From a bacterium (lineage in GTDB: Bacteria > SAR324 > NAC60-12), in contig CBDBHR010000028.1 in the NCBI GenBank assembly GCA_965205865.1, forward strand, positions 277,600-341,599: a DNA stretch of 64,000 bases. Reading direction: 5' to 3'. Below are positions 1 through 64,000 of this stretch, piece by piece. The notes under the pieces are model-generated. The model was given only the letters and a program-made list of their open reading frames with translations, was not told the origin of the DNA and ran no database searches. Made by a program: the position numbers and the translations under genes. How positions within the stretch are numbered: the stretch's first letter is position 1; each line of letters opens with the position of its first letter.

Positions 1-185
1 AGAGCAGCTGTTACCTCTGAAGTGGTCTCATAGTATACCAATTGATGTACTTGGTATTTGCTGGTAAATCCTTCTATGAGATTGTTTTTATGTTCATAAA
101 CTCTTCTAAGAAGATCATTGGTCACTCCAATATATAAAGTGCCATTTCTTTTACTTGATAAGATATAAACGTTGTAGGTTTTCAT
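1..185 (-). CDS. GIY-YIG nuclease family protein (3' end outside window)
   Basis: The reverse complement of 1..185 translates to MKTYNVYILSSKRNGTLYIGVTNDLLRRVYEHKNNLIEGFTSKYQVHQLVYYETTSEVTAAL, the typical N-terminus of the small GIY-YIG (UPF0213) family. ATG is the reverse complement of 183-185. It is absent from the ORF track because it runs off the window edge. Confidence 0.6.
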   Translation of the reverse strand, partial: MKTYNVYILSSKRNGTLYIGVTNDLLRRVYEHKNNLIEGFTSKYQVHQLVYYETTSEVTAA

Positions 186-198
186 GATGGCGACTCCT

Positions 199-226
199 GG
201 ATTCCTGGTCTTCGCCAGGAATGACA
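199..226. repeat. Hairpin repeat GGATTCCTGG-N-CCAGGAATGAC (member of the GTCATTCC...GGAATCC family)
   Basis: Perfect 10-bp inverted repeat. Related hairpins are at 34326-34356, 34440-34470, 44363-44388, 37854-37893 and 41485-41500. Confidence 0.5.
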
Positions 227-500
227 CACTTGTGGTGAAGCGTATTCATGGAAACCGCTGAATGCAAAAAATATACACGTAACCTTCATGTAAATTATTT
301 TCACCCCGGAGGATGAAGAAAAATAACAAACCATATAGTTTCAGTAGGTTAGATAGTTTTTTACACGTTAACATGAGTAAATAAAGAACTGGCCTTCGAT
401 TGCTTCCAATCGAAAAATGCTATTTTGAAAAAACAGGCAAGAGGACTTTGAAAGTTTCCCCGGTTTTTTGGCGTGGACGTATTTGCATCGATCACGGGTA

Positions 501-1082
501 TCAGAGGTTCAAAGGGCAAAGTATCATCTCATCCACGGTCGTTTGTTGCAAAACCTGAAAGTAGATTTTGACGCAGGTCAACGAGGCAGCGGGGGAGGGT
601 TGCCAGGCTTCGAATCTCATATAGGCAAGTCCCTCTATAAACCGCTGGTAAGCGCCTTTCCCTGATTTTCTCAATAAAATTCCGCGTTTGGCATCATAGC
701 GATAAGAAATGCTTTCACGGGAATCCTGGAAATCCCCATCTTGATTGAAATCCGCTTTCAAAGCCAACATCTGCTCCTGGATGTCAATCCCTCTCTCATT
801 TTCCGAAGGGGGAATTCCGAATCCCGCCTGAATCAGTTCAGCCTTCAGTATCAGTTGAAATCGTTGCATATTCATGGCCAAGTCTGCAGCGACTTGCTGA
901 GTAAAGGCAAGTTTATGAAATTGGGTGACTGGTGTTTGAAACGTCCATGCTAAAATGGCGCACACTGCCAACACGATCAGAACTTCAAGCAGAGTGAATC
1001 CTGCAGCAGGGCTTTCAATAAAATGGATTTCTTTACTGATTACAGATTTTTTATTGCCGCAGCAGAGCGGATTTCCATTCAT
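501..1082 (-). CDS. Type II secretion / type IV pilus minor pseudopilin (GspJ-like)
   Basis: Prepilin N-terminal methylation motif AAG|FTLLEVLIVLAVCAIL followed by a hydrophobic helix. Length is 193 aa. It is the last of three consecutive pseudopilin genes. Confidence 0.55.
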   Translation of the reverse strand: MNGNPLCCGNKKSVISKEIHFIESPAAGFTLLEVLIVLAVCAILAWTFQTPVTQFHKLAFTQQVAADLAMNMQRFQLILKAELIQAGFGIPPSENERGIDIQEQMLALKADFNQDGDFQDSRESISYRYDAKRGILLRKSGKGAYQRFIEGLAYMRFEAWQPSPAASLTCVKIYFQVLQQTTVDEMILCPLNL

Positions 1083-1440
1083 AAAGGACCGTGTTGTCAG
1101 GAGGATGCTGAAGTTGAAAAACGATGCCTTTCCATACGGGATTCAATTCCTGAACTTGCCATTGCAAGGTATAGACGAGTCCCCGTGGCGTGACAATTTC
1201 TTTTTGATGCCACCCCGGACTCAATGTTGCAGACAAAAAATCACTCTGCTGCACCTCCGCTGTCCAAGCATCCAATTGATTGGCGATGCTGACGAACTCT
1301 TGTCGTTTTTGCATTTCCCGGGAGCCTTGATCAATGACTCGACTGCCAAGCAAAATGAATACGATCAAGATCGTACCTGCAATCATCACCTCCAACAGCG
1401 TGAATCCTTCATGGCTTGCTTTGAATTTCCGTATAGCGAA
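1051..1440 (-). CDS. Minor pseudopilin (GspI-like); start codon uncertain
   Basis: In-frame ...RKFKASHEG|FTLLEVMIAGTILIVFILL prepilin motif. The ORF track starts at TTG 1395, inside the mature region. The leader extends upstream to about 1440, but no ATG/GTG/TTG is available before an in-frame stop at 1447-1449. Confidence 0.45.
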   Translation of the reverse strand, partial: FAIRKFKASHEGFTLLEVMIAGTILIVFILLGSRVIDQGSREMQKRQEFVSIANQLDAWTAEVQQSDFLSATLSPGWHQKEIVTPRGLVYTLQWQVQELNPVWKGIVFQLQHPPDNTVLYEWKSALLRQ

Positions 1441-1939
1441 TACCTCCTATGGGGCCTACTTTAACTTGCAGGAAATAATGTTCGGATTCCACAACGATAG
1501 TTCCTCCCCTGGCAAATCCATAAGGGCTGAAAGATGGCCAACGGTTTGCCGTCAGTGTCAAATCCGCAGGCAGAGATTCCCATGACTCCTCCGAAAGTTG
1601 CAGCTTGTCGGGGCGGATAATCCACAACTCGCTTCCCGCGCCCTCTATGCCATGAGAGTGTCTCAGGGTCAATGCTAAAAACTGGGCGTGTTTTAAAGTC
1701 TGCATTACTTGGTTGGCACCCATCCTGAGATACCAGCGTTCCAATAACCCTTCCACCGATACAAAAACGGCAACGTACACAATCCCCAAGATGGCTATGC
1801 CAATCAACAACTCCAGCAGGGAAAAACCTTGTTTTGCTTCTTGACGTTGCTGATTTTTTGCGGCAGCAAGGTTGGCGACGGTTTCTTTTTTTCCATTTAA
1901 GAAACAACTCCGGCAGGATTGTTGAATTTTTAATTCCAT
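1409..1939 (-). CDS. Minor pseudopilin (GspH-like)
   Basis: KQG|FSLLELLIGIAILGIVYVAV prepilin motif. Length is 176 aa from the annotated ATG, which gives an unusually long leader. Its 3' end overlaps the next pseudopilin by about 30 nt. Confidence 0.5.
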   Translation of the reverse strand: MELKIQQSCRSCFLNGKKETVANLAAAKNQQRQEAKQGFSLLELLIGIAILGIVYVAVFVSVEGLLERWYLRMGANQVMQTLKHAQFLALTLRHSHGIEGAGSELWIIRPDKLQLSEESWESLPADLTLTANRWPSFSPYGFARGGTIVVESEHYFLQVKVGPIGGIRYTEIQSKP

Positions 1940-2109
1940 CCCATTGTCTTAAAAAGCTTGTGTGAATCGGCTTAATTTTGTATAAAATTGAAGTTTATCC
2001 AACTTTTTTCAATGGAATGAATTTTTAAAGAGATCTTGATTTTGGTTTTAAATATATTTTTTATGGGTATTTAACCAAAGTTTTCGTTCTCTTTCTTAAA
2101 GAGTGCAGC

Positions 2110-4020
2110 ATGATACAACAATTACGAGAACAGTCCCAAAGTATTTTCTTCAAAATCCTGCTTGGATTCATTGCAATCACCTTCGTGATTTCTTTTGGAG
2201 TCGGTTCATTTTTTGGCAGTCGTAAAGAAGTAATCGCCCTGGTCAATTCAAGAGAGTTGTTAATGCAGGAATACCAACGTTTTTATACCCAGCAATTTGA
2301 TAACCTCAGAGCCCGCTATGGAACGAATGCAGACCAACTGGCAGAACAATTAAATTTGAGACAGCAAGTCCTGCAGCAGCTGATCAATCGCTATTTACTG
2401 GCAGGAGAGGCCGAAAAACAAGGCATGTGGCTCACCGATTTTGAATTGCGGGATTTCATCAAAAGTCAACCATATTTTCAGATCGATGGTCATTTTGATT
2501 ACAATACATACGAGCAGATTTTGCGGCAAAACCGGATGTTGGTGGAAGAGTATGAAGAGGAATTGCGAGTGGATCTGCTTGCTGGGAAATACCAGAATAC
2601 GCTTTCATCAGGCATCGTAGTCAGCGATGCCGAAGTGGATCGCATTTATCATCATGAAAATGAAGAATTTACGGTTGAATTCCTCTATTTCAATCCCCAT
2701 CTTTTTACCGAACAAGTCGAAATTGAAGACGAAGAATTGCAGAAATACTTTCAGGAAAATCCCAGCGAATTTGAGCAACCCAAGCGCTTCAAAATTGAAT
2801 ATTTCCTCCTCACCCTTGATCAATTCAAAGAAACCGCCGTTGTCAAAGAACGGGAAATTGTCCGTTATTATGAAAGAAACAAAGAAGAATACACGACGCC
2901 TGTTGAAGTCAAAGCAAGGCACATCTTGATCAATGCCAACATGGAAACGTCAGCCGAAGAGAAAGCCGAAAAACGAAAACAAGCCGGAGAAATCTTGCAA
3001 CAACTTCAGCAAGGCGCTGATTTTGAGGAGCTGGCACTGCAGTATTCGGAGGACTTTTCCAAGGAGCAGGGCGGGGATTTGGGCTGGTTTCGGCCGGGAG
3101 AGATGGTAGCGGGTTTTGAGGAGGCCGCCTTTGATTTGGCACCGGGAGAGTTGAGCGCCGTCGTGGAAACGCCATTTGGCTTTCACATCATCCGTGTTGA
3201 CGAAAAGAAAGAGGAACAAATTCAGCCGCTGGAGGAAGTACGCGCCGAAATCGAAGATCTCTTGAAAGAATCGCGAGCTGAGAAAAAGCTGAATTTGGAA
3301 TTCAACAAACTGGAAAACAGAATGGCAGAAGAAAAGGACTTGGCCGCTATTGCTGAAAGTTTGGGAACTTCCTCTGCCCAAACCGATTTTTTTGACCGGG
3401 AAGACAGTCTTGAAAAACTGGGTTCGGTTGAAGCCTTGGCGGAGCAGTTGCAGTCTTTGCAGGCAGGAGATTTTGGACGCTGGCAACGCAATCCAATCCA
3501 GGGATACGTGTTTTATAAGTTGCTCGACGCGCAAGAACCTTCGACCAAACCGTTTGAGGAAGTCGAAGCGGAACTAACCCGGCTGGTCAAAGAGCAAAAA
3601 GCGGTTGACCTGGCGTCTGAAATTGCTCAAAACGAATCCGCAACCTTGACAGAAGGCAAATCCCTGGAAACCATTGCAGCGTCCTATGGTCTCTCCGTCG
3701 AAGAAACAACGTTGACTGCAGTGAGCGATATGATTGCAGGGGTGGGCTATGATCCGGAATTCAAAAAAAACGTGCTGGCGTTGAATGAGTCCGGGAAAGT
3801 GGGAGGCAGCCGGTTTCAGGAAAAGTTTTATCTCTTTGCCCTCAAAGATCGCCAATTACCGGAGGATGAAAACATCGATGTTGAAAAACAGGTGATTCGC
3901 CAAAGACTGATCGGACAAATGAGACAAGTTTTTGTCGACAAGGACATGCAGCGATTGCGGGATGCTGCCAGCATTGAAATTCTCAATCCTTTCTTCCGGT
4001 CCGATTTACCCGAGAGCTAG
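2110..4020 (+). CDS. ppiD: Periplasmic chaperone / peptidyl-prolyl isomerase PpiD
   Basis: N-terminal TM helix (FFKILLGFIAITFVISFGV), then a long SurA-like chaperone region. A PpiC/parvulin domain follows (VKARHILI...GDLGWFRPGEMVAGFEEAAFDLAPGELSAVVETPFGFHIIRV). 636 aa is typical of PpiD. Confidence 0.8.
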   Translation: MIQQLREQSQSIFFKILLGFIAITFVISFGVGSFFGSRKEVIALVNSRELLMQEYQRFYTQQFDNLRARYGTNADQLAEQLNLRQQVLQQLINRYLLAGEAEKQGMWLTDFELRDFIKSQPYFQIDGHFDYNTYEQILRQNRMLVEEYEEELRVDLLAGKYQNTLSSGIVVSDAEVDRIYHHENEEFTVEFLYFNPHLFTEQVEIEDEELQKYFQENPSEFEQPKRFKIEYFLLTLDQFKETAVVKEREIVRYYERNKEEYTTPVEVKARHILINANMETSAEEKAEKRKQAGEILQQLQQGADFEELALQYSEDFSKEQGGDLGWFRPGEMVAGFEEAAFDLAPGELSAVVETPFGFHIIRVDEKKEEQIQPLEEVRAEIEDLLKESRAEKKLNLEFNKLENRMAEEKDLAAIAESLGTSSAQTDFFDREDSLEKLGSVEALAEQLQSLQAGDFGRWQRNPIQGYVFYKLLDAQEPSTKPFEEVEAELTRLVKEQKAVDLASEIAQNESATLTEGKSLETIAASYGLSVEETTLTAVSDMIAGVGYDPEFKKNVLALNESGKVGGSRFQEKFYLFALKDRQLPEDENIDVEKQVIRQRLIGQMRQVFVDKDMQRLRDAASIEILNPFFRSDLPES

Positions 4021-4098
4021 CGTCGAACAATGTTGTATGACGATTGTCGCATTGCAAAAAAATGCCTTTTGAAAATCCACCCTGGCTCCCTTTTGCCA

Positions 4099-4614
4099 AT
4101 GAGGGGCATCCTCCTGCTCCTCATCCTGACAGGGATAGGGCTTATGAATTCATTCTCTGCCGGATTTGCCCAGCAAGCATGGAAAAAACCATATCCGGGG
4201 ACGTCGCCCCTCAAAATTTATGCTGAATTCGACAATTATCACGTCTCTCCGGGAACTGCCGTGACTTTGATCATTCGAGGTTTTTTGGAACCGGCATGGC
4301 ACATTTATTCGATTCACCGGAATTCTGAAGAGGGACCGCAACCAACCACCGTCACCTATCCCCGTTTGCAACATGAAATCATCGGTCCTTTGCAAGAAAC
4401 CCCCCCTGAAATCCTGGATGATCAAGTATTGAATTTACAGTTGCCGGTTCACAAGGAGGAGTTTGTCTTTCAACAGCAATTCAAGATCTCAGCTCAGGCC
4501 GAAGCAGGATCCTTTGTTTTTGAGGGAGTTCTCCATTTTCAGATGTGTGACAACTATATTTGCGCACCCCGCCAACATCGATTGTTCTCGACTCCGTTGA
4601 CTATTGAGAAATAA
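4099..4614 (+). CDS. Secreted DsbD-N-terminal-like (DsbC/ScsB-type) domain protein
   Basis: Signal peptide MRGILLLLILTGIGLMNSFSA. C-terminal FQMCDNYICAP resembles the Q-G-C-x-D-x-x-C-x-P-P disulfide motif of the DsbD alpha domain. The internal start was chosen for the signal peptide. Confidence 0.4.
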   Translation: MRGILLLLILTGIGLMNSFSAGFAQQAWKKPYPGTSPLKIYAEFDNYHVSPGTAVTLIIRGFLEPAWHIYSIHRNSEEGPQPTTVTYPRLQHEIIGPLQETPPEILDDQVLNLQLPVHKEEFVFQQQFKISAQAEAGSFVFEGVLHFQMCDNYICAPRQHRLFSTPLTIEK

Positions 4615-4660
4615 TTGCCGCATGTGGGGACTCCTTTGAAGTTTTACAGGATATAAAGCA

Positions 4661-4873
4661 ATGGAAAGAACAGAAAAATCCCGCAAGCCAACACCTCACG
4701 ACGCGATTCTACTCAGTCAGGCCATTGTGGAAAAACGGCCCATAAGCATTACTTTCCTGGACGGTGACGTGATGATCGAACAGGTCCGCTGGCATACTGT
4801 GGAATGTATAGGATTGAGGGATGGCAAAATTGTTAACAAGCAGGCCATCAAATTTTGGGAATTGATGGCATAA
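4661..4873 (+). CDS. Small hypothetical protein (70 aa), possibly Sm/Hfq-like fold
   Basis: Intact ORF directly upstream of the ABC operon. The spacing weakly resembles an Hfq-like beta pattern. No confident family assignment. Confidence 0.25.
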   Translation: MERTEKSRKPTPHDAILLSQAIVEKRPISITFLDGDVMIEQVRWHTVECIGLRDGKIVNKQAIKFWELMA

Positions 4874-4891
4874 TTTGGAAAGAGCAGTGCC

Positions 4892-5914
4892 GTGACCAGT
4901 TATTTTATCCGCCGGCTCCTTTTGGTGGGACCTACTTTCATCGGAATCACCCTGGTTGTTTTTACAATCACCCGCTTTGTTCCGGGAGGACCTATTGAAA
5001 GGATCATTGCCCAAGCCCAGCAAATGAATGCGGGAGAAAGATCCACATCACAATCGCTGGAGAATGACGCGCCCCTCTCTCCCGAACAGATTGAAATGCT
5101 CAAAAAGTTTTACGGGTTTGATAAACCGGTTTTTATCAGTTATATCGAATGGTTGGGCAAGGTCGTCACCTTCGATTTGGGCAACTCCACGCGCTACTAC
5201 GATCCCGTCTGGGAAATCATCAAAGAGAAGTTGCCGATTTCTATTTATTACGGAGTTGTCACTACGGTCTTGACCTACCTGGTATGTATCCCGCTTGGCG
5301 TACTGAAAGCCATCAAACATAAAACTTTGATAGACAGCACTTCATCTATTTTCATTCTGACCGGATATGCTCTGCCCGGCTTCATAGTGGCCATTGTCCT
5401 TTTTGTCTGGCCGGCAGCTCAATGGGATTGGTTCCCCTTAGGCGATTTCGTCAGTGAGGATTTCGACGACTTATCCCTTCCTGGAAAAGCGTGGGATGTG
5501 GTTTTTCATTCCGTTTTGCCTTTGATTGCCTATATGTTGGGAGGCTTTGCCACCATGACGTTTTTAATGAAAAACACTTTGATGGATCACCTTGCTTCCG
5601 ATTACGTCAGAACGGCCATTGCCAAGGGACTCTCTTTCAGAGGCGCGGTGTTCAAACATGCATTGCGTAATAGTCTCATCCCTTTGGCGACTCATTTTGG
5701 TAACAACATCACTTTATTCCTGGCCGGTTCTTTCCTGATTGAAAAAGTGTTCAATATCGATGGTCTGGGGCTGCTTGGATTTGAATCGTTGGTGGAACGG
5801 GATTATCCCATCGTGCTGGGAGTCCTGGTTATTTCATCCGTTTTGGGGCTGCTGGGTAATATTTTGTCCGATGTATGCGTGGCCTTGGTCGACCCCCGTG
5901 TCACATTTGATTGA
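4892..5914 (+). CDS. ABC transporter permease (OppB/DppB/YejB type)
   Basis: GTG start. Six-TM BPD_transp_1 architecture with an N-terminal TM helix and a large periplasmic loop. The conserved EAA-like region is ...ASDYVRTAIAKGLSFRGAVFKHALRNSLIPL. Confidence 0.8.
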   Translation: MTSYFIRRLLLVGPTFIGITLVVFTITRFVPGGPIERIIAQAQQMNAGERSTSQSLENDAPLSPEQIEMLKKFYGFDKPVFISYIEWLGKVVTFDLGNSTRYYDPVWEIIKEKLPISIYYGVVTTVLTYLVCIPLGVLKAIKHKTLIDSTSSIFILTGYALPGFIVAIVLFVWPAAQWDWFPLGDFVSEDFDDLSLPGKAWDVVFHSVLPLIAYMLGGFATMTFLMKNTLMDHLASDYVRTAIAKGLSFRGAVFKHALRNSLIPLATHFGNNITLFLAGSFLIEKVFNIDGLGLLGFESLVERDYPIVLGVLVISSVLGLLGNILSDVCVALVDPRVTFD

Positions 5915-5915
5915 T

Positions 5916-5955
5916 CCCCCTCACCCTGACCCTCTCCCTCCAGGGGAGAGGGAAC
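5916..5955. repeat. Intercistronic palindromic element CCCCTCACCCTGACCCTCTCCCTCCAGGGGAGAGGGAACA (copy 1)
   Basis: Perfect hairpin CCTCTCCC-tcca-GGGAGAGG. It ends 2 nt before the next start codon, and its 3' arm supplies a GAGGG Shine-Dalgarno sequence. A near-identical copy is at 9966-10006. Confidence 0.7.
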
Positions 5956-5956
5956 A

Positions 5957-7012
5957 ATGAAAGAAATGATGCGTATCAATCCGCTTACATTGAAAAAAAT
6001 AAAACGATTTCGTTCGATCAAGCGAGGTTTTTTCTCATTGATTCTATTCGGATTCATGTTGCTGCTGGCAATCTTTGCCGAATTGTGGATCAACAACAGG
6101 GCCTTGCTGGTATATTATGAAGAATCATTTTATTTCCCAATATACGGTTCGATTATTCCTGGAAAAGTCTTTGGATTGGAGTATGCCTACGAAACCAATT
6201 ACAAACAATTGCAGAAAAAATTTCAGCAAGAAGGAGGAGCGAATTTCGTGATCATGCCGCTCGTGCCTTACAATGCCTATGAAATCGATTTGCCGGAGAC
6301 TGAATTTCCTCCTTTTCCTCCTTCCCTGAAATCCGGACATTATCTGGGGACGGACGCCATCGGTCGGGACATGGTTGCGCGATTGGTCTATGGATTTCGC
6401 GTCTGTATCGCTTATGCTCTCTCTCTGCTTTTCATGACTTTTGTCATTGGAATCGCCTTGGGATGTTTGATGGGCTACTGGGGAGGCAAGTTCGATTTGT
6501 TCTTTCAACGCTTGATCGAAGTCTGGTCCGCCATTCCTTTTCTTTACATCATCATGATAATCGCTTCCATTGTGGAGCCCAACCTGTTAATGTTGGTGGT
6601 CATTTCCGTTATCTTTGGTTGGATGGGATTGACCTGGTACATGCGCACCGCAACATATAAAGAAAAAGCCAGGGACTATGTGATGGCCGCCAGAGCGCTG
6701 GGGGCTTCCAATGCAAGAATAATCTTTCATCATATACTTCCCAACGCGATTTCCTTGATCGTGACTTTTGTTCCCTTTTCGGTGGCAGCCGGCATTTCAG
6801 GTCTGACGGCGCTGGACTATCTGGGATTCGGCCTGCAACCACCGACTCCGAGTTGGGGGGAATTGCTCCAGCAGGGGACGACGAATCTGCAGGCGCTTTG
6901 GATCATCAGTTCCATTGTGACCGCCCTGGTGATGGTATTGGTGAGTATCACCTTCATCGGCGAAGCGGTACGGGAAGGATTTGACCCGAAAATGCACACA
7001 ACCTTTGAATAA
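5957..7012 (+). CDS. ABC transporter permease (OppC/DppC/YejE type) with N-terminal extension
   Basis: Region ...GTDAIGRDMVARLVYGFRVCIAYALSLLF... plus C-terminal TM helices typical of the second peptide permease subunit. Confidence 0.8.
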   Translation: MKEMMRINPLTLKKIKRFRSIKRGFFSLILFGFMLLLAIFAELWINNRALLVYYEESFYFPIYGSIIPGKVFGLEYAYETNYKQLQKKFQQEGGANFVIMPLVPYNAYEIDLPETEFPPFPPSLKSGHYLGTDAIGRDMVARLVYGFRVCIAYALSLLFMTFVIGIALGCLMGYWGGKFDLFFQRLIEVWSAIPFLYIIMIIASIVEPNLLMLVVISVIFGWMGLTWYMRTATYKEKARDYVMAARALGASNARIIFHHILPNAISLIVTFVPFSVAAGISGLTALDYLGFGLQPPTPSWGELLQQGTTNLQALWIISSIVTALVMVLVSITFIGEAVREGFDPKMHTTFE

Positions 7013-7037
7013 CAAAACCTTGATAATGGAGAAAATC

Positions 7038-8939
7038 ATGACCTTAAAATTATTTGTAAAATTTCTGGTGGGAAGCCTGTTGCTGCTCACTTTGTCAGGG
7101 AACTCGACGGCTGAAACGTCGTCGGACAATCTCACAGACACTCGTCTGGCTGACGCACTGGCTCAGTGTGAAATCCAGGCGATTGAAACACCTTCAGAAG
7201 ATCTCGAGTCTGAGAACCTCGAACTGCCGGACAATCTCGAATGGCTGACCAATGACACGACCGCCGTCTTTGCCGATCCCAATGCAAAAAAAGGGGGAAC
7301 CTACCGCAGGTTCATGCTGGCTTTTCCCTTGACACTACGTCAGGTGGGACCCGATTCCAACAGCAGTTTTCGTAGTAATCTCGATGGCAACACAATGTCT
7401 CTGATAAATCTGCATCCCAACACGGAGGAACTGCTTCCTGAATTGGCAACGCATTGGGCCTATGGCGAGGACAAGAAAACCATGTACTTCAAACTGGATC
7501 CCAATGCTCGTTGGTCAGACGGGCATCCCGTCACGGCCGATGATTATCTCTTTATCCTCGAATTCATGCGTTCCGAACACATAATCGCCCCTTGGTATAA
7601 CAATTATTTTACCGAGAAAATAGACAAGGTGGTCAAATACGATGATCATACGATTTCTATCTCGGCCAATAAAGTTGATCCCGATTTGTTTCTGATACTC
7701 AATCTTGCCCCTGTTCCGAAACATTTCTATGAAACACTGACGCCGGACTTCGTGCAAAAATACAATTGGGAGGTCGTTCCCAACGCCGGTCCTTACCAGA
7801 TCGATGATGTCAAGAAAGGGAAAAGCGTGACCTTCAAACGTAAAAAGGACTGGTGGGCCAAGGATTACAAATACTTCAAGGGACGTTTCAACGTCAATAA
7901 GGTCGTGATTTCTGTGATACGGGACTACAACACGGTTTTCGAATATTTCAAGAAACAGCGGCTCGATGATTTTGCTCTCACCTTGCCCACCTACTGGCAC
8001 GAGAAGGCCAAAGATATGGACATTTATGACAAGGGATATATCGAAAAGCGCTGGTTCTATACGGACAGTCGTATTTCACCAGGGGGATTCTGGTTGAATG
8101 AGGACAAGGAAATTTTCAAAGATCCCAACGTCCGCCATTCCTTTGCCCATGCCATGAACATGGACAAACTGCTCAATGGTTTGCTGCGAGGAGATTATAG
8201 CCGGCTGCAAAGATTCAATACCGGTTTTGGAGAATATACTAATCTAAGTATCCGAGCCCGTACCTTCGATATCGCAAAGGTCGAGGAGTTGATGACCGCA
8301 TCCGGTTGGCAACGGGGTGAGGACGGGATCTGGACCAAAGGGGAGATGCGCTATTCCGTTAAAGTAACCTATCACTTCGATCCCCATACCCCACGCCTGG
8401 TGCTCTTGAAGGAAGAAGCGAAAAAAGCAGGAATCGAAATGAACCTGCAAAAATTGGATAGTAGCGCTGCCTTCAAATTGATTCTGGAAAAAAAGCATGA
8501 AGTGGCCTGGATGGGTTGGAGCACGCCTTTTCGTCCCCGCTATTGGCAGGGCTTCCATTCCGATAACGCGCATAAAGCGCAAACCAACAACATCACCAAC
8601 ACCGATGATACTGAATTGGACGAGTTGATCATGAATTATCGTGACTGCATCGTACCGGATGGGCGCGTCAAACTGGCCCACATCATTCAAGAAAAGATCT
8701 ACCAAATAGGCTCCTTTGTACCCAGTTACAAAGTAGGGTATTTCAGAACGGGTCATTGGCGCTGGTGGCGATTCCCCGAGGTGGTAGCCACCAAGAATTC
8801 GGATGCTTTATTTGAGCCATTTGGAACCGGGTTATTTTGGCTGGATGCCGATGTCAAGGAAGAAACCGAGCAAGCCATGAAGAGTGAAAAGACTTTTGAA
8901 CCCCAAACCCTCATCGATACGACCTTCAAGGTGGATTGA
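7038..8939 (+). CDS. ABC transporter substrate-binding protein, family 5 (OppA/YejA-like)
   Basis: Signal peptide MTLKLFVKFLVGSLLLLTLSGNSTA with GGAG 9 nt upstream. Contains the SBP_bac_5 signature region (...HPNTEELLPELATHWAYGEDKKTMYFKLDPNARWSDGHPVTADDY...). The ORF track begins at 6981, but the signal peptide favours 7026 or 7038. Confidence 0.8.
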   Translation: MTLKLFVKFLVGSLLLLTLSGNSTAETSSDNLTDTRLADALAQCEIQAIETPSEDLESENLELPDNLEWLTNDTTAVFADPNAKKGGTYRRFMLAFPLTLRQVGPDSNSSFRSNLDGNTMSLINLHPNTEELLPELATHWAYGEDKKTMYFKLDPNARWSDGHPVTADDYLFILEFMRSEHIIAPWYNNYFTEKIDKVVKYDDHTISISANKVDPDLFLILNLAPVPKHFYETLTPDFVQKYNWEVVPNAGPYQIDDVKKGKSVTFKRKKDWWAKDYKYFKGRFNVNKVVISVIRDYNTVFEYFKKQRLDDFALTLPTYWHEKAKDMDIYDKGYIEKRWFYTDSRISPGGFWLNEDKEIFKDPNVRHSFAHAMNMDKLLNGLLRGDYSRLQRFNTGFGEYTNLSIRARTFDIAKVEELMTASGWQRGEDGIWTKGEMRYSVKVTYHFDPHTPRLVLLKEEAKKAGIEMNLQKLDSSAAFKLILEKKHEVAWMGWSTPFRPRYWQGFHSDNAHKAQTNNITNTDDTELDELIMNYRDCIVPDGRVKLAHIIQEKIYQIGSFVPSYKVGYFRTGHWRWWRFPEVVATKNSDALFEPFGTGLFWLDADVKEETEQAMKSEKTFEPQTLIDTTFKVD

Positions 8940-8954
8940 AAACGAGGGACGATT

Positions 8955-9965
8955 TTGAGTAGTGACGTGCTTTTGGAAGTCAAAAACCTGGTGACTGCTT
9001 TTGAAACCGAAGCCGGAGCGATCCATGCAGTGGAAAACGTCAGTTTTCAACTCGAAAGAAGCCAGACCTTGGGGATTGTCGGGGAATCCGGGTGTGGAAA
9101 AAGCGTGACTTCGCTCTCAATAATGCGTTTGCTGCCCAAACCTTTTGGCTACGTGGTTTCCGGCGAGGTTCTTCTGGAGGGACGGGATCTGCTCAAACTC
9201 ACTGCGGAAGAAATGCGTCATGTCCGCGGAAACCGCATTTCGATGATATTTCAAGAACCAATGACGGCGCTCAATCCACTGCATCGCGTTGGCAATCAAA
9301 TTGGCGAAGCATTGAAGCTCCATCAACCCGACATGGAGAAAAAGGATGTATTTTCTGAATCCGTTGAACTTCTGAAGAAAGTCGGAATCCCCGCTCCCGA
9401 ACAACGAATCCGGGAATACCCCCATCAACTTTCCGGAGGCATGCGCCAGCGGGTGATGATTGCCATCGCGCTTGCCTGCAGACCTGATATTCTCATTGCC
9501 GATGAGCCGACTACCGCTTTGGATGTCACCATTCAAGCACAGATTCTGGAGCTGATGTTGACGTTGCAACAAGAAACGGGAATGGCGATTATCCTCATCA
9601 CTCATGACTTGGGGGTGATTGCAGAGACTTGTGATGAGGTCGTCGTCATGTATGCAGGCAAAGTTGCCGAAAAAGCTTCTGTCTACGATCTCTTCCAGTT
9701 TCCCAAACATCCTTATACTCGAGGTTTGCTGGCTTCCATTCCCAGTTTGTCTTCCGTACCCAAAAAAGAACTGCAGACGATTGAAGGGACGGTTCCCGAA
9801 TTGACCGCATTTCCGGCAGGCTGTCGCTTCCAAAACCGCTGTTTTTACCAAAGAATACGATGTTCAGCGGTTGTTCCCCCTTTAGAGGCGGTCAATGCAA
9901 AACACTGGGTCAGTTGTTTCCGTTGGCAGGAGGTCGAGAAGGAGATCTCTGCAGATTCTCATTAA
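8955..9965 (+). CDS. ABC transporter ATP-binding protein (OppD/DppD-like)
   Basis: Walker [12 protein letters not shown] signature LSGGMRQR, Walker [14 protein letters not shown]-terminal oligopeptide-transporter extension present. Confidence 0.85.
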
Positions 9966-10006
9966 TCCCCCTCACCCTGACCCTCTCCCTCCGGGGGAGA
10001 GGGAAC
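9966..10006. repeat. Intercistronic palindromic element (copy 2)
   Basis: AATCCCCCTCACCCTGACCCTCTCCCTCCGGGGGAGAGGGAACA is near-identical to 5916-5955. It sits between the two ATPase genes. Confidence 0.7.
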
Positions 10007-10011
10007 AACGA

Positions 10012-11010
10012 ATGTGGCGTATGTCGGAGTATTTCCTGGAAGTCAAAAACCTTAAAAAATATTTTCCAATCTACGGTGGCGTTTTTTTTCGTCAGATTGC
10101 CAACGTTTATGCCTTGGACGGAGTGTCTTTTGGTATCAGGCAGGGGGAAACCGTTGGTTTGGTGGGAGAATCCGGATGCGGCAAGACGACACTGGGACGC
10201 ACTGTATTGCGCTTGTATGATCCGACTGAGGGACAAATTTTTTTCAAAGGAACCAACATCACCACCTTTCCTCAAAATGCAATGCGTCGAATCCGTAATA
10301 AGATGCAGATGATTTTTCAGGATCCTTTTGAATCTCTCAATGCCCGTCACACTGTGCAAACCATTTTAGAGGAACCGTTTATAATCCACCATGTTGGCGC
10401 GCGTGAGGAACGAGAGAAGAAAATCGATCAACTGCTGGAGACCGTGGAATTGCCTGCCAGTGCGAAAGATCGATATCCCCATGAATTTTCAGGGGGTCAA
10501 CGTCAACGAATCGGGATCGCCCGCGCGATCGCATTGGACCCTGAATTAATCGTTTGTGATGAACCGGTCTCTGCTCTCGATGTTTCCATCCAGTCACAAA
10601 TCCTCAATCTTTTGATCACCTTGCAAAAAAACCTGGGATTGACCTATCTTTTCATTGCTCACGATTTGTCGGTGGTGAAGCATATCTCGGATCGTATTAT
10701 CGTGATGTATTTAGGACAAATCGTGGAGGTGATTGAAGGCCATTCCATAGTCGAGAATCCGCTGCATCCTTACACCCAGGCTTTGGTTTCAGCAATTCCG
10801 ATTGCTGATCCTACTCTGCGTAAAAAGAAAATAATCCTGCAAGGCGATGTCCCCTCTCCAATCCATCCTCCGAAGGGGTGCCGATTTCATACTCGTTGTC
10901 CACACGTCCGGGATATTTGCAAAACCGAGATACCCGAATTGAAGAATTATGCGGAAAAATCACCCCATTGGGCCGCTTGCCATTTTGCCGGAGAGGTAGG
11001 GAGCATGTGA
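10012..11010 (+). CDS. ABC transporter ATP-binding protein (OppF/DppF-like)
   Basis: Walker A GESGCGKTT, signature FSGGQRQR, Walker B LIVCDEPVSALD. The start is set at the ATG after the palindromic element. The ORF-track start at 9895 reads through the repeat. Confidence 0.8.
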   Translation: MWRMSEYFLEVKNLKKYFPIYGGVFFRQIANVYALDGVSFGIRQGETVGLVGESGCGKTTLGRTVLRLYDPTEGQIFFKGTNITTFPQNAMRRIRNKMQMIFQDPFESLNARHTVQTILEEPFIIHHVGAREEREKKIDQLLETVELPASAKDRYPHEFSGGQRQRIGIARAIALDPELIVCDEPVSALDVSIQSQILNLLITLQKNLGLTYLFIAHDLSVVKHISDRIIVMYLGQIVEVIEGHSIVENPLHPYTQALVSAIPIADPTLRKKKIILQGDVPSPIHPPKGCRFHTRCPHVRDICKTEIPELKNYAEKSPHWAACHFAGEVGSM

Positions 11011-11142
11011 ATGCTTGCATGACGGATGCGTCATTTTTGAATCTCCTGTTCAATCAAAACTCCAAGCATTAAAAAATCGGAAAGCGCGGCCCGGGTTTTG
11101 TGTGTGAGATGCTCACTCTACTTTCAAGATGGTAAGATGCAA

Positions 11143-12801
11143 TCATTCTCGTTGTGGACCGGGCATGGGCCCAGGTTTGTAATGTCGCAATAAATAATGC
11201 AGCGTGTTACCAAGCATTTTACGACTGAACCCGGGGAAAACGAGTTTAGAAACCGATCCCAGCCGTAATGCTTCTTCCGGATTGAGCAGTTCTCTTTCGT
11301 AGCGTCTTGTCAACTCGGCCATAGCCTCGTCCTGCGGGACAGTAGCCTCTGCTTCGTCTTTTCCCTCTGCAAGGGCCTGCTGAAAGCGTTTTTGAATTTC
11401 ACGAATTTCATTTTTGTAAATGAATTGCCTGCCGGCAGGACCCATCACTGCAATACGCGCAGTGGGCAAGGCAAAAACAAAATCCGCGCCGACGTGGTAA
11501 CTGTTCCAGGACACATAGGCACCGCCAAAAGCATTGCGGACGATCAAAGTCAGGCGCGGGACTCTCAAATCCACGATGGCGTCCATCAGTTCCCGACCGG
11601 CCTGAATAATTCCCATCCGCTCTTGCTCGGAACCGGGAGCATAGCCCACTACGTCTTCTAAAAAAATAATGGGGATGTTGTAAATGTTGCAGAACCTTAT
11701 GAACCGGGAAGCTTTCTGCGCTGCGTGCGCATCGATATTTCCCGATTGGTAGGCGCTGTTATTGGCTACAATCCCTACCACGTGCCCGCCTATGCGGCCA
11801 TAGGCTGTGATCATTTGCAGGGCCCTTGTAGCTTGGATCTCAAAATAATCGCCATAATCCACCAGTTGCTGTAAAAAAAGGCGCATGTCAAAGGGAGTAT
11901 TGAACCCGGTGACAGGGTGCGTGAAATATTTCTCCAGAAGCACGGCTTCTTCTTCAACATAGCCATTCATGGAAGCCGATGAGGATTTATAGGGTGCCAA
12001 TGACTGGTTGTTGTCAGGAAGATAGCTCAGCAAATGCAAAGCCGTTCGTAGGGCATCGACCTCATCTGCCACTCTGAGATCCGCCACCCCGCTTTGCGTA
12101 TGAACACCCGGACCACCCAAATCATCCGGAGTGATCTCTTCCCCCATTGCTTCTTTGACAACGCCCGGGCCGGTCAATCCCATGAAAGTGTCCTCAGGCT
12201 GGATCACATAGGAGCCTTGCCGGGGCAGGTAAGATCCTCCTCCCGCATTGTAACCGAACATCAACATGATAGAAGGGACAATCCCGCTTATTTTTCTGAT
12301 GGCGGCAAAGGCTTCTCCATAACCATCCAAACCTCCCACGCCGTCGGGGACAAAAGCGCCTGCAGAGTCGTTTATACCGATCAGAGGAATGCCATGTTCT
12401 CCTGCCATCAATATCTGCCGGGCGAGTTTAGCCCCATTGCTGGCGTTCATCGAGCCGGCCCGCAGAGTAAAGTCATGCCCGTAAACTGCCACGTCCCGAC
12501 CCTCGATGTTGAGAATTCCCGTCACAATCGAAGCCCCGTCGAGTTCCCGGCCCCAGTTCTCATAAGTGATGTGGGGGGCTTCCTCTGTCAGCACGCGGAT
12601 CCTTTCCCAGACTGTCATCCTGTTTTTTTGATGCTGAGTCCTTACTCGCGCCAGTCCTCCACCCTGACGGGGTTTCTCCCTCAGTTCTTTTCCTCTCTCG
12701 AGCATCTCATGGTAGATTTTGGCACGGGGATTGAAATCACTTGAAGAGGGGAGGTGAGTTTGTAAAGCAAAAGGATTTTTCAGTTGCACTGTTTTTTTCA
12801 T
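11143..12801 (-). CDS. Acyl-CoA carboxylase carboxyltransferase subunit (propionyl-CoA carboxylase beta / methylmalonyl-CoA decarboxylase alpha family)
   Basis: 552 aa with both carboxyltransferase halves. Motifs include ...[24 protein letters not shown]... and ...[32 protein letters not shown]... Confidence 0.75.
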
Positions 12802-13084
12802 CAGTGGCTTTCAAGGAATGGCGGTGTTTCCATACGATTGACGAGTTATTGCGGCCTCGGTTCTCATAGATAACATGATTCGAGCAGGCAAGAAAGAGTA
12901 TTGTGAAAGTGCGCATTCTGCTGAATTCGGAGAAAGGGGAAGATGGGTTAAACGAATAAGCAACTTGCGCCCCATGGCAGATTTTGCTAAGTTATTGAAA
13001 GGCTCTACTGGAAATACCAAGAGGGTGAAGTCGAATTGTATTTCACTATTCTTTTTGCGGGAAATCTTTTTGCGGGAATGTTCT

Positions 13085-14368
13085 ATGAGTGAAAAAGCGC
13101 GAATAGAAATAAGAGGTCAAGCGATTGAAGTTCCTTTGATCATTGGCAGTGAAAATGAGGTGGGAATGGACATTAGCAATCTGCGTAAAGCTACGAATGC
13201 CATTACATTGGACCGGGGATTTGCCAATACGGGATCTTGTGAGAGCGGAATCACATTTCTCGATGGAGAAAACGGCATATTGAGATACCGGGGTTATCCC
13301 ATCGAGCAGCTTGCCGAACGCTCCAGTTTCCTGGAAGTGAGTTATTTGTTGATATACGGTGAGCTCCCCACTTCTGCCCAGTTGATGGAATTTGAAGATT
13401 CAATCACTCACCATACGATGCTGCATGAGGATTTGAAACATATCTACGATGCCTTTCCCCGTGATGCGCATCCAATGGCGGTTCTTTCTTGCATGGTATG
13501 CGCGCTTTCTACTCTTTATCCGGATGTGGGACTCGAAGATCAGGATAAACTCAATTTAGCCTTTGCCCGCTTACTTGGAAAATTGCCGACTATTGCTGCA
13601 TGGGCTTACAAAAAAAGCGTGGGACAACCATTGATTTATCCCGATAATCGATATGAATATTGCGAAAACTTCCTGCATATGATGTTTTCTCTTCCCCCCG
13701 CAGATTCAGACATCCCTGAAGATTATGTGAAGGCGATGAACGTCTTGTTTATACTTCATGCAGACCATGAGCAAAATTGTTCGACTTCCACCGTCCGTCT
13801 GGTGGGCAGCAGTATGGCGAACCTGTTTGCTTCTGTTTCTGCAGGAATTGCGGCCCTGTGGGGACCCTTGCATGGCGGCGCGAATCAAGCTGTTCTGGAA
13901 ATGTTGCAAGCAATCCATGCCGACAAAGGAGGCGTGCGGAATTTCATAGACAAAGCAAAAGACCGCAATTCCGGTTTCCGTTTAATGGGATTCGGCCATC
14001 GAGTTTATAAAAATTTCGACCCTCGCGCCAACATCATCAAAACATATTGCGACCGGATTTTGCAAATAACAGGGAAATCGGATCCGTTATTGGAAATTGC
14101 CAAAGAACTGGAAGAAACGGCGCTCCGTGATGAATTTTTTTTGGCGAGAAAACTATATCCCAACGTGGATTTTTATAGCGGAATTATTTATAAGGCTCTT
14201 GGATTTCCCACGCCCATGTTCACAGCGCTCTTTGCCATCGGACGCTTGCCCGGATGGATTGCCCATTGGGTCGAAATGAATAGCGCCCCTTTGAAAATTG
14301 GAAGACCACGTCAAATTTATAGAGGATCTCCTGAGCGCGCGTTTGTCCCTATCAATCAACGTCGCTGA
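13085..14368 (+). CDS. gltA: Citrate synthase
   Basis: GFGHRVYKNFDPRA signature with catalytic His/Asp context; 428 aa from the internal ATG at 13085. The ORF track starts further upstream at 12875. Confidence 0.85.
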   Translation: MSEKARIEIRGQAIEVPLIIGSENEVGMDISNLRKATNAITLDRGFANTGSCESGITFLDGENGILRYRGYPIEQLAERSSFLEVSYLLIYGELPTSAQLMEFEDSITHHTMLHEDLKHIYDAFPRDAHPMAVLSCMVCALSTLYPDVGLEDQDKLNLAFARLLGKLPTIAAWAYKKSVGQPLIYPDNRYEYCENFLHMMFSLPPADSDIPEDYVKAMNVLFILHADHEQNCSTSTVRLVGSSMANLFASVSAGIAALWGPLHGGANQAVLEMLQAIHADKGGVRNFIDKAKDRNSGFRLMGFGHRVYKNFDPRANIIKTYCDRILQITGKSDPLLEIAKELEETALRDEFFLARKLYPNVDFYSGIIYKALGFPTPMFTALFAIGRLPGWIAHWVEMNSAPLKIGRPRQIYRGSPERAFVPINQRR

Positions 14369-14407
14369 AAGGCTGAGACGATACTGTCCGCACCCCTGAA
14401 AAAGCTT

Positions 14408-15841
14408 ATGGTTCGTTTACGATTCGCCCCTAGTCCCACTGGTAATCTGCATCTCGGAGGATTACGCACCGCCTTGTTCAGTTATTTGTTCGCCAGGCAA
14501 AAAAAAGGAACATTCATCTTTCGTTTGGAAGATACTGACCAACGGCGTTTTGTGGAGGGGGCGGAATCGAACTTGTTGAATATGCTCTCATGGGGAGGAC
14601 TTCAAATTGATGAAGGAGGCGAATCAGGAGGGGCATATGGACCTTACCGGCAATCGGAAAGGCTTTCTCTCTATCATCGTCATGGCCAAAAGTTGTTGGA
14701 GTGCGGACATGCATACTATTGTTTCTGCACTCCTGAAACTTTAAAAGCCATCAAAGATGAGCAAAGTGCTGAGGGATTACCGACGCGTTATGACGGTCGT
14801 TGCCGGCATTTGTCGTATCATGTAGTGGAGCGACGCTTAGCGGAAGAAATTCCCCATGTGCTGCGCATGAAAGTTCCGCAAAATGAAACAATCGTAATGC
14901 CGGATCTGGTGCGAGGCACGGTAAGCATTGATAGCAGTCAACTCGACGACCAAGTGCTCATCAAAGCAAATGGCTTTCCAACCTACCACCTTGCCGTTGT
15001 GGTAGATGATCATCTCATGCGGATCAGCCATGTGATACGAGGAGAAGAATGGCTTCCTTCTTTTCCAAAACATCTTTTACTTTTTCGTTATTTCAACTGG
15101 AAGCCTCCTCGATTTGCCCACCTGCCCTTGATATTGAGTCAAGACCGCAGCAAATTGAGCAAACGTCAAGGAGACGTCGCCGTGGAGGATTATCAAAAAA
15201 AAGGATACCTTCCGGAAGCCCTTGTCAATTTCGTTGCCTTATTGGGTTGGAGCAGCGGAGACGATCAGGAATTCTTCACAAAGGAGGAATTGATTGAAAA
15301 ATTCAATTTTGAAGCAATAGGAAAATCAGCTGCCGTTTTTGATCGCGCAAAGCTGGATTGGATGAATCAGCAATATATCAAAAAATTACCTTTGCATGAA
15401 TTGTTTGTCCGTTTGATACCGTATATCCGGGAAACTCCCCATGCGGATCTGGAAGAAGGACAATTGAAGAAAATCTGCGCGATTCTTCAACCCCGACTGG
15501 TGGTTTTGGCTGATATAAAAAAAAGCCTTCCTCTTTTTTTTGAAGAAAAACCAATATTGACGAACACTCATCTGATTGAAGCCTTGCGGAGGGACCAATC
15601 CCGTATTGTGATGTCAGCCTTTCAAAAACAACTTGAAGCAATCGACGAAATTACGGAGGAAGGATTTTCCAAGATGATGAAGATCATACAAAAGACTACG
15701 GGTCTAAAAGGAAAAGATCTTTGGATGCCGATACGGTACGCGATTACATTGGAAGAACAGGGACCCGAACTTCCTGCAGTTGCCGCAATTTTTGGCAAGA
15801 ATAAGTGCCTCGGCATGATTGAACGGGCACTCCATCTCTAG
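14408..15841 (+). CDS. gltX: Glutamate--tRNA ligase
   Basis: Class I HIGH motif (PSPTGNLHLGG) and KMSKS motif (KLSKRQG). Length is 477 aa. Confidence 0.9.
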   Translation: MVRLRFAPSPTGNLHLGGLRTALFSYLFARQKKGTFIFRLEDTDQRRFVEGAESNLLNMLSWGGLQIDEGGESGGAYGPYRQSERLSLYHRHGQKLLECGHAYYCFCTPETLKAIKDEQSAEGLPTRYDGRCRHLSYHVVERRLAEEIPHVLRMKVPQNETIVMPDLVRGTVSIDSSQLDDQVLIKANGFPTYHLAVVVDDHLMRISHVIRGEEWLPSFPKHLLLFRYFNWKPPRFAHLPLILSQDRSKLSKRQGDVAVEDYQKKGYLPEALVNFVALLGWSSGDDQEFFTKEELIEKFNFEAIGKSAAVFDRAKLDWMNQQYIKKLPLHELFVRLIPYIRETPHADLEEGQLKKICAILQPRLVVLADIKKSLPLFFEEKPILTNTHLIEALRRDQSRIVMSAFQKQLEAIDEITEEGFSKMMKIIQKTTGLKGKDLWMPIRYAITLEEQGPELPAVAAIFGKNKCLGMIERALHL

Positions 15842-15862
15842 AAGAAAAAAGCAAGGTTTTCA

Positions 15863-18619
15863 ATGACTCATAATTGGGCGCCACCAGTCAAACCATTGAA
15901 ATCGAATCTCGCGGCATTTGGTTTTTGTCTCCTCTGCATCGGGTCGATTTCTCTTACTTTCGCTCCTGTTCATGGGCAAAACATGAATGATCTGAAAGAG
16001 ACCGTCAACAAACTTGGAGAGACGATGATTGAAGAATCTCTCACGGAGCAGCGAAGGGAGCCGCTGCTTGTCGTCACGGGAATTGTCAACGAAAGTACCG
16101 GAAAAAGGGATCTTTTGAGTGAATTGGTAGAAATCCTCTTAGTTGAAGTTTTAGCCCGGGGGGAAAATTATCCCGTTGTTGATTATAGTCAAATCCAGTC
16201 GGTACGAGAAGAAGTGTTAGAAGCTTTTCCCGACTCTTCTGCGGAGCAGATCAGTCAGGACTTAGCCGGTCTTCTAGGAGCAGATTGGTCTGTGACAGGA
16301 TCTTATTTGATACATGAGGGTAAAATCGAATTGCAGTTGCAACTCTATGAATCAGAAATCGACCAGTTGATTTGGGAAGGACAAACTGATTCTTTTTTGG
16401 AATTTGAGGAGGCTGAATCCGGAATCGCGGAAACCACCGTCTCCGAAAGCGAGGAATCGTCTGAATTGATCCCCGAATCCACCCCGCTCGAAACTGCTGT
16501 TGTTGAATCCGGGAGAACTTCTGAATTGATTCTCGAGAATGAGACCATCGAAGCCGAAGCGGGATCGGCCGTAGAGTCGGAACTTGAAGATACAACCATT
16601 GAAACGGCAGCTTCCGAAAGCGAGGAATCGTCTGAATTGATCCCCGAATCCACCCCGCTCGAAACTGCTGTTGTTGAATCCGGGAGAACTTCTGAATTGA
16701 TTCTCGAGAATGAGAGCATCGAAGCCGAAGCGGCATCGGCCGTAGAGTCGGAACTTGAAGATACAACCATTGAAACGGCAGTTTCCGAAAGCGAGGAATC
16801 GTCTGAATTGATCCCCGAAGCCACCCCGCTCGAAACTTCTGTTGTTGAATCCGGGAGAACTTCTGAATTGATTCTCGAGAATGAGACCATCGAAGCCGAA
16901 GCGGGATCGGCCGTAGAGTTGGAACTTGAAGATACAACCATTGAAACGGCAGTTTCCGAAAGCGAGGAATCGTCTGAATTGATCCCCGAAGCCACCCCGC
17001 TCGAAACTGCTGTTGTTGAATCCGGGAGAACTTCTGAATTGATTCTCGAGAAAGAGAGCATCGAAGCCGAAGCGGGATCGGCCGTAGAGTTGGAACTTGA
17101 AGATACAACCATTGAAACGGCAGCTTCCGAAAGCGAGGAATCGTCTGAATTGATCCCCGAAGCCACCCCGCTCGAAACTGCTGTTGTTGAATCCGGGAGA
17201 ACTTCTGAATTGATTCTCGAGAAAGAGAGCATCGAAGCCGAAGCGGCATCGGCCGTAGAGTTGGAACTTGAAGATACAACCATTGAAACGGCAGTTTCCG
17301 AAAGCGAGGAATCGTCTGAATTGATCCCCGAAGCCACCCCGCTCGAAACTGCTGTTGTTGAATCCGGGAGAACTTCTGAATTGATTCTTGAGAAAGAGAG
17401 CATCGAAGCCGAAGCGGGATCGGCCGTAGAGTTGGAACTTGAAGATACAACCATTGAAACGGCAGTTTCCGAAAGCGAGGAATCGTCTGAATTGATCCCC
17501 GAAGCCACCCCGCTCGAAACTGCTATTGTTGAAACCGAAAAGACTTCCGCCTCTATTCCGGTATACGACATAGGTTCAACTTTAGAATTAGAAGAAGCCG
17601 GGAGTTCGGATCCAACTACGGAATTTTTCGATGCATTCGCATATATTGCTATCGACGCAATGAGGCCTCCCCGTGAAGAGGAAGAGATTATTGATGAAAC
17701 GGTTTTGAAGTCGGAATCGGAACAGATCGACATTTCTCAAAAGAAGGACATGGTTTTAGTCTCAGAGGGAAGATTCTCGATGGGCAGTATCAATGGAGAG
17801 GCAAATGAACTGCCAGTGCATTCGGTTTATCTTCATCGTTATCTGATCGACGCGCATGAAGTCACCAATAGCGAATTTGCGCGTTGCGATATTTGTGAGA
17901 AGGGCAGCGGTGGATTTGACACAACGGAGCCCGACCAGCCTGTCGTTTACGTCGATTGGGAAAATGCTGATACTTATTGCCGTTTTGTCGGAAAAAGGCT
18001 GCCTACCGAGGCCGAATGGGAAAACAGCGCCCGGGCGGGAAGTAAAACGGAATATTCATTTGGAAACGTGCGACGACTCGACGCCTATGCATGGTATGAA
18101 GACAACGCGGAGCAGAAGGGGGAACGGTATGCTCACAAGGTGGCAACAAAACAACCCAATGCCTGGAACATTTATGACATGCACGGCAATGTAATGGAAT
18201 GGACCAACGACCTCTTTGTTGAGAATTATTATCAAAAATTAGAGGGCAACAAACCCTGGCATATTTTCGATTACTTCTATAACTCCGAGATCGACCACCC
18301 CTTCAAACCAAATATTTCCTCTGCAGTTGAAACTCCTTTGCGTGTCGTCAGGGGGGGGGCATGGGGAGGATTGTTTGGCACGGGAGACGCTCCCCAGTTG
18401 CGATCTGCAAAGCGTTTTCCGGTCAAGCCTTGGGTACAATCGTTTTTAATTGGATTTCGCTGTGCCGCAGATTGGAATCCACCCATGAATAAAAAGGAAG
18501 AACGGGAAAATGCAACTACTGAGAATACGACTGAATTCAAGGAATTTGATTCTCGGCAGGAAAGGGTGGGTGCGCAGAATGCTGCCGGGCCGAATAGAAA
18601 TCAAAATCAAAATTTTTGA
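15863..18619 (+). CDS. Secreted FGE-sulfatase (SUMF1/DUF323) domain protein with about 6.5 acidic 57-aa tandem repeats
   Basis: Signal peptide at the N-terminus. An LpoB/CsgG/TolB_N-like region follows (PLLVVTGIVNESTGKRDLLSEL...). Then come 6.5 units of a 57-aa repeat (ESEESSELIPEATPLETAVVESGRTSELILEKESIEAEAGSAVELELEDTTIETAVS). The C-terminal FGE-sulfatase domain shows ...RLPTEAEWENSARAG...YAWYEDNAE...WNIYDMHGNVMEWTNDLF...RVVRGGAWG...GFRCAA. The catalytic Cys pair of true FGE is not evident. Confidence 0.7.
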   Translation: MTHNWAPPVKPLKSNLAAFGFCLLCIGSISLTFAPVHGQNMNDLKETVNKLGETMIEESLTEQRREPLLVVTGIVNESTGKRDLLSELVEILLVEVLARGENYPVVDYSQIQSVREEVLEAFPDSSAEQISQDLAGLLGADWSVTGSYLIHEGKIELQLQLYESEIDQLIWEGQTDSFLEFEEAESGIAETTVSESEESSELIPESTPLETAVVESGRTSELILENETIEAEAGSAVESELEDTTIETAASESEESSELIPESTPLETAVVESGRTSELILENESIEAEAASAVESELEDTTIETAVSESEESSELIPEATPLETSVVESGRTSELILENETIEAEAGSAVELELEDTTIETAVSESEESSELIPEATPLETAVVESGRTSELILEKESIEAEAGSAVELELEDTTIETAASESEESSELIPEATPLETAVVESGRTSELILEKESIEAEAASAVELELEDTTIETAVSESEESSELIPEATPLETAVVESGRTSELILEKESIEAEAGSAVELELEDTTIETAVSESEESSELIPEATPLETAIVETEKTSASIPVYDIGSTLELEEAGSSDPTTEFFDAFAYIAIDAMRPPREEEEIIDETVLKSESEQIDISQKKDMVLVSEGRFSMGSINGEANELPVHSVYLHRYLIDAHEVTNSEFARCDICEKGSGGFDTTEPDQPVVYVDWENADTYCRFVGKRLPTEAEWENSARAGSKTEYSFGNVRRLDAYAWYEDNAEQKGERYAHKVATKQPNAWNIYDMHGNVMEWTNDLFVENYYQKLEGNKPWHIFDYFYNSEIDHPFKPNISSAVETPLRVVRGGAWGGLFGTGDAPQLRSAKRFPVKPWVQSFLIGFRCAADWNPPMNKKEERENATTENTTEFKEFDSRQERVGAQNAAGPNRNQNQNF
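16442..17530. repeat. 171-bp tandem repeat array (about 6.5 copies, near-identical) inside a CDS
   Basis: Unit starts at 16442, 16613, 16784, 16955, 17126, 17297 and 17468, giving an exact 171-nt period. Differences between units are only single nucleotides. Confidence 0.9.
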
Positions 18620-18732
18620 ATGCGTCTCGATGGCTGTATATGTGAATTTTTGCTCTCCTTCCTTCAACGAGCATTTTCCTGCCATTGTGATTCCTCGTTG
18701 GATATCTTGAAGAAAGTCGGGAAAAAGAAATT

Positions 18733-20073
18733 TCATTGCGCTTTCGCTTGGATGAGTTGGAAGCATTTTGCTGTCGCACCGCCTTGGGACTCAATAGTAT
18801 GCGCAGCTTCTTTTCCCAGTTCATCACAGTATTCACGGTGCTGCAGTAAATGGAACAAGATTTCATGGAATTCTTCCTTGTGCTTTATTGAGAATGCCAG
18901 ATTTTTCTTTAAAAGATCAACTGCTTCCGGAGAGTTGTCATAAAGGGGGCCAAAGATGACTGGCAAACCCATCACGCACGGTTCCATCACGTTGTGCACT
19001 CCGGTGGTGAACGCGCCCCCTACATAAGCCAGATTCCCGATACGATACAGAGATGACAGCACGCCAAGCCTGTCTACCAGGATGATACGCGGCACTTCTC
19101 GTGGATTGTCATCCAGCCGACTGAACCGTTCTATTTTGAAATGCCGGAAAAATGTTTCCGTATGACCCAGATGTTCTTCGGTGGGTTCGTGAGGAACAAT
19201 GATCAGCAGTAAATCCGCAAATTTCCGCAACGCTTCCGCAAGCGCGGGGAAGATGCGCTTTTCCCCTGCAGGCCAACTACTTCCAGCAATAAAGACAAAT
19301 TTGTCTTCAACATAACAAGGCAATTGAGTGAGCGGAAGCCGGTGTTTTCGTGCCAGTACGCTGTCAAAGCGGGTATCGCCCATTGTTTGAATATTGGGAT
19401 GATGCGGATCACAATTACGGAATCGTCGCGCATCTTCTTCCGAGACTGTAAAAATACCATCCAGACAAGTATAAACCATACCGTAAAACAATCGACCTAT
19501 GGCAGACGTCACACGCAAAGAACGGGGCTGCAGGGTTGCCGAGATAAGGAATTGAGGCACTCCGGCAGCATGCGCGTGCCAGATTAAGTTTGGCCAAAGA
19601 TCGTACTTGACATAGACCAGCGCGGAAGGCTGCAAAATGGCCAACAAACGTCTCACGTTTCTTGGAAAGTCAAAAGGGAGATACTCCACGACAACCGGCT
19701 GGCATTGGACTGCGGAATCGGATCCGCTCGATTGAGCGCGTTTGGCCCATTGGTATCCTGAAACAGAACTGAATGTAACGGCACAATCAAAGCCTTCCCG
19801 CAGACATTGTTCCATCACCGGTTCCCCCTGCAAATATTCCCCTACGCTGACGACATGGAACCAGATTAGTGGTTTCCGCAGATTGCGATGCGCGATTTGT
19901 TCATCCAATCGCTTCCAGATTCCTTTTTTACCGGCAAGACTTTCTTTGATTTTTTGATCCTTGAAGGCGACAAAGCGCATGGCTGCCAAAAGTAGAGGGA
20001 GAATGAACCAGGTATAGCAGAAATTCCAAATTTGTCGTTCCATGGACGGGACGCTTTCAGGAATTTTCATCAA
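18733..20073 (-). CDS. waaA: 3-deoxy-D-manno-octulosonic acid (Kdo) transferase
   Basis: N-terminal membrane anchor, then PLIWFHVVSVGE at the N-terminus. C-terminal glycosyltransferase region ...RLPLTQLPCYVEDKFVFIAGSSWPAGEKRI....GLPVIFGP... Confidence 0.8.
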   Translation of the reverse strand: MMKIPESVPSMERQIWNFCYTWFILPLLLAAMRFVAFKDQKIKESLAGKKGIWKRLDEQIAHRNLRKPLIWFHVVSVGEYLQGEPVMEQCLREGFDCAVTFSSVSGYQWAKRAQSSGSDSAVQCQPVVVEYLPFDFPRNVRRLLAILQPSALVYVKYDLWPNLIWHAHAAGVPQFLISATLQPRSLRVTSAIGRLFYGMVYTCLDGIFTVSEEDARRFRNCDPHHPNIQTMGDTRFDSVLARKHRLPLTQLPCYVEDKFVFIAGSSWPAGEKRIFPALAEALRKFADLLLIIVPHEPTEEHLGHTETFFRHFKIERFSRLDDNPREVPRIILVDRLGVLSSLYRIGNLAYVGGAFTTGVHNVMEPCVMGLPVIFGPLYDNSPEAVDLLKKNLAFSIKHKEEFHEILFHLLQHREYCDELGKEAAHTIESQGGATAKCFQLIQAKAQ

Positions 20074-20356
20074 ATGCGCTGGGAAGGATATTGAAGGGAA
20101 GGACTTTGATTAAAACCGCCAGTACTATCGCCCCTGCAGGAAAGGCAAAGATAGCCAGTGCGGGAATCGTTTTGGCGACGTCCAATAATTGCGCTTTCAC
20201 TTTTCTTTTTTCTTCCTCCGTCAAAGGTTGGCAAGTCGAGTTGGCTAAAAGAGCGGAAAGTTCCCCGGTTTCCCGAATCCATTGATTGCCATTTTGACAC
20301 CATCTTTTGCGATTTGCAATGCGGCATCGATGTATTATTTTGTGGAAAATCTCCAA
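20057..20356 (-). CDS. Hypothetical protein with C-terminal hydrophobic helix
   Basis: 99-aa ORF ending ...TIPALAIFAFPAGAIVLAVLIKVLPF. No family recognised. Confidence 0.25.
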   Translation of the reverse strand: MEIFHKIIHRCRIANRKRWCQNGNQWIRETGELSALLANSTCQPLTEEEKRKVKAQLLDVAKTIPALAIFAFPAGAIVLAVLIKVLPFNILPSAFDENS

Positions 20357-20404
20357 ATTTCAGCAGCTTTCCCGTGATTTTAGACATTGTTTTTTTTCTC
20401 GAAG

Positions 20405-20839
20405 TTACGAAAAATCATTACCGGAGCTTTCATGAAGCGCCAACAGTTTTTCCGGAGAAGGTAACTCCGGTGGTTTTTCAGTCCGTAGACCCCCTTGAAA
20501 AACACCACCCCGGGCAACGAACAAACAACCTGGGGGAGTAAAGATTTTCCCCTCGATCTCTCCTTCAGAAAGCACCGCAATGCGTCCATTTGTGATCAAA
20601 TCACCTTCCACCCGTCCATTGACGATGAGATTTTGCGCTCGCACCGTCCCGAAGACCCGGGCAGAATTGCCAATCGTGATGCTGTCTTTGCTGTCTATCA
20701 CACCCCGGCACGTTCCATCGATACGAATGGATCCCTCACAATCTATTTTGCCTTCGAATTCGACGTCGGGTGCAATATAATTCAAAGGTTCTTTCATGGT
20801 TTTTTTCTCGAAAAATCTTCTATTCTTCTGCATCTTCAC
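20405..20839 (-). CDS. Bactofilin family cytoskeletal protein
   Basis: Repetitive beta-helical DUF583 pattern (EGKIDCEGSIRIDGTCRGVIDSKDSITIGNSARVFGTVRAQNLIVNGRVEGDLITNGRIAVLSEGEIEGKI). A Pro-rich tail is present. Confidence 0.7.
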   Translation of the reverse strand: MKMQKNRRFFEKKTMKEPLNYIAPDVEFEGKIDCEGSIRIDGTCRGVIDSKDSITIGNSARVFGTVRAQNLIVNGRVEGDLITNGRIAVLSEGEIEGKIFTPPGCLFVARGGVFQGGLRTEKPPELPSPEKLLALHESSGNDFS

Positions 20840-20959
20840 ATCTTCTCCCTTTTCGAGTAGAATTTTGATCCTGGAGCAGAGGCGCCCATGTTTTCATCAC
20901 AGGCCAGACATAACTCCTACATTTTATGGAATGAACCGGCAAGACAAAGGAGAAGGGGA

Positions 20960-21487
20960 ATGCAAGAAAAAGTGGAGATCGTTCAAGGCGATATCACCAA
21001 GTTGAATGTGAACGCCATTGTTAATGCCGCGAATAATTCTCTCATCGGAGGGGGTGGAGTCGATGGCGCTATTCATCGGGCTGCCGGACCGGAATTGCTG
21101 AAGGAATGTCGCCAATTGCACGGTTGTCCCACGGGAGAAGCAAAAATAACCAAAGGCTATGATTTGCCGGCTCGCTATGTCATCCACACCGTCGGACCTA
21201 TTTGGCGAGGAGGGATGGAGGGAGAGCCTTGCAAGCTGGCTTCTTGTTACCGCAATTGTTTTGCCCTGGTTCAACCGTACCATATCAAAACAATTGCCTT
21301 CCCTTCAATCAGTACAGGCGTGTATGGCTATCCGGTAGAACAATCATCGTGCCTTGCTCTGAAAGAGACGCAGCAGTTCTTAAAACAGGAATCACCCCTG
21401 CAAAAAGTGATTTTTGTTTGTTTTCTTCAAGATGTCTATGATTCGTACCTCAAAGCGATGAAATTATTCATCCGGGAAGCATCATAA
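20960..21487 (+). CDS. Macro domain protein (O-acetyl-ADP-ribose deacetylase, YmdB-like)
   Basis: VEIVQGDITKLNVNAIVNAANNSLIGGGGVDGAIHRAAGPELL...HTVGPIW are classic macro-domain ADP-ribose-binding motifs. Internal ATG at 20960. Confidence 0.75.
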   Translation: MQEKVEIVQGDITKLNVNAIVNAANNSLIGGGGVDGAIHRAAGPELLKECRQLHGCPTGEAKITKGYDLPARYVIHTVGPIWRGGMEGEPCKLASCYRNCFALVQPYHIKTIAFPSISTGVYGYPVEQSSCLALKETQQFLKQESPLQKVIFVCFLQDVYDSYLKAMKLFIREAS

Positions 21488-21531
21488 ATTCTTTTTCCAA
21501 AGAGGCTTGGCTGGAAAAATCGATGAGATTT

Positions 21532-21996
21532 CTAATTCCACAAAGAATTGGCAGACAGCGCTTCCTCCATTTGCAAGAGCTTCGCTTCGAATTCATCCAG
21601 AACCCCTTCTATTTGTTCAGAATATTTTCGTAAATCCTGCAATTGGTTTAATAGGTTATCAACGGTTGTTTCAGAAGACGCATGTGAAGAATACTTTAAA
21701 GAAACCCGATTGAACAAATTCTCGCATTCCACGGTGATATCCGCGAGTTCATCTTTAATGGCAAGCAGAGAAAAGGTATTCAAATGGAGGTGTTCCGGAA
21801 ACCCCTCAGCAGGCAACGGACCATCTTTTTCAAAAGCATGGAGAGGTTTTTGGTGGTCCTGAAGGTAAGTTGAAATTTGCTTCAAGAGTGATTCAAACTT
21901 TGTGACCAACGCATTGTAAGCATTTTTATATGTTTTGATTTCCTCATAGCGAGAGGAAAAGAGGGTTTTGAACATTTTTTGCAAGGGATTGAACAT
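21532..21996 (-). CDS. Hypothetical coiled-coil protein
   Basis: The ORF-track version (to 22086) overlaps tRNA-Thr, so it is trimmed to the internal Met MFNPLQKMFK. No family recognised. Confidence 0.3.
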   Translation of the reverse strand: MFNPLQKMFKTLFSSRYEEIKTYKNAYNALVTKFESLLKQISTYLQDHQKPLHAFEKDGPLPAEGFPEHLHLNTFSLLAIKDELADITVECENLFNRVSLKYSSHASSETTVDNLLNQLQDLRKYSEQIEGVLDEFEAKLLQMEEALSANSLWN

Positions 21997-22047
21997 AGGC
22001 TCGCGTCTAAAATAAGGTGACGTATCAAAGTAATATTTGAAAGCGAT

Positions 22048-22123
22048 TGGAGCCCACGACGGGACTTGAACCTGCGACCTGCTCATTACGAATGAGCTGC
22101 TCTACCAGCTGAGCTACGTGGGC
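22048..22123 (-). tRNA. tRNA-Thr (anticodon CGT)
   Basis: Reverse complement reads GCCCACG-TA-GCTC-AGCTGGTA-GAGC-A-GCTCA-TTCGTAA-TGAGC-AGGTC-GCAGG-TTCAAGT-CCCGT-CGTGGGC-T-CCA. The acceptor stem is perfect. The anticodon loop TTCGTAA gives CGT. There is one A-C mismatch in the T-stem, and CCA is encoded. Confidence 0.7.
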
Positions 22124-22213
22124 GTCCGCAGAAACTCTACGTGCTTTAAAAAAATTAGTCAATTGACACAATGGCAGAATTGTTGATTCATCCTTAAAGG
22201 AAAAGAAATTCAT

Positions 22214-23089
22214 ATGGCAGTATCTATGACAGGGTTTGGGACAGGCAAAGTGAACCGGGAAAACTGGCAGTGCACGACAGAAATTCGAAGTGTCAACAAT
22301 CGTTTCTTGGATGTCACCATTCGTCTGCCCAATGGGTTTCAACATTTTTCTTCTCCGCTCAAACTACTCATCCAAAATGTATGTCAACGCGGAAAAGTGG
22401 ATTGCAGCGTTACAATATCAGCCGCAGAGCAAGGTAGTGATTCCCTCTACTTGAATGCGGAACTCGCTGATAATTACGGAACCCTTTTGGAGGAATTCCG
22501 CGCCTTGACCCAGTTACCAGTCTCAGTCAGCTTGTCGGATCTTCTCAAGGTCCAAGACTTGATCCAATGTCTGCAACCGGACCCGGAATCTGATTTTTTT
22601 TCAGCACTGATCCATCAGTCGCTGGAAATTGCCCTGGCCCAATTGAAAAACATGCGGGTCAAAGAGGGCCTTGCGTTGTTGACGGATATTCAGAAACGAT
22701 TGTCGACAAGCACGTCGCTATTGAATGAAGTGGACGCCATTGCGCAAGAATTGCCTTCCCAGCATTACCTGCGATTGTGCGAAAAATTGGCCTCCTTGGA
22801 TGGTCATTTGGAAATAAATGAAGATCGAGTCCATCAAGAAATCGCCCTTTTTGTCGAACGTGGAGACATAACTGAAGAAATTATCCGACTTCGTACCCAT
22901 CTGGAGCATATGGAAAGTGTGCTTCTGGAAGAAGAGGTGGGTCGACGAGCCGATTTTTTGCTACAGGAATGCAATCGAGAAATCAATACGATTGCCTCAA
23001 AAAGCAACAATGCTCCCATCAGTCAGCTGGTTGTCGAGATCAAAGGACAATTTGAAAAAATACGCGAACAAGTTCAGAATATTGAGTGA
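22214..23089 (+). CDS. YicC family stress-induced protein
   Basis: N-terminal MxxSMTGFG...RSVNNRFLD (YicC_N) and C-terminal DUF1732 region (...DITEEIIRLRTHLEHM...RRADFLLQECNREINTIASKSN). Confidence 0.8.
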   Translation: MAVSMTGFGTGKVNRENWQCTTEIRSVNNRFLDVTIRLPNGFQHFSSPLKLLIQNVCQRGKVDCSVTISAAEQGSDSLYLNAELADNYGTLLEEFRALTQLPVSVSLSDLLKVQDLIQCLQPDPESDFFSALIHQSLEIALAQLKNMRVKEGLALLTDIQKRLSTSTSLLNEVDAIAQELPSQHYLRLCEKLASLDGHLEINEDRVHQEIALFVERGDITEEIIRLRTHLEHMESVLLEEEVGRRADFLLQECNREINTIASKSNNAPISQLVVEIKGQFEKIREQVQNIE

Positions 23090-23136
23090 TCTTCCTCGGG
23101 CGGTCCCGTATTGTCGTCGTATCATTAGGAAAGACC

Positions 23137-23694
23137 ATGAAAATCACACTGGCAGGAGTTCCGGGATCCGGGAAATCCACTCTTCGACGTCAACTAGCCA
23201 AACGCTTTGATCTCACCATCAAAGGGACTGGTGATTTCATGAGAAGCATTGCACTCGAATATGGATATGACGACATTACAAAATTTTTAGTGGAGTATGT
23301 CTCCCGGCATCCGGAAATGGATCATGAAATCGATGAAGCGCAAAGACGATTTGGCGCAGAGCATCAGAACTTCGTTTTAGATGCTCATTTGGGATTTTTA
23401 TTTGTCCCGGATTCTATAAAAATTTTTCTGAAATGCGATCCACAAATCGCTGCCCAACGTATTTTAAGAGCCAAACGAAAAACAGAAGCTGCTCGAGATA
23501 CGCAGTCGGTCAGGAATGCCAATCAGCAACGAATGCAAACGATGAAAACCAATTTCAAGAAACTGTATGGCGTGGAAATCCATCATCAGGCCAATTTTGA
23601 TTTTGTTCTCGATACCACCAGACTGAGCCCTGCAGAGGTGATGAAACAAGTTGTAGATTATATCGAATCTCGCATGGAGATTCCCGAACGGTAG
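23137..23694 (+). CDS. Cytidylate-kinase-like P-loop NMP kinase family protein
   Basis: P-loop GVPGSGKST at the N-terminus. Length is about 185 aa. Internal ATG at 23137. Confidence 0.5.
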   Translation: MKITLAGVPGSGKSTLRRQLAKRFDLTIKGTGDFMRSIALEYGYDDITKFLVEYVSRHPEMDHEIDEAQRRFGAEHQNFVLDAHLGFLFVPDSIKIFLKCDPQIAAQRILRAKRKTEAARDTQSVRNANQQRMQTMKTNFKKLYGVEIHHQANFDFVLDTTRLSPAEVMKQVVDYIESRMEIPER

Positions 23695-24054
23695 CCATGC
23701 TTGCGCTCCTGCTTCCCACTTTGATAAATCGCGCATTTCAACGACATGAATTTAATGCGAGCTTGCGATCACAAAACCCTTCCTGAAAGGCGCCAGGGGC
23801 GAGTCTTAATGAGTGTTCGAGTAAATAAATTCATATTCCGGGACTTGACTTTGGACTCACGTCTGCATTAATTCGTTCCTACATTTTATGTGGCAACGCG
23901 AAAATGGACGTTTTGCGTCCTTTGTGACCGTAAAGCAGACATAGCCGGAAGTTCTCGATTCGTAAGCCCATTTTAGCAAATTTTTGTTTTGATCTCGAAC
24001 CGACGTTTAATTAACTTGTATTTTAAAACACAAATGGTAGCATTTCACTCCAGT

Positions 24055-24132
24055 CGGGGTATAGCGCAGCCTGGCTAGCGCACCTGCTTTGGGAGCAGGG
24101 GGTCGCAGGTTCGAGTCCTGCTACCCCGACCA
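24055..24132 (+). tRNA. tRNA-Pro (anticodon TGG)
   Basis: CGGGGTA-TA-GCGC-AGCCTGGCTA-GCGC-A-CCTGC-TTTGGGA-GCAGG-GGGTC-GCAGG-TTCGAGT-CCTGC-TACCCCG-A-CCA. All stems are perfect. The anticodon loop TTTGGGA gives TGG. Confidence 0.8.
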
Positions 24133-24453
24133 ATAAAATCAATGTCTTTGCCCGATCGGGTAAAATTTCCAAGAGCCTTTAGTGTCAGTTGAGCAAGCGA
24201 TTGACTTCAATGCCAATCACCTAAGAAAGCGATACCTGACCTGATTTCATCGCCAATACAGATGCCTCGACAGGTGAATAGTGAACATAATTGACAACTT
24301 CACTATTGCCTAGGTGAGCTCCTGCCTCATTTTATGCTAAGAAAAATGCGTGCTTAAATCGAAGAAATCTCTAAAGAAACCTGAATAGTCACGTTTCAGG
24401 ACAACATGTTGACTGGTTTGCCAGGGACTGCGATACCGAATTGCCGCCCGCTG

Positions 24454-25707
24454 TCAGTTGATATAATATCGCAGGATTTTTTCACTTTCCTCCCGTTTGA
24501 CCATCAAGGCAATCTCCCGTTCCGATTGCAATTTTTGCAGAAGCCCCATGGCTTTGGTCACATTGTCAATCATCGTTTCATTGATGGAGAGAATTATATC
24601 ATTCTTCTTCAGCCCCAAGACTTCGTACATGCTGCCTTTTTTAATGAATTTGAATTGAAAGAATGTTTGTTGATCGATGGTGACGGGCACCACTCGGGCA
24701 TCCTGCAGGATTTTAGCAAAATCAGACAGTTGCTCATCCACCCATTCGCGTTGCAAATGAAATGTTTCCTGATCTGCAGATATGGGAGCGCCACTGATTT
24801 GGTTCGACTCGGCAAGAATCACTACTTTTTTGACATCAGATTCCGGCTTCGATTTGGGTTTGGGTTTCAGTTGGGGTTTGGGTTTCGTTTTTAACGGGCT
24901 CGCTCGAGATTCCGTTTTTGCCTGTAACACGGGTTCCGGGATTTGTTTTTTCTCTTCCGCGCGCGTCAACTCAGTAGTCGTGGCTCCCGGCTCCTCCATT
25001 ATCAACCATTCTTCCATACCGTCTTTGAGAAGGGCTACTTTTCGGTTCATCACTTTTATAAGCTTTAAACTATCTGGGGGACAGTCCCGATTCTTTTTCA
25101 AATCCATCAGTGAAAAACAATCACCTGTTGCCAATATCTTTTCATTTTTTTCATTTTTTTTAGCAATGAAGGAATAGGATGATTGCGGATATTTGGCAAC
25201 TATAGTCCCTCGTAACTCGAGGTCCAGTTGGTTAATTGAACCTTCTGAGATTGGTTCAGGAAAAGGCGCTGGCATGGGAGGTGGGGCCTTCACTATCTCC
25301 TGGGGGGGTGTTTTCTCTTCCTCTTTCTCTTTTGCAGCAATCTTTTCCACCTGGATCACTTTTGCTGATTGAGATTCGCCTTCCCGGATCACTCGCTCTT
25401 CCGGAGGCGGCAAAGGACGGGTTTCAGCGGGTAATTCCCTACGCTTAGCATCAAAAACATTCTGTTCGAGCACCAAAACAAATGCCTCTTTTTCGATTTC
25501 CGGATCCTCGGGGAGTGGTAACTTGGGCAGTACGACAGGTCTCCGTGATTGCGCAGGGTGATTAAGAATCTCCCTGCGAATCAATTGCCCTGCCAGCATA
25601 CCCAAAGCAAACATGGCTCCCAATGCGAGTAGCCAAGTTAAGCATAGGACAAGCAAGGATCCCGAAAATAGACGTTTGGAAATGATGCCGGGGATTGAAT
25701 GTTTCAT
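24454..25707 (-). CDS. PDZ domain-containing membrane protein (possibly T2SS GspC-like)
   Basis: N-terminal TM helix (LLVLCLTWLLALGAMFALGML) followed by a Pro/Lys/Glu-rich low-complexity linker. C-terminal PDZ-like region (...FKFIKKGSMYEVLGLKKNDIILSINETMIDNVTKAMGLLQKL...). Confidence 0.45.
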   Translation of the reverse strand: MKHSIPGIISKRLFSGSLLVLCLTWLLALGAMFALGMLAGQLIRREILNHPAQSRRPVVLPKLPLPEDPEIEKEAFVLVLEQNVFDAKRRELPAETRPLPPPEERVIREGESQSAKVIQVEKIAAKEKEEEKTPPQEIVKAPPPMPAPFPEPISEGSINQLDLELRGTIVAKYPQSSYSFIAKKNEKNEKILATGDCFSLMDLKKNRDCPPDSLKLIKVMNRKVALLKDGMEEWLIMEEPGATTTELTRAEEKKQIPEPVLQAKTESRASPLKTKPKPQLKPKPKSKPESDVKKVVILAESNQISGAPISADQETFHLQREWVDEQLSDFAKILQDARVVPVTIDQQTFFQFKFIKKGSMYEVLGLKKNDIILSINETMIDNVTKAMGLLQKLQSEREIALMVKREESEKILRYYIN

Positions 25708-26447
25708 TAAGGAACAAACCTTAAATAACCTGTAATTATTCCAATGGTGTGAGCAAAATTGGGGGACATGTACACCGCTGCGCATCCCAACTCTACTGTT
25801 TTATGCCTGCTGTTACGTGTCCCCTAATTTTGCGTATCCATACTTCTAACTTATTTAAATTTCATTCCTAAAGGACTGGTTTTCCAATGGGGAGTGACCC
25901 GTTGGCAATCAAGGGACGGATTCCGTTTTACAGGATACGTTCATAGGATTTTTTGGCGGAATCCGGACTTCTCTCGAATTCGTCAGCCGGGTTTTGTTCC
26001 GGACTAAAGTTCCGTTCCCAGGGCAATTCATGGGTGTAAAGATAAACTATGGCTAATAGCAAAAGAGCAAAAAAGATGAGAATCGCCTTTTTTTCCTTAG
26101 GATCAAAATTATCCAGCATAAACTCCCTATATTTTCCTGCACCTTCAAAATCTAATGAATAATGCGTCTCTGAAAGACGATCTTCAGTTTAGCAGAGGAC
26201 TTACCACATGTCAGTATTTAACCTCCCGCAATCGCATACTCCGCAGTCTTGCCGCTTGTTTTCGGACAGATGTGGATTGGGCTGCCGTTCAATCTCACTT
26301 GTCCGGGGTAATGTAAACTTCGTATTTCTCTGATATACTGTGAAAAACCGGAACTTGGAAACCCGGGCCAAGTATCAAACTTGCGACGCCATGTCAATGT
26401 CGGCAGTTTGAATGCATCCTTCAATCGGATTGATAAGGAGATCTTAT

Positions 26448-27773
26448 ATGGAGCCGATTTTTGTTGTAGATAACGAACCAGCCATTTGCGAAACCGTGAA
26501 AGGGGTTTTGCAGGACGAGGGCTATTCGGCGATTTCTTGCCCGGACGCTGATACTTTGTTCAAAAAAATAGATTCCCAACACCCTTCCCTGGTCTTGCTC
26601 GATATTTGGTTGCCTGGCACGGACGGGATGGAAATTCTACGCCAATTCAAAACCACTTTTCCTCACATTCCCGTGATCATGATGAGTGGGCATGCCGGGA
26701 TTGACGCAGCAGTCAATGCCATCAAGAGAGGGGCTTTTGATTTCCTGGAAAAACCACTCACCCTGGAAGTGTTGTTGGAGAAAGTCGCAGCGGCACTCAC
26801 TATCCAACCTCAGAAAGAAACCGGCAAACTACCATCCGAGTCACAAACTGCAAGGATGACCGGCCAAGCAATCTATGCAGACGCACTTTCCCTTGTAGAA
26901 TCCAAGCAACCACAGCGTACTTTGAAAAAAAACGTAGTGCTCAATGGTCATGGATTGTTGACTGGTCGCAATACAGGTATCATTGTCAGTCCGCTTGGCG
27001 TCAATGAGGGGATCGTTTTCCAAACCTTGGATGGCTACGCAATCCCGGCCCACATCACGTCCCTGGAAAATTTCTCCCAGATTGATACAACCTCCCGGAC
27101 CTTTACCGTTAATTCCACGGTCTTGGCTCGTAACGGACATCGAGTACGAACGGTAGAACATTTGATGGGCGCCTTGTCAATGTTTGGTCTGACTAATGTT
27201 CAAATTAAGACAGATGAGGAAATTCCCAATATAGATAGTTCTGCAGAAGGATTTTGCCAGTTGATCCAAGAAGCTGGAGTTGTTGATCAATCGGCCCATG
27301 CAAAATGCATTGTAGTGCATGAAAAATTGGGGGTCGGCATTGAAAACCTAAAAGAAAAGCACTTGTTTGTGGAACCCTTTGATGGCTTTGAAATCCAAAT
27401 GCGCGTCAACTACCCTCCTCCCATTCGTGTGCAATCCTTTACTTTCAATGGCAAGCAGCATTCTTTTGAGGAGGAAATCGCACCCGCCCGCACATTCAAC
27501 ACCTTTGAAAACATTGACATGGCTCAAAAAATAGGAAAGATCGGAAGCGGATATTTGAATTCCCACATCATTATGCATGATGGCAAAGTGATCAACACGA
27601 AACTGCGATATCCCGATGAGTTTGTGCGGCATAAAATTTTGGATTTGATTGGAGACCTCTACCTCATCGGCTTTCCTATCCAAGGTCGTTTTATTGCCAA
27701 CATGACCTCCCACAGTTACAACCATTCATTGATAAAAAAAATACACGTGGCTCTTATGGGTAACTCTTCATGA
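26448..27773 (+). CDS. lpxC: Response-regulator receiver domain fused to UDP-3-O-acyl-N-acetylglucosamine deacetylase (REC-LpxC)
   Basis: AAGGAG RBS lies 8 nt upstream of the ATG at 26448. REC domain aa 1-120 has phosphoacceptor Asp in LVLLDIWLPGTDG, Ser in MMSGHAG and Lys in LEKPL; the acidic pair is D-N-E. A 50-aa linker follows. The C-terminal 280 aa are full-length LpxC (PQRTLKK..., TVEHLMGAL, ARTFNTFENI, FVRHKILDLIGDLYLIG, TSHSYNHSL) with all Zn ligands and catalytic residues present. Confidence 0.8.
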   Translation: MEPIFVVDNEPAICETVKGVLQDEGYSAISCPDADTLFKKIDSQHPSLVLLDIWLPGTDGMEILRQFKTTFPHIPVIMMSGHAGIDAAVNAIKRGAFDFLEKPLTLEVLLEKVAAALTIQPQKETGKLPSESQTARMTGQAIYADALSLVESKQPQRTLKKNVVLNGHGLLTGRNTGIIVSPLGVNEGIVFQTLDGYAIPAHITSLENFSQIDTTSRTFTVNSTVLARNGHRVRTVEHLMGALSMFGLTNVQIKTDEEIPNIDSSAEGFCQLIQEAGVVDQSAHAKCIVVHEKLGVGIENLKEKHLFVEPFDGFEIQMRVNYPPPIRVQSFTFNGKQHSFEEEIAPARTFNTFENIDMAQKIGKIGSGYLNSHIIMHDGKVINTKLRYPDEFVRHKILDLIGDLYLIGFPIQGRFIANMTSHSYNHSLIKKIHVALMGNSS

Positions 27774-28219
27774 ACTATTCTCGTCATAAATGCCGTGAAC
27801 ACGCCTTGCAGTGCCTTTATCAGATTGAAATCCTCGAATCGGCTTCCCCCAAGGGAATTGATTATTTTCTGGAACAGCTCAACGTCATGGAAGAAGCCAG
27901 GCAATTCACGCGCAGCTTGATTGCGGGAACCCTGGAGCATGCGCCACAAATTGATGCGCTCTTAATTGCGATCATGGAAGAATGGCGCCTGGAACGGCTC
28001 TCTATCGTGGTGCGCAATTTATTGCGTCTTTCTGTTTATGAAATGAAATTCTCCCAAGAGACCCCTTATGAAGTTATTATCGACGAAGCAGTAATCATGG
28101 CAAAGGAATTTGTTGATGACGTGGCCCGTAGTTTTGTCAATAAAGTCTTACAAAATATTCACGATGCTTCCTCCTCGTCCCCGGACCTCTTCCCTTTCCC
28201 TGCAATTCCTGAAAGCTAA
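27770..28219 (+). CDS. nusB: Transcription antitermination factor NusB
   Basis: ...REHALQCLYQIEI...; length and helical pattern fit NusB. Its ATG overlaps the lpxC stop codon (ATGA). Confidence 0.7.
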   Translation: MNYSRHKCREHALQCLYQIEILESASPKGIDYFLEQLNVMEEARQFTRSLIAGTLEHAPQIDALLIAIMEEWRLERLSIVVRNLLRLSVYEMKFSQETPYEVIIDEAVIMAKEFVDDVARSFVNKVLQNIHDASSSSPDLFPFPAIPES

Positions 28220-28385
28220 CCCCATGCAGGCTCTCCCAACCATTATCGAGGGCCAATTTGCCGCTCTTGACGCAACTCACATTTATCCTGCAAAGTGGTG
28301 TCATTAAATTATGATTGATATTGAACTTTATTTGCCTGGAATGGTATATTCATAAGACTTTCAATCATCTTCGAGGTGGTGTTCC

Positions 28386-31300
28386 ATGGAAAATCGGTCT
28401 TTGTTTTTACAAGCAGAAGCCATGTCTAAAGACCTCTCTTTGCTTCCTGAAGAGAGGCTCCCTTTTTTTGATGAGTCCTCGCTACTTGGACTTGTTTCCC
28501 AAGAAGACATTAAAAAAAACATTGACCGCTTGCGGCGACTGGACGTCGACGAATACATTCGGCAGACGGTTCTTCCTACGGAGAATCCTAAACGCCGTAG
28601 TGCGCCGGAAGTGATTAAAAATCTGCGCGGCAAGTTGATCAAAGAGGAATTAGATGGCCCACTTTACGTGGCGGAGATTGAATTTTTTACTAACAATCGA
28701 CTGCGACGTTTTGGCGTAATTGCGCAAAATCGCAAAAATCAGGCAGGTGTTTGGTACCCCCAGCATCATCTGAAAGCAGCAGAGTACGCTCGATTTTTTG
28801 CATCTCACGGCATGCCGCTCATTACATTCATGGACACCCCCGGTGCAGCAGCGGATACGGAAGCCAACCTGCGCAATCAGTCCCATAGCATCTCCTTTTT
28901 CATTGCCGAAATGGCCAACCTCGAAATTCCGACACTGGGGATCGTATATGGACAAGGCTATAGCGGTGGCGCCATTCCTCTGGCCACTACCAATATCCTC
29001 TTGTCAGTGAGAGATGGGGTCTTCAACACCATTTATCCGAAAGGATTGAGCAACATTGCCCGCAAGTACAACTTATCCTGGGAGGAATGTGCCAAGTATA
29101 TTGGGGTTTCCGCCTTTGAATTGAATGCGGCAGGTTATTTTGACGGGATCATCGATTACACTCCGGAAGAGCCTCATCTGCTCGATAATTTGCAAAATGC
29201 GATTTTGAGTGCCGTTGAGTGTATTGAAGACAACTCTAAAAAGCTCTTGAAAAGTCACAACCTGTTTTTTTGGGAACATTACCAGGAAAGTTTGAATCAT
29301 TACCTGAATCCTTCAGAGATGTTGATTGAGGATAATATTCTGACGGACAAGACCCCCACTGGGATTCTCAACATATTTGGCGATGTCAATCGTTTTTTGC
29401 GTTACTTGAAGCTCCGCCAAAAAATCACAAGTCAATCCGTACTTCATTATGCCAGGCTCAGTACGATGCCGCAAGGCCAACTCCAGGAACGATTAGCAAG
29501 AGAACAGCGCGAAAAATTTCAAAACTGGCTCAAATCCCCTGTGGAACTGCGTTACCATGACAATTTGTTCAGGAAATATAAACGTTTCAGAGAAGCCTGT
29601 CAAAATCGGGAAAATCAACGGAGGAGGTTGGTGACTTTTTTCATTGGGGATCCTAAAGAAAGGTTTGAAACAGCAACTAAAGAATTGACCTCCGAGGTGC
29701 TTTTGTTCCTTTATAATTACTGGAAGGAAAACGCCATTGAGAATCTCACCCAGTTGTATGAATACCTCAAGTATTTCAAATCGACCGTTACCTTGCCAGA
29801 TCAGAATGTGACGTTGTTGGAAGCATTGCAAAATGAGCATCTTTGCCACAGTTTTCAAAGAAATTTTCAAAACATCATTTTGTTTGATCATTTATATGAT
29901 GGCGTGATGAATAACCTGACGATGATTGCAGGAGAATTGAATGGCACCAACCAGATTTCCCGGAAATCAGTGGAAAAATTATTTGAAAGTTCCTTCGATT
30001 CAGCTATTCAGGAATTTGAAAACCACTCTCCGGATCTTCAAACAACCGATGCCAAAGAACGTTTTTTCAAATGGCTGCAGCTTTTCATCACTCAAAAAAA
30101 CTGCGACGAAATCATGCATAATATCAGTGATTGGAAACAGCGTGCTTTTCCCCGTCTCAGTCAGCCCTTGTTCGGTTTGGTCCGCTATTATTTTGCTACC
30201 TTACTTCCGGCCTTGAATACCGCGGAGTCGGATAGCGATTCACGGAAGCAAAAAAAATTCAGCGGCAAGATCACTCCCCGCAATATCGGCATCAAGGACT
30301 TTTGGAACCGCCTGGACCGAGCATACAAAGATCTCCTCATTCAAGACCTGCTCCGGGAGTACAAAAAAAAGCCAATTACCCCAAAGCGCATCATTGATTA
30401 TTTTTTTGAAGACTTCGAAGAATTGTACCACGACCGCATTACCGTCGATCCGGTAAAATTTCCCGGGTTTCGCCAGTCGGTAGAGCAAGCTTTGCAGAAA
30501 GGAGTGACCCCATGTGGTATCATCACCGGTTTGGCAACGTTCGCGGATGAAAATCAGCGCAACCGGGTCGGGCTGGCCATAAGCAATACCAAATTTCAAG
30601 CAGGAGCCTTCGACATGGCAAGCAGTGAGAAAATTTGTCAACTGCTGGCCGAATGCACAAAGCATAAACTGCCACTCATTATGTTTATCTCCGCAGGAGG
30701 GATGCAAACTAAAGAAGGGGCGGGGGCGCTTTTTTCCATGCCGGTGTTGAATGACCGCATGACTCGCTTCATCAAAGACAATGAATTGCCTGTGATTTGT
30801 TTCGGATTCCGGGATTGTATGGGAGGCGCCCAAGCCAGCTTCGTCACCCATCGCCTGGTCAAAACCTATTACTTTTCAGGGACCATCATGTCATTTGCCG
30901 GGCAATTGGTCGTGGAGAGTCACTTGCCCATGAATGCGATTTTGTCCAACTACCTTTCCAACACGCCGGGAAGTATGGAAGGTCTCGTTCACAATCCTTT
31001 TGATGAAGCCATCGATGCTAAACTGAAAGAAGCGGATCCTCAAATCCCTCTGGCCCAATTGACGGTGAGGGATGTGATTTCCAAAATTATGGCCGGCGAG
31101 TATCGTCCGTATTTCAAACCCGAAGAAAACGCCATTGCTCAAATTTTCGAAGAAAAACTTCACTTGGGCCCCATTCAACGAATATTGATTCATGCGCGTG
31201 GCTGCACTGCAACACGCTTGATTTATGCAGCTCATGAGGCGGGTCTGGAAGTGGTACTTGTACAATCCGACCCGGATATGGATAGCTATCCGGCCAATTT

Positions 31301-32930
31301 ATTAAAAAAGAAAGATCGCCTTGTTTGCCTTGGAGGCAACACTGCGCAGGAGAGTTATCTCAATGCGGGAAGCATTATCCTGATTGCTGAACAGGAAGGA
31401 GCGGACGCGCTCCATCCCGGCATTGGTTTTCTTTCAGAATCATCCCAGTATGCCAGGATTTGCCGGGAACATGGACTCAATTTTATTGGCCCCAGCGCTC
31501 ATAGTATGGATTTGATGGGTAATAAATCCAATGCGTTGGCGACGGCAAAACGTCTGAAGATCCCAGTCGTTCCCGGAAGTGCAGGGGCCCTTGCAGATCC
31601 CGTTCAGGCAGAAACGGTTGCCCGGGAAATCGGATTTCCTGTCTTGATCAAAGCCACCCACGGTGGCGGAGGTAAAGGAATTCGCGTAGTTGAAGAATCG
31701 GAGTCTCTGGTCGATGTCTTTTCCCAAATGTCCCAGGAAGCCCTGAACGCTTTTGGCAATGGGGATTTGTATCTGGAAAAATATATTATTTCAATGCGAC
31801 ATATCGAAGTCCAAATCTTGAGAGACAGCCATGGCAACACCAAAATACTGGGCATGAGGGATTGCACGGTACAGCGCAACTATCAAAAATTGATTGAAGA
31901 GTCGATTGGAGAGCATTTTCCAAAGTTAATCGTCAAGCAACTCTACCGTTATACTGAATCAATCATCAATGAAATCGATTACCTTGGGGCAGGCACAGTC
32001 GAATTCATTTATGATCGCCTCCATCAGAAAATCTATTTTATGGAAATGAACACCCGCTTGCAGGTGGAACATCCTGTTACCGAAATGGTATCTGGCCTGG
32101 ATCTCGTTCAAAAGCAATTGGAAATCGCCGAAGGCGGCAATATCGAGGACTTGTCCGTTGAACTCAACGGACATGCTATGGAATTACGGGTCAATGCGGA
32201 AAAAATTGAAATCAACCCGGATGGCACGCTTGTTTTTCTTCCCGACCCGGGAACTATCACAAAAGTAGAATTACCGGCATTCCAAAATATCCGCTTCGTT
32301 TCCGCCGTAAAAAGCGAAAGCGCGGTTCCTCCCTATTACGACGGCCTGATTGCCCAAATCATTGCTCATGGGCCAACCCGTGGAGAAGTGATTCAAACAC
32401 TGTTGGATTATCTGAAAGAAATCCGCATCACTGGCATCTCCACAAACCTGGCGTTGGCTGAGGCGATTTTGGAAAATGAACTTTTCCAGTCAGGAGATTA
32501 CGATACCGGATTTCTGAAAACCTTCCTACAACAAATCGATATCCACCAATTGATCCGTGCCACTCAAAATCATGCCGGGGACACGGGGGCGGCAATCGAC
32601 CAGAAGACCATTGCCATTCCGGACTCAAGGGAACTCAAGGTGCTTTCTCCCCAAACCGGCGCTTTCTATCGCTCTTCCTCTCCGAGTGACCCGGTATTTG
32701 TCGAAGAAGGACTACAAATTGGTAGCGGGCAAACCCTTTGTCTGCTGGAATCGATGAAAGTCTTCAACGAACTAAGGTTGAAAGCATACAAGGGAGGAGA
32801 TGGAGAACTGCTCTATCCGGAGGACACTTTTTACCGGATCAAAAAAATTATTCCCGAGGACAAGCAAACCGTCAGTCGAGGGGATCTATTATTTGTCATT
32901 GAACCGGAAGAAACCCTCCAATCTGCCTAG
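28386..32930 (+). CDS. Single-chain multidomain carboxylase: carboxyltransferase alpha - unknown 370-aa region - carboxyltransferase beta - biotin carboxylase - BCCP (AccADC-like)
   Basis: - aa 60-320: AccA-like (...PLITFMDTPGAAAD...GIVYGQGYSGGAIPLA...).
- aa 330-690: no recognisable domain.
- aa 700-880: AccD-like (...FISAGGMQTKEGAGALFSM...).
- aa 900-1350: ATP-grasp biotin carboxylase (...VLIKATHGGGGKGIRVV..., ...EMNTRLQVEHPVTEMVSGLDLVQ...).
- C-terminal biotinyl domain with LLESMKVFNEL. Confidence 0.8.
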   Translation: MENRSLFLQAEAMSKDLSLLPEERLPFFDESSLLGLVSQEDIKKNIDRLRRLDVDEYIRQTVLPTENPKRRSAPEVIKNLRGKLIKEELDGPLYVAEIEFFTNNRLRRFGVIAQNRKNQAGVWYPQHHLKAAEYARFFASHGMPLITFMDTPGAAADTEANLRNQSHSISFFIAEMANLEIPTLGIVYGQGYSGGAIPLATTNILLSVRDGVFNTIYPKGLSNIARKYNLSWEECAKYIGVSAFELNAAGYFDGIIDYTPEEPHLLDNLQNAILSAVECIEDNSKKLLKSHNLFFWEHYQESLNHYLNPSEMLIEDNILTDKTPTGILNIFGDVNRFLRYLKLRQKITSQSVLHYARLSTMPQGQLQERLAREQREKFQNWLKSPVELRYHDNLFRKYKRFREACQNRENQRRRLVTFFIGDPKERFETATKELTSEVLLFLYNYWKENAIENLTQLYEYLKYFKSTVTLPDQNVTLLEALQNEHLCHSFQRNFQNIILFDHLYDGVMNNLTMIAGELNGTNQISRKSVEKLFESSFDSAIQEFENHSPDLQTTDAKERFFKWLQLFITQKNCDEIMHNISDWKQRAFPRLSQPLFGLVRYYFATLLPALNTAESDSDSRKQKKFSGKITPRNIGIKDFWNRLDRAYKDLLIQDLLREYKKKPITPKRIIDYFFEDFEELYHDRITVDPVKFPGFRQSVEQALQKGVTPCGIITGLATFADENQRNRVGLAISNTKFQAGAFDMASSEKICQLLAECTKHKLPLIMFISAGGMQTKEGAGALFSMPVLNDRMTRFIKDNELPVICFGFRDCMGGAQASFVTHRLVKTYYFSGTIMSFAGQLVVESHLPMNAILSNYLSNTPGSMEGLVHNPFDEAIDAKLKEADPQIPLAQLTVRDVISKIMAGEYRPYFKPEENAIAQIFEEKLHLGPIQRILIHARGCTATRLIYAAHEAGLEVVLVQSDPDMDSYPANLLKKKDRLVCLGGNTAQESYLNAGSIILIAEQEGADALHPGIGFLSESSQYARICREHGLNFIGPSAHSMDLMGNKSNALATAKRLKIPVVPGSAGALADPVQAETVAREIGFPVLIKATHGGGGKGIRVVEESESLVDVFSQMSQEALNAFGNGDLYLEKYIISMRHIEVQILRDSHGNTKILGMRDCTVQRNYQKLIEESIGEHFPKLIVKQLYRYTESIINEIDYLGAGTVEFIYDRLHQKIYFMEMNTRLQVEHPVTEMVSGLDLVQKQLEIAEGGNIEDLSVELNGHAMELRVNAEKIEINPDGTLVFLPDPGTITKVELPAFQNIRFVSAVKSESAVPPYYDGLIAQIIAHGPTRGEVIQTLLDYLKEIRITGISTNLALAEAILENELFQSGDYDTGFLKTFLQQIDIHQLIRATQNHAGDTGAAIDQKTIAIPDSRELKVLSPQTGAFYRSSSPSDPVFVEEGLQIGSGQTLCLLESMKVFNELRLKAYKGGDGELLYPEDTFYRIKKIIPEDKQTVSRGDLLFVIEPEETLQSA

Positions 32931-32956
32931 AAACAACTTTGTAGTGGATAACCACC

Positions 32957-34246
32957 ATGACGATTTCCTTTTTTCAAAAATGGGGGCGGCTCAGTATCGC
33001 AATCCTCATCTTTGCCGCTTTGGTCAGCGTTGTCGTTTTTTTTAATGATATTTTGTTCCCCTTCATTCTCGCCTGCTTTTTGGCCTATCTGCTTGCTCCC
33101 GTCATCAGACGCATGCACCAGTGGAAACTAAAGGGGTACCAATTGCCTCGTGGACTGGCGGTGATGCTGGTTTATGTCGTTATCCTGGGCACTCTGATCG
33201 GTGGTGGTTCATATCTGATTCCCAATCTTTACAATGAGATCACCCAGATGCTCAAAGAGATGCCACGCGCTATCAATCAAACGTCACAGACTTGGTTGCC
33301 ATTCATCAACGAGAAATTGAACCAATGGGCGGCCCTGATGCCTGATCCGGTGGACATGGAAATCCCTTCTCAAGGTCCCTTGCCGGAATCATCGACGAAC
33401 CGGAATATCAATTCAAACATCAACAGCCCTTATCTTGCAGCCCTGGAAGAATACACCTATGAAATCCGCACCCTGGATTCGGGTAAAATGGAAATCATTC
33501 CGCATCGTAAAATCTCCGGTCCTCCGGAAAAGCCAAAACCTCTGGACTTACGAGATCATTTTTCGTCGGCAATCCAACTTACGGTGGAACGCATTCAGCA
33601 AAACACGGTCAATTTTCTCAATTTCGGACGTCAAATTTTGACCAGAGTTGCCGGGTCGATCTTCACGCTTTTTCTGACCCTGATGATTTCGGCCTTCATT
33701 CTGATTGATATAGAGCGAGTTCTCCGATTTGGACGCTCGCTGTTCCTCCCCAAATACCACTCGGAGTATGAAAAATTTCTGCAACGTTTGGATCAGGGAC
33801 TGAGTGGCGTCGTTCGTGGACAAGTCTTGATTTGCCTGATCAACGGCGCTCTCACAGGAATCGGATTACTCATCTTTGGAGTGCCTTTTGTTTTTACTTT
33901 GTCCCTGGTGGCGACAATTTGTTCCCTGATCCCTATTTTCGGTACCTTGCTTTCTTCTTTTCCAATTGTGATCATGGCTTTGACAGTTTCCTTCCCGACC
34001 ACTCTATTTATTGTTGGCTGGATCCTATTGATTCACTTCATTGAAGGCAACATCCTCAACCCCAGGATCATGGGTACCGCAGCCCGCATCCATCCGGCAT
34101 TGATTGTCTTCGCCTTGGTTGCCGGAGAATTTGTTGCCGGGATTCCGGGTGCTCTCTTGGCCGTGCCAATTTTTTCGCTCCTTCAGAACACCTTTCTATT
34201 CCTCAAATCAATCATTGAAGAACTCGAACCCGCAGGACCGATTTAA
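32957..34246 (+). CDS. AI-2E family transporter (PerM/TqsA-like)
   Basis: Eight predicted TM helices and the characteristic ...LIHFIEGNILNPRIMG... motif. Confidence 0.8.
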   Translation: MTISFFQKWGRLSIAILIFAALVSVVVFFNDILFPFILACFLAYLLAPVIRRMHQWKLKGYQLPRGLAVMLVYVVILGTLIGGGSYLIPNLYNEITQMLKEMPRAINQTSQTWLPFINEKLNQWAALMPDPVDMEIPSQGPLPESSTNRNINSNINSPYLAALEEYTYEIRTLDSGKMEIIPHRKISGPPEKPKPLDLRDHFSSAIQLTVERIQQNTVNFLNFGRQILTRVAGSIFTLFLTLMISAFILIDIERVLRFGRSLFLPKYHSEYEKFLQRLDQGLSGVVRGQVLICLINGALTGIGLLIFGVPFVFTLSLVATICSLIPIFGTLLSSFPIVIMALTVSFPTTLFIVGWILLIHFIEGNILNPRIMGTAARIHPALIVFALVAGEFVAGIPGALLAVPIFSLLQNTFLFLKSIIEELEPAGPI

Positions 34247-34297
34247 AAGAAACTCTTATGCGACAATACTACTAACAGTTTTGAAATAGCTATGAAG

Positions 34298-34526
34298 TAT
34301 TCTTTAGTTATGTACACAGAATCAATGTCATTCCTGGCTTGCCCAGGAATCCAGGGGTCCTGCCAAAGAACACCTGGATGCCTGATCAAGTCATGCATGA
34401 GACAGTCATCGTATTCTTTGTTATGTACACAGAATCAATGTCATTCCTGGCTTGCCCAGGAATCCAGGGGTCCTGCCAAAGAACACCTGGATGCCTGATC
34501 AAGTCATGCATGAGACAGTCATCGGG
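34298..34526. repeat. Two tandem copies of a 114-bp element, each containing hairpin GTCATTCCTGG-cttgc-CCAGGAATCC
   Basis: 34298-34411 and 34412-34525 are identical except for a 1-nt indel. The hairpin family also occurs at 199-226 and 44363-44388. Confidence 0.85.
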
Positions 34527-35048
34527 ATTGCTTGAATTATTTCAAACTGAGAAACTGACTCAGAATTGTAAATAATTCAGATACTTTTTCTAAGTATTTG
34601 AAATGATTTATTTTCAATTTATTAAGAATTAAAAAAAATGTCAGAACCATTGATGTGAATGACAATTTCAAATACGACGTTGAAAAAAACCAGGCACAAG
34701 AATAATTGGAGAGATGGAACAATTCATTGTCCCCTGTAATTTTTAGATTGATACCAGCAGAAAAATCGCACCCTTCAATTAGAAAATGGCGCATCAATGT
34801 ACAAGACTGACAGACTCAAAAGTTGCAACGATGACAGCCGGAATCTACAACATCTGGTACAGCATGGCGCCCCTCCTGATGCTTTGCAACAAGAGTTGAT
34901 TGAGGAAACGAAGCAAGTCAGCGATCTTGCTATCATGCAGATTGCTAATGATTGCATTTCTTGGACACAAAAATTGTCTTAAAAATCTGATTCTTTTCCA
35001 GAATCGCTCAATTCAGGTTAAATAAACGCAAAAACAAATGAGGAAAAA

Positions 35049-35702
35049 ATGGATGCAAAAACCTTTGTGCAGCAGTTGGAACAGCAAAACAACGTACTAT
35101 TGGACAAATTGAAAAAACAGCCGCCGTTGGGAGAGGGAGATGACTTAAACATCAATCAATTATTGAAAATGGCTTTGAAAAACGAAATCGAAGCCACCGA
35201 ACTGGCAGCTTACTGGGTCCACTCGACTCCCGAGGTAGAAGTCAAACTGGGATTTTCACGACAAGTGGGAGATGAAGCGCGACATTATCGAATCATTGCC
35301 GAGCGTCTGCAGGAGCTTGGGGAAGATTTGAGGGATTTCGACCCACTTGCGGCAGGTTACAGTCCCTTGTTTGAATATCTCAAGACCCTGGAAAATACGG
35401 TGGAGCGCGTAGCAGCAGGGCAATTTACCCGAGAAGCCATTGCCTTGATCAAAAACGAGCAATTCATCGAATGCTGCCACGAGGCAGGAGATTCGGAAAC
35501 CGCCCGATGTTATGAGGAAATCATACAACCTGACGAAACCTTTCACCATCAATTGGGTAAAAAGATTTTGGAACAATACGCCAATACCGATGCCTTACAG
35601 TTTCAAGCCAGACAAGCTGCCCAAAAGACCTTGGAGCTTGCTGAAGAACTTCAGGGGATCGTATTCAATAAAATGGGAATCCACCATGCGCCAGGATGTT
35701 GA
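35049..35702 (+). CDS. Ferritin-like di-iron four-helix-bundle protein (family uncertain)
   Basis: Paired E...ExxH-type motifs (EIEATELAAYW, GDEARHY, DETFHHQ), typical of ferritin-like/rubrerythrin-like oxidoreductases. Confidence 0.4.
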   Translation: MDAKTFVQQLEQQNNVLLDKLKKQPPLGEGDDLNINQLLKMALKNEIEATELAAYWVHSTPEVEVKLGFSRQVGDEARHYRIIAERLQELGEDLRDFDPLAAGYSPLFEYLKTLENTVERVAAGQFTREAIALIKNEQFIECCHEAGDSETARCYEEIIQPDETFHHQLGKKILEQYANTDALQFQARQAAQKTLELAEELQGIVFNKMGIHHAPGC

Positions 35703-36012
35703 ATCAGAAATTTTTGATTCCGATTCAATACACTGTTAGAAAATTTTGTTTCAGAAGAAGAGTCTTCTTGCCTACCTGACAGGTGCGGTGACAGCCGCTC
35801 AAAAAAAAAATACTTGATTCTTTGTTTGGCATGCGCTATTCTGCTCTTTGATTTTGCATTAAATTTGAATTTTTACACATCAATTACCCGAACGAGAGTA
35901 TTTCAATGCATCTGAATTTGCTGGCTTTATTATCTTTATTACTCTTGAGATCCATCGGATAACCGATTGCCAGCAATTGTTATATTTTATTAATTGTGGG
36001 CGTTGGGCCCAC

Positions 36013-36050
36013 AAAAAAGCCGTGGGCTTCCAAGTTCACGGCTTTTTTTT
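36013..36050 (+). terminator. Rho-independent terminator
   Basis: AGCCGTG-ggcttccaagtt-CACGGCT followed by T8. It is preceded by an A-run, so it could work in both directions. Confidence 0.7.
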
Positions 36051-36113
36051 CGCCCTTTTTAATTCTTGTTGTAATCTTTGGCGTTTAAGAAATTCTCAAA
36101 AAAAGGAGATCCC

Positions 36114-37805
36114 ATGAAAACGATGCCTATTGAAAATTATCGTCCTTATCCCCTAGTGGATTTGCCCAATCGCCGATGGCCTTCGAAGGTGATTGATAAA
36201 GCACCCATCTGGTGCAGTGTGGACCTGCGTGATGGCAATCAGGCCCTGGTCAACCCCATGACCATCAAGAAGAAATTAGAGATGTTTCAACTGCTGGTTG
36301 AGATGGGATTCAAGGAAATCGAGGTTGGTTTTCCCTCAGCAGCAGAAGTTGAATTTCAATTTGTGAGAAAGTTGATTGAAGAGCAACTTGTTCCGGACGA
36401 TGTCGCCATTCAGGTGCTCACCCAAACCCGGGATCACTTGATTGAAAAAACCTGTCAAGCGATCGCTGGGGCGAAGCGTGCCATCGTGCATATCTACAAT
36501 TCCACCTCCGAAGCGCAACGCCGTGTTGTTTTCCAGTCCGACCGGGCCGGTATCGTGGATATTGCCGTACGAGGGGCTGAACAGGCCCAAGAGTATGCAA
36601 AGGCTCTGAATGATACGGAAGTCGTGTTTCAATATTCCCCGGAAAGCTTCACCGGCACTGAACTGGATTTTGCTTTGGAAATTTCTGAAGCCGTCATCGA
36701 TGTCTGGCAGCCGACTACTGAGCAAAAAACGATCATCAACCTCCCCTCGACGGTTGAGTTGTCCACACCGAATGTCTTTGCAGACCGCATTGAGTGGTTT
36801 GCGCAAAACCTGCGTAACCGTGAGTCGGTCACTCTCAGCGTGCATACTCATAATGACCGGGGCACGGGAGTGGCAACCGGAGAATTCGCCGTAATGGCGG
36901 GTGCGGACCGGGTAGAAGGGACATTGTTCGGCAATGGAGAACGTACCGGAAACATGGATATCGTCACCATGGCCCTCAATCTCTTTTCCCAGGGAGTTGA
37001 TCCCGAATTGGACTGCAGCGATATTCAAAAAATGATTGATATCTATGAAAAATGCACTGGTATGCCGGTTCCCGCCAGACATCCTTATGCCGGAGAACTG
37101 GTGTACACGGCTTTTTCAGGTTCCCACCAGGATGCCATTCGCAAAGGGATGCTGGCACTCAACGATGCAGCGACTCCTTATTGGGATGTCCCCTACTTGC
37201 CAATCAATCCGGAACATGTCGGACGCAGCTACGAAGCCATCATTCGCATCAATAGTCAATCCGGCAAGGGAGGGGTGGCCTATGTGATGGAACAGGAATT
37301 TGGTTATCAACTCCCCAAGGAGATGCATCAGGAATTTGCCCGCATCATCCAAAAAGTGTCTGAAGAATCTGGAGAAGAAGTACCACCCAGCCGGATTTAT
37401 CAGTGTTTTCAGGAAGAGTACTTGTGGCCCAGAGAGCCCTTTGAGTTGCAAAAATGCCACATTGAAACCGAGGCTTCCGAAGACGAGAATTCCATCCAAA
37501 CGAGAATCCACGCCAAAGTGGCGATATTTGGGGAAGAACAAATGATCGCAGGAGAAGGCAACGGTCCCATTGACGCGTTTTGTGGCGCACTACGCAGCAA
37601 CAAAAATATTCAGTTTGAGTTTGCCTCTTACCATGAACATGCCCTCGGGGAAGGCTCCAATGCTCAGGCAGTGGCATATGTACAACTCAAGGTGCGGAAA
37701 CATTCCTTTTTCGGAGTGGGATTGGATTCCAATATCAGCCTGGCATCTATCAAAGCTTTGTGTAGCGCGCTGAACCGCGCTTTTAAAGAAAAAAGCGCTA
37801 CTTAA
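36114..37805 (+). CDS. leuA: 2-isopropylmalate synthase (long-form LeuA)
   Basis: AAAGGAG RBS. ...IWCSVDLRDGNQALVNPM... HMGL-like TIM barrel. HTHNDRGTGVATGEFAVMAGADRVEGTLFGNGERTGN. C-terminal LeuA dimerisation/regulatory domain. 563 aa. Confidence 0.85.
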   Translation: MKTMPIENYRPYPLVDLPNRRWPSKVIDKAPIWCSVDLRDGNQALVNPMTIKKKLEMFQLLVEMGFKEIEVGFPSAAEVEFQFVRKLIEEQLVPDDVAIQVLTQTRDHLIEKTCQAIAGAKRAIVHIYNSTSEAQRRVVFQSDRAGIVDIAVRGAEQAQEYAKALNDTEVVFQYSPESFTGTELDFALEISEAVIDVWQPTTEQKTIINLPSTVELSTPNVFADRIEWFAQNLRNRESVTLSVHTHNDRGTGVATGEFAVMAGADRVEGTLFGNGERTGNMDIVTMALNLFSQGVDPELDCSDIQKMIDIYEKCTGMPVPARHPYAGELVYTAFSGSHQDAIRKGMLALNDAATPYWDVPYLPINPEHVGRSYEAIIRINSQSGKGGVAYVMEQEFGYQLPKEMHQEFARIIQKVSEESGEEVPPSRIYQCFQEEYLWPREPFELQKCHIETEASEDENSIQTRIHAKVAIFGEEQMIAGEGNGPIDAFCGALRSNKNIQFEFASYHEHALGEGSNAQAVAYVQLKVRKHSFFGVGLDSNISLASIKALCSALNRAFKEKSAT

Positions 37806-37825
37806 CCTGAGTTCGACATAAATCT

Positions 37826-38203
37826 TCAATAATTTGAGTATCCTCGTGTATATGTCATCCTCGCGAAGCTTGTCCCCGCGAAAGCGGGGAGCGGGGATCC
37901 GGATTTCAGTCTGGCTGCATATCTCCGGATTCCTGCTCCCTGCTTTCGCAGGTTCTCTTGTTCCGGGTAGACCGACATGGTTTCCTCCAGCACCCATAGC
38001 AGTTCCAGAAATTCGGTGGTAAAGGCGCTGGTCCAGCGCAACGGATGGATGTCGTCCAAAGGCGACGATTTGCGCCCGGCTCCCTTCTTCATGCGGTACT
38101 TGAGCCACGATTGCACGACCTTGAGGCCGGAAACCTCGAACTCGTAGATTTCAGGCGCAACGGGCGCAAACGCACCGTCGCCGACGTGGAGCGTGCGGGT
38201 CAC
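37826..38203 (-). pseudogene. C-terminal remnant of a restriction-modification (type IIG/ISP-like) enzyme
   Basis: 125-aa ORF (...APEIYEFEVSGLKVVQSWLKYRMKKGAGRKSSPLDDIHPLRWTSAFTTEFLELLWVLEETM...) that resembles the conserved C-terminus of large RM methyltransferase/helicase fusions. It starts immediately after the stop of the preceding gene, so the N-terminal >90% is missing. Local GC is much higher than the surroundings. Confidence 0.35.
37854..37893. repeat. Hairpin repeat GTCATCCTCGCGAAGCTTGTCCCCGCGAAAGCGGGGAGCGGGGATCC
   Basis: CCCCGCGAAAGCGGGG stem-loop. A related CCCGCGAAAGCGGG hairpin is at 41485-41500. The pair brackets the foreign GC-rich patch. Confidence 0.5.
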
Positions 38204-39420
38204 GGTGGTGCGAATCGGTAGACAATGGATAACTGCGCAGGATCAGTGACGCTTGAATCCGTATGGTGATAGATGTTGGTGCGCCCGGTGGCACAGTCGC
38301 CCATATTGTCACAAGAAAGCATACCAAGAATACCCTGAAAACCAGACGTCGCTGCAAGTTCCTGGCGCAGTGCGGCGCGATCTACATACAACTTTTCACC
38401 CTCTACCACCGCGACAGACTCAATTGCTTTGAGCAACAGCGTGGTTGCATCATAAGCATGCGCCCAATATGGAGACAAGGGTCCTCGACCATAAGAGGTT
38501 GCGAATGCGGAAAGGACGGCATCTGCATTCTTCCCGGTTGCAACATTGACGTTTGAACCGAAATCCGATTCTGGCCCCACAAAATAGATGTCTTCCGACA
38601 GAGACGTACCAAGAAAATCAGAAACCAATAGTGCTGCGCCAGTAATCAAGGTAACATCTGCGAGACTATCAAATTCTCGTGTTTGTTCGACAAAGGGGAT
38701 ACCTTCAGCTTTAAAGATTGGGAAAAAGATACCATCCGGATTAGCAGCATCAAATTTTTTCAGGACGTCCCTCATATCCATGTCGGCCTTTTCAATACGG
38801 GCATATGCTACAATTAAACCACCAAAATCGCGAAATGCATTACTGAACGCACTAACAAGTAACGTTGTGTAAGGATCACCATCGTCAAGAGTCACCATTT
38901 TACGCAATCCTAATTCACCATAAGCGAAGTCGGCAACAGCTTGCGATTGGTAGAGACCATTGATTGAAACCCTGAAATAGCCGGGATAATAATAAGAACT
39001 TGCATTTCCAGCAAGATCAGATGTGAGCAATGGGGAGGTATTAGATGGGGAGATCATCACCAAACCGGCTTCACTGATCACAGGCGAGGCCGCCACCGCA
39101 GCAGCTGAGCAAGACGTGCCGATGACGCCCAATACTTGTTGGTTAGCAATAATTTGCTCCGCAGCTTTATGACCTCCTTCAGGAGAGCACATGCTATCTA
39201 CAGATTCAGAAAGCATAATATCACGACCATGAATCTTGCCGAAGTCTTTTACTGCCAACTCGACGGCATAACGTTGTGTGTCACCTACTGACGGAGCACC
39301 TGTGTGTGAAAACAAGGAACGAATATGTATTGCTTCACCCACATCAAATTCAACTAATTGTTTGGCATAAACACCCAGAGGCAAGATGCAGGTAATCAAG
39401 AAAAACAAAGTGATTTTCAT
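38200..39420 (-). CDS. Branched-chain amino acid ABC transporter substrate-binding protein (LivK/LivJ family), orphan
   Basis: Signal peptide MKITLFFLITCILPLGVYA. Periplasmic-binding-protein type I fold signature (...GVIGTSCSAAAVAASPVISEAGLVMISPSNTSP...). No adjacent permease or ATPase. Confidence 0.7.
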   Translation of the reverse strand: MKITLFFLITCILPLGVYAKQLVEFDVGEAIHIRSLFSHTGAPSVGDTQRYAVELAVKDFGKIHGRDIMLSESVDSMCSPEGGHKAAEQIIANQQVLGVIGTSCSAAAVAASPVISEAGLVMISPSNTSPLLTSDLAGNASSYYYPGYFRVSINGLYQSQAVADFAYGELGLRKMVTLDDGDPYTTLLVSAFSNAFRDFGGLIVAYARIEKADMDMRDVLKKFDAANPDGIFFPIFKAEGIPFVEQTREFDSLADVTLITGAALLVSDFLGTSLSEDIYFVGPESDFGSNVNVATGKNADAVLSAFATSYGRGPLSPYWAHAYDATTLLLKAIESVAVVEGEKLYVDRAALRQELAATSGFQGILGMLSCDNMGDCATGRTNIYHHTDSSVTDPAQLSIVYRFAPP

Positions 39421-39617
39421 GGTATTTTTAGATTTTTCTTTATTCATCGTATCCTCCATTGATTTTTTAATTTTACTGATGAAAAGGTTGGGAAATGTTA
39501 CTTCCTCAGCCTTCAGACATAAATGACCAAAAAAACGTCATAATTATTTTTATTAAAGATTCATGCGTTGATTAGATTAATATGTTTTTAAGAAAGTGCA
39601 AACTTTTTTGCGTTAAT

Positions 39618-39840
39618 TTATAAGCCAGTGATTTTCTTGAAGAAAGGAAAATTCTTTTGCACTTTCGCGACAGGTGTTGATCGCCAGTGTATTTCCATTT
39701 TGAGGCTAATAAAAGCCAGGAGTCGATAGCAAGAGTTTTCCACGGCGACAATTTCCATTGGCCGAGTTCTTCTTTTGAACTTTTTATTCAATCGTTCAAT
39801 GACATTGGTTGTTCTCAGAGAAATCCATTCCTCTTTTTGA
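39618..39840 (-). pseudogene. IS256-family transposase C-terminal fragment
   Basis: ...ISLRTTNVIERLNKKFKRRTRPMEIVAVENSCYRLLAFISLKMEIHWRS... matches the conserved C-terminal motif of IS256 (Mutator-like) transposases. The upstream part of the ORF is unrelated junk. Confidence 0.55.
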
Positions 39841-40120
39841 AACTGATGATTTAATTTGAATGATGACGACAATCTTCGTATAAATCCCTGCATTAAACAG
39901 CAAAATCGAACAGAAACATATTTCATTACCAAGATCGCGCGTGGAATGCGCAAATCAAAAAAAGCAGGAGATCGCCATGAATGATAGAAATCCCATAGAA
40001 GAGTACAATGAAATTTCAAGATGCAAAAACATTTTTACTGCAGCCCTCTTGAAGCTGCCGCAAATATTCAAGTGGCACCAGTACATTGTTAAATTAGTTT
40101 TGTAATGGTTTATCAGATTA

Positions 40121-40513
40121 TTGCATGAATTTTGCATTTTGTTTTTGCGAAAGGAGTCGCCTGCGCAAATTCATGGAAATGCCAGACTAACCATAAAGCA
40201 AAGAGAAGCAGTTCGTCGCTTACATCATGAGGATCGTCGTACGATAGCATCTCTTTCAAGAGACTTTGGAGTCTCGCCTGATACGATCCTGAAATGGGTT
40301 CACCGAGAATCCTCTTTTGATCGCAAGATGCCTTCTTCAAAACGTAAAAGAATCGTTGAGGAAGACTACCGTCAGGCTATTATTGAGTATCGTAAGCAGC
40401 ACCCCAATCATGGTAAACTTCGTATTGCCCGGGAACTTCGGGAAGCCTTTCCTCATGCAAGACCCAGTACTATTTTGAGGGTTCTTCAACAAGCCGGTTT
40501 AATCGTTGCTATA
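40121..40513 (+). pseudogene. IS481-family transposase N-terminal (HTH) fragment
   Basis: ...NARLTIKQREAVRRLHHEDRRTIASLSRDFGVSPDTILKWVHR... is the typical IS481 N-terminal HTH region. The DDE catalytic core is absent. The reading frame runs on into the next gene. Confidence 0.5.
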
Positions 40514-40564
40514 TCCTATTCAAATCATTTAGTTCGTTATCTCGAACTCAGCTTAATAAAAGCA

Positions 40565-41278
40565 ATGATCTTCATTTCTTTACCACAATTTGGGCATAAC
40601 AGGGGATCCGCCTCGAAGATTTTATGGATCAGCCGTGCCCGGCTCGCGCTTGCCTTAGTCCTTCCTTTGATCTTTTTTACCGGGTCCGGGGTAGCGGAGG
40701 CCGAGAGGGTCGAGGTGCTGCGCGAGGGCGACATCGCCGGCTGGGAAGAGAAGACGTTCAGCGGCAAGACTTTGTACGAGACCTTTCGTCTGGAGGACAG
40801 GTCGGTGGTGCGCGCGACGAGCCGTGGCACCGCCTCGGGGCTCTACTTCAGGCTTCGAATCGACCTCGACAAGACCCCGTTCCTGCGCTGGAGCTGGCGG
40901 GTCGATGGGACGCTCGGCGATATCGACGAGCGAACGAAGGCCGGCGACGACTACAGCGCGAGGGTTTACGTGATTCGCTCGCACCCGGTATTTCTCTGGC
41001 GGACGCGCGCCGTGAACTACGTCTGGGCAAGCGCGCGGACCGCGGGCGAGACGTGGCCGAATGCGTACACGGATCGTGCGCAGCACGTTGCGGTCCGCTC
41101 CGGCGACACGCAGGCCGGCCAGTGGGTGGCCGAACGCCGTGACGTGCGGGCCGATTTCCGGGAGCTGTTCGGGGAGTCCGTCCGATACGTCGACGCGGTC
41201 GCGATCATGACCGATACCGACGACACCGGCGGTACCGCGGTGGCGTACTACGGAGACATCACGTTCTCGAGCGAGTGA
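40565..41278 (+). CDS. DUF3047 family secreted protein (GC-rich, likely horizontally acquired)
   Basis: Signal-peptide-like RARLALALVLPLIFFTGSGVA. The body (...WEEKTFSGKTLYETFRLEDRSVVRATSRGTASGLYFRLRIDLDKTPFLRWSWRVDGTL...DDYSARVYV...) fits DUF3047. GC is about 65% against about 47% for the core. Long ORFs in other frames here (40624-41142, 40655-41086) are GC artefacts. Confidence 0.55.
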   Translation: MIFISLPQFGHNRGSASKILWISRARLALALVLPLIFFTGSGVAEAERVEVLREGDIAGWEEKTFSGKTLYETFRLEDRSVVRATSRGTASGLYFRLRIDLDKTPFLRWSWRVDGTLGDIDERTKAGDDYSARVYVIRSHPVFLWRTRAVNYVWASARTAGETWPNAYTDRAQHVAVRSGDTQAGQWVAERRDVRADFRELFGESVRYVDAVAIMTDTDDTGGTAVAYYGDITFSSE

Positions 41279-41814
41279 GCACCGGCGTCCATTTGCTCAG
41301 GTCGTGCCCTGTGCCCGGTGCTCGTCAACAAAAACTGAGAGTTACGGAAAGAACACTTTACAATGCTCAATGGGATGCATGGGTCGCTGTTGGAGAGACC
41401 TGGATCCTTTGTTTCACTCCAGTGCAAACGTTTTGCTGAGATGTCGATCCCCAAATCCAGGGAGAAGTACGTCTTGAATCTTGTGCCCGCGAAAGCGGGT
41501 ATCAGATCATCACAAAATATGACGATCTAATGGAGGGCGGAAAAACCTTTATGAGCAAGGACTGATGTAATTTCAACTCTCAAATCCTTTTTTTTAAAAA
41601 AACCTGTCAAAGAGTGGGGGGAAACTCAATCAAAATATTCAATTGCAGGATTTAGGTTTTATTATTTCTTTTTAGAAATGCTTGACTTACCATTTTAATC
41701 CCTTTATTCTGTCTCTGAAAGAGGTCAGATTTTGTTACATTTGAGCAAGATTTTCACTGCGTTTCGTTAAAATATCGTTAGAGATTGGCAAGAAATTTTT
41801 TAACTTTATGCCCT

Positions 41815-42170
41815 GCAGATAGGACGAAAGAGCAATAAGGCGATCTTTCGATTTCACGTCGGCGGACCGTCAGCAAGAAGGTCTAAAATTAACCTGTTTC
41901 AAGTATAAAAGAATCTTGACAGTAAGGTAGCTATGGAGATAGGACGGAAAAGCAATAAGTATTTCCGAGTTCCCAGTTCCCAGTTCGGCAGTTCCCAGTT
42001 CCCAGTTCCCATAAGAAGTGTCTAAAATTAACCTGTTTCAAGAAAATCATGGACAGTAAGGTCCGCTATGAGAGTAAACTCGGAAGCGAAAACCAGTCCT
42101 CCCAGTTCCCAGTTCCCATTCCCTGTTCCCATATTCTTATCAGGTCTATCCTTGTTTCCAGTCTCATCAG
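41815..42170. repeat. Structured duplicated leader region with CCAGTTC heptamer tracts upstream of orphan SBP gene
   Basis: Two units share three conserved blocks: ATAGGACGRAARAGCAATAAG, GTCTAAAATTAACCTGTTTCAAG and GACAGTAAGGTNGCTATGRAG. Variable spacers separate the blocks. Unit 2 and the downstream flank carry (C)CCAGTTC heptamers repeated about 9 times. Confidence 0.6.
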
Positions 42171-42470
42171 GAGAAGCCTATGGTGAAATCACGTAAGCAG
42201 AAAATGAATTTTTATTCCTTCAACCTAAATAACAAGAAAGGAAAAATTTTGGAGATGACCAAAAATAAGAGAAGCCATGGTAGGGGGACGAAATCCCTGT
42301 TTAATTCAATCGTATTTGGAAAGGAAATTATCATGAAAAAGATAAAAATGAAAAAAAGGTTCGGGCTGAACCGCCAAAAAAGTAGAAGCATCGTCGAGAA
42401 CATGCTTTCGGGAATCAAAGCAGGTTTTAAAGCAATCCTTAATTTTGAACATGCAATCGAAAGGAAAAAG

Positions 42471-44243
42471 ATGAATAATCTAAAATGTAAATCAACCTTC
42501 AGTGCAACCCTGCTGGCCCTCTTCCTGATGGTGGCCGCATTTTGGGTCAGTTCAGCCGTCGCGGCTGAGAAAAAGATGGTCAAAGATCCCACCACTGGTA
42601 AAATGGTGAGTGCACCTGAGTATGGCGGGACACTGACCCATAGGACGGCTTTCAATTATACTGGGAGTCTTGACACTATAAATTATCATGTAGTGGGATT
42701 TATTCTCAGTGGCGTTTTAGAGAAGCTGACCATCGCGGACTGGGCAATCGATAGAGACGAATATCCTTTTGTGGGCGGCTACCAGTTGCCTCTATACGCC
42801 ATGACGGGGGCGCTGGCTGAAAGCTGGGAAACGCCCGACCCACTGACTTACATCTTCCACATCCGCAAGGGCGTTCACTGGCATAACAAGGCACCTATGT
42901 TCGGTCGGGAGCTGACTGCCAAGGATATCGAATATAACTATCACCGCGTATTGGGTCTGGGCAGCGGCTTCACCGAACCGAGTATAGCCCCAGGTCAGTT
43001 CCAAACCCTGCCATTCGAGTCGATAACAGCCACCGACAATTGGACAGTGGTTTTTAAGATGAAAAAGCCATACCTTTCTGCCCCGATCCATATCCAGGAC
43101 TCGAATATTTCGTATATATACCCCCCAGAGGTAATCGAGCAATACGGCGGTATGAATGATTGGAGGAACGTGGTCGGTACAGGCCCCTTTGAGCTGACTG
43201 ACCGTGTCGAGGGTAGCTCCTGGACCTGGACCAAGAATCCTGATTACTGGGGCCACGACGAAAAATACCCGGAGAACCGTCTGCCTTATATCGACGAGCT
43301 TAGGATGCTGATCATACCCGAGGAAGCAGCAGCTGTGGCGGCAATACGCTCCGGTAAGATTGACTTCATGGGCTGGCAGGGCTTCTCCCCAGTAAGAAAT
43401 ATCGATTTGAAAGAGAGACTCAAGCAGACAAATCCCGAGCTTGTGATATACCCATGGGCGGAACGGTCGGAAAATAGTTTTGCTCTCAACACGAGTAGGC
43501 CGCCCTTTGACGACGTCAGGGTGCGAAAGGCCATGCAGATGGCACTGGACCTCGAGACAGTGAACGAGACCTTCCTTAAGGGTTTAGGAGACCCAATACC
43601 CAAGGGGACGGTAGGATTGCCAGGGTATTTCATCCCGTATGACGAGTGGCCTCAGCAAGTCAAGGATGGTTTTGCTTATAACCCTGAAGGTGCCAAAGCG
43701 TTGCTTGATGCGGCTGGATTAACTCGCGGCGCGGACGGAATTAGATTCACGGTCACGCTTCACTACAGCGGGGATGTGAGCTATAAAGAATTGGCCCAAG
43801 CATACTGGAGTGATATTGGCGTCGATGTGAAGTTGAAGATGACTACAGGTACCGAACACCATGCTCTTGTTAGAGAAAGAAGTCATGACATGATTTCTAC
43901 GGTATTGGGTATTAAGGCTGATCCATTTTATACTGTAAGTTTCGCTCACTCGGAAGACGTCGATAACAAACCTGCAGTCAATGACCCGGTGTATGACGCC
44001 ATGTACGAGGCAGCCGAGAACGCCACCTCCTTTGAGCAGCTGAAGGAGATGATAAAAGAGATGGATATGTACTCGATAGAGAGGTTCTGGCGAATATGGG
44101 GTCCTGAGGCCCCACTGTTTACTGTGACCCAGCCATGGGTCACAGGGTATGGCGGCGAAGGTGGTATGGGAGGACTGCAAGTGCAAACTATTTTCGCCCG
44201 CCTCTGGATTGATAGTGAGATGAAGAAAGAAATGGGTCATTAG
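42471..44243 (+). CDS. ABC transporter substrate-binding protein, family 5 (peptide/nickel/opine type), orphan
   Basis: RBS AAGGAAAAAG. Signal peptide MNNLKCKSTFSATLLALFLMVAAFWVSSAVAA. SBP_bac_5 core. The ORF-track start at 42180 is upstream of the signal peptide. Confidence 0.7.
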   Translation: MNNLKCKSTFSATLLALFLMVAAFWVSSAVAAEKKMVKDPTTGKMVSAPEYGGTLTHRTAFNYTGSLDTINYHVVGFILSGVLEKLTIADWAIDRDEYPFVGGYQLPLYAMTGALAESWETPDPLTYIFHIRKGVHWHNKAPMFGRELTAKDIEYNYHRVLGLGSGFTEPSIAPGQFQTLPFESITATDNWTVVFKMKKPYLSAPIHIQDSNISYIYPPEVIEQYGGMNDWRNVVGTGPFELTDRVEGSSWTWTKNPDYWGHDEKYPENRLPYIDELRMLIIPEEAAAVAAIRSGKIDFMGWQGFSPVRNIDLKERLKQTNPELVIYPWAERSENSFALNTSRPPFDDVRVRKAMQMALDLETVNETFLKGLGDPIPKGTVGLPGYFIPYDEWPQQVKDGFAYNPEGAKALLDAAGLTRGADGIRFTVTLHYSGDVSYKELAQAYWSDIGVDVKLKMTTGTEHHALVRERSHDMISTVLGIKADPFYTVSFAHSEDVDNKPAVNDPVYDAMYEAAENATSFEQLKEMIKEMDMYSIERFWRIWGPEAPLFTVTQPWVTGYGGEGGMGGLQVQTIFARLWIDSEMKKEMGH

Positions 44244-44672
44244 GCGTTTCACCCCTTCTGGCTTAGCTCAGGGAAAAAGGGGGTCGGGGGGTCCTTGGCG
44301 CGGGAGCTCAAGCTTCCCAGCTCCCATACTCCTCAACTAATGAGAGGAGCGCTTTCTCACTGTCATTCCGGGCGGAGACCCGGAATCCAGGAAACGCAAC
44401 CATTTGAAATTTCGCTGGATTCCGCCTTTCGGCGGAATGAGTGCGCCTGGGAAGGCGCTTAACCAGCACGGTGGAAATCCGTGCCATGGTAAACCACAGC
44501 CATGTAGACGAAGGTAACTGCGTCGCCATGAGGCGGGGTGGAGAGCAACCGGAGGCGAAATGGTGGTCCGTAGGATAACGAACCCGATTCGGCGGCATGT
44601 TTGCGACGAGCTTGCTCATTCGTGGCGAAGTCTGAAACTCACTGATCCCGTTGCGGTGGTGGATAAAACGAG

Positions 44673-45441
44673 GGTCAGGCCGTGCGCCAGGAAAGCTGGC
44701 AAGAAATAGAGAGTGAAAGTCTCTTACTCGGTAAGGCAGTAACGACCCGCCGAGTCCCCGAGTCATGAGTGGTTATTCGCAAGGATAGGCGCTAAGCGTT
44801 GACAGGGGAGAACATAGGCTCGGTATTGAGCTCCGAAATCATAGTTTCAGGTGCTGACCTTGTAGTCTGGTGGGGAAGGCAACATCAACCGAAGGCGTTA
44901 GCGTGAGTCCCGGTCGAGCCTGGCGGAGTCAAAGACCCGGTGCATGTGTGGAAGTTTCTTGATCGGAACCTGGGAGATCCTGAAGACGACTGTCAACATT
45001 CTATTGGTAGTCGGATCGGGAAAATTAATAAATAACCCCGATATCTACGTCTTCAGGAAGTCGGACAAGTTCGTAGTAGCGATGAAGCGGCGAACAATGA
45101 GATCATTTGTAGAGAGTAATAATGCAAAGGAAATCAACGGAGCCTGTGGAGCAAAGGGACTTGGCTGAGAGGAATTCTGCTTGCCCTCCTGTGTTCGGAA
45201 CTCAGAGGCCGGTAAAATCAGAGAGCGGTTTAAGCAGGGTGCGCCAAACGGCAACGTCTGAGCGTCTGACTCGAAGCAGGAGCCGGATGCGTTAGCAGCG
45301 CATGTCCGGATCTGTACCGGAGGAATGACGAAAGGTGGCTGGAAACCACTATAAGTCAGTTCTTTACGGTGACTTTGATTAAATGAAAAGGGAGCAAAAA
45401 AACTAGACTCGTTCCTAATCAAACAATCAAAGGCCTGACCC
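44673..45441 (+). mobile_element. ~770-bp non-coding group-II-intron-like repeat, copy A
   Basis: Starts GGTCAGGCC|GUGCGCCAGGAAAGCUGGC (GUGCG, then a GAAA-tetraloop hairpin). Near the 3' end is GAGCCGGAUGCG-uuagca-GCGCAUGUCCGGAUCU, which is domain-V-like (AGC triad, 2-nt bulge). Ends ...AAAGGCCUGACC. The 9-nt termini are inverted repeats. Copies A, D and E are about 95% identical. Confidence 0.5.
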
Positions 45442-45738
45442 TGTTTCAAATCCCATCCATTGCCCTCTGCGCGTATTGGATTGCCGATCTTTCCTCACGT
45501 CCTCGGCCATACAAAGAATACGGTTTGCACTTCCCTTGAGGACGTCTTCATAATCTCGTAACATGTATGAAGACGGAATAGGACCAGAATATGAAACCTC
45601 CTTGATAACCCGAACAATATCACTACGAAATTCCTCAGGCAAAGAGTCGACGACTTTTTGTTGTGTCAAACTCAGTTTTTTTTCAGGAAAGTTATTACTC
45701 TGTGGTGTTTTCTCGTGTTTTTTTGAATTGCTCATCAT
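45427..45738 (-). pseudogene. DUF2335-like protein, C-terminally truncated by repeat copy A
   Basis: ...EVSYSGPIPSSYMLRDYEDVLKGSANRILCMAEDVRKDRQ... resembles the DUF2335 N-terminal region. The ORF runs straight into the 3' end of the 770-bp element and stops there. The expected C-terminal TM helices are missing. Confidence 0.4.
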
Positions 45739-46137
45739 ATTTATGGATTGCTGTAAACATGTCTTTTCCTACTTGACCCCAAACATCAGATATATCTTCT
45801 TCCTTGGAAGCCGGGAAATAATTATTTATCTCAATAGCATTAAATCCCTCTACAGCCATTTAAGAATCCGGCCCAGAATGCATCCGGTGTATAACTAGAT
45901 AATTTTGCGCGATCCCATTTTATTTTTTCCATAACATCATCTCCAAGATTATTAATCTCCCTATTATATTATGAATAATTCAAGATCATGATTATACAAT
46001 ATTTGTCAACAACGCAAAAGTTATGCCATCACATATTAGTGTAATGAATGCGAGAATAAATGTATTAATATTTAAATCCATTTTCATTAAAAAGCTTGAG
46101 GATATTTACACTCCACACCCTCAAGCCTATTCATTAA

Positions 46138-46554
46138 TCAATCACACCAGGATTCTCGTTTACCACCATCATATTTTCTAGTATAGTCATTTTCCAATAA
46201 AATATCGGAGAGGTTCTCACCATCAAGAAAAACATCACAGACCAAGCGAAAATATTTACCACGTTCGCAGTCTTTCAAATCGATCTTTGTTGCTTGAGAA
46301 TGTAATTCTTCGACAAAGTCCCTGACTTGTTTCGCACGTGATTTTTCAATATCACACTTTCCTCGTATTTCAGGAGTATCAATTCCCCTGATGCGGACAC
46401 TGATTTTATCTCCAAAAATTGCAAGAATATTTGCAATACTATATGTACAAGTATCTCCATCATAACATCGGTGCCATCGAACGTCGTAAAAATCCGCGGC
46501 ATCAACCATTAATGGAAATGGAAGTGCTAGTAAAAATAAAAGGAACATTCTCAT
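46138..46554 (-). CDS. Secreted thermonuclease (SNase/micrococcal nuclease-like) family protein
   Basis: Signal peptide MRMFLLFLLALPFPLMVDA. The ...CYDGDTCTY...VRIRGIDTPEIRGKC... Ca-binding and catalytic core is typical of SNase-like nucleases. Confidence 0.7.
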   Translation of the reverse strand: MRMFLLFLLALPFPLMVDAADFYDVRWHRCYDGDTCTYSIANILAIFGDKISVRIRGIDTPEIRGKCDIEKSRAKQVRDFVEELHSQATKIDLKDCERGKYFRLVCDVFLDGENLSDILLENDYTRKYDGGKRESWCD

Positions 46555-46723
46555 AACACATCTTTGATTGGGGTTGCAATTTCGACGCGCTTCTTCCGAA
46601 GGGCGTCGGGTTATTGCAACATGACCTAATCATAGGCGAAATGTCCCGATTATTTGTCCGAACCAAAGTGGCCAAACTTCAGTTCGAAATTGGACTTTTC
46701 TATTCATCAGGTAACCCGACAAA

Positions 46724-47664
46724 CTGACTAAGAACTTATCCTTTAATAACTTGAAAATTGGTATTTCCTGCATTATTTTTGTCATCATGTTCAACCATAA
46801 ACGCATGGAGGCTATATGGCAAAAGTACAGTCGTGGGAAGTATCTGATTCATTTTGGGCCAGAGTGGAGCCACTGATACCAAAACCCAAACGTGACCCGA
46901 ACAAGACCTACAAGCGCAAACCCGGTGGTGGTAGAAAGCCAATGCCTGCGCGCCAAATTTTCGAGGGAATTGTATATGTTTTGCGCACCGGTTGTCAATG
47001 GAGAGCCCTTCCCAAGGAAAAATATGGGAGTCCTAGTGCCATCCATGCTCATTTCATGCGTTGGAATGAAGCGGGTTTCTTTTTGTCGCTTTGGCAAGCC
47101 GGACTTGCCGAATATGATGAGATGGAAGGGATCTCCTGGAAATGGCAAAGCATAGACGGCACGACTGTCAAAGCCCCACTGGCTCAGGAAACCGTTGGTC
47201 GAAACCCGACTGACAGGGGAAAAAAAAGGGAGCAAGCGTCATTTGCTGGTTGACGGCCGTGGTGTCCCGCTGTCCCTCGTCGTAACCGGGGCGAACCGGC
47301 ATGATGTGACACAGTTGGAATTGGTCTTGGAGGAAATCGTCATTGCGCGGCCTGAGGGCATTGAACAACACCTGTGCGCAGACAAAGGCTACCACGGTGA
47401 GCCAGCATCACAGATCATTCGATCCAATGATTATGTGCCACATGTGAAAAAACGGGGTGAAGAGATTCAAGAAAAAAAAGCAAATCCCCAATACAGACCC
47501 AGAAGATGGGTCGTCGAGGTGAGCCATTCATGGTTCAACAGATTTCGCAAGATAATGGTCCGATTCGAAAAATATAATCAAACTTATCTCGCACTGCTTC
47601 AATTGGCTGCAGCTATCATAACTTACAGGAAAGTTAATGTTATTTAAGGATAAGTTCTAAGTCA
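46724..47664 (+). mobile_element. IS5-family (IS427/IS1031 group) insertion sequence, apparently intact, with programmed frameshift
   Basis: 26-bp imperfect TIRs: TGACTAAGAACTTATCCTTTAATAAC on the left, and the reverse complement TGACTTAGAACTTATCCTTAAATAAC on the right. orfA is 46816-47253 and orfB is 47195-47647; they overlap at the slippery run GGGGAAAAAAAAGGG (47217-47231). OrfB holds the DDE region (...HLLVDGRGVPLSLVVTGANRHD...CADKGYHG...). Confidence 0.8.
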
Positions 47665-47859
47665 TATTGCAATTTTAAACCTATGTTACGGACAGAGAGT
47701 GTCAAGGGATTATCTTCAGCAGGATACTAGAAGATATTCTGTAGGGATTCAGGTCTCTCCTACTGCGACCCATGCATTCCATTGAGCATTGTAAAGAGAC
47801 TTGGGAATCACAAAAAAATCAGCTTGGCATCTTGCCCATCGACTCCGGAAGACGTGGCA

Positions 47860-48040
47860 GGAAGATCAAGCGTTGTTCAAAGGGCCAGTTGAAGTGGATG
47901 AATCCTAAATTTGCGGCAAAGAAAAGAATAAGCATGCTTCCAAGAAATTGAAGAAAGGACGCGGCCCTGTTGGTAAAAGTGCCGTCGCGGGCATCAAAGA
48001 CCGGAGTACCAACAAAGTGACAGCCTAAAAAACAGAAAGT
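47860..48040 (+). pseudogene. IS1595-family (ISXO2-like) transposase internal fragment
   Basis: The in-frame translation ...PVEVDESYFGGKRKNKHASKKLKKGRGPVGKSAVAGIKDRSTNKV... matches the conserved EVDEtY.GG...GRG..GK..V.G..eR core of IS1595 transposases. It is flanked by stops. Confidence 0.4.
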
Positions 48041-48081
48041 TTATTGTTTGAAATTATTTATTTTTTGAAGGAGGATTTGAA

Positions 48082-48483
48082 ATGGATTTAAGGAAAATAT
48101 GTCAAAAATTGTATCTCATAATTTTTTTTTCGCTCATATTTATTTATCCGGTTTATTCTAATGAGGGGTTTATCGATTATAAAAATGAAATAACTGAATT
48201 TTCTGTTGTTGTCACTGAAGAATCAGAATTTATTGAATTTCATGTTGAAAATGACAGTTATTTTATCAAACTGCCAATCTCTGAATTGAGAAAGACAGAA
48301 CTCACATTGAGTGAAAATGGAATATCTGATGAGAACTTATCGAAAGTTGTGGAATATATCCTGATACAAACCTTCGACTCGGTTCGTGAGGAGTCATGGG
48401 TGGGAGTCAATGATACCGAACGCTTTCAGTTTCATGTTGGTTATTTCATAGAATATGAAATACAAGGTAGGAAAGGAAATTAG
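48082..48483 (+). CDS. Hypothetical secreted/membrane-anchored protein (AT-rich orphan)
   Basis: Intact 133-aa ORF with an N-terminal hydrophobic segment. GC is about 30%. No family recognised. Confidence 0.3.
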   Translation: MDLRKICQKLYLIIFFSLIFIYPVYSNEGFIDYKNEITEFSVVVTEESEFIEFHVENDSYFIKLPISELRKTELTLSENGISDENLSKVVEYILIQTFDSVREESWVGVNDTERFQFHVGYFIEYEIQGRKGN

Positions 48484-48611
48484 AGGATTCAATTCATTGA
48501 AGCTTACACGAATGCGATTCTGATTGAGGATCATTCAATTGATAATTACGGAAATTTTGTTACGACTCCAGAAAAAAAGAGTCGTTATGATGCAAAATTA
48601 AAGAAAGGGAG

Positions 48612-50292
48612 TCAGGCCGTGCGCCAGGAAAGCTGGCAAGAAATAGAGAGTGAAAGTCTCTTACTCGGTAAGGCAGTAACGACCCGCCGAGTCCCCGAGT
48701 CATGAGTGGTTATTCGCAAGGATAGGCGCTAAGCGTTGACAGGGGAGAACATAGGCTCGGTATTGAGCTCCGAAATCATAGTTTCAGGCGCTGACCTTGT
48801 GGTCTGGTGGGGAAGGCAATATCAACCGAAGGCGTTAGCGTGAGTCCCGGCTGAGCCTGGCGGAGTCAAAGACCCGGTGCATGTGTGGAAGTTTCTTGAT
48901 CGGAACCTGGGAGATCCTGAAGACGACTGTCAACATTCTATTGGTAGTCGGATCGGGAAAATTAATAAATAACCCCGATATCTACGTCTTCAGGAAGTCG
49001 GACGAGTTCGTAGTGCGCACTGGGCAGCGCATGATTCAGGTGGGTTCAAGTTCCACTCAGCCTGAGATCCCAGGCTGATATCCAAAAGCGGGGGTAATGC
49101 CTCGCTGGCCGGAATGTTTACCAGGGCGCCATCCTGGGCGCTTTAAGCACAATGGGAGGTCGAAAGGGCCAAATGCACCGAAGTGAACTTCCGGAGGACA
49201 GGGTGTCCACCGTGAGGTGGAATCTGAAGGGTTTGCGGAGAATCACCGGGTCGTAGTCAAGGAGGCTACTCCAGAGACGAACCGGTCGGCCAACAGCAGG
49301 GAATGGTTGAGCTTGCACTATGATGGCGAAAGCAGTTGGATTCCCCCCTGCAATACCAAGGTGTGTGCGGACGACACGGTGAGGAAGAATCATGAGTGAC
49401 CCCAGGAGGACTCAGGGCGTTCTTAGGTGGCACTAGGATAAGGGACCCTATAAGCGAAAGCGAAGTGGAAACCGAAGCGTGTTGAGTAGTCGGACCATCG
49501 AATAGTACCTGAAGCGTAGTGAGAGCTACGTGACCGAGGGATCGGCAGCAGAGTGAGCTGGGGAAGGCGATGGGCAGAGAAGGTTGGAATGAGAAAGGAA
49601 GTCAGATGAGTAAGGACAGTGAGGTGGAAAGTTCGGTAAGTGAAAGACCCAGAACTCATGGCCCGAGGAGACTGGCTGACTGGATCAATCTAACGGGAGC
49701 AAAGAAGGTTCACTCCTTAGTGGACAAGATTTACAAGAAGCTCTCCCCGAAACAAGATTATATGGGGAGTATCGGTTAGTAAATCTGATCTCACTAATTC
49801 CTTCGATTGGTCCCTTCGGCAAACGGACTTCTCTGTGAAAGCCGGATGCGGGAAAACTGCACGTCCGGTTTGGGCGGCGGACGGTGGCTAGCGGAAACGC
49901 GCCTCCTCCGACCCGACAGCGATGAAGCGGCGAACAATGAGATCATTTGTAGAGAGTAACAACGCAAAGGAAATCAACGGAGCCTGTGGAGCAAAGGGAC
50001 TTGGCTGAGAGGAATTCTGCTTGCCTTCCTGTGTTCGGAACTCAGAGGCCGGTAAAATCAGAGAGCGGTTTAAGCAGGGTGCGCCAAACGGCGAATCCGA
50101 ATCAACGTTTGAGCGTCTGACTCGAAGCAGGAGCCGGATGCGTTAGCAGCGCACGTCCGGATCTGTACCGGAGGAATGACGAAAGGTGGCTGGAAACCAC
50201 TATAAGTCAGTTCTTTACGGTGACTTTGATTAAATGAAAAGGGAGCAAAAAAACTAGACTCGTTCTTAATCAAATAATCAAAGGCCTGACCC
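48612..50292 (+). mobile_element. 770-bp repeat copy B/C interrupted by a nested ~905-bp group II intron
   Basis: 48612-49012 matches the 5' 400 bp of copy A. 49921-50292 matches the 3' 370 bp. The intervening 49013-49917 is unique to this copy. Confidence 0.6.
49013..49917 (+). ncRNA. Group II intron (ORF-degenerate) inserted into repeat copy B
   Basis: Starts GUGCGCAC. Near the 3' end is AAGCCGGAUGCGG-gaaaa-CUGCAC-GUCCGGUUU. This gives a domain V with AGC triad, AC bulge and G-U wobble at the triad G, close to the consensus GAGCCGUAUGCGAUGAAAGUCGCACGUACGGUUC. A domain-VI-like helix with a bulged A follows. An internal 69-aa ORF (49570-49779, ...RRLADWINLTGAKKVHSLVDKIYKK...) resembles the N-terminus of intron-encoded reverse transcriptases. 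Boundaries are uncertain to about 5 nt. Confidence 0.6.
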
Positions 50293-50413
50293 CCTTCCTC
50301 ATAATTCCTCCTTGGAAATAATTTTACCCAAAGGGTTGACAAAGGAGGAAACTTATGAGATAATAGAAATTAGTTAATTATTTACCCGCTCGTCTTTCCC
50401 TTGAGCGTTAAAA

Positions 50414-50456
50414 GTAAACGCTATGAAATCTCCAAATTTCATAGCGTTTTTTATTT
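50414..50456 (+). terminator. Rho-independent terminator
   Basis: AAACGCTATGAAAT-ctccaa-ATTTCATAGCGTTT is a 14-bp stem, followed by TTTTATTT. Confidence 0.7.
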
Positions 50457-50590
50457 GTCCGGTCACTCTACAATAAAATACTGAACAATACGAGTCATTT
50501 CTTTATCCTGTTATTCAGCATCTTGTCCTTGTTCAATCGAAGTTGATGCAATCTTAGAGATAGTCAGGCAATGATTACGACCTCTAGCTA

Positions 50591-52460
50591 GACCCTAGCC
50601 GAAAAGGGTTTCGAGAAATAGTAAATGTAACCAATTTGATTCTATTTGATTCTCTATTTGATTCAATATGACGAGAATAACGATTTATTTTGTTTTTTAT
50701 TCGCCCACATGAAACAGTTTTTATAGGGAAAAAATCTTTTTTTGGACATACTTTCCTCGCCCCTGCTCATATTTCACACTTCCCCCATTGAATATTCAGG
50801 CCGCTTGTTTGAGTTGTCTTTTTTTCAACTCAATCATTTTGCAAAAATTATAGGTTAAGAGCTTTTTCCAGCAACTCTGCCCGAACGTTTTCAATCCCTC
50901 TGCGCATAACTTGTCCGAAATGGAAACGATGCTTAAGATGAAACATCAACGACTCTGCAGCAGATCTTCCATTTCGTGATTCCAAATAGATTTCACTTTC
51001 CCATTCTTCAATCGGGGTCATCTTTTTTCCCAAACGCCCCACTAATACTAAAAACCTTAACGCCTTTGCCCATCCACTTTTCTCTGATCGCCTGATTGGC
51101 ATATCCATCATCAAGGCTCACTTCAGAGGGAATGGTGATGGTGCATCGCAAATGTTCAACAAGGGCAGGGTCGAGTTGCCCTGAATCAGCAGCATGGCCC
51201 TCCGGAGTAATTAACACGGAAATAAAACCATTTCCGCTCCTTCCTAATTGAGGCTTATATCCGATAAGCGCTTCTCGATCTCTTTTGAATATAAGCCGAG
51301 CTCTGATCGGAAAGACTCAATACTTTCTCAGTCGAAGGAACCTTCTTTTCTTCAAAAACTCTTTGATGACAGTAGATGATTCCGTTGCAAATTAGAAATA
51401 TCTTCATTCATCATTTCAATGAGGCGAATAACGCGTTTTCCGAGAAGGGGGGAGAAGAGCTTTTTGAGGCACGGTAATAAGGACAGTTTGCGATTTCTTT
51501 TAAAAATTTCCCAAAGCGCTATTGAGCTTTCTCAATAGCGGTCATTTGAAATGTTTTTAAAAGCTTCGTTTTACTGTCCTTTTTACCGTGTCTCAAAAGC
51601 CATCATCCCCCCTTAGAAAAGCTTATTCATCTCCTTGATGAGGAAATCAAAATTTCTTTCACTGATCTCAGCGATTCCAAATGTATCAAGGGAACGCCCT
51701 CGATGGTAGCTTCGCTCCGATCGAGACGAGTCATATTCGAGGGAATCGAGTAGGCCAAGCTGATATTTCCTTTTACAGAGGTGCTATCCAGTTTTTAATA
51801 TCAAAATCGTCCAACTCTTCATCGAGAACCATTCTGAATTCAGAGCAATCGAAAATAAACTGTTGAACTCTCGTTGATGACAGCATTGACCATTATCTGA
51901 AGGAGCCTTGTACTCGATCCCGGCATTGCCAATCCACGGTTGAGCAAAAGCAGATGCAAAGTGTGATTGACTCTGAAAGAATTATTTGGGCCGTTTGGGA
52001 TTTGATACTTCCTAAATGATCCCCGAATCATGATAAAAAGGTAAACTAAAAAAGCCGAATCCGAGGACAGATCTATTTCCAGTCCTGAGTTCTTCGGCTT
52101 CAATTCCTCATCTTCCATTACGGGAAGATGAGGAAGCCATGGATTCCGGGCTTCCTGCCAGTTTATCCTCTAAACGCTCTTTCTTTTTATTTCTTGCGTA
52201 TTTCTCCAAATCCTGTTCAATTTTGTCCAATATCTCCGGCTCTCGCTCAGACAATTGATCAAGTTCTGATAAGAAATTTTCAAATTCTGTATCAGGAGCG
52301 CTTAAAATAAGATGTTTTTCTGCTCGAATGAATGGTTTCATTTTGGGTGCCATAATTCTTAATATTGAAGTTATTCACAGTCATTTCAATGAATTATGGC
52401 ACTTTCAATAACCTCAAGTTTAAAGATATAATTCTAAAAAATACCTTTTCGGCTAGGATC
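50591..52460 (-). mobile_element. IS copy 1 (same family as 59323-61154), transposase pseudogenised
   Basis: Same TIRs (GACCCTAGCCGAAAAGG ... CCTTTTCGGCTAGGATC). TAGCTA is present on both flanks, consistent with a 6-bp TSD. The transposase frame is broken into at least 4 pieces (ORFs 50848-51114, 51008-51217, 51840-52118, 52108-52353) by indels. Confidence 0.7.
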
Positions 52461-52835
52461 TAGCTAAGTAATCCCGTAGAACTTTATCACAATATCACGC
52501 AATTTTCTGTGAATTGTTCCCAAGTATTAAGAAAAATGTAGGATCCCAGTCATTTCTTTACGATCTGGCACATATATTGCCTTGTTGACAACTCCTGTAT
52601 AATATTCTGCATTTGTAAACCCTCAAAAGGATAAAATATAAGGATCACAAAAAACTATAAGGGGTGACATGACAGAAAAAAAAATTACAAAAATTAAAAT
52701 TCATAATATGCCATTCGGAGGATTTTGGATTGATCCCAAAGACATCATCTTAAGTGATGAAGGTCAAAAAATAATCAAGCAAATAGCAAAAATATCTATT
52801 AAAAAAACTAAAGATAAATCTGAAGATTAAAACAA

Positions 52836-53534
52836 ATGGGATTCGGATTATTTTTTCTCTCTTTGCTGGGAGGATACATATTCAATAGATGGTGCAAACT
52901 AACCTCTTACTTCATTTATCGAGATACCGGTTACAATCTACTTTTCAAATCAGCATCAACTGGTGCTATATTAGCAATTATTTCTTACTTCATAATTCAA
53001 GGCTTCAATTTATCTCAATATAATATTTATGAATTAGAAAGAAACTTAGACATACCCAAATATACAATACTCTCTCTTCTATCATTTTTATTAGGACCAA
53101 TTTTATCAACACTCATCAATTCATTGAGTAAAATTAAAGAGATTGAAAAAAAAGCAATCTACAAATCCGAAAATTGGTTAGAAATATTATTCAGAGAATC
53201 TTCTGAAAATGGATTATTAATTGAGGTAACTCTAGAAAACGAGAAAGTATATGTGGGATGGATAATAAAAACTACCGATCCACGATTTAACAGACAATAT
53301 TTTCAAATGCAGCTCATCTTAAGTGGATACCGAAACGATGAACTCAAAATAGAATTCACCACCAATTATGCGAGTGTCTACAACAAATTAAATAAGTTGA
53401 TAGAAGAACAAAAAATACAAATCAATGAACAAATTCCAGACTTTAAAATAATTATCTCTATCTCATCCTTAAGAAGCGCCAGACCGTTCAACTACGAAAT
53501 ATACGAATTATTTGAAAATTTACATAATGAATAA
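52836..53534 (+). CDS. Hypothetical membrane protein (AT-rich island)
   Basis: 232 aa with 3-4 N-terminal TM helices and a soluble C-terminal domain. GC is about 30%. It is preceded by an unlisted 53-aa ORF at 52669-52830 (MTEKKITKIKIHNMPFGGFWIDPKDIILSDEGQKIIKQIAKISIKKTKDKSED). Confidence 0.35.
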   Translation: MGFGLFFLSLLGGYIFNRWCKLTSYFIYRDTGYNLLFKSASTGAILAIISYFIIQGFNLSQYNIYELERNLDIPKYTILSLLSFLLGPILSTLINSLSKIKEIEKKAIYKSENWLEILFRESSENGLLIEVTLENEKVYVGWIIKTTDPRFNRQYFQMQLILSGYRNDELKIEFTTNYASVYNKLNKLIEEQKIQINEQIPDFKIIISISSLRSARPFNYEIYELFENLHNE

Positions 53535-53639
53535 ATCCCTAAATCTCCAACCGGCCGAAGCCATATAAGCCGTGAATTTCAAACTAACTCGACGCCTTCA
53601 AAAAGGCGCCATTGCAACCATAAATGTGAGCAATGTGCT

Positions 53640-54050
53640 ATGAAAAAGATTATTTTTTGTTTAACTATATTTGTGTGTTTTAATTTATTCTTTTCACCAG
53701 TTGTTTTATCGAACCCTAAAAAATTATGCTCAGATGTACTAGAGAGTCTTGGTTATAAACTGTTGTCCTATTCTTTTAAAAAAAAAGGTCTCGTCGCAAG
53801 AGAAAGACATACATTTAATGGCGATTTGTTTTGTTACATAGATAGTGGGGGGAATATTCACTCCATAAAAGACAATAAAATTTTAATTGCCGAGGATGGA
53901 TTCTATGGACAATCTGCTCTAGAAGAACGAGATATATTAGATGCCGCACGAGAAGTTGCCATTAAACTGGCAAAGGGAAAGATCAACCAGGAATATAAGA
54001 CAAAATTACAAGTTGTGAGAAAGAAGTCCAGACCTGAAAAATGGGATTAA
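53640..54050 (+). CDS. Hypothetical secreted protein
   Basis: Signal peptide MKKIIFCLTIFVCFNLFFSPVVLS. 136 aa. No family recognised. Confidence 0.35.
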   Translation: MKKIIFCLTIFVCFNLFFSPVVLSNPKKLCSDVLESLGYKLLSYSFKKKGLVARERHTFNGDLFCYIDSGGNIHSIKDNKILIAEDGFYGQSALEERDILDAAREVAIKLAKGKINQEYKTKLQVVRKKSRPEKWD

Positions 54051-54178
54051 TATTATGGGAGCATCACAAAAAATATCCACCGCATATCGTAGGTGCTATG
54101 CGGTTCAGATAAGCCCCTAAATACATCATTCCGTTAAATTTTAACCTTTTTCAATTTGCGAGATATATTAGATGCAAG

Positions 54179-54391
54179 ATGTCTCGGAAAACGCGTTTGT
54201 ACGACCCTGGTACGCTTTGTCATGTGCTTCGAGGCAATGGGGACCAACGTATTTTTTTCGATGACAGCGACTCTCGTAGCCTTTATCAGTCTTCGATTGG
54301 AAATCTGCAACAATTCGGGAAGTGGCAAATGCTCTCAATCGAGATGATGCTACTTTCAGTCGTGGAGTGCATAAGTTGTGAGAAAGATTGA
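54179..54391 (+). pseudogene. REP-associated tyrosine transposase (RAYT / IS200-like Y1) N-terminal fragment
   Basis: MSRKTRLYDPGTLCHVLRGNGDQRIFFDDSDSRSLYQ matches the RAYT N-terminus (R.PR...PG.lyHV..RGN.rq.IF.DD.D). The ORF ends after 70 aa, before the catalytic Tyr region. A REP-like hairpin ACCGCATA-tcgtaggtgc-TATGCGGT is at 54078-54104, directly upstream. Confidence 0.5.
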
Positions 54392-54728
54392 AGGAATCCA
54401 CAAATCTCCAAAAGCGGTTAAAAAAACTTAACCTAAAAATGTTTTCTTAAATTCGCAAACTTGCAAGCCTGACCCCCTCACAAAAATGCAGTTTTCAAAC
54501 CATTCTCAACCATTTCCCAATCATACTCGATTCCATCTATTTGATTAAGAGAGTTTCCCTGACTTTTAATCTTGTCATGAGAATCGACGGAATTAAATGG
54601 ATTGATGCAAACAATTGAGCCTACACCAGCAAGTATATGTTGAATAATAGCATTCATATTTGTCTCCAAAGTTACTGAGTCTTATCTAACGATTTTTGAA
54701 GATAGTCAATTTAACCTATTAATATTTA

Positions 54729-55292
54729 GTGATGGAAGCCATGCTCATTGATCATCAACGTGAAAAATTGATTAATCTAATCATATACTTTGCTACCCAT
54801 ACTAAACGATTTCATAAAGTAAAGTTATTCAAACTTCTATATTTTTTAGATTTTGAACATTATTCTTTAACAGGCCGAAATGTCACTGGATTAGATTACT
54901 ATGCTTGGGATAATGGGCCATGTCCAAAAGATCTACATGAAGAAATTGATGATCCTCGATCAGATATGAAAGAGAGTATCACATTTAGTTCAATTTCATA
55001 CAAGAATGGAGATAGGTTAGATATCAAGCCACTTAAAAAATTTGACCCAAAACATTTCTCAAAGAGAGAGCTTCGCATTTTAGAAGGACTTGCAGAAGAA
55101 TATAAAAATACCTTAGCAAAAGATATGATTGAAGAGACTCACTTAGAGAATCTTCCTTGGCATCAAATTTATAATGTGCAGAAAAATAAATATGCGCATA
55201 TCCCATATGAACTTACACTCAAAAGGCAAGAACAAGAGGAGATGAAACAATATATCGAGGGAACCCGTGATTTTTGGCAGGGATATGAATGA
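54729..55292 (+). CDS. Panacea-domain (DUF4065, SocA-like) putative antitoxin
   Basis: ...KVKLFKLLYFLDFEHYSLTGRNVTGLDYYAWDNGPCPKDLHEEI... matches the K.LYF.D...........G......Y.AW..GPV core of the Panacea domain. Confidence 0.6.
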   Translation: MMEAMLIDHQREKLINLIIYFATHTKRFHKVKLFKLLYFLDFEHYSLTGRNVTGLDYYAWDNGPCPKDLHEEIDDPRSDMKESITFSSISYKNGDRLDIKPLKKFDPKHFSKRELRILEGLAEEYKNTLAKDMIEETHLENLPWHQIYNVQKNKYAHIPYELTLKRQEQEEMKQYIEGTRDFWQGYE

Positions 55293-55705
55293 CACCGGGT
55301 TCAATTCTACTCGATAGAAAATATGCTTTCCAGTCAGGAGATTCTGGCCAGAAATTTGTTATTGTACTGAATGATGGAAGTGATTATCCTTACATTATAG
55401 TAAGAACTACCTCTCAACAAAAAAATAGAGGAACAATCTTTGGATGTCAGTCAAACGATAGATTCCCCAATTTTTTCCTTCCTCAAGGCAGTTGTTATTT
55501 TTCTAAACATACTTGGATACAATTAGAGGATTTTCGTGAGTTTCACATTGGTGACTTGCTTGATAAATTAAAGGCAGGTGAAATATTCAGAGCAGCAGAG
55601 CTTCCAAAAGACCTCACTATTAAGCTCTTAAGATGTGCTATATCATGTGATGATATTAGCCATGCACAAGCAGGAATTCTTCAAAAAATTCTAGCTATAC
55701 TGTGA
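55289..55705 (+). CDS. Putative toxin partner of the Panacea-domain protein (unassigned; weak PemK/MazF-like beta pattern)
   Basis: Its start codon overlaps the upstream stop (ATGA), implying translational coupling. 138 aa. No confident family match. Confidence 0.35.
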   Translation: MTPGSILLDRKYAFQSGDSGQKFVIVLNDGSDYPYIIVRTTSQQKNRGTIFGCQSNDRFPNFFLPQGSCYFSKHTWIQLEDFREFHIGDLLDKLKAGEIFRAAELPKDLTIKLLRCAISCDDISHAQAGILQKILAIL

Positions 55706-55918
55706 ACGGATGTTTTCTTCATTTTTTGTCATCCTGTGGGAACCGAATGATCTTCTTGATTCCCATGAGTTTCTTGCTTAGGTAGCCCCCTTAGCTCAGA
55801 ATGACAGGTTTTTTGAAAAGTGAAATTTAAACCCGTTCAGAGTATAATCTTGAACAGTAATTTGAAATGTAATCAGAACAAAACGCTTCATCTGACTTAC
55901 ACCAAGAATATAGAAAGG

Positions 55919-56698
55919 GGTCAGGCTGTGCGCCAGGAAAGCTGGCAAGAAATAGAGAGTGAAAGTCTCTTACTCGGTAAGGCAGTAACGACCCGCCGAG
56001 TCCCCGAGTCATGAGTGGTTATTCGCAAGGATAGGCGCTAAGCGTTGACAGGGGAGAACATAGGCTCGGTATTGAGCTCCGAAATCATAGTTTCAAGTGC
56101 TGACCTTGTAGTCTGGTGGGGAAGGCAACATCAACCGAAGGCGTTAGCGTGAGTCCCGGTCGAGCCTGGCGGAGTCAAAGACCCGGCGCATGTGTGGAAG
56201 TTTCTTGATCGGAACCTGGGAGATCCTGAAGACGACTGTCAACATTCTATTGGTAGTCGGATCGGGAAAATTAATAAATAACCCCGATATCTACGTCTTC
56301 AGGAAGTCGGACAAGTTCGTAGTAGCGATGAAGCGGCGAACAATGAGATCATTTGTAGAGAGTAACAATGCAAAGGAAATCAACGGAGCCTGTGGAGCAA
56401 AGGGACTTGGCTGAGAGGAATTCTGCTTGCCCTCCTGTGTTCGGAACTCAGAGGCCGGTAAAATCAGAGAGCGGTTCAAGCAGGGTGCGCCAAACGGCAA
56501 TCCGAATCAACGTTTGAGCGTCTGACTCGAAGCAGGAGCCGGATGCGTTAGCAGCGCACGTCCGGATCTGTACCGGAGGAATGACGAAAGGTGGCTGGAA
56601 ACCACTATAAATCAGTTCTTTACGGTGACTTTGATTAAATGAAAAGGGAGCAAAAAACTGGACTCGTTCCTAATCAAATAATTAAAGGCCTGACCCCT
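55919..56698 (+). mobile_element. ~770-bp group-II-intron-like repeat, copy D
   Basis: Full-length copy, same orientation. It ends 28 bp upstream of the start codon of the 56727 lipoprotein gene. The 12-bp CTGACCCCTTTT is tandemly duplicated at the 3' junction. Confidence 0.5.
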
Positions 56699-56726
56699 TT
56701 TCTGACCCCTTTTTAGGAGAGCAGTT

Positions 56727-57917
56727 ATGCGTAAGCCTAATTTGAATAAAGTACGGAATTATTCAAATCGATGTTTGTTTGCTCTTATTTTTCTATCAGT
56801 TTTGAGCAGTTGCGACAGACTTAAAAACTTGGCCGGGCAACCGGAATCCGTATATGTTCAGCAAATTGAAGCCCTCTCCGCTCGGTTGAACGCGCTCGAA
56901 AGCGTGATTCAGCAACAGATACCTGTCTTGCAACAGATACGTGAAAACGTTACCCCGGCCGAGATATCCCCGCAGTGGGAGAATCAGCTCGAGCAACTGG
57001 AAAGCCAGCTTGCAAGCAGCGATAAATGGCCAAAGGATGCTGGTGAAGCAGGACAATTTTTCGAACAAACATCCAAACTCGTCACCGGTCTGCCGGTTTG
57101 GGCCGAGGCGAAGTACCTCCCGCGGCTTTCCGTGGTCCGTTGGGCTGCGATGTCTTTCAACAGTCTCAATCACCCGCGAGATGATAGCCAGTCTCTGGAT
57201 CAACTCGAACAACTCATCGACGGCATGCGCGATCTGGCTGATGTCAGTCCCGAGGGAGGTTCAGTGGATCTGGTTAGGCGATTGCGCGAAAATGCCGTAG
57301 AAATTGAGGACAAGACTACCAGACGGAGGGTCAAAGAAGTTGTTGAACAGGCGATTCAATACGTGGGAGATATCCCGGCTGACACTACAGATATTGCCGG
57401 CCTTTACGAGTTTCTGGAGTTGTATGAGAAGGACAATGATCATGCTGACGTCATCGATGTCGATGTCTCAGCCCTGCGGAAAAAGTTGTATGAAAAAATT
57501 GTAACACGTCAAGCCAATGACCGGGCAGCCAGTCTGCGCTCTCAATGGAAGAACGTAAAAGAATTGGCAAATGATCAACCTCAACCAGCGGTTTATGAAG
57601 TTGCCACCAGGACGCTGCTTCAACAGGTGATGTCAGCCCAGGCGGCCCTTGTTCTGGAAAGTATCGAGACACCAGTCTACAACGAGTTGCAGAAAGAACT
57701 ACGCGCTGCTGTGGAGACAATTGAATCCCAAGCTGAAGAGCGTCAAGCACTGGCCATGCGCGACTATCAACGCTGGGCCCTTGAGAAAATCAAGGTCTTT
57801 GAGGACCTCGAATATCAGGCGATCTCGGAAAAAGCGGACGATGAAGCCGATCGATGGCGCTGCGACGTGATGATGGCGGATGGATTGACTACTATCTGGA
57901 AGTTCAAGAAGCCATGA
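56727..57917 (+). CDS. Coiled-coil lipoprotein
   Basis: Lipobox LSSC after a signal peptide. Long Gln/Glu-rich helical protein of 396 aa. A short in-frame-shifted continuation (57917-58093) suggests possible frameshift or readthrough. Confidence 0.45.
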   Translation: MRKPNLNKVRNYSNRCLFALIFLSVLSSCDRLKNLAGQPESVYVQQIEALSARLNALESVIQQQIPVLQQIRENVTPAEISPQWENQLEQLESQLASSDKWPKDAGEAGQFFEQTSKLVTGLPVWAEAKYLPRLSVVRWAAMSFNSLNHPRDDSQSLDQLEQLIDGMRDLADVSPEGGSVDLVRRLRENAVEIEDKTTRRRVKEVVEQAIQYVGDIPADTTDIAGLYEFLELYEKDNDHADVIDVDVSALRKKLYEKIVTRQANDRAASLRSQWKNVKELANDQPQPAVYEVATRTLLQQVMSAQAALVLESIETPVYNELQKELRAAVETIESQAEERQALAMRDYQRWALEKIKVFEDLEYQAISEKADDEADRWRCDVMMADGLTTIWKFKKP

Positions 57918-58095
57918 TCAAGCATCTCCTGCCAATCAACGTTGTTTTATTGGATCTGCCCGTTCAAGAACGCTACCATCAAGCATTTCAAACAGGGTGG
58001 AAGAAATTGGATGGACGTGAAAATCAGACAACCGTGGCGGTATCTTCTGCTACCACCAAGAAGAAATCGCTCCGGGACATTCTGGAGGAATAATC

Positions 58096-59330
58096 ATGAG
58101 AATCCGTCAGATTACGAGCATCACGATCTTGTTGCTGTTGGCTGCAACGGCTTCTAATCTCGTTTGGGCTCTCACCCCCACTTCATCAATGGAGTTGCCC
58201 CTGACGCAGGGGGAGCAGGCCGCAAGACTCTGGCGGATTGCCAGTGCGGAGGTCGCTCGCAAGCTCTATCCGACTTTCGGTAGAGACGATCGAACCAAAG
58301 TTTTATTACCAGCGCAACTATCGCCTCCTGTGGATTGAAGCAACCCTCAATCAACGGATACTGTTGGCAGAAAAGATTGGTGTTACAAGGTGCCGCCAGG
58401 TTCGCTGCGGAACGAGGTTGGATTAAGATACTCGGTTTTCGGTATCGTGGCATCCAACAAGGGCCAGACTCCGTGTATTGGGATCAACGATCAGGTCGTC
58501 TCCGCGTACTGGAAGCGAAAGGAGGAACTGCCAAACCAATAAAGGCTTTCAATAGCTTGCAGGGTACGAATAAAAACGCGATCAGGTCTGCTAGATTTGT
58601 TCTTCGGTCATTAAAAGCAACCCTTATGGAAAAACATGCGGCTGCACTTGTAATTGTGGCTGCTCAGCAGGGTCGACTCGTTACAGGTGTAATAAATACT
58701 CTTCACAAGTTGGGAACTCCGGACACCCCCAAGCTGGCAGGCAATTGGGATTACGATTATGTAGGAAGGGAAGCAAGCACGATCGAGCAGAAATTAATCC
58801 GTAATAAACCCGAGGTTCGATCAGTCTTTCGGCATGCGCATAAGGAGCAATCATTTGCCATGCTGAAATACTGGGAAACCCGAAGACCGGCGAACATTGG
58901 ATTTGCTAGGAATGCGTACCAGCAGTCACTGATTGCCTGGTCCAAGTTCAACAATCCTCCCCTGAAAGGAAACGTTTTACCCTACATAAGGACTGGCTCG
59001 TCGATTCACAGAATAACACAGTCAACTACTCAACCAGGTATTTTGAGACTTTCCAAGGAGGGAGTTAGTAAGTTTGCCGGCAGATTGATTCTACCGGTCA
59101 TCCTTGGTGTGGAGGGATTACAATTTGCCATAGCATATCACCAATACGGCTTGGGTCGTATCAGTCAGCGTGATTTCTACCGTCGCACTACCGGACCCGC
59201 GATCGTCGCGGTTTTCACAGTCGGCGGAGCTATAGTTGGTGGGATTATTGGAATGCAAGGCGGAGGGATCACGGCAATCCCAGTTGCCTACACTGGTGCC
59301 AAAATAGGCGCGATCCTAGCTAGACCCTAG
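58096..59330 (+). pseudogene. Secreted protein with C-terminal glycine-zipper membrane segment, likely disrupted (frame changes near 58240-58340) and 3'-truncated by IS
   Basis: The signal peptide ORF (58096-58338), a third-frame ORF (58238-58426) and the main ORF (58335-59330) each continue plausible protein sequence across overlaps. The last two codons and the stop (AGA CCC TAG) lie inside the IS left end. The C-terminus GAIVGGIIGMQGGGITAIPVAYTGAKIGAIL is a Gly-zipper. Confidence 0.35.
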
Positions 59331-61154
59331 CCGAAAAGGGTTTCGAAAATAGTAAATGTAACCAATTTGATTCTATTTGATTCTCTATTTGATTCAATAT
59401 GACGAGAAAACGATTTTTTTGTTTTTTATTCGCCCACAGCACAGTTTTTATAGGGAAAAAATCTTTTTTGGACATACTTTCCTCGCCCCTGCTCATATTT
59501 CACACTCCCCCATTGAATATTCAGGCCGCTTGTTTGAGTTGTCTTTTTTTCAACTCAATCATTTTGCAAAAATTATAGGTTAATGCTTTTTCCAGCAACT
59601 CTGCCCGAACGTTTTCAATCCCTCTGCGCATAACTTGTCCGAAATGGAAACGATGCTTAAGATGAAACATCAACGACTCTGCAGCAGATCTTCCATTTCG
59701 TGATTCCAAATAGATTTCACTTTCCCATTCTTCAATCGGGGTCATCTTTTTTCCCTTTGCCCCACTAATACTAAAAACCTTAACGCCTTTGCCCATCCAC
59801 TTTTCTCTGATCGCCTGATTGGCATATCCATCATCAAGGCTCACTTCAGAGGGAATGGTGATGGTGCATCGCAAATGTTCAACAAGGGCAGGGTCGAGTT
59901 GCCCTGAATCAGCAGCATTGCCCTCCGGAGTAATTAACACGGAAATAAAACCATTTCCGCTCCTTCCTAATTGAGGCTTATATCCGATAAGCGCTTCTCG
60001 ATCTCCCTTTTGAATATAAGCCGAGCTCTGATCGGAAAGACTCAATACTTTCTCAGTAGAAGGAACCTTCTTTTCTTCAAAAACTCTTTGATGACAGTAG
60101 ATGATTACCCGTTGCAAATTAGAAATATCTTCATTCATCATTTCAATGAGGCGAATCAAACGCGTTTTCCGAGAAGGGGGGAGAAGAGCTTTTTGGGCAC
60201 GGATATCCACCTTTGCCATTTCTTTTAAAAATTTCCCATGAGCGCTTTGAGCTTTCTTCAATAGGGTTTTGTAATGTTTTTTTCGCTTCGTTTTACTGTC
60301 CTTTTTACCTGTCTCAAAAGCCATCATCTTAGAGAGCTTATTCATCTCCTTGATGAGGAAATCAAAATTTCTTTCACTGATCTCAGCGATTCCAAATGTA
60401 TCAAGGGAACGCCCTCGATGGTAGCTTCGCTCCACGAGACGAGTCAATATCGACGAATCAGTAGGCCAAGCTGTATTTCCTTTTACAGAGGTGCTATCCA
60501 GTTTTAAAATATCAAAATCGTCCAACTCTTCATCGAGAACCATTCGAATTTGAGCATCGAAAATAAACTGTCTGCTCTCGTTGCTGACAGCATTGACATT
60601 ATCAAGGATTGTACTCGCTCCCGGCATTTTCAATCCACGGTTGAGCAGAAGCAGATGCAGTGTGATTGACTCTGAAAGAAATATTTGGGCCGTTTGGGAT
60701 TTGATACTTCCTAAATATCCCCGAATCATCATAAAAAGGTAGACTAAAAAAGCCGACATCCGAGGACACCCTATTTCCAGCCTCAGTTCTTCCGGCTTCA
60801 ATTCCTCATCTTCTACGGGAAGATGAGGAAGCCATGGATTCCGGGCTTCCTGCCATCGTTTATCCTCTAAACGCTCTTTCTTTTTATTTCTTGCGTATTT
60901 CTCCAAATCCTGTTCAATTTTGTCCAATATCTCCGGCTCTCGCTCAGACAATTGATCAAGTTCTGATAAGAAATTTTCAAATTCTGTATCAGGAGCGCTT
61001 AAAATAAGATGTTTTTCTGCTCGAATGAATGGTTTCATTTTGGGTGCCATAATTCTTAATATTGAAGTTATTCACAGTTATTTCAATGAATTATGGCACT
61101 TTTTAACCTCAAGTTTAAAGATATAATTCTAAAAAATACCTTTTCGGCTAGGAT
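59323..61154 (-). mobile_element. IS copy 2 (1.83 kb), intact; DDE transposase of IS4 superfamily (IS1634-like?)
   Basis: TIRs GACCCTAGCCGAAAAGG / GATCCTAGCCGAAAAGG(rc). The transposase CDS 59521-61050 (509 aa) carries candidate DDE-K residues (LKLDSTSV; SLDDGYANQ; RSAAESLMFHLK). TAGCTA sits on both sides. Confidence 0.75.
59521..61050 (-). CDS. DDE transposase (509 aa)
   Basis: Intact ORF, 100% identical to 61360-62889 apart from one substitution (I15F). Motifs as listed for IS copy 2 (59323-61154). Confidence 0.8.
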   Translation of the reverse strand: MAPKMKPFIRAEKHLILSAPDTEFENFLSELDQLSEREPEILDKIEQDLEKYARNKKKERLEDKRWQEARNPWLPHLPVEDEELKPEELRLEIGCPRMSAFLVYLFMMIRGYLGSIKSQTAQIFLSESITLHLLLLNRGLKMPGASTILDNVNAVSNESRQFIFDAQIRMVLDEELDDFDILKLDSTSVKGNTAWPTDSSILTRLVERSYHRGRSLDTFGIAEISERNFDFLIKEMNKLSKMMAFETGKKDSKTKRKKHYKTLLKKAQSAHGKFLKEMAKVDIRAQKALLPPSRKTRLIRLIEMMNEDISNLQRVIIYCHQRVFEEKKVPSTEKVLSLSDQSSAYIQKGDREALIGYKPQLGRSGNGFISVLITPEGNAADSGQLDPALVEHLRCTITIPSEVSLDDGYANQAIREKWMGKGVKVFSISGAKGKKMTPIEEWESEIYLESRNGRSAAESLMFHLKHRFHFGQVMRRGIENVRAELLEKALTYNFCKMIELKKRQLKQAA

Positions 61155-61160
61155 CTAGCT

Positions 61161-62994
61161 AGACCCTAGCCGAAAAGGGTTTCGAAAATAGTAAATGTAA
61201 CCAATTTGATTCTATTTGATTCTCTATTTGATTCAATATGACGAGAAAACGATTTTTTTGTTTTTTATTCGCCCACAGCACAGTTTTTATAGGGAAAAAA
61301 TCTTTTTTGGACATACTTTCCTCGCTCCTGCTCATATTTCACACTCCCCCATTGAATATTCAGGCCGCTTGTTTGAGTTGTCTTTTTTTCAACTCAATCA
61401 TTTTGCAAAAATTATAGGTTAATGCTTTTTCCAGCAACTCTGCCCGAACGTTTTCAATCCCTCTGCGCATAACTTGTCCGAAATGGAAACGATGCTTAAG
61501 ATGAAACATCAACGACTCTGCAGCAGATCTTCCATTTCGTGATTCCAAATAGATTTCACTTTCCCATTCTTCAATCGGGGTCATCTTTTTTCCCTTTGCC
61601 CCACTAATACTAAAAACCTTAACGCCTTTGCCCATCCACTTTTCTCTGATCGCCTGATTGGCATATCCATCATCAAGGCTCACTTCAGAGGGAATGGTGA
61701 TGGTGCATCGCAAATGTTCAACAAGGGCAGGGTCGAGTTGCCCTGAATCAGCAGCATTGCCCTCCGGAGTAATTAACACGGAAATAAAACCATTTCCGCT
61801 CCTTCCTAATTGAGGCTTATATCCGATAAGCGCTTCTCGATCTCCCTTTTGAATATAAGCCGAGCTCTGATCGGAAAGACTCAATACTTTCTCAGTAGAA
61901 GGAACCTTCTTTTCTTCAAAAACTCTTTGATGACAGTAGATGATTACCCGTTGCAAATTAGAAATATCTTCATTCATCATTTCAATGAGGCGAATCAAAC
62001 GCGTTTTCCGAGAAGGGGGGAGAAGAGCTTTTTGGGCACGGATATCCACCTTTGCCATTTCTTTTAAAAATTTCCCATGAGCGCTTTGAGCTTTCTTCAA
62101 TAGGGTTTTGTAATGTTTTTTTCGCTTCGTTTTACTGTCCTTTTTACCTGTCTCAAAAGCCATCATCTTAGAGAGCTTATTCATCTCCTTGATGAGGAAA
62201 TCAAAATTTCTTTCACTGATCTCAGCGATTCCAAATGTATCAAGGGAACGCCCTCGATGGTAGCTTCGCTCCACGAGACGAGTCAATATCGACGAATCAG
62301 TAGGCCAAGCTGTATTTCCTTTTACAGAGGTGCTATCCAGTTTTAAAATATCAAAATCGTCCAACTCTTCATCGAGAACCATTCGAATTTGAGCATCGAA
62401 AATAAACTGTCTGCTCTCGTTGCTGACAGCATTGACATTATCAAGGATTGTACTCGCTCCCGGCATTTTCAATCCACGGTTGAGCAGAAGCAGATGCAGT
62501 GTGATTGACTCTGAAAGAAATATTTGGGCCGTTTGGGATTTGATACTTCCTAAATATCCCCGAATCATCATAAAAAGGTAGACTAAAAAAGCCGACATCC
62601 GAGGACACCCTATTTCCAGCCTCAGTTCTTCCGGCTTCAATTCCTCATCTTCCACGGGAAGATGAGGAAGCCATGGATTCCGGGCTTCCTGCCATCGTTT
62701 ATCCTCTAAACGCTCTTTCTTTTTATTTCTTGCGTATTTCTCCAAATCCTGTTCAATTTTGTCCAATATCTCCGGCTCTCGCTCAGACAATTGATCAAGT
62801 TCTGATAAGAAATTTTCAAATTCTGTATCAGGAGCGCTTAAAAAAAGATGTTTTTCTGCTCGAATGAATGGTTTCATTTTGGGTGCCATAATTCTTAATA
62901 TTGAAGTTATTCACAGTGATTTCAATGAATTATGGCACTTTTTAACCTCAAGTTTAAAGATATAATTCTAAAAAATACCTTTTCGGCTAGGATC
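61161..62994 (-). mobile_element. IS copy 3, intact, in direct tandem with copy 2 (6-bp TAGCTA spacer)
   Basis: Identical TIRs. The right flank is GAGCTA. It truncates an upstream-facing gene whose 3' remnant (...HFAADYMLDWHYREFDEHQRLVVNAAVEKHYGLNPGS*) lies at 62998-63111. Confidence 0.75.
61360..62889 (-). CDS. DDE transposase (509 aa), second identical copy
   Basis: Same as 59521-61050. Confidence 0.8.
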   Translation of the reverse strand: MAPKMKPFIRAEKHLFLSAPDTEFENFLSELDQLSEREPEILDKIEQDLEKYARNKKKERLEDKRWQEARNPWLPHLPVEDEELKPEELRLEIGCPRMSAFLVYLFMMIRGYLGSIKSQTAQIFLSESITLHLLLLNRGLKMPGASTILDNVNAVSNESRQFIFDAQIRMVLDEELDDFDILKLDSTSVKGNTAWPTDSSILTRLVERSYHRGRSLDTFGIAEISERNFDFLIKEMNKLSKMMAFETGKKDSKTKRKKHYKTLLKKAQSAHGKFLKEMAKVDIRAQKALLPPSRKTRLIRLIEMMNEDISNLQRVIIYCHQRVFEEKKVPSTEKVLSLSDQSSAYIQKGDREALIGYKPQLGRSGNGFISVLITPEGNAADSGQLDPALVEHLRCTITIPSEVSLDDGYANQAIREKWMGKGVKVFSISGAKGKKMTPIEEWESEIYLESRNGRSAAESLMFHLKHRFHFGQVMRRGIENVRAELLEKALTYNFCKMIELKKRQLKQAA

Positions 62995-63164
62995 GAGCTA
63001 TTCCTGTTCATTTTGCAGCCGATTATATGTTGGATTGGCATTACCGGGAATTCGATGAACATCAACGTCTGGTCGTTAATGCGGCAGTTGAAAAACACTA
63101 TGGCTTGAACCCCGGATCATAGTTCAACACTGACTCGTGATCATACCTTTACCCTGAAACGGGG

Positions 63165-63931
63165 ACAGGCCGTGCGCCAGGAAAGCTGGCAAGAAATAGA
63201 GAGTGAAAGTCTCTTACTCGGTAAGGCAGTAACGACCCGCCGAGTCCCCGAGTCATGAGTGGTTATTCGCAAGGATAGGCGCTAAGCGTTGACAGGGGAG
63301 AACATAGGCTCGGTATTGAGCTCCGAAATCATAGTTTCAGGCGCTGACCTTGTGGTCTGGTGGGGAAGGCAATATCAACCGAAGGCGTTAGCGTGAGTCT
63401 CGGCTGAGCCTGGCGCAGTCAAAGACCCGGTGCATGTGTGGAAGTTTCTTGATCGGAACCTGGGAGATCCTGAAGACGACTGTCAACATTCTATTGGTAG
63501 TCGGATCGGGAAAATTAATAAATAACCCCGATATCTACGTCTTCAGGAAGTCGGACAAGTTCGTAGTAGCGATGAAGCGGCGAACAATGAGATCATTTGC
63601 AGAGAGTAACAATGCAAAGGAAATCAACGGAGCCTGTGGAGCAAAAGGACTTGGCTGAGAGGAATTCTGCTTGCCCTCCTGTGTTCGGAACTCAGAGGCC
63701 GGTAAAATCAGAGAGCGGTTTAAGCAGGGTGCGCCAAACGGCAACGTTTGAGCGTCTGACTCGAAGCAGGAGCCGGATGCGTTAGCAGCGCACGTCCGGA
63801 TCTGTACCGGAGGAATGACGAAAGGTGGCTGGAAACCACTATAAGTCAGTTTTTTACGGTGACTTTGATTAAATGAAAAGGGAGCAAAAAAATTGGACTC
63901 GTTCCTAATCAAATAATCAATGGCCTGACCC
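63165..63931 (+). mobile_element. ~770-bp group-II-intron-like repeat, copy E
   Basis: Full-length copy with the same orientation and termini (..ACAGGCC|GUGCGCC ... AAUGGCCUGACC). Confidence 0.5.
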
Positions 63932-64000
63932 CCTTCCAAGTTCGTGAAAGTTTGGGTCAAATATTTTCTCATCTTTTCGATCAGAAGGAAAAGATGAAGA

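Follow-up and report, generated by a model that had tools for sequence, protein, structure and literature searches.

An ORF-less group II intron inserted within another ORF-less group II intron in a SAR324 bacterium, and its relatives inside other group II introns

Positions 49015-49917 of the window (the whole 64-kb stretch of SAR324 DNA analyzed here) very probably represent a non-autonomous group II intron derived from an approximately 2.0-kb intron encoding an endonuclease-less reverse transcriptase (RT), which would have retrohomed into the domain III loop of an unrelated, ORF-less host intron. In this reading, which we hold with high confidence, the insert belongs to a target-specialized lineage with recurrent ORF loss, and this copy is now likely stuck. 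Below we describe the nested introns and their boundaries, the fate of the RT gene, the contacts of the insert with its target and the relatives found inside other introns.

A 903-nt group II intron inside copy B of an ORF-less host intron

An ORF-less group II intron occurs four times on the + strand of the window (RF02005, 158-165 bits), and alignment of these copies (A, B, C and D) limits the insertion to copy B; the inserted sequence occurs once in the window. With its insert, copy B occupies 48619-50224 (+). The 5' segment (48619..49014, +), aligned with copies A, C and D and matching RF02005 at 48653-48875 (164.6 bits), comprises the 5' end GUGCGCC, domain I, domain II, J2/3 and the 5' strand of domain III. 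The 3' segment (49918..50224, +), delimited by alignment to the sister copies, contains the rest of domain III and domains IV, V and VI and ends in ...ACGGUGAC; the domain VI end was set by the RF00029 match of copy A, which at 30 bits lies below the gathering score of 40. At another locus, L121, the homing site of the outer intron is unoccupied (TTTGATTA). A palindromic repeat flanks copy B (48608-48618/50225-).

The insert (49015..49917, +) is a ΔORF intron of 903 nt that is absent from copies A, C and D and has relatives at loci L070, L117 and L118. The paralogous outer copies are ~97-99% identical over the repeat blocks compared; three are empty and one is filled, and the difference is exactly 903 nt. 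All three empty copies read AGTCGGACAAGTTCGTAGT|AGCGATG, with the insertion point at GTTCGTAGT|AGCG (bar). An exact pattern search for the target site returned three matches against none expected by chance, namely the vacant site of copy A (45059..45095, +; site 45077|45078) and identical vacant sites in the two further outer copies (56305-56341, site 56323|56324; 63549-63585, site 63567|63568). The insert lies in sense orientation relative to the outer intron. The host thus qualifies as a group II intron in its own right, and the insert within it has exact boundaries, as expected of a twintron; these empty sisters, together with homology to RT-encoding introns (see below), confirm the preliminary view that one copy of an ORF-less element had received another, different group II intron. 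Gene conversion of filled copies by spliced cDNA would leave the same sequence as that of the empty copies. The same twintron is present in two other assemblies (L117 and L118), and the window copy may therefore have been inherited rather than inserted in this genome.

The empty copies also correct the boundaries. The insertion had been recognized as unique to copy B, which holds, but its length is 903 nt rather than ~905 bp, and the split, formerly placed after ...GTTCGTA, falls 2 nt away, after ...GTTCGTAGT. The start previously given, GUGCGCAC, only mimics the consensus, in that host positions 49013-14 are read together with a mutated 5' end, GCGCAC: the empty copies already carry the GU of the apparent GUGCG (GTTCGTAGT|AGCG), which is therefore host sequence. 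We considered an intron that starts with GUGCGCAC at 49013 and is accompanied by a 2-nt deletion of the host, and rejected it; relatives of the same length read GTAGT|GTGCGC, two transitions suffice to explain the window sequence, and EBS1 pairs with ...GUAGU, not with ...UUCGUA.

Group II introns begin with the consensus GUGYG, but from the boundary that the empty copies set, the window copy reads GCGCA (49015..49019, +), which by comparison with near-identical relatives carries the changes U2C at 49016 and G5A at 49019. In the same register L070, L117, L119 and L120 read GTGCGC, and L118 has the GCGCAC allele of the window. The insert is 99.2-99.3% identical to its counterparts in L117 and L118, and L117, at 99.2%, is a sister allele at the same site with an intact GUGCG. 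Membership of the insert among group II introns is secure by descent, whereas the catalytic competence of this particular copy appears doubtful from its sequence.

The remaining ribozyme parts were located by covariance models, alignment and folding. The domain I core, from the zeta/kappa region through the EBS1 hairpin (49206..49395, +), was aligned to plasmid introns and gave a sub-threshold match to RF02001 (group-II-D1D4-3), 27.5 bits (E = 0.002 in a local search) against a gathering score of 32. Domain V (49839..49871, +) folds into a 33-nt hairpin with the AGC triad and a 2-nt bulge and is identical to that of L070. Domain VI (49872..49917, +; fold z = -3.5) closes the intron with ...CCCGAC, and its bulged A (49911) lies 7 nt before that end. 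Both were aligned to RF00029, which matches 49837-49917 with 44.2 bits against a gathering score of 40. A match to group II models, proposed earlier as a check, is thereby obtained for domains V and VI, and the fold agrees with the near-consensus domain V and the domain-VI-like helix with a bulged A that had been read from the sequence.

Loss of the RT gene and probable movement in trans

Over its first 720 nt the insert is 71-75% identical to plasmid-borne introns with annotated ltrA. A full-length copy is found in L070, at the same site and in the same type of host as in the window. This intron of 2011 nt encodes a 458-aa RVT_1+GIIM RT/maturase without an endonuclease domain, and the insert is 97% identical to it over the 722 nt 5' of a gap and 94-95% identical over the last 180 nt. 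The gap corresponds to 1108 nt of the RT gene (L070 5823-6930) and shifts the frame; its junction (49737|49738, within 49734..49741, +) was defined by alignment to L070 and is the same in L117 and L118, and junction variants adjoining it occur in L119 and L120.

Upstream of the junction, codons 1-56 of the RT/maturase persist (49570..49737, +). By tblastn this remnant is 94.6% identical to residues 1-56 of the L070 intron-encoded protein (IEP) and 55% identical to a Bradyrhizobium ltrA product (E = 3e-11). Remnant and run-on together form a 69-aa open reading frame (49570-49779, +), for which a Pfam search gave no match. Downstream, tblastn and alignment place the tail of the RT gene (residues ~426-458), which no longer reads in frame, together with the 3' strand of domain IV at 49738..49838 (+); the C-terminal stub is 85% identical to L070 IEP 426-459 in another frame. 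Domain IV of the insert therefore lacks an intact RT/maturase ORF, and the insert is an ORF-less derivative. The identity to the L070 intron and the 1108-nt deletion substantiate the earlier proposal that the insert goes back to an IEP-encoding intron whose RT has mostly disappeared. The RT-like character of the 69-aa ORF also stands as true homology, which rules out chance similarity, but the quoted motif W..INW...LQ.RIYKA is not matched.

A tblastn search of the 64-kb window for a cognate RT found RT remnants only. An RT gene at L120 (11495-) was rejected as the cognate enzyme, being only 35% identical to the lineage IEP. The best matches of the lineage IEP among solved structures (PDB) are IIC RTs, which is not decisive for its class (A-F, CL, ML). 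In JGI metagenomes neither the deletion junction nor a 26-mer specific for the sub-lineage gave a match (0 each).

ORF loss is common among the relatives: 15 of the 63 complete lineage members are ORF-less. In one MAG, two 916-nt ORF-less copies (L036 and L042) are 100% identical to each other, while their hosts share only 68-76% identity. The sub-lineage of the window shows at least four deletion-junction variants, all of which retain the first ~44-56 codons, a region that we infer to contain the protein-binding part of domain IV. Judged from these sequences, ORF-less derivatives appear to have arisen repeatedly and to be moved by an RT supplied in trans. Multiple near-identical ORF-less copies at different sites are seen in the sister family of L036 and L042 and in part for the window's sub-lineage (L119, L120). 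The claim that such an RT was recently active in this genome finds no support in the window, which has no cognate RT, a single copy and three identical targets that are still empty.

Target contacts and relatives in other introns

EBS1 of the insert (ACUAUGA, 49317..49323, +) pairs over 7 bp with the last host nucleotides, 49008-49014. It was the top signal of an unbiased complementarity scan, and in 69 of 97 distinct lineage members the EBS1 column is complementary to the flank. The pairing covaries within the lineage (GUACU/AGUAU, ACAGU/ACUGU, CAUCUC/GAGAUG), including a compensatory switch at three positions from CAUAGU/ACUAUG to CAUCUC/GAGAUG in 16 loci, and mutual information supports the -2/304 pair. 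The host 5' half of the target site (48996..49014, +) was defined from 116 junctions, the domain III fold and the EBS1 pairing; it consists of AGUCGG (48996-49001, -19..-14), which we assign by inference to J2/3 plus the base of domain III, the 5' strand of domain III and the IBS1 UCGUAGU (49008-49014).

A second contact was sought as well. No intron segment covaries with, or consistently complements, positions -7..-30, of which -13..-7 vary freely among hosts, and the sole recurrent match of EBS2 type (CUGGC at 49105-09 against -18..-14) joins two invariant sequences. One candidate, the 14-nt segment preceding GGAGGRCAGGG (e.g. GAACUUCC, 49186-93), pairs with the flank in the window and in L070 but not in other members, and another, UUGGAUUCC (49338-46, in the internal loop after the EBS1 hairpin), is nearly invariant or mismatched to variable host positions; both were discarded. 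Mutual-information signals for EBS2 were dominated by subgroup structure. Complementarity of EBS1 and EBS2 to the flank had been set as the test of the intron reading, and for EBS1 it is found, with covariation across the lineage, but for EBS2 it is not.

The 116 homologous junctions come from a census over many phyla in which members were recovered by an intron-internal pattern blind to the flanks. At least 83 of these 116 homologues carry the 5' flank motif AGUCRG...YRUAGU|A (73 flanks of AGTCRG type and 10 of GNGRCGGA type, all ending in YRTAGT). The other 33 junctions lie outside such domain-III-like patterns: 16 share another, non-intron target, and several others are near-matches. Rfam models were run on 28 loci, hand-picked for enough upstream sequence and thus not a random sample, and 24 of these have a group II domain I match at gathering score upstream, at a fixed distance and on the same strand (~140 nt for RF02005, 91-128 nt for RF02001 and 266 nt for the one RF02003 host measured, L057). 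In L002 and L003 the inner intron is followed by a second RT gene and a second domain V/VI. Host and inner IEPs are 37% identical, compared with 64% identity among inner IEPs across phyla.

An alignment of 12 hosts folds into a 7-bp helix with compensatory changes, with the insertion in the RUAGU|A loop opposite GAAG; in L003 the site follows a long domain II hairpin and precedes the host ORF by ~65 nt. Based on this position and fold of the host sequences, the target site would correspond to J2/3 plus the internal loop of domain III. Hosts include at least three Rfam domain I types and the lineage's own copies, which are invaded at their own J2/3-domain III site in Telmatobacter (L009, L056 and L111) and in L120. 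The insert in the window carries such a motif itself (AGUCGG...CGAAUAGU|A, 49488..49507, +), read from the sequence and its fold, in which a helix (49495-49500/49568-73) is followed by an AAUAGUA loop; it is a vacant lineage target (site 49506|49507).

We put forward, at slightly less than even confidence, that the insert belongs to a previously undescribed cross-phylum lineage that homes into the J2/3-domain III motif AGUCRG-N12-RUAGU|A of several host classes, of ORF-less hosts and of its own copies, and that repeatedly sheds its RT. Twintrons and intron-homing introns are already known; what we did not find described, in the papers covered by full-text search, is a domain-III-homing, multi-host group II lineage, and a prior description is possible.

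Origin of the nested intron, known systems and implications

In the proposed mechanism, a particle of intron RNA and RT would recognize DNA encoding J2/3 and the 5' strand of host domain III. EBS1 (ACUAUGA) would pair with UCGUAGU, the 7 nt of the flank next to the insertion point, and the conserved AGUCRG at -19..-14 would be read by the protein or by some further pairing. The RNA would then reverse-splice between U and A of the RUAGU|A loop (target ...AGUCGGACAAGUUCGUAGU|AGCG) and be copied into DNA. Lacking an endonuclease domain, the protein would depend on a replication fork for priming, as is established for En-minus introns. The target motif, fixed by host ribozyme function, would be renewable, and its use harmless if the inner intron splices first.

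How the ORF-less insert came to lie in copy B allows other accounts. A full-length, RT-encoding intron might have homed into copy B itself and lost its ORF later in place, with no need for an RT in trans. The exact junction ACAAGA|AGCTC (GACAAGATTTACAAGAAGCTCTCCCC) is known only at this host site (window, L117 and L118), a full-length copy occupies the same site and host type in L070, and the breakpoints sit at a short direct repeat of the parent (ATGAAAA ... TGGAAAG), so that deletions could recur independently. We nevertheless consider this account unlikely, though it deserves some weight: deletion junctions no more than 4 nt away from this one are found elsewhere, at different sites and in nested arrays (L119; L120; P0003-P0005), consistent with a deletion that came first and an ORF-less family that then spread, and ORF-less relatives elsewhere in the lineage are demonstrably trans-mobilized. 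That the twintron moved as a unit, the outer intron retrohoming into the palindromic repeat with the inner one already aboard, is improbable. The same composite does exist in the two other assemblies, whose loci of ~1 kb each are too short for a comparison of outer flanks, and composite mobility was considered possible for the twintrons of Thermosynechococcus elongatus (PMC2882425); but the outer ribozyme would presumably need to splice and reverse-splice with 903 nt in its domain III, and the same inner element in divergent hosts across the lineage points to independent homing as the rule.

The inner intron might also have reverse-spliced into host intron RNA, at the exposed domain III loop, followed by cDNA synthesis and recombination. 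Consistent with this, the insertion point lies in a loop, and inner and host introns share a strand in every Rfam-scanned locus with a host domain I match, so that RNA and sense DNA offer the same target sequence. In the folded host RNA, however, IBS1 and AGUCRG include paired or, for what is probably the J2/3 part, tertiary-contact nucleotides; the 16 loci with a non-intron target have a matching EBS1, as expected of DNA targeting; and established retrohoming goes into DNA, all of which leaves the RNA route quite improbable. A further account is a working conditional switch, in which copy B would stay inactive as a ribozyme until the inner intron has spliced out. If the insert were removed exactly at 49014|49015 and 49917|49918, the host domain III loop would be whole again (...GUUCGUAGU|AGCGAUG), and serial splicing is documented for other twintrons (PMC4649490, PMC7049729). 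We regard a switch as very improbable, given a 5' end mutated at two conserved positions, no maturase in the window and a host that is an intergenic ORF-less repeat with three intact sisters, which offers no evident benefit. As to unrelated DNA with a chance domain-V-like hairpin, it could be argued that RF00029 alone reaches its gathering score, the domain I match being sub-threshold and Pfam empty for the ORF; end-to-end homology to bona fide RT-encoding group II introns and the EBS1 covariation refute this account, to which we assign practically no probability.

The preferred reading thus remains retrohoming of a non-autonomous intron, of which the window copy is probably an immobile, splicing-impaired fossil. 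With a mutated 5' end and no cognate RT found nearby, it is most likely stuck; to judge from its sequence, its splicing is probably inefficient or absent, so that a domain important for catalysis stays interrupted in host copy B. The outer intron copy B is probably dead.

Group IIC and IIC-attC introns, whose targets are transcription terminators or attC sites, resemble the window lineage in having an endonuclease-less RT and a target class that recurs many times per genome instead of one gene, but they recognize a DNA stem-loop with a short IBS1, whereas the window lineage combines a covarying EBS1 pairing of 5-7 bp with a fixed motif. The twintrons of T. elongatus, ORF-less TeI3 'F3' introns within TeI4 'F1' introns (Mohr et al. 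2010, PMC2882425), are alike in that an ORF-less intron, an internal deletion of an RT-encoding form, lies inside another group II intron; the inner copies are near-identical and the hosts diverged, the RT acts in trans, and homing is into another mobile element. There the insertions lie within one genome and one intron family, in domain IV and between the first and second ATG of the host ORF; the window lineage, judged from its sequences, uses the J2/3-domain III loop of at least three Rfam domain I types and of itself in many phyla.

Nested introns of Methanosarcina acetivorans (Dai & Zimmerly 2003, as summarized in PMC4424553) likewise show, as far as that summary goes, repeated site-specific homing into group II introns and nests trimmed by recombination, with a 'perpetual homing site', and the L120 and Telmatobacter loci resemble the arrays outlined there. 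By the title of that study, the target comprises related intron ORFs (domain IV) in one archaeal genome; the window lineage instead uses a conserved ribozyme motif outside the ORF, upstream of domain IV, and because of this unrelated and ORF-less hosts, like the one in the window, are possible. The 'zombie' twintrons of plant mitochondria (Zumkeller, Gerke & Knoop 2020, PMC7049729) share a decayed inner intron in a host intron, here with a mutated 5' end and a lost RT, and a hypermobile intron that invades itself. They are organellar, mostly in domain IV, and the insert is tolerated, the outer intron still splicing, whereas a 903-nt insert in domain III is probably less likely to be tolerated.

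Earlier twintrons and intron-homing introns came from a few genomes and had sites in the dispensable domain IV or in an ORF. Some pipelines drop loci with more than one intron (PMC4028801) and some miss the outer intron of a nest (PMC8919778), so that both partners of a nest will be systematically overlooked. The target rules of the particle, EBS1 plus -19..-14, are directly testable with the sequences given here. The J2/3-domain III motif is among the most constrained sequences of group II ribozymes, which would make invasion of several structural classes possible, at the same tentative confidence as the lineage reading as a whole. If that reading is true, the use of a constrained ribozyme core as an address would explain how one retroelement can parasitize many unrelated introns across phyla, ORF-less ones included, and would offer a clean natural case of hyperparasitism among retroelements in which target choice is guided by purifying selection on the host.

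The inserted intron and its boundaries

Each of the four copies (A-D) of the outer, ORF-less intron gave a full-length match to RF02005 (group-II-D1D4-6; Rfam; + strand, 158-165 bits), and the copies also appeared as long direct repeats. A four-way alignment confined the insertion to copy B (48619-50224), and a search of the window found the insert only once. The three uninterrupted copies carry AGTCGGACAAGTTCGTAGT/AGCGATGAAGCGGCGAAC at the insertion point (slash) on the + strand (45059-45095, 56305-56341 and 63549-63585), whereas copy B reads ...GAGTTCGTAGT GCGCACTGGG ... CCGACCCGAC AGCGATG..., which places the inserted DNA at 49015-49917, after ...GTAGT. The second intron inside one outer copy claimed in the preliminary description was thus recovered, but it is 903 and not 905 nt long, and the proposed start, GUGCGCAC, had borrowed the last two host nucleotides. 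The complementarity to the flank expected there was found: EBS1 ACUAUGA (49317-49323) pairs with IBS1 UCGUAGU (49008-49014), placing the splice site at 49014/49015. A 5' boundary at ...UUCGUA was rejected, as EBS1 has no pairing there.

The last 81 nt of the insert match the domain V/VI model RF00029 (Rfam; 44.2 bits, gathering score 40) and contain a predicted D5 hairpin with a 2-nt bulge; the predicted D6 has its bulged A, at 49911, 7 nt before the insert ends, in agreement with the 3' structure noted previously. A sub-threshold RF02001 match lies at 49206-49395 with a perfect UCCACCGUGAGGUGGAAUCUGAAGG motif. By blastn against plasmids, nt 1-720 are 71-75% identical to introns of Cupriavidus, Paraburkholderia and Bradyrhizobium, and the last 80 nt align separately.

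The 69-aa ORF, which had been likened to an RT N-terminus that has lost most of the enzyme, indeed matches residues 1-40 of an annotated Bradyrhizobium ltrA (55%, E = 3e-11) and a Cupriavidus remnant. A scan of a genome collection identified the same intron at 2011 nt in locus L070 (MAG OZ242383.1), where its 458-aa product has RVT_1 and GIIM domains but lacks an endonuclease domain. The insert is 97% identical to it 5' and 94-95% identical 3' of a gap corresponding to L070 5823-6930 (1108 nt lost); RT codons 1-56 are kept (94.6% identity), as are residues ~426-458 in another frame. By these alignments the 69-aa ORF is a true RT remnant. In L070 (7111-7260) the 5' half of the outer intron stands before the full-length inner intron, but an ABC-permease-like gene, represented by its 3' end, takes the place of the outer 3' half; this 3' junction is rearranged or recombinant.

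A ~90-nt palindromic repeat encloses each outer intron (GGGGTCAGGCC/intron/TTTGATTAAATG...AATCAAAGGCCTGACCCC; 44672-45460, 48608-50298, 55918-56703 and 63162-63937). Locus L121 holds an empty copy of this repeat (2064-2142), so the outer intron itself seems to home into a hairpin element, at its 5' arm. Opposite its AGC triad, the outer domain V (50133-50166; same place in A, C and D) has G.A where G.U is usual, and in copy A, to which the scan at such sensitivity was confined, D5/D6 scored 30 bits against RF00029, below gathering score. Other repeats in the window are an IS with a 509-aa DDE transposase, duplicated head-to-tail 1839 nt apart (59316-61102 and 61155-62941), with a third, partial copy just downstream of copy B (50861-52405); IS4/5-family transposase fragments (46816-47647); and a 171-nt unit repeated six times in tandem (87-97% identical, 16430-17584) inside a 918-aa ORF (15863-18619), whose predicted product is a repeat-containing protein.

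A lineage with a proposed homing site in other introns

The genome-collection scan that found L070, using a pattern inside domain I and hence blind to flanks, returned 113 DNA stretches with 116 intron 5' junctions from Acidobacteriota, Alpha-, Beta- and Gammaproteobacteria, Syntrophobacteraceae, Chlorobiaceae, Chloroflexia, Acidimicrobiaceae and Solirubrobacteraceae. The flank carries AGTC[AGT]G at -19..-14 and a YRTAGT end in 73 of the 116 junctions, and a GNGRCGGA variant of like layout in 10; 16 share a non-intron target, and 17 have other flanks, several of them near-matches. Among 28 loci scanned with Rfam (chosen for enough upstream sequence, not at random), 24 had a group II domain I that reached the gathering score, upstream in the same orientation and at a constant spacing: ~140 nt for RF02005 hosts, the type of the window host, 91-128 nt for RF02001 hosts, and 266 nt in L057, the only RF02003 host measured. 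L002 and L003 each have a further RT gene and a further D5/D6 after the inner intron. Identity is 37% between host and inner proteins, and 64% between the inner proteins of the L070 MAG and Paraburkholderia.

The EBS1/IBS1 pairing, present in 69 of 97 distinct lineage sequences, ranked first in an unbiased 5-mer complementarity scan of these, and mutual information picked out positions -2/304. Compensatory pairs occur (GUACU with AGUAU, ACAGU with ACUGU), and the 16 loci with a different target show a three-position switch from CAUAGU/ACUAUG to CAUCUC/GAGAUG. Complementarity, covariation and mutual-information analysis of the lineage identified no EBS2. The non-intron target, GGCTTCAGTCCGACCCAAACATCTC/TTCGATCA (Acidobacteriota L024, L026, L030, L046, L072, L076, L085, L088, L105 and others; EBS1 GAGAUG), starts with a GGTCGG...CCGACC hairpin.

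With the insert removed, 12 aligned RF02005-type hosts fold at the site into a 7-bp helix with compensatory changes at most pairs, and then an internal loop with RUAGUA facing GAAG; insertion falls between U and A of RUAGUA. Because this helix comes after a long hairpin (D2) and, in ORF-containing hosts, ~65 nt before the ORF, we infer that it is domain III and the preceding invariant AGUC J2/3. AGUC is probably recognised, since it stays at -19..-16 in the non-intron target as well. At -13 (49002), copy B differs from the other three copies in having G, not A (GGACGAGTTC versus GGACAAGTTC), turning an A-U into a G.U in the predicted D3 helix.

The lineage's own sequence forms the flank in Telmatobacter (L009, L056, L111) and in L120; the same motif lies unoccupied within the window insert (49488-49507). 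L120 has nested and recombined copies arrayed inside the outer D3 and their own D3: its positions 3390-6316 hold the outer 5' half, then two 5' parts and four 3' parts of an ORF-less inner intron, with internal junctions CCCGAC/ACCTGAAGCG that show nesting into its own D3 and then recombination. In L053 (~2969, oriented locus), one copy's 3' end abuts another's 5' end head-to-tail (CCCGAC/GTGTGCTGAGC).

Origin and present state of the window copy

Among 63 lineage members whose two ends both lie in the locus, 15 measure 753-1271 nt. Bryobacterales MAGs carry a 916-nt form; its copies at two sites of one MAG (L036, L042) are 100% identical, with host flanks that are only 68-76% identical. Searching proteins with the N-terminal peptide gave short ORFs only, which represent several junction types in ENA assemblies. 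The deletion junctions read ...AAGA/AGCTC in the window, L117 and L118, ...AAGATG/GAAAGCTC in L119, ...AAGATGAAA/GCTC in ENA assemblies, ...AAGATGG/TTAGTAAATC in L120 and ...AAGATTT/TAGTAAATC in L121 and L122. All keep the first ~44-56 codons, which may form the protein-binding part of domain IV. As judged from these sequences, ORF-less derivatives are recurrent and mobile in the lineage.

We consider it very probable that such a non-autonomous D3-homing member gave rise to the insert: it would have retrohomed into copy B with an RT provided in trans and, as that protein has no endonuclease domain, with replication-dependent priming, as is established for En-minus introns. That a full-length intron homed first and lost its ORF in place is possible though considerably less likely; that the outer intron and the inner one moved as one unit is improbable, and integration via RNA slightly more so.

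The nesting had been taken as a sign of recent RT activity in trans. The 64-kb window holds a single insert, no cognate RT and no other group II RT. The 5' junction reads ...(C or G)ATAGT/GTGCGCTGGGCAGC in L070, L117, L119 and L120, and ...GTAGT/GCGCACTG(G or T)GCAGC, of the same length, in the window and L118. Of the 21 substitutions that separate the window from the L070 type over 723 nt, two are the 5'-end transitions U2C and G5A, so that at the boundary set by the empty sites the insert starts without the GUGYG conserved at group II 5' ends; splicing is expected to be impaired. The window allele is derived, because L117, the same twintron with the same host flanks and deletion junction, has canonical GUGCG, and it is not a sequencing error, because L118 shares it. 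Three perfect empty target sites, a single insert, the missing cognate RT and the mutated 5' end argue that the window copy is not active now.

Relation to known twintrons

Nesting of group II introns has precedents. In T. elongatus, ORF-less TeI3 introns occupy domain IV of TeI4 introns, with mobilisation in trans (PMC2882425), and the 'zombie' twintrons of plant mitochondria are mostly in domain IV, with one intron invading itself (PMC7049729), as also happens here; by contrast, the present lineage uses J2/3-D3 across host classes. It also differs from M. acetivorans, where introns nested through homing into related intron ORFs provide 'a perpetual homing site' (PMC4424553). We found no description of homing into J2/3-D3 across host classes in the literature searched, several key older papers lying outside the search. 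Such homing would therefore seem a variation on the known theme of twintrons and intron homing, and within the lineage the window element is an ordinary member that has decayed.

Follow-up and report, generated by a model that had tools for sequence, protein, structure and literature searches.

The window analysed here, a 64,000-nucleotide stretch of bacterial DNA, carries on its forward strand a gene for a Panacea-domain (DUF4065) protein that runs directly into a gene for a 138-residue protein. An earlier note on this DNA read the first gene as an antitoxin candidate, could name no family for its partner and suggested that the partner may be a new toxin family. The locus raises two questions: what is the 138-residue protein, and do the two genes form a toxin–antitoxin (TA) module?

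A Panacea-domain gene overlaps the gene of a 138-residue protein

The upstream open reading frame spans positions 54729–55292 of the forward strand and would encode 187 residues if begun at GTG. This GTG, at 54729, gives the longest reading frame, and an ATG at 54732 is a further start option. The true start of the gene, here called panA, is almost certainly the ATG at 54741 and not GTG 54729, because the starts of homologues align there and the gene calls in sister genomes agree. Specifically, 27 aligned PanA homologues, each encoded beside a relative of the 138-residue protein, start at the motif M[LI]I.H.REKL, which corresponds to ATG 54741, and panA as called in three sister genomes encodes 183 residues in two (L036 and L038) and 186 in the third (L037). 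The antitoxin gene so defined occupies 54741–55292 (forward strand) and encodes a standalone Panacea (DUF4065/PF13274) protein of 183 residues. Exact-match contig look-ups with PanA begun at the GTG or at the first ATG, and with the 396-residue protein encoded downstream of the pair, returned no match, probably because the recorded starts differ.

PanA matches the Pfam model SocA_Panacea (PF13274), scoring 72 bits where the cut-off is 25.7 (E 1e-19) and covering the full profile (1–113 of 113) with residues 33–145. This match makes the upstream gene a candidate for a Panacea-domain antitoxin, as the earlier note had proposed. The similarity of PanA to the NCBIfam SocA equivalog NF047745 is weak and co-linear (residues 16–173), and its score of 31 bits against a cut-off of 190 indicates that PanA is a Panacea protein but not SocA. 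PanA has no extra N-terminal domain, and no DNA-binding domain was recognisable in it. In the alignment of the 27 homologues, the C-terminal tail is of constant length and contains an IPYEY motif, while its acidic and aromatic end varies. A MazE-like tail was considered as the main mechanism of PanA and dropped, as this acidic and aromatic end lacks conservation.

The TGA stop codon of panA overlaps the start codon of the downstream gene, panT, in a 4-nucleotide ATGA junction (55289–55292, forward strand) of the translational-coupling type, which can be read directly from the sequence (...GGATATGAATGACACC...).

Conservation of the panA–panT pairing

Relatives of the 138-residue protein, PanT, were collected at 35 loci, 10 of them on metagenome contigs and 25 in GTDB species representatives, a set that lacks the genome of the window. 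A PanA homologue is encoded immediately upstream and on the same strand at 34 of the 35; the lone exception (L035) holds only a 40-residue toxin remnant. The ATGA overlap pointed out in the earlier note is confirmed and recurs as the same −4 junction in 28 of the 34 two-gene loci. Because a Panacea homologue lies directly upstream in all but one locus, the pairing of panA and panT is far beyond chance, and the co-occurrence of homologues with Panacea genes, which the earlier note had proposed as a check, is borne out.

The genes that flank homologous pairs are unrelated, ranging from a polysaccharide cluster to MFS and methylmalonyl-CoA mutase genes and to a helicase with a DNA polymerase. Hosts of the 35 loci include Acidobacteriota, Gamma-, Alpha- and Betaproteobacteria and Ignavibacteria, and among those named are Methylococcales, Thiotrichaceae, Crenothrix, Methylophaga, Methylobacterium, Devosia, Duganella, Nitrosovibrio and ‘Lambdaproteobacteria’. 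These data support a pairing that is conserved across phyla, as a TA module would predict. Two loci retain a full-length PanA beside a shortened toxin, of 97 residues in L033 and 66 in L034; truncation of the toxin while the antitoxin stays intact is the usual pattern of TA decay. Across loci, the identities of PanA and of the toxin to their window copies show no correlation (r = 0.19, n.s.), and this test of co-divergence is therefore uninformative.

PanT represents a large protein family without a Pfam model

The panT gene extends from 55289 to 55705 (forward strand) and, as AlphaFold2, Foldseek and BLASTP together suggest, encodes a putative endoribonuclease toxin of the MazF/PemK fold that falls in toxin cluster T8 of Kurata 2022. 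Searches of Pfam, NCBIfam and PADLOC with the protein gave nothing significant. A Pfam search with 127 diverse relatives, which are 25–60% identical to the window protein, likewise returned no family, PemK_toxin (PF02452) included, and yielded scattered chance matches only; at E ≤ 1, a PF02452 match was absent from the window protein and from all 127 relatives. A word-indexed search with the window protein found 22 relatives, all without annotation. When 1.84 billion cluster representatives were searched exhaustively with an HMM, 682 matched at E ≤ 1e-3 and 371 at E ≤ 1e-10, the 682 being counted at 50% clustering, and family members are nearly all ~130–150 residues long. Against PDB sequences, the family profile gave one chance match only, to ribosomal protein L31 (E 0.8).

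Several positions are near-invariant among the 127 relatives, namely G4, K22 (125 of 127), L27, T41 (125 of 127), G52, C53 (124), W76 (123), C116 (126) and D122 (120), and position 42 is serine in 118 and threonine in 9. As a summary figure, K22, T41, C53, W76 and C116 are present in at least 97% of this set. The same five residues are unchanged in the 26 intact genomic copies, among which S42 differs in two and D122 in one.

PanT is predicted to adopt a divergent MazF/PemK fold

The AlphaFold2 model of the 138-residue protein, built with the 22-sequence alignment, has a mean pLDDT of 93.2 and a pTM of 0.87 and contains no low-confidence segments. When this model was compared to the PDB with Foldseek, 39 of the top 40 matches were MazF, with CptN, a ToxN-type toxin, at rank 35. 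Probabilities for ranks 1–40 were 0.89–1.00 and target-normalised TM-scores 0.38–0.70, with the top-ranked MazF structures at a probability of 1.0. The MazF matches derive from S. aureus, B. subtilis, B. cereus/anthracis, D. radiodurans and E. coli, as well as from M. tuberculosis (MazF-mt1 and mt3), and CcdB was absent from the top 50 PDB matches. A structure search of BFVD ranked a PemK/MazF toxin first, and several further best matches were also PemK/MazF. From the model we are confident that the 138-residue protein has a highly divergent MazF/PemK fold of the CcdB/MazF superfamily, with the SH3-like beta-barrel and C-terminal helix of MazF. Structure prediction, which the earlier note had named as a way to check its proposal, here pointed to a remote, recognisable and classical toxin fold and not to a housekeeping domain.

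The sequence-profile similarity between PanT and MazF that we computed is of moderate significance (P about 1e-3 to 4e-4). The hhalign references were the MazF proteins of B. subtilis, E. coli and S. aureus together with M. tuberculosis MazF6 and Kid, each verified against PDB chains (full-length matches at ~2 bits per residue). Alignment of the PanT family to single MazF sequences gave P values of 0.003 and 0.07, and alignment to the five-sequence MazF/Kid profile gave 4e-4 (global) and 9e-4 (local), co-linear over 108–113 columns.

The catalytic residues of MazF are R25 and T48 in BsMazF and R29 and T52 in EcMazF, as seen in MazF–RNA structures such as 4mdx. T41 of PanT aligns to the catalytic threonine in every alignment. 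K22 aligns to the catalytic arginine in the single-sequence hhalign comparisons and is one residue off in the profile comparison. The canonical arginine is never present in the PanT family, which has lysine in 125 of 127 sequences. Compared to MazF, the family also has a 9-residue insertion after the threonine motif, bearing G52-C53-Q54 and P60-N61-F62, and the model contains an extra C-terminal helix formed by residues 125–137.

PanT falls within a published toxin cluster

The neighbourhoods of DUF4065/Panacea genes were surveyed by Kurata et al. 2022 (PNAS 119:e2102212119, PMC8832971). In that survey, WP_043200799.1 from Paraburkholderia acidipaludis was placed in the putative toxin cluster pT8/T8, with A|T gene order, a spacing of −4 and a ‘noNTD’ PanA (PMC8832971 Dataset S1). 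BLASTP aligns this protein to the window 138-residue protein with 38% identity over 139 residues (E 6e-33), and it lies in the same 90% cluster as P0226, a family-profile match at E 8.6e-40. On these sequence relationships, PanT belongs to cluster T8 and is not a new toxin family. The suggestion of novelty in the earlier note is thereby set aside, both by the identity to a listed T8 member and by the confident fold assignment. Its remark that the partner matches no nameable family stands as far as Pfam, NCBIfam and PADLOC are concerned and gives way at the level of fold and of published cluster.

HHpred analysis of the T8 representative, from Pseudomonas bohemica, had retrieved PemK-like proteins (99.66%), MazF (99.66%), EndoA (99.64%) and CcdB (99.1%) (PMC8832971 Dataset S1). 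Example pairs of the cluster are WP_027793184.1/WP_043200799.1 from P. acidipaludis and WP_110948704.1/WP_110948703.1 from P. bohemica (PMC8832971). T8 is a bioinformatic cluster in which no member has been validated as a working TA pair, and the sole member tested, Flavobacterium xanthum WP_073354223.1, showed no toxicity in E. coli (PMC8832971). A literature search found no later work on T8, and T8 accessions are absent from the text of the NetFlax supplement.

Data are available for MazF-like PanTs of other clusters. For those of P. moraviensis (T6) and B. ruminantium (T25), toxicity and inhibition of translation were observed, as was neutralisation by PanA; a PanT:PanA complex was shown by pull-down for P. 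moraviensis, and ClpXP and Lon were dispensable for neutralisation by the PanAs tested (PMC8832971). The MazF-like PanT of Chryseobacterium bovis, from cluster T5, which neighbours T8, was toxic, and its cognate PanA failed to rescue (PMC8832971). Standalone Panacea antitoxins were found to neutralise directly, and a sensory role was proposed for them (Ernits et al. 2023, PMC10440598). The same study linked TA networks to defence systems and pointed out that a shared fold need not equal a shared function (PMC10440598).

For annotation, the gain is that a ‘hypothetical protein’ beside a DUF4065 gene becomes part of a PanA and MazF-fold PanT (T8) module, and little beyond that. T8 is far larger in metagenomes, with its 682 representatives, than the few dozen RefSeq entries of the 2022 listing. 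It is covered by no Pfam, NCBIfam or PADLOC model, and building and depositing an HMM for the family would be feasible.

The pair lies in a rearranged, AT-rich region

At 34.1%, the panA–panT pair is lower in GC than the window as a whole (45.3%) and than the genes immediately downstream (49.7%), so the AT-rich context described in the earlier note is real. A block at positions 53623–55707 is shared with three sister-genome contigs (L036–L038) at ~97.6% nucleotide identity by blastn. It comprises a 136-residue signal-peptide-like ORF, a Y1-transposase remnant, a small divergent ORF, panA and panT, and the shared sequence stops 2 nucleotides past the panT stop codon. Nearby core genes are 96.5–97% identical to those of the sister genomes. 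As the 97.6% identity of the module matches that of the core genes, the module is lineage-inherited and not very recently acquired. Both genes are intact in all sister copies. Relative to the sister alleles, panA shows 2 synonymous and 2 non-synonymous substitutions and panT 3 and 4, respectively; with only 4 and 7 substitutions, dN/dS is not interpretable.

Mobile elements have extensively rearranged the DNA around the pair. The repeated element beside the pair is a group II intron, for which the window contains four Rfam RF02005 matches (158–165 bits), one intron beginning about 140–200 bp after the panT stop. The IS copies listed in the earlier note are present as two genes for 509-residue DDE transposases with identical Pfam scores (59521–61050 and 61360–62889) and a DDE transposase fragment (47195–47647). 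Its RAYT fragment is plausible as well, as a Y1-transposase (RAYT-like) remnant at about 54179–54400, whose N- and C-terminal pieces lie in two frames; part of an intact gene of Y1_Tnp+Bac_DnaA_C architecture at sister locus L038 aligns to window positions 54292–54476 with 73% identity. The REP hairpin, by contrast, was not recovered, with no REP-like hairpin found in 54000–56000. An insertion of 960 bp that is present only in the window (52663–53622) contains two orphan ORFs.

Upstream of panA, a candidate weak sigma-70-like promoter was picked out by eye at 54696–54725 (forward strand), consisting of TTGAAG, an 18-nucleotide spacer and TAATAT (8 of 12 positions). It scores below the threshold of the promoter scan. 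An imperfect inverted repeat (54703–54712 and 54765–54774) brackets this candidate and the start codon. The promoter and terminator scan found no convincing or stronger promoter upstream of panA, no terminator and no clear operator.

A type II TA module of the PanAT class is the preferred reading

With a probability that we put at about 0.72, panA and panT make up a type II TA module (PanAT class) in which PanA, a standalone Panacea domain, sequesters the MazF-like RNase. In such a module, panA and panT would be co-transcribed and translationally coupled through the ATGA overlap. PanT would most likely cut RNA at specific sequences, independently of ribosomes, and thereby arrest translation, with Thr41 (together with Ser42) occupying the position of the MazF catalytic threonine and Lys22 lying at, or one residue from, that of the catalytic arginine. 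The fold, the conserved threonine and basic residue and the validated relatives in other clusters suggest that the product of panT is probably an RNA-cutting enzyme and that it would be toxic and neutralised by PanA. PanA would most likely neutralise PanT by direct binding. The module may serve to stabilise a plasmid or genomic island, or act in phage defence.

Several observations count against the type II PanAT reading: the negative result of the lone T8 test, the T5 pair that was not rescued, the lysine in place of arginine, an alignment to Arg25 that is ambiguous by one residue, and a sequence-profile similarity to MazF of moderate significance only. The absence of a clear promoter, operator or terminator from the scan and of a recognisable DNA-binding domain from PanA also weighs against it. 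Lys-for-Arg, C53, C116, D122, the 9-residue insertion and the extra C-terminal helix are features for which the type II model offers no explanation. With K22, T41, C53, C116 and D122 as clear mutation sites, T8 makes a well-defined experimental target.

These same features are what an alternative reading points to, in which T8 would form a branch of the MazF fold with a mechanism of its own, acting on another substrate (for example one particular site in a tRNA or rRNA) or by another chemistry, and its Panacea partner would be a phage-responsive sensor. It draws on the lysine in place of arginine, on C53, C116 and D122, on the G-C-Q...P-N-F insertion next to the active-site threonine and on the extra helix. 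If true, it would explain why the T8 member tested was not toxic in E. coli. We nonetheless consider it unlikely.

It also seems unlikely that the proteins serve mainly in abortive infection or phage defence, with PanA sensing a phage trigger and then releasing or activating the MazF-like nuclease. This possibility would refine the type II PanAT explanation, not replace it. It fits the hypothesis of a sensory Panacea domain and of TA networks linked to defence (Ernits 2023, PMC10440598), the location of the pair in an AT-rich, mobile-element-rich variable region, and the restriction–modification neighbours elsewhere, which comprise a BglII-like endonuclease and MT-A70 at L001 and methylases downstream at L038. 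However, PADLOC gave no matches, the viral structural matches are only generic PemK-like proteins, and many homologues reside among ordinary metabolic genes.

Quite improbable, in our view, is that PanT has the MazF/CcdB fold without being an RNase, and is instead a CcdB-like gyrase poison, a protein with a chemistry or target involving Cys53, Cys116 and Asp122, or a non-toxic partner of PanA. CcdB was retrieved at 99.1% in the published T8 HHpred analysis (PMC8832971), but it does not appear in the top 50 Foldseek matches, 39 of the top 40 of which are MazF. The replacement of the catalytic arginine by lysine across the family and the near-invariance of C53, C116 and D122, which MazF lacks, would suit a non-RNase, whereas the TTS motif aligns with the MazF catalytic threonine in every alignment. 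The T8 protein that was assayed in E. coli lacked toxicity (PMC8832971) and folds may be shared without function being shared (Ernits 2023, PMC10440598); yet validated MazF-like PanTs inhibit translation (PMC8832971), and the strict antitoxin-type linkage, together with the loss of toxin where PanA is retained, argues for a harmful activity.

A SocAB-like type VI system, in which PanA would be a proteolytic adaptor that hands the toxin to ClpXP with no sequestration, is highly improbable: although PanA is co-linear with the SocA model over residues 16–173 and SocA is the founding Panacea protein (PMC8832971), the SocA equivalog score is far below its cut-off (31 against 190 bits), the toxin has the MazF fold and is not SocB, and the PanAs tested dispense with ClpXP and Lon, and stable PanA:PanT complexes have been demonstrated (PMC8832971).

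Comparison with known systems

The window pair is closest to PanAT cluster T8, with which it shares the toxin family, the antitoxin-then-toxin order, the −4 overlap and a ‘noNTD’ PanA. A remote similarity to PemK, MazF and EndoA is common to T8 and the window toxin. The window copy differs from T8 in being 25–60% identical to the other members found.

The validated pairs of P. moraviensis (T6) and B. ruminantium (T25) resemble the window pair in that a Panacea antitoxin is encoded upstream of a small EndoA/PemK/MazF-like toxin. T6 and T25 are, however, sequence clusters other than T8, set apart by the Kurata 2022 clustering, and the T25 toxin is seen by CDD as PemK_toxin, whereas the window family matches no Pfam model.

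Canonical MazEF, PemIK and Kis-Kid toxins (PF02452; PDB 4me7, 4mdx, 3nfc, 1m1f and 5hk0) have the same fold as the PanT model, with TM-scores of 0.55–0.70 at a probability of about 1. The order of secondary structure in canonical MazF is co-linear with that of PanT, and a threonine falls on the catalytic threonine and a basic residue at or next to the arginine. By contrast, the PanT family has lysine for arginine, the 9-residue G-C-Q...P-N-F insertion and, with C116 and D122 conserved, an additional helix at the C terminus; C53, C116 and D122, near-invariant in the family, have no MazF counterpart. The antitoxins differ as well, as that of the window pair is a Panacea domain, while MazE, PemI and Kis are of the AbrB or RHH type with a disordered C-terminal tail. 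With SocAB, the type VI TA system of Caulobacter crescentus, the window pair has a Panacea antitoxin in common, but PanA lies below the SocA threshold (31 versus 190 bits) and the window toxin is unrelated to SocB.

Apparent mobile-element footprints at the 3' end of panT

The end of the toxin gene differs between the window and the sister genomes. In the sister genomes, the last codons of panT, the MazF/PemK-fold putative toxin gene, form the start of an intron-associated repeat, and the product is 140 aa long and ends in ...ANLEQ. In the window and in contig L006, which carries a panT-family relative, an extra 137 bp separates the panT stop from this repeat and the product is 138 aa, ending in ...AIL. 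This was evident from comparison of the junction of panT and the repeat in sister contig L036 (10408-10423) with window positions 55706-55844. The toxin gene 3' end seems to be a site of insertion or rearrangement of the intron or its target motif.

The intron concerned is one of several. The group II intron 5' region occurs four times in the window (Rfam RF02005, 158-165 bits), at 44716-44938, 48653-48875, 55962-56184 (3' of panT) and 63206-63428. Among these copies, only that at 48.6-49.9 kb also has a domain V/VI match (RF00029, 49837-49917), and its length is only ~1.3 kb; the copy 3' of panT (~55845-56699) is short and lacks an ORF. Because the sister contigs also hold several copies, plus one RVT_1 gene, the intron is multi-copy in the lineage, and the four window copies appear to be descended from it as truncated forms or forms lacking an ORF.

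Insertions and remnants around the gene pair

Upstream of the Panacea antitoxin gene panA, the window carries a 960-bp insertion (52663-53622; 30.5% GC) that is missing from the three sister genomes, in which the equivalent of 52662 is joined straight to 53623. It contains ORFs of 53 aa (52669-52830) and 232 aa (52836-53534), neither of which was matched by Pfam. The 232-aa ORF, which alone was also scanned with NCBIfam and PADLOC, gave no match to either; judged by sequence, its product appears to contain N-terminal membrane segments. The insertion is an orphan cassette.

Positions 54179-54400 hold what is left of a Y1 (IS200/RAYT-like) transposase that carried a DnaA_C-type HTH. In this remnant the N-terminal piece YDPGTLCHVLRGNGDQRIFFDD and the C-terminal piece IREVANALNRDDATFSRGVHKL lie in different frames and the catalytic core has been deleted. 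Sister locus L038 holds an intact 342-aa Y1_Tnp+Bac_DnaA_C gene (6443-7471), to part of which window positions 54292-54476 are 73% identical. Directly upstream of panA is a small divergent ORF of 63 aa (54478-54669, minus strand); the sister genomes have a called gene of 74 aa at the matching relative position (L036 9145-9369, minus strand).

Farther out, two tandem DDE_Tnp_1 transposase genes of 509 aa each (59521-61050 and 61360-62889, both minus strand) score identically in Pfam and are therefore two IS copies, ~300 bp apart. A 150-aa DDE_Tnp_1 fragment (47195-47647, plus strand) lies upstream of this pair.

Variation among toxin-family relatives

Truncated toxin homologues occur in Candidatus Onstottus arcticum (L033, 3001-3294; 97 aa) and Candidatus Thiomargarita nelsonii (L034, 3010-3210; 66 aa). 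In both, the PanA protein encoded upstream is full length, at 188 and 191 aa, respectively. These PanA proteins are examples of orphaned Panacea antitoxins. A few representatives of the panT family, P0030 (312 aa), P0034 (202 aa) and P0094 (182 aa), carry C-terminal extensions of 45-175 residues past the toxin domain, which may represent either gene fusion or read-through in gene calling.
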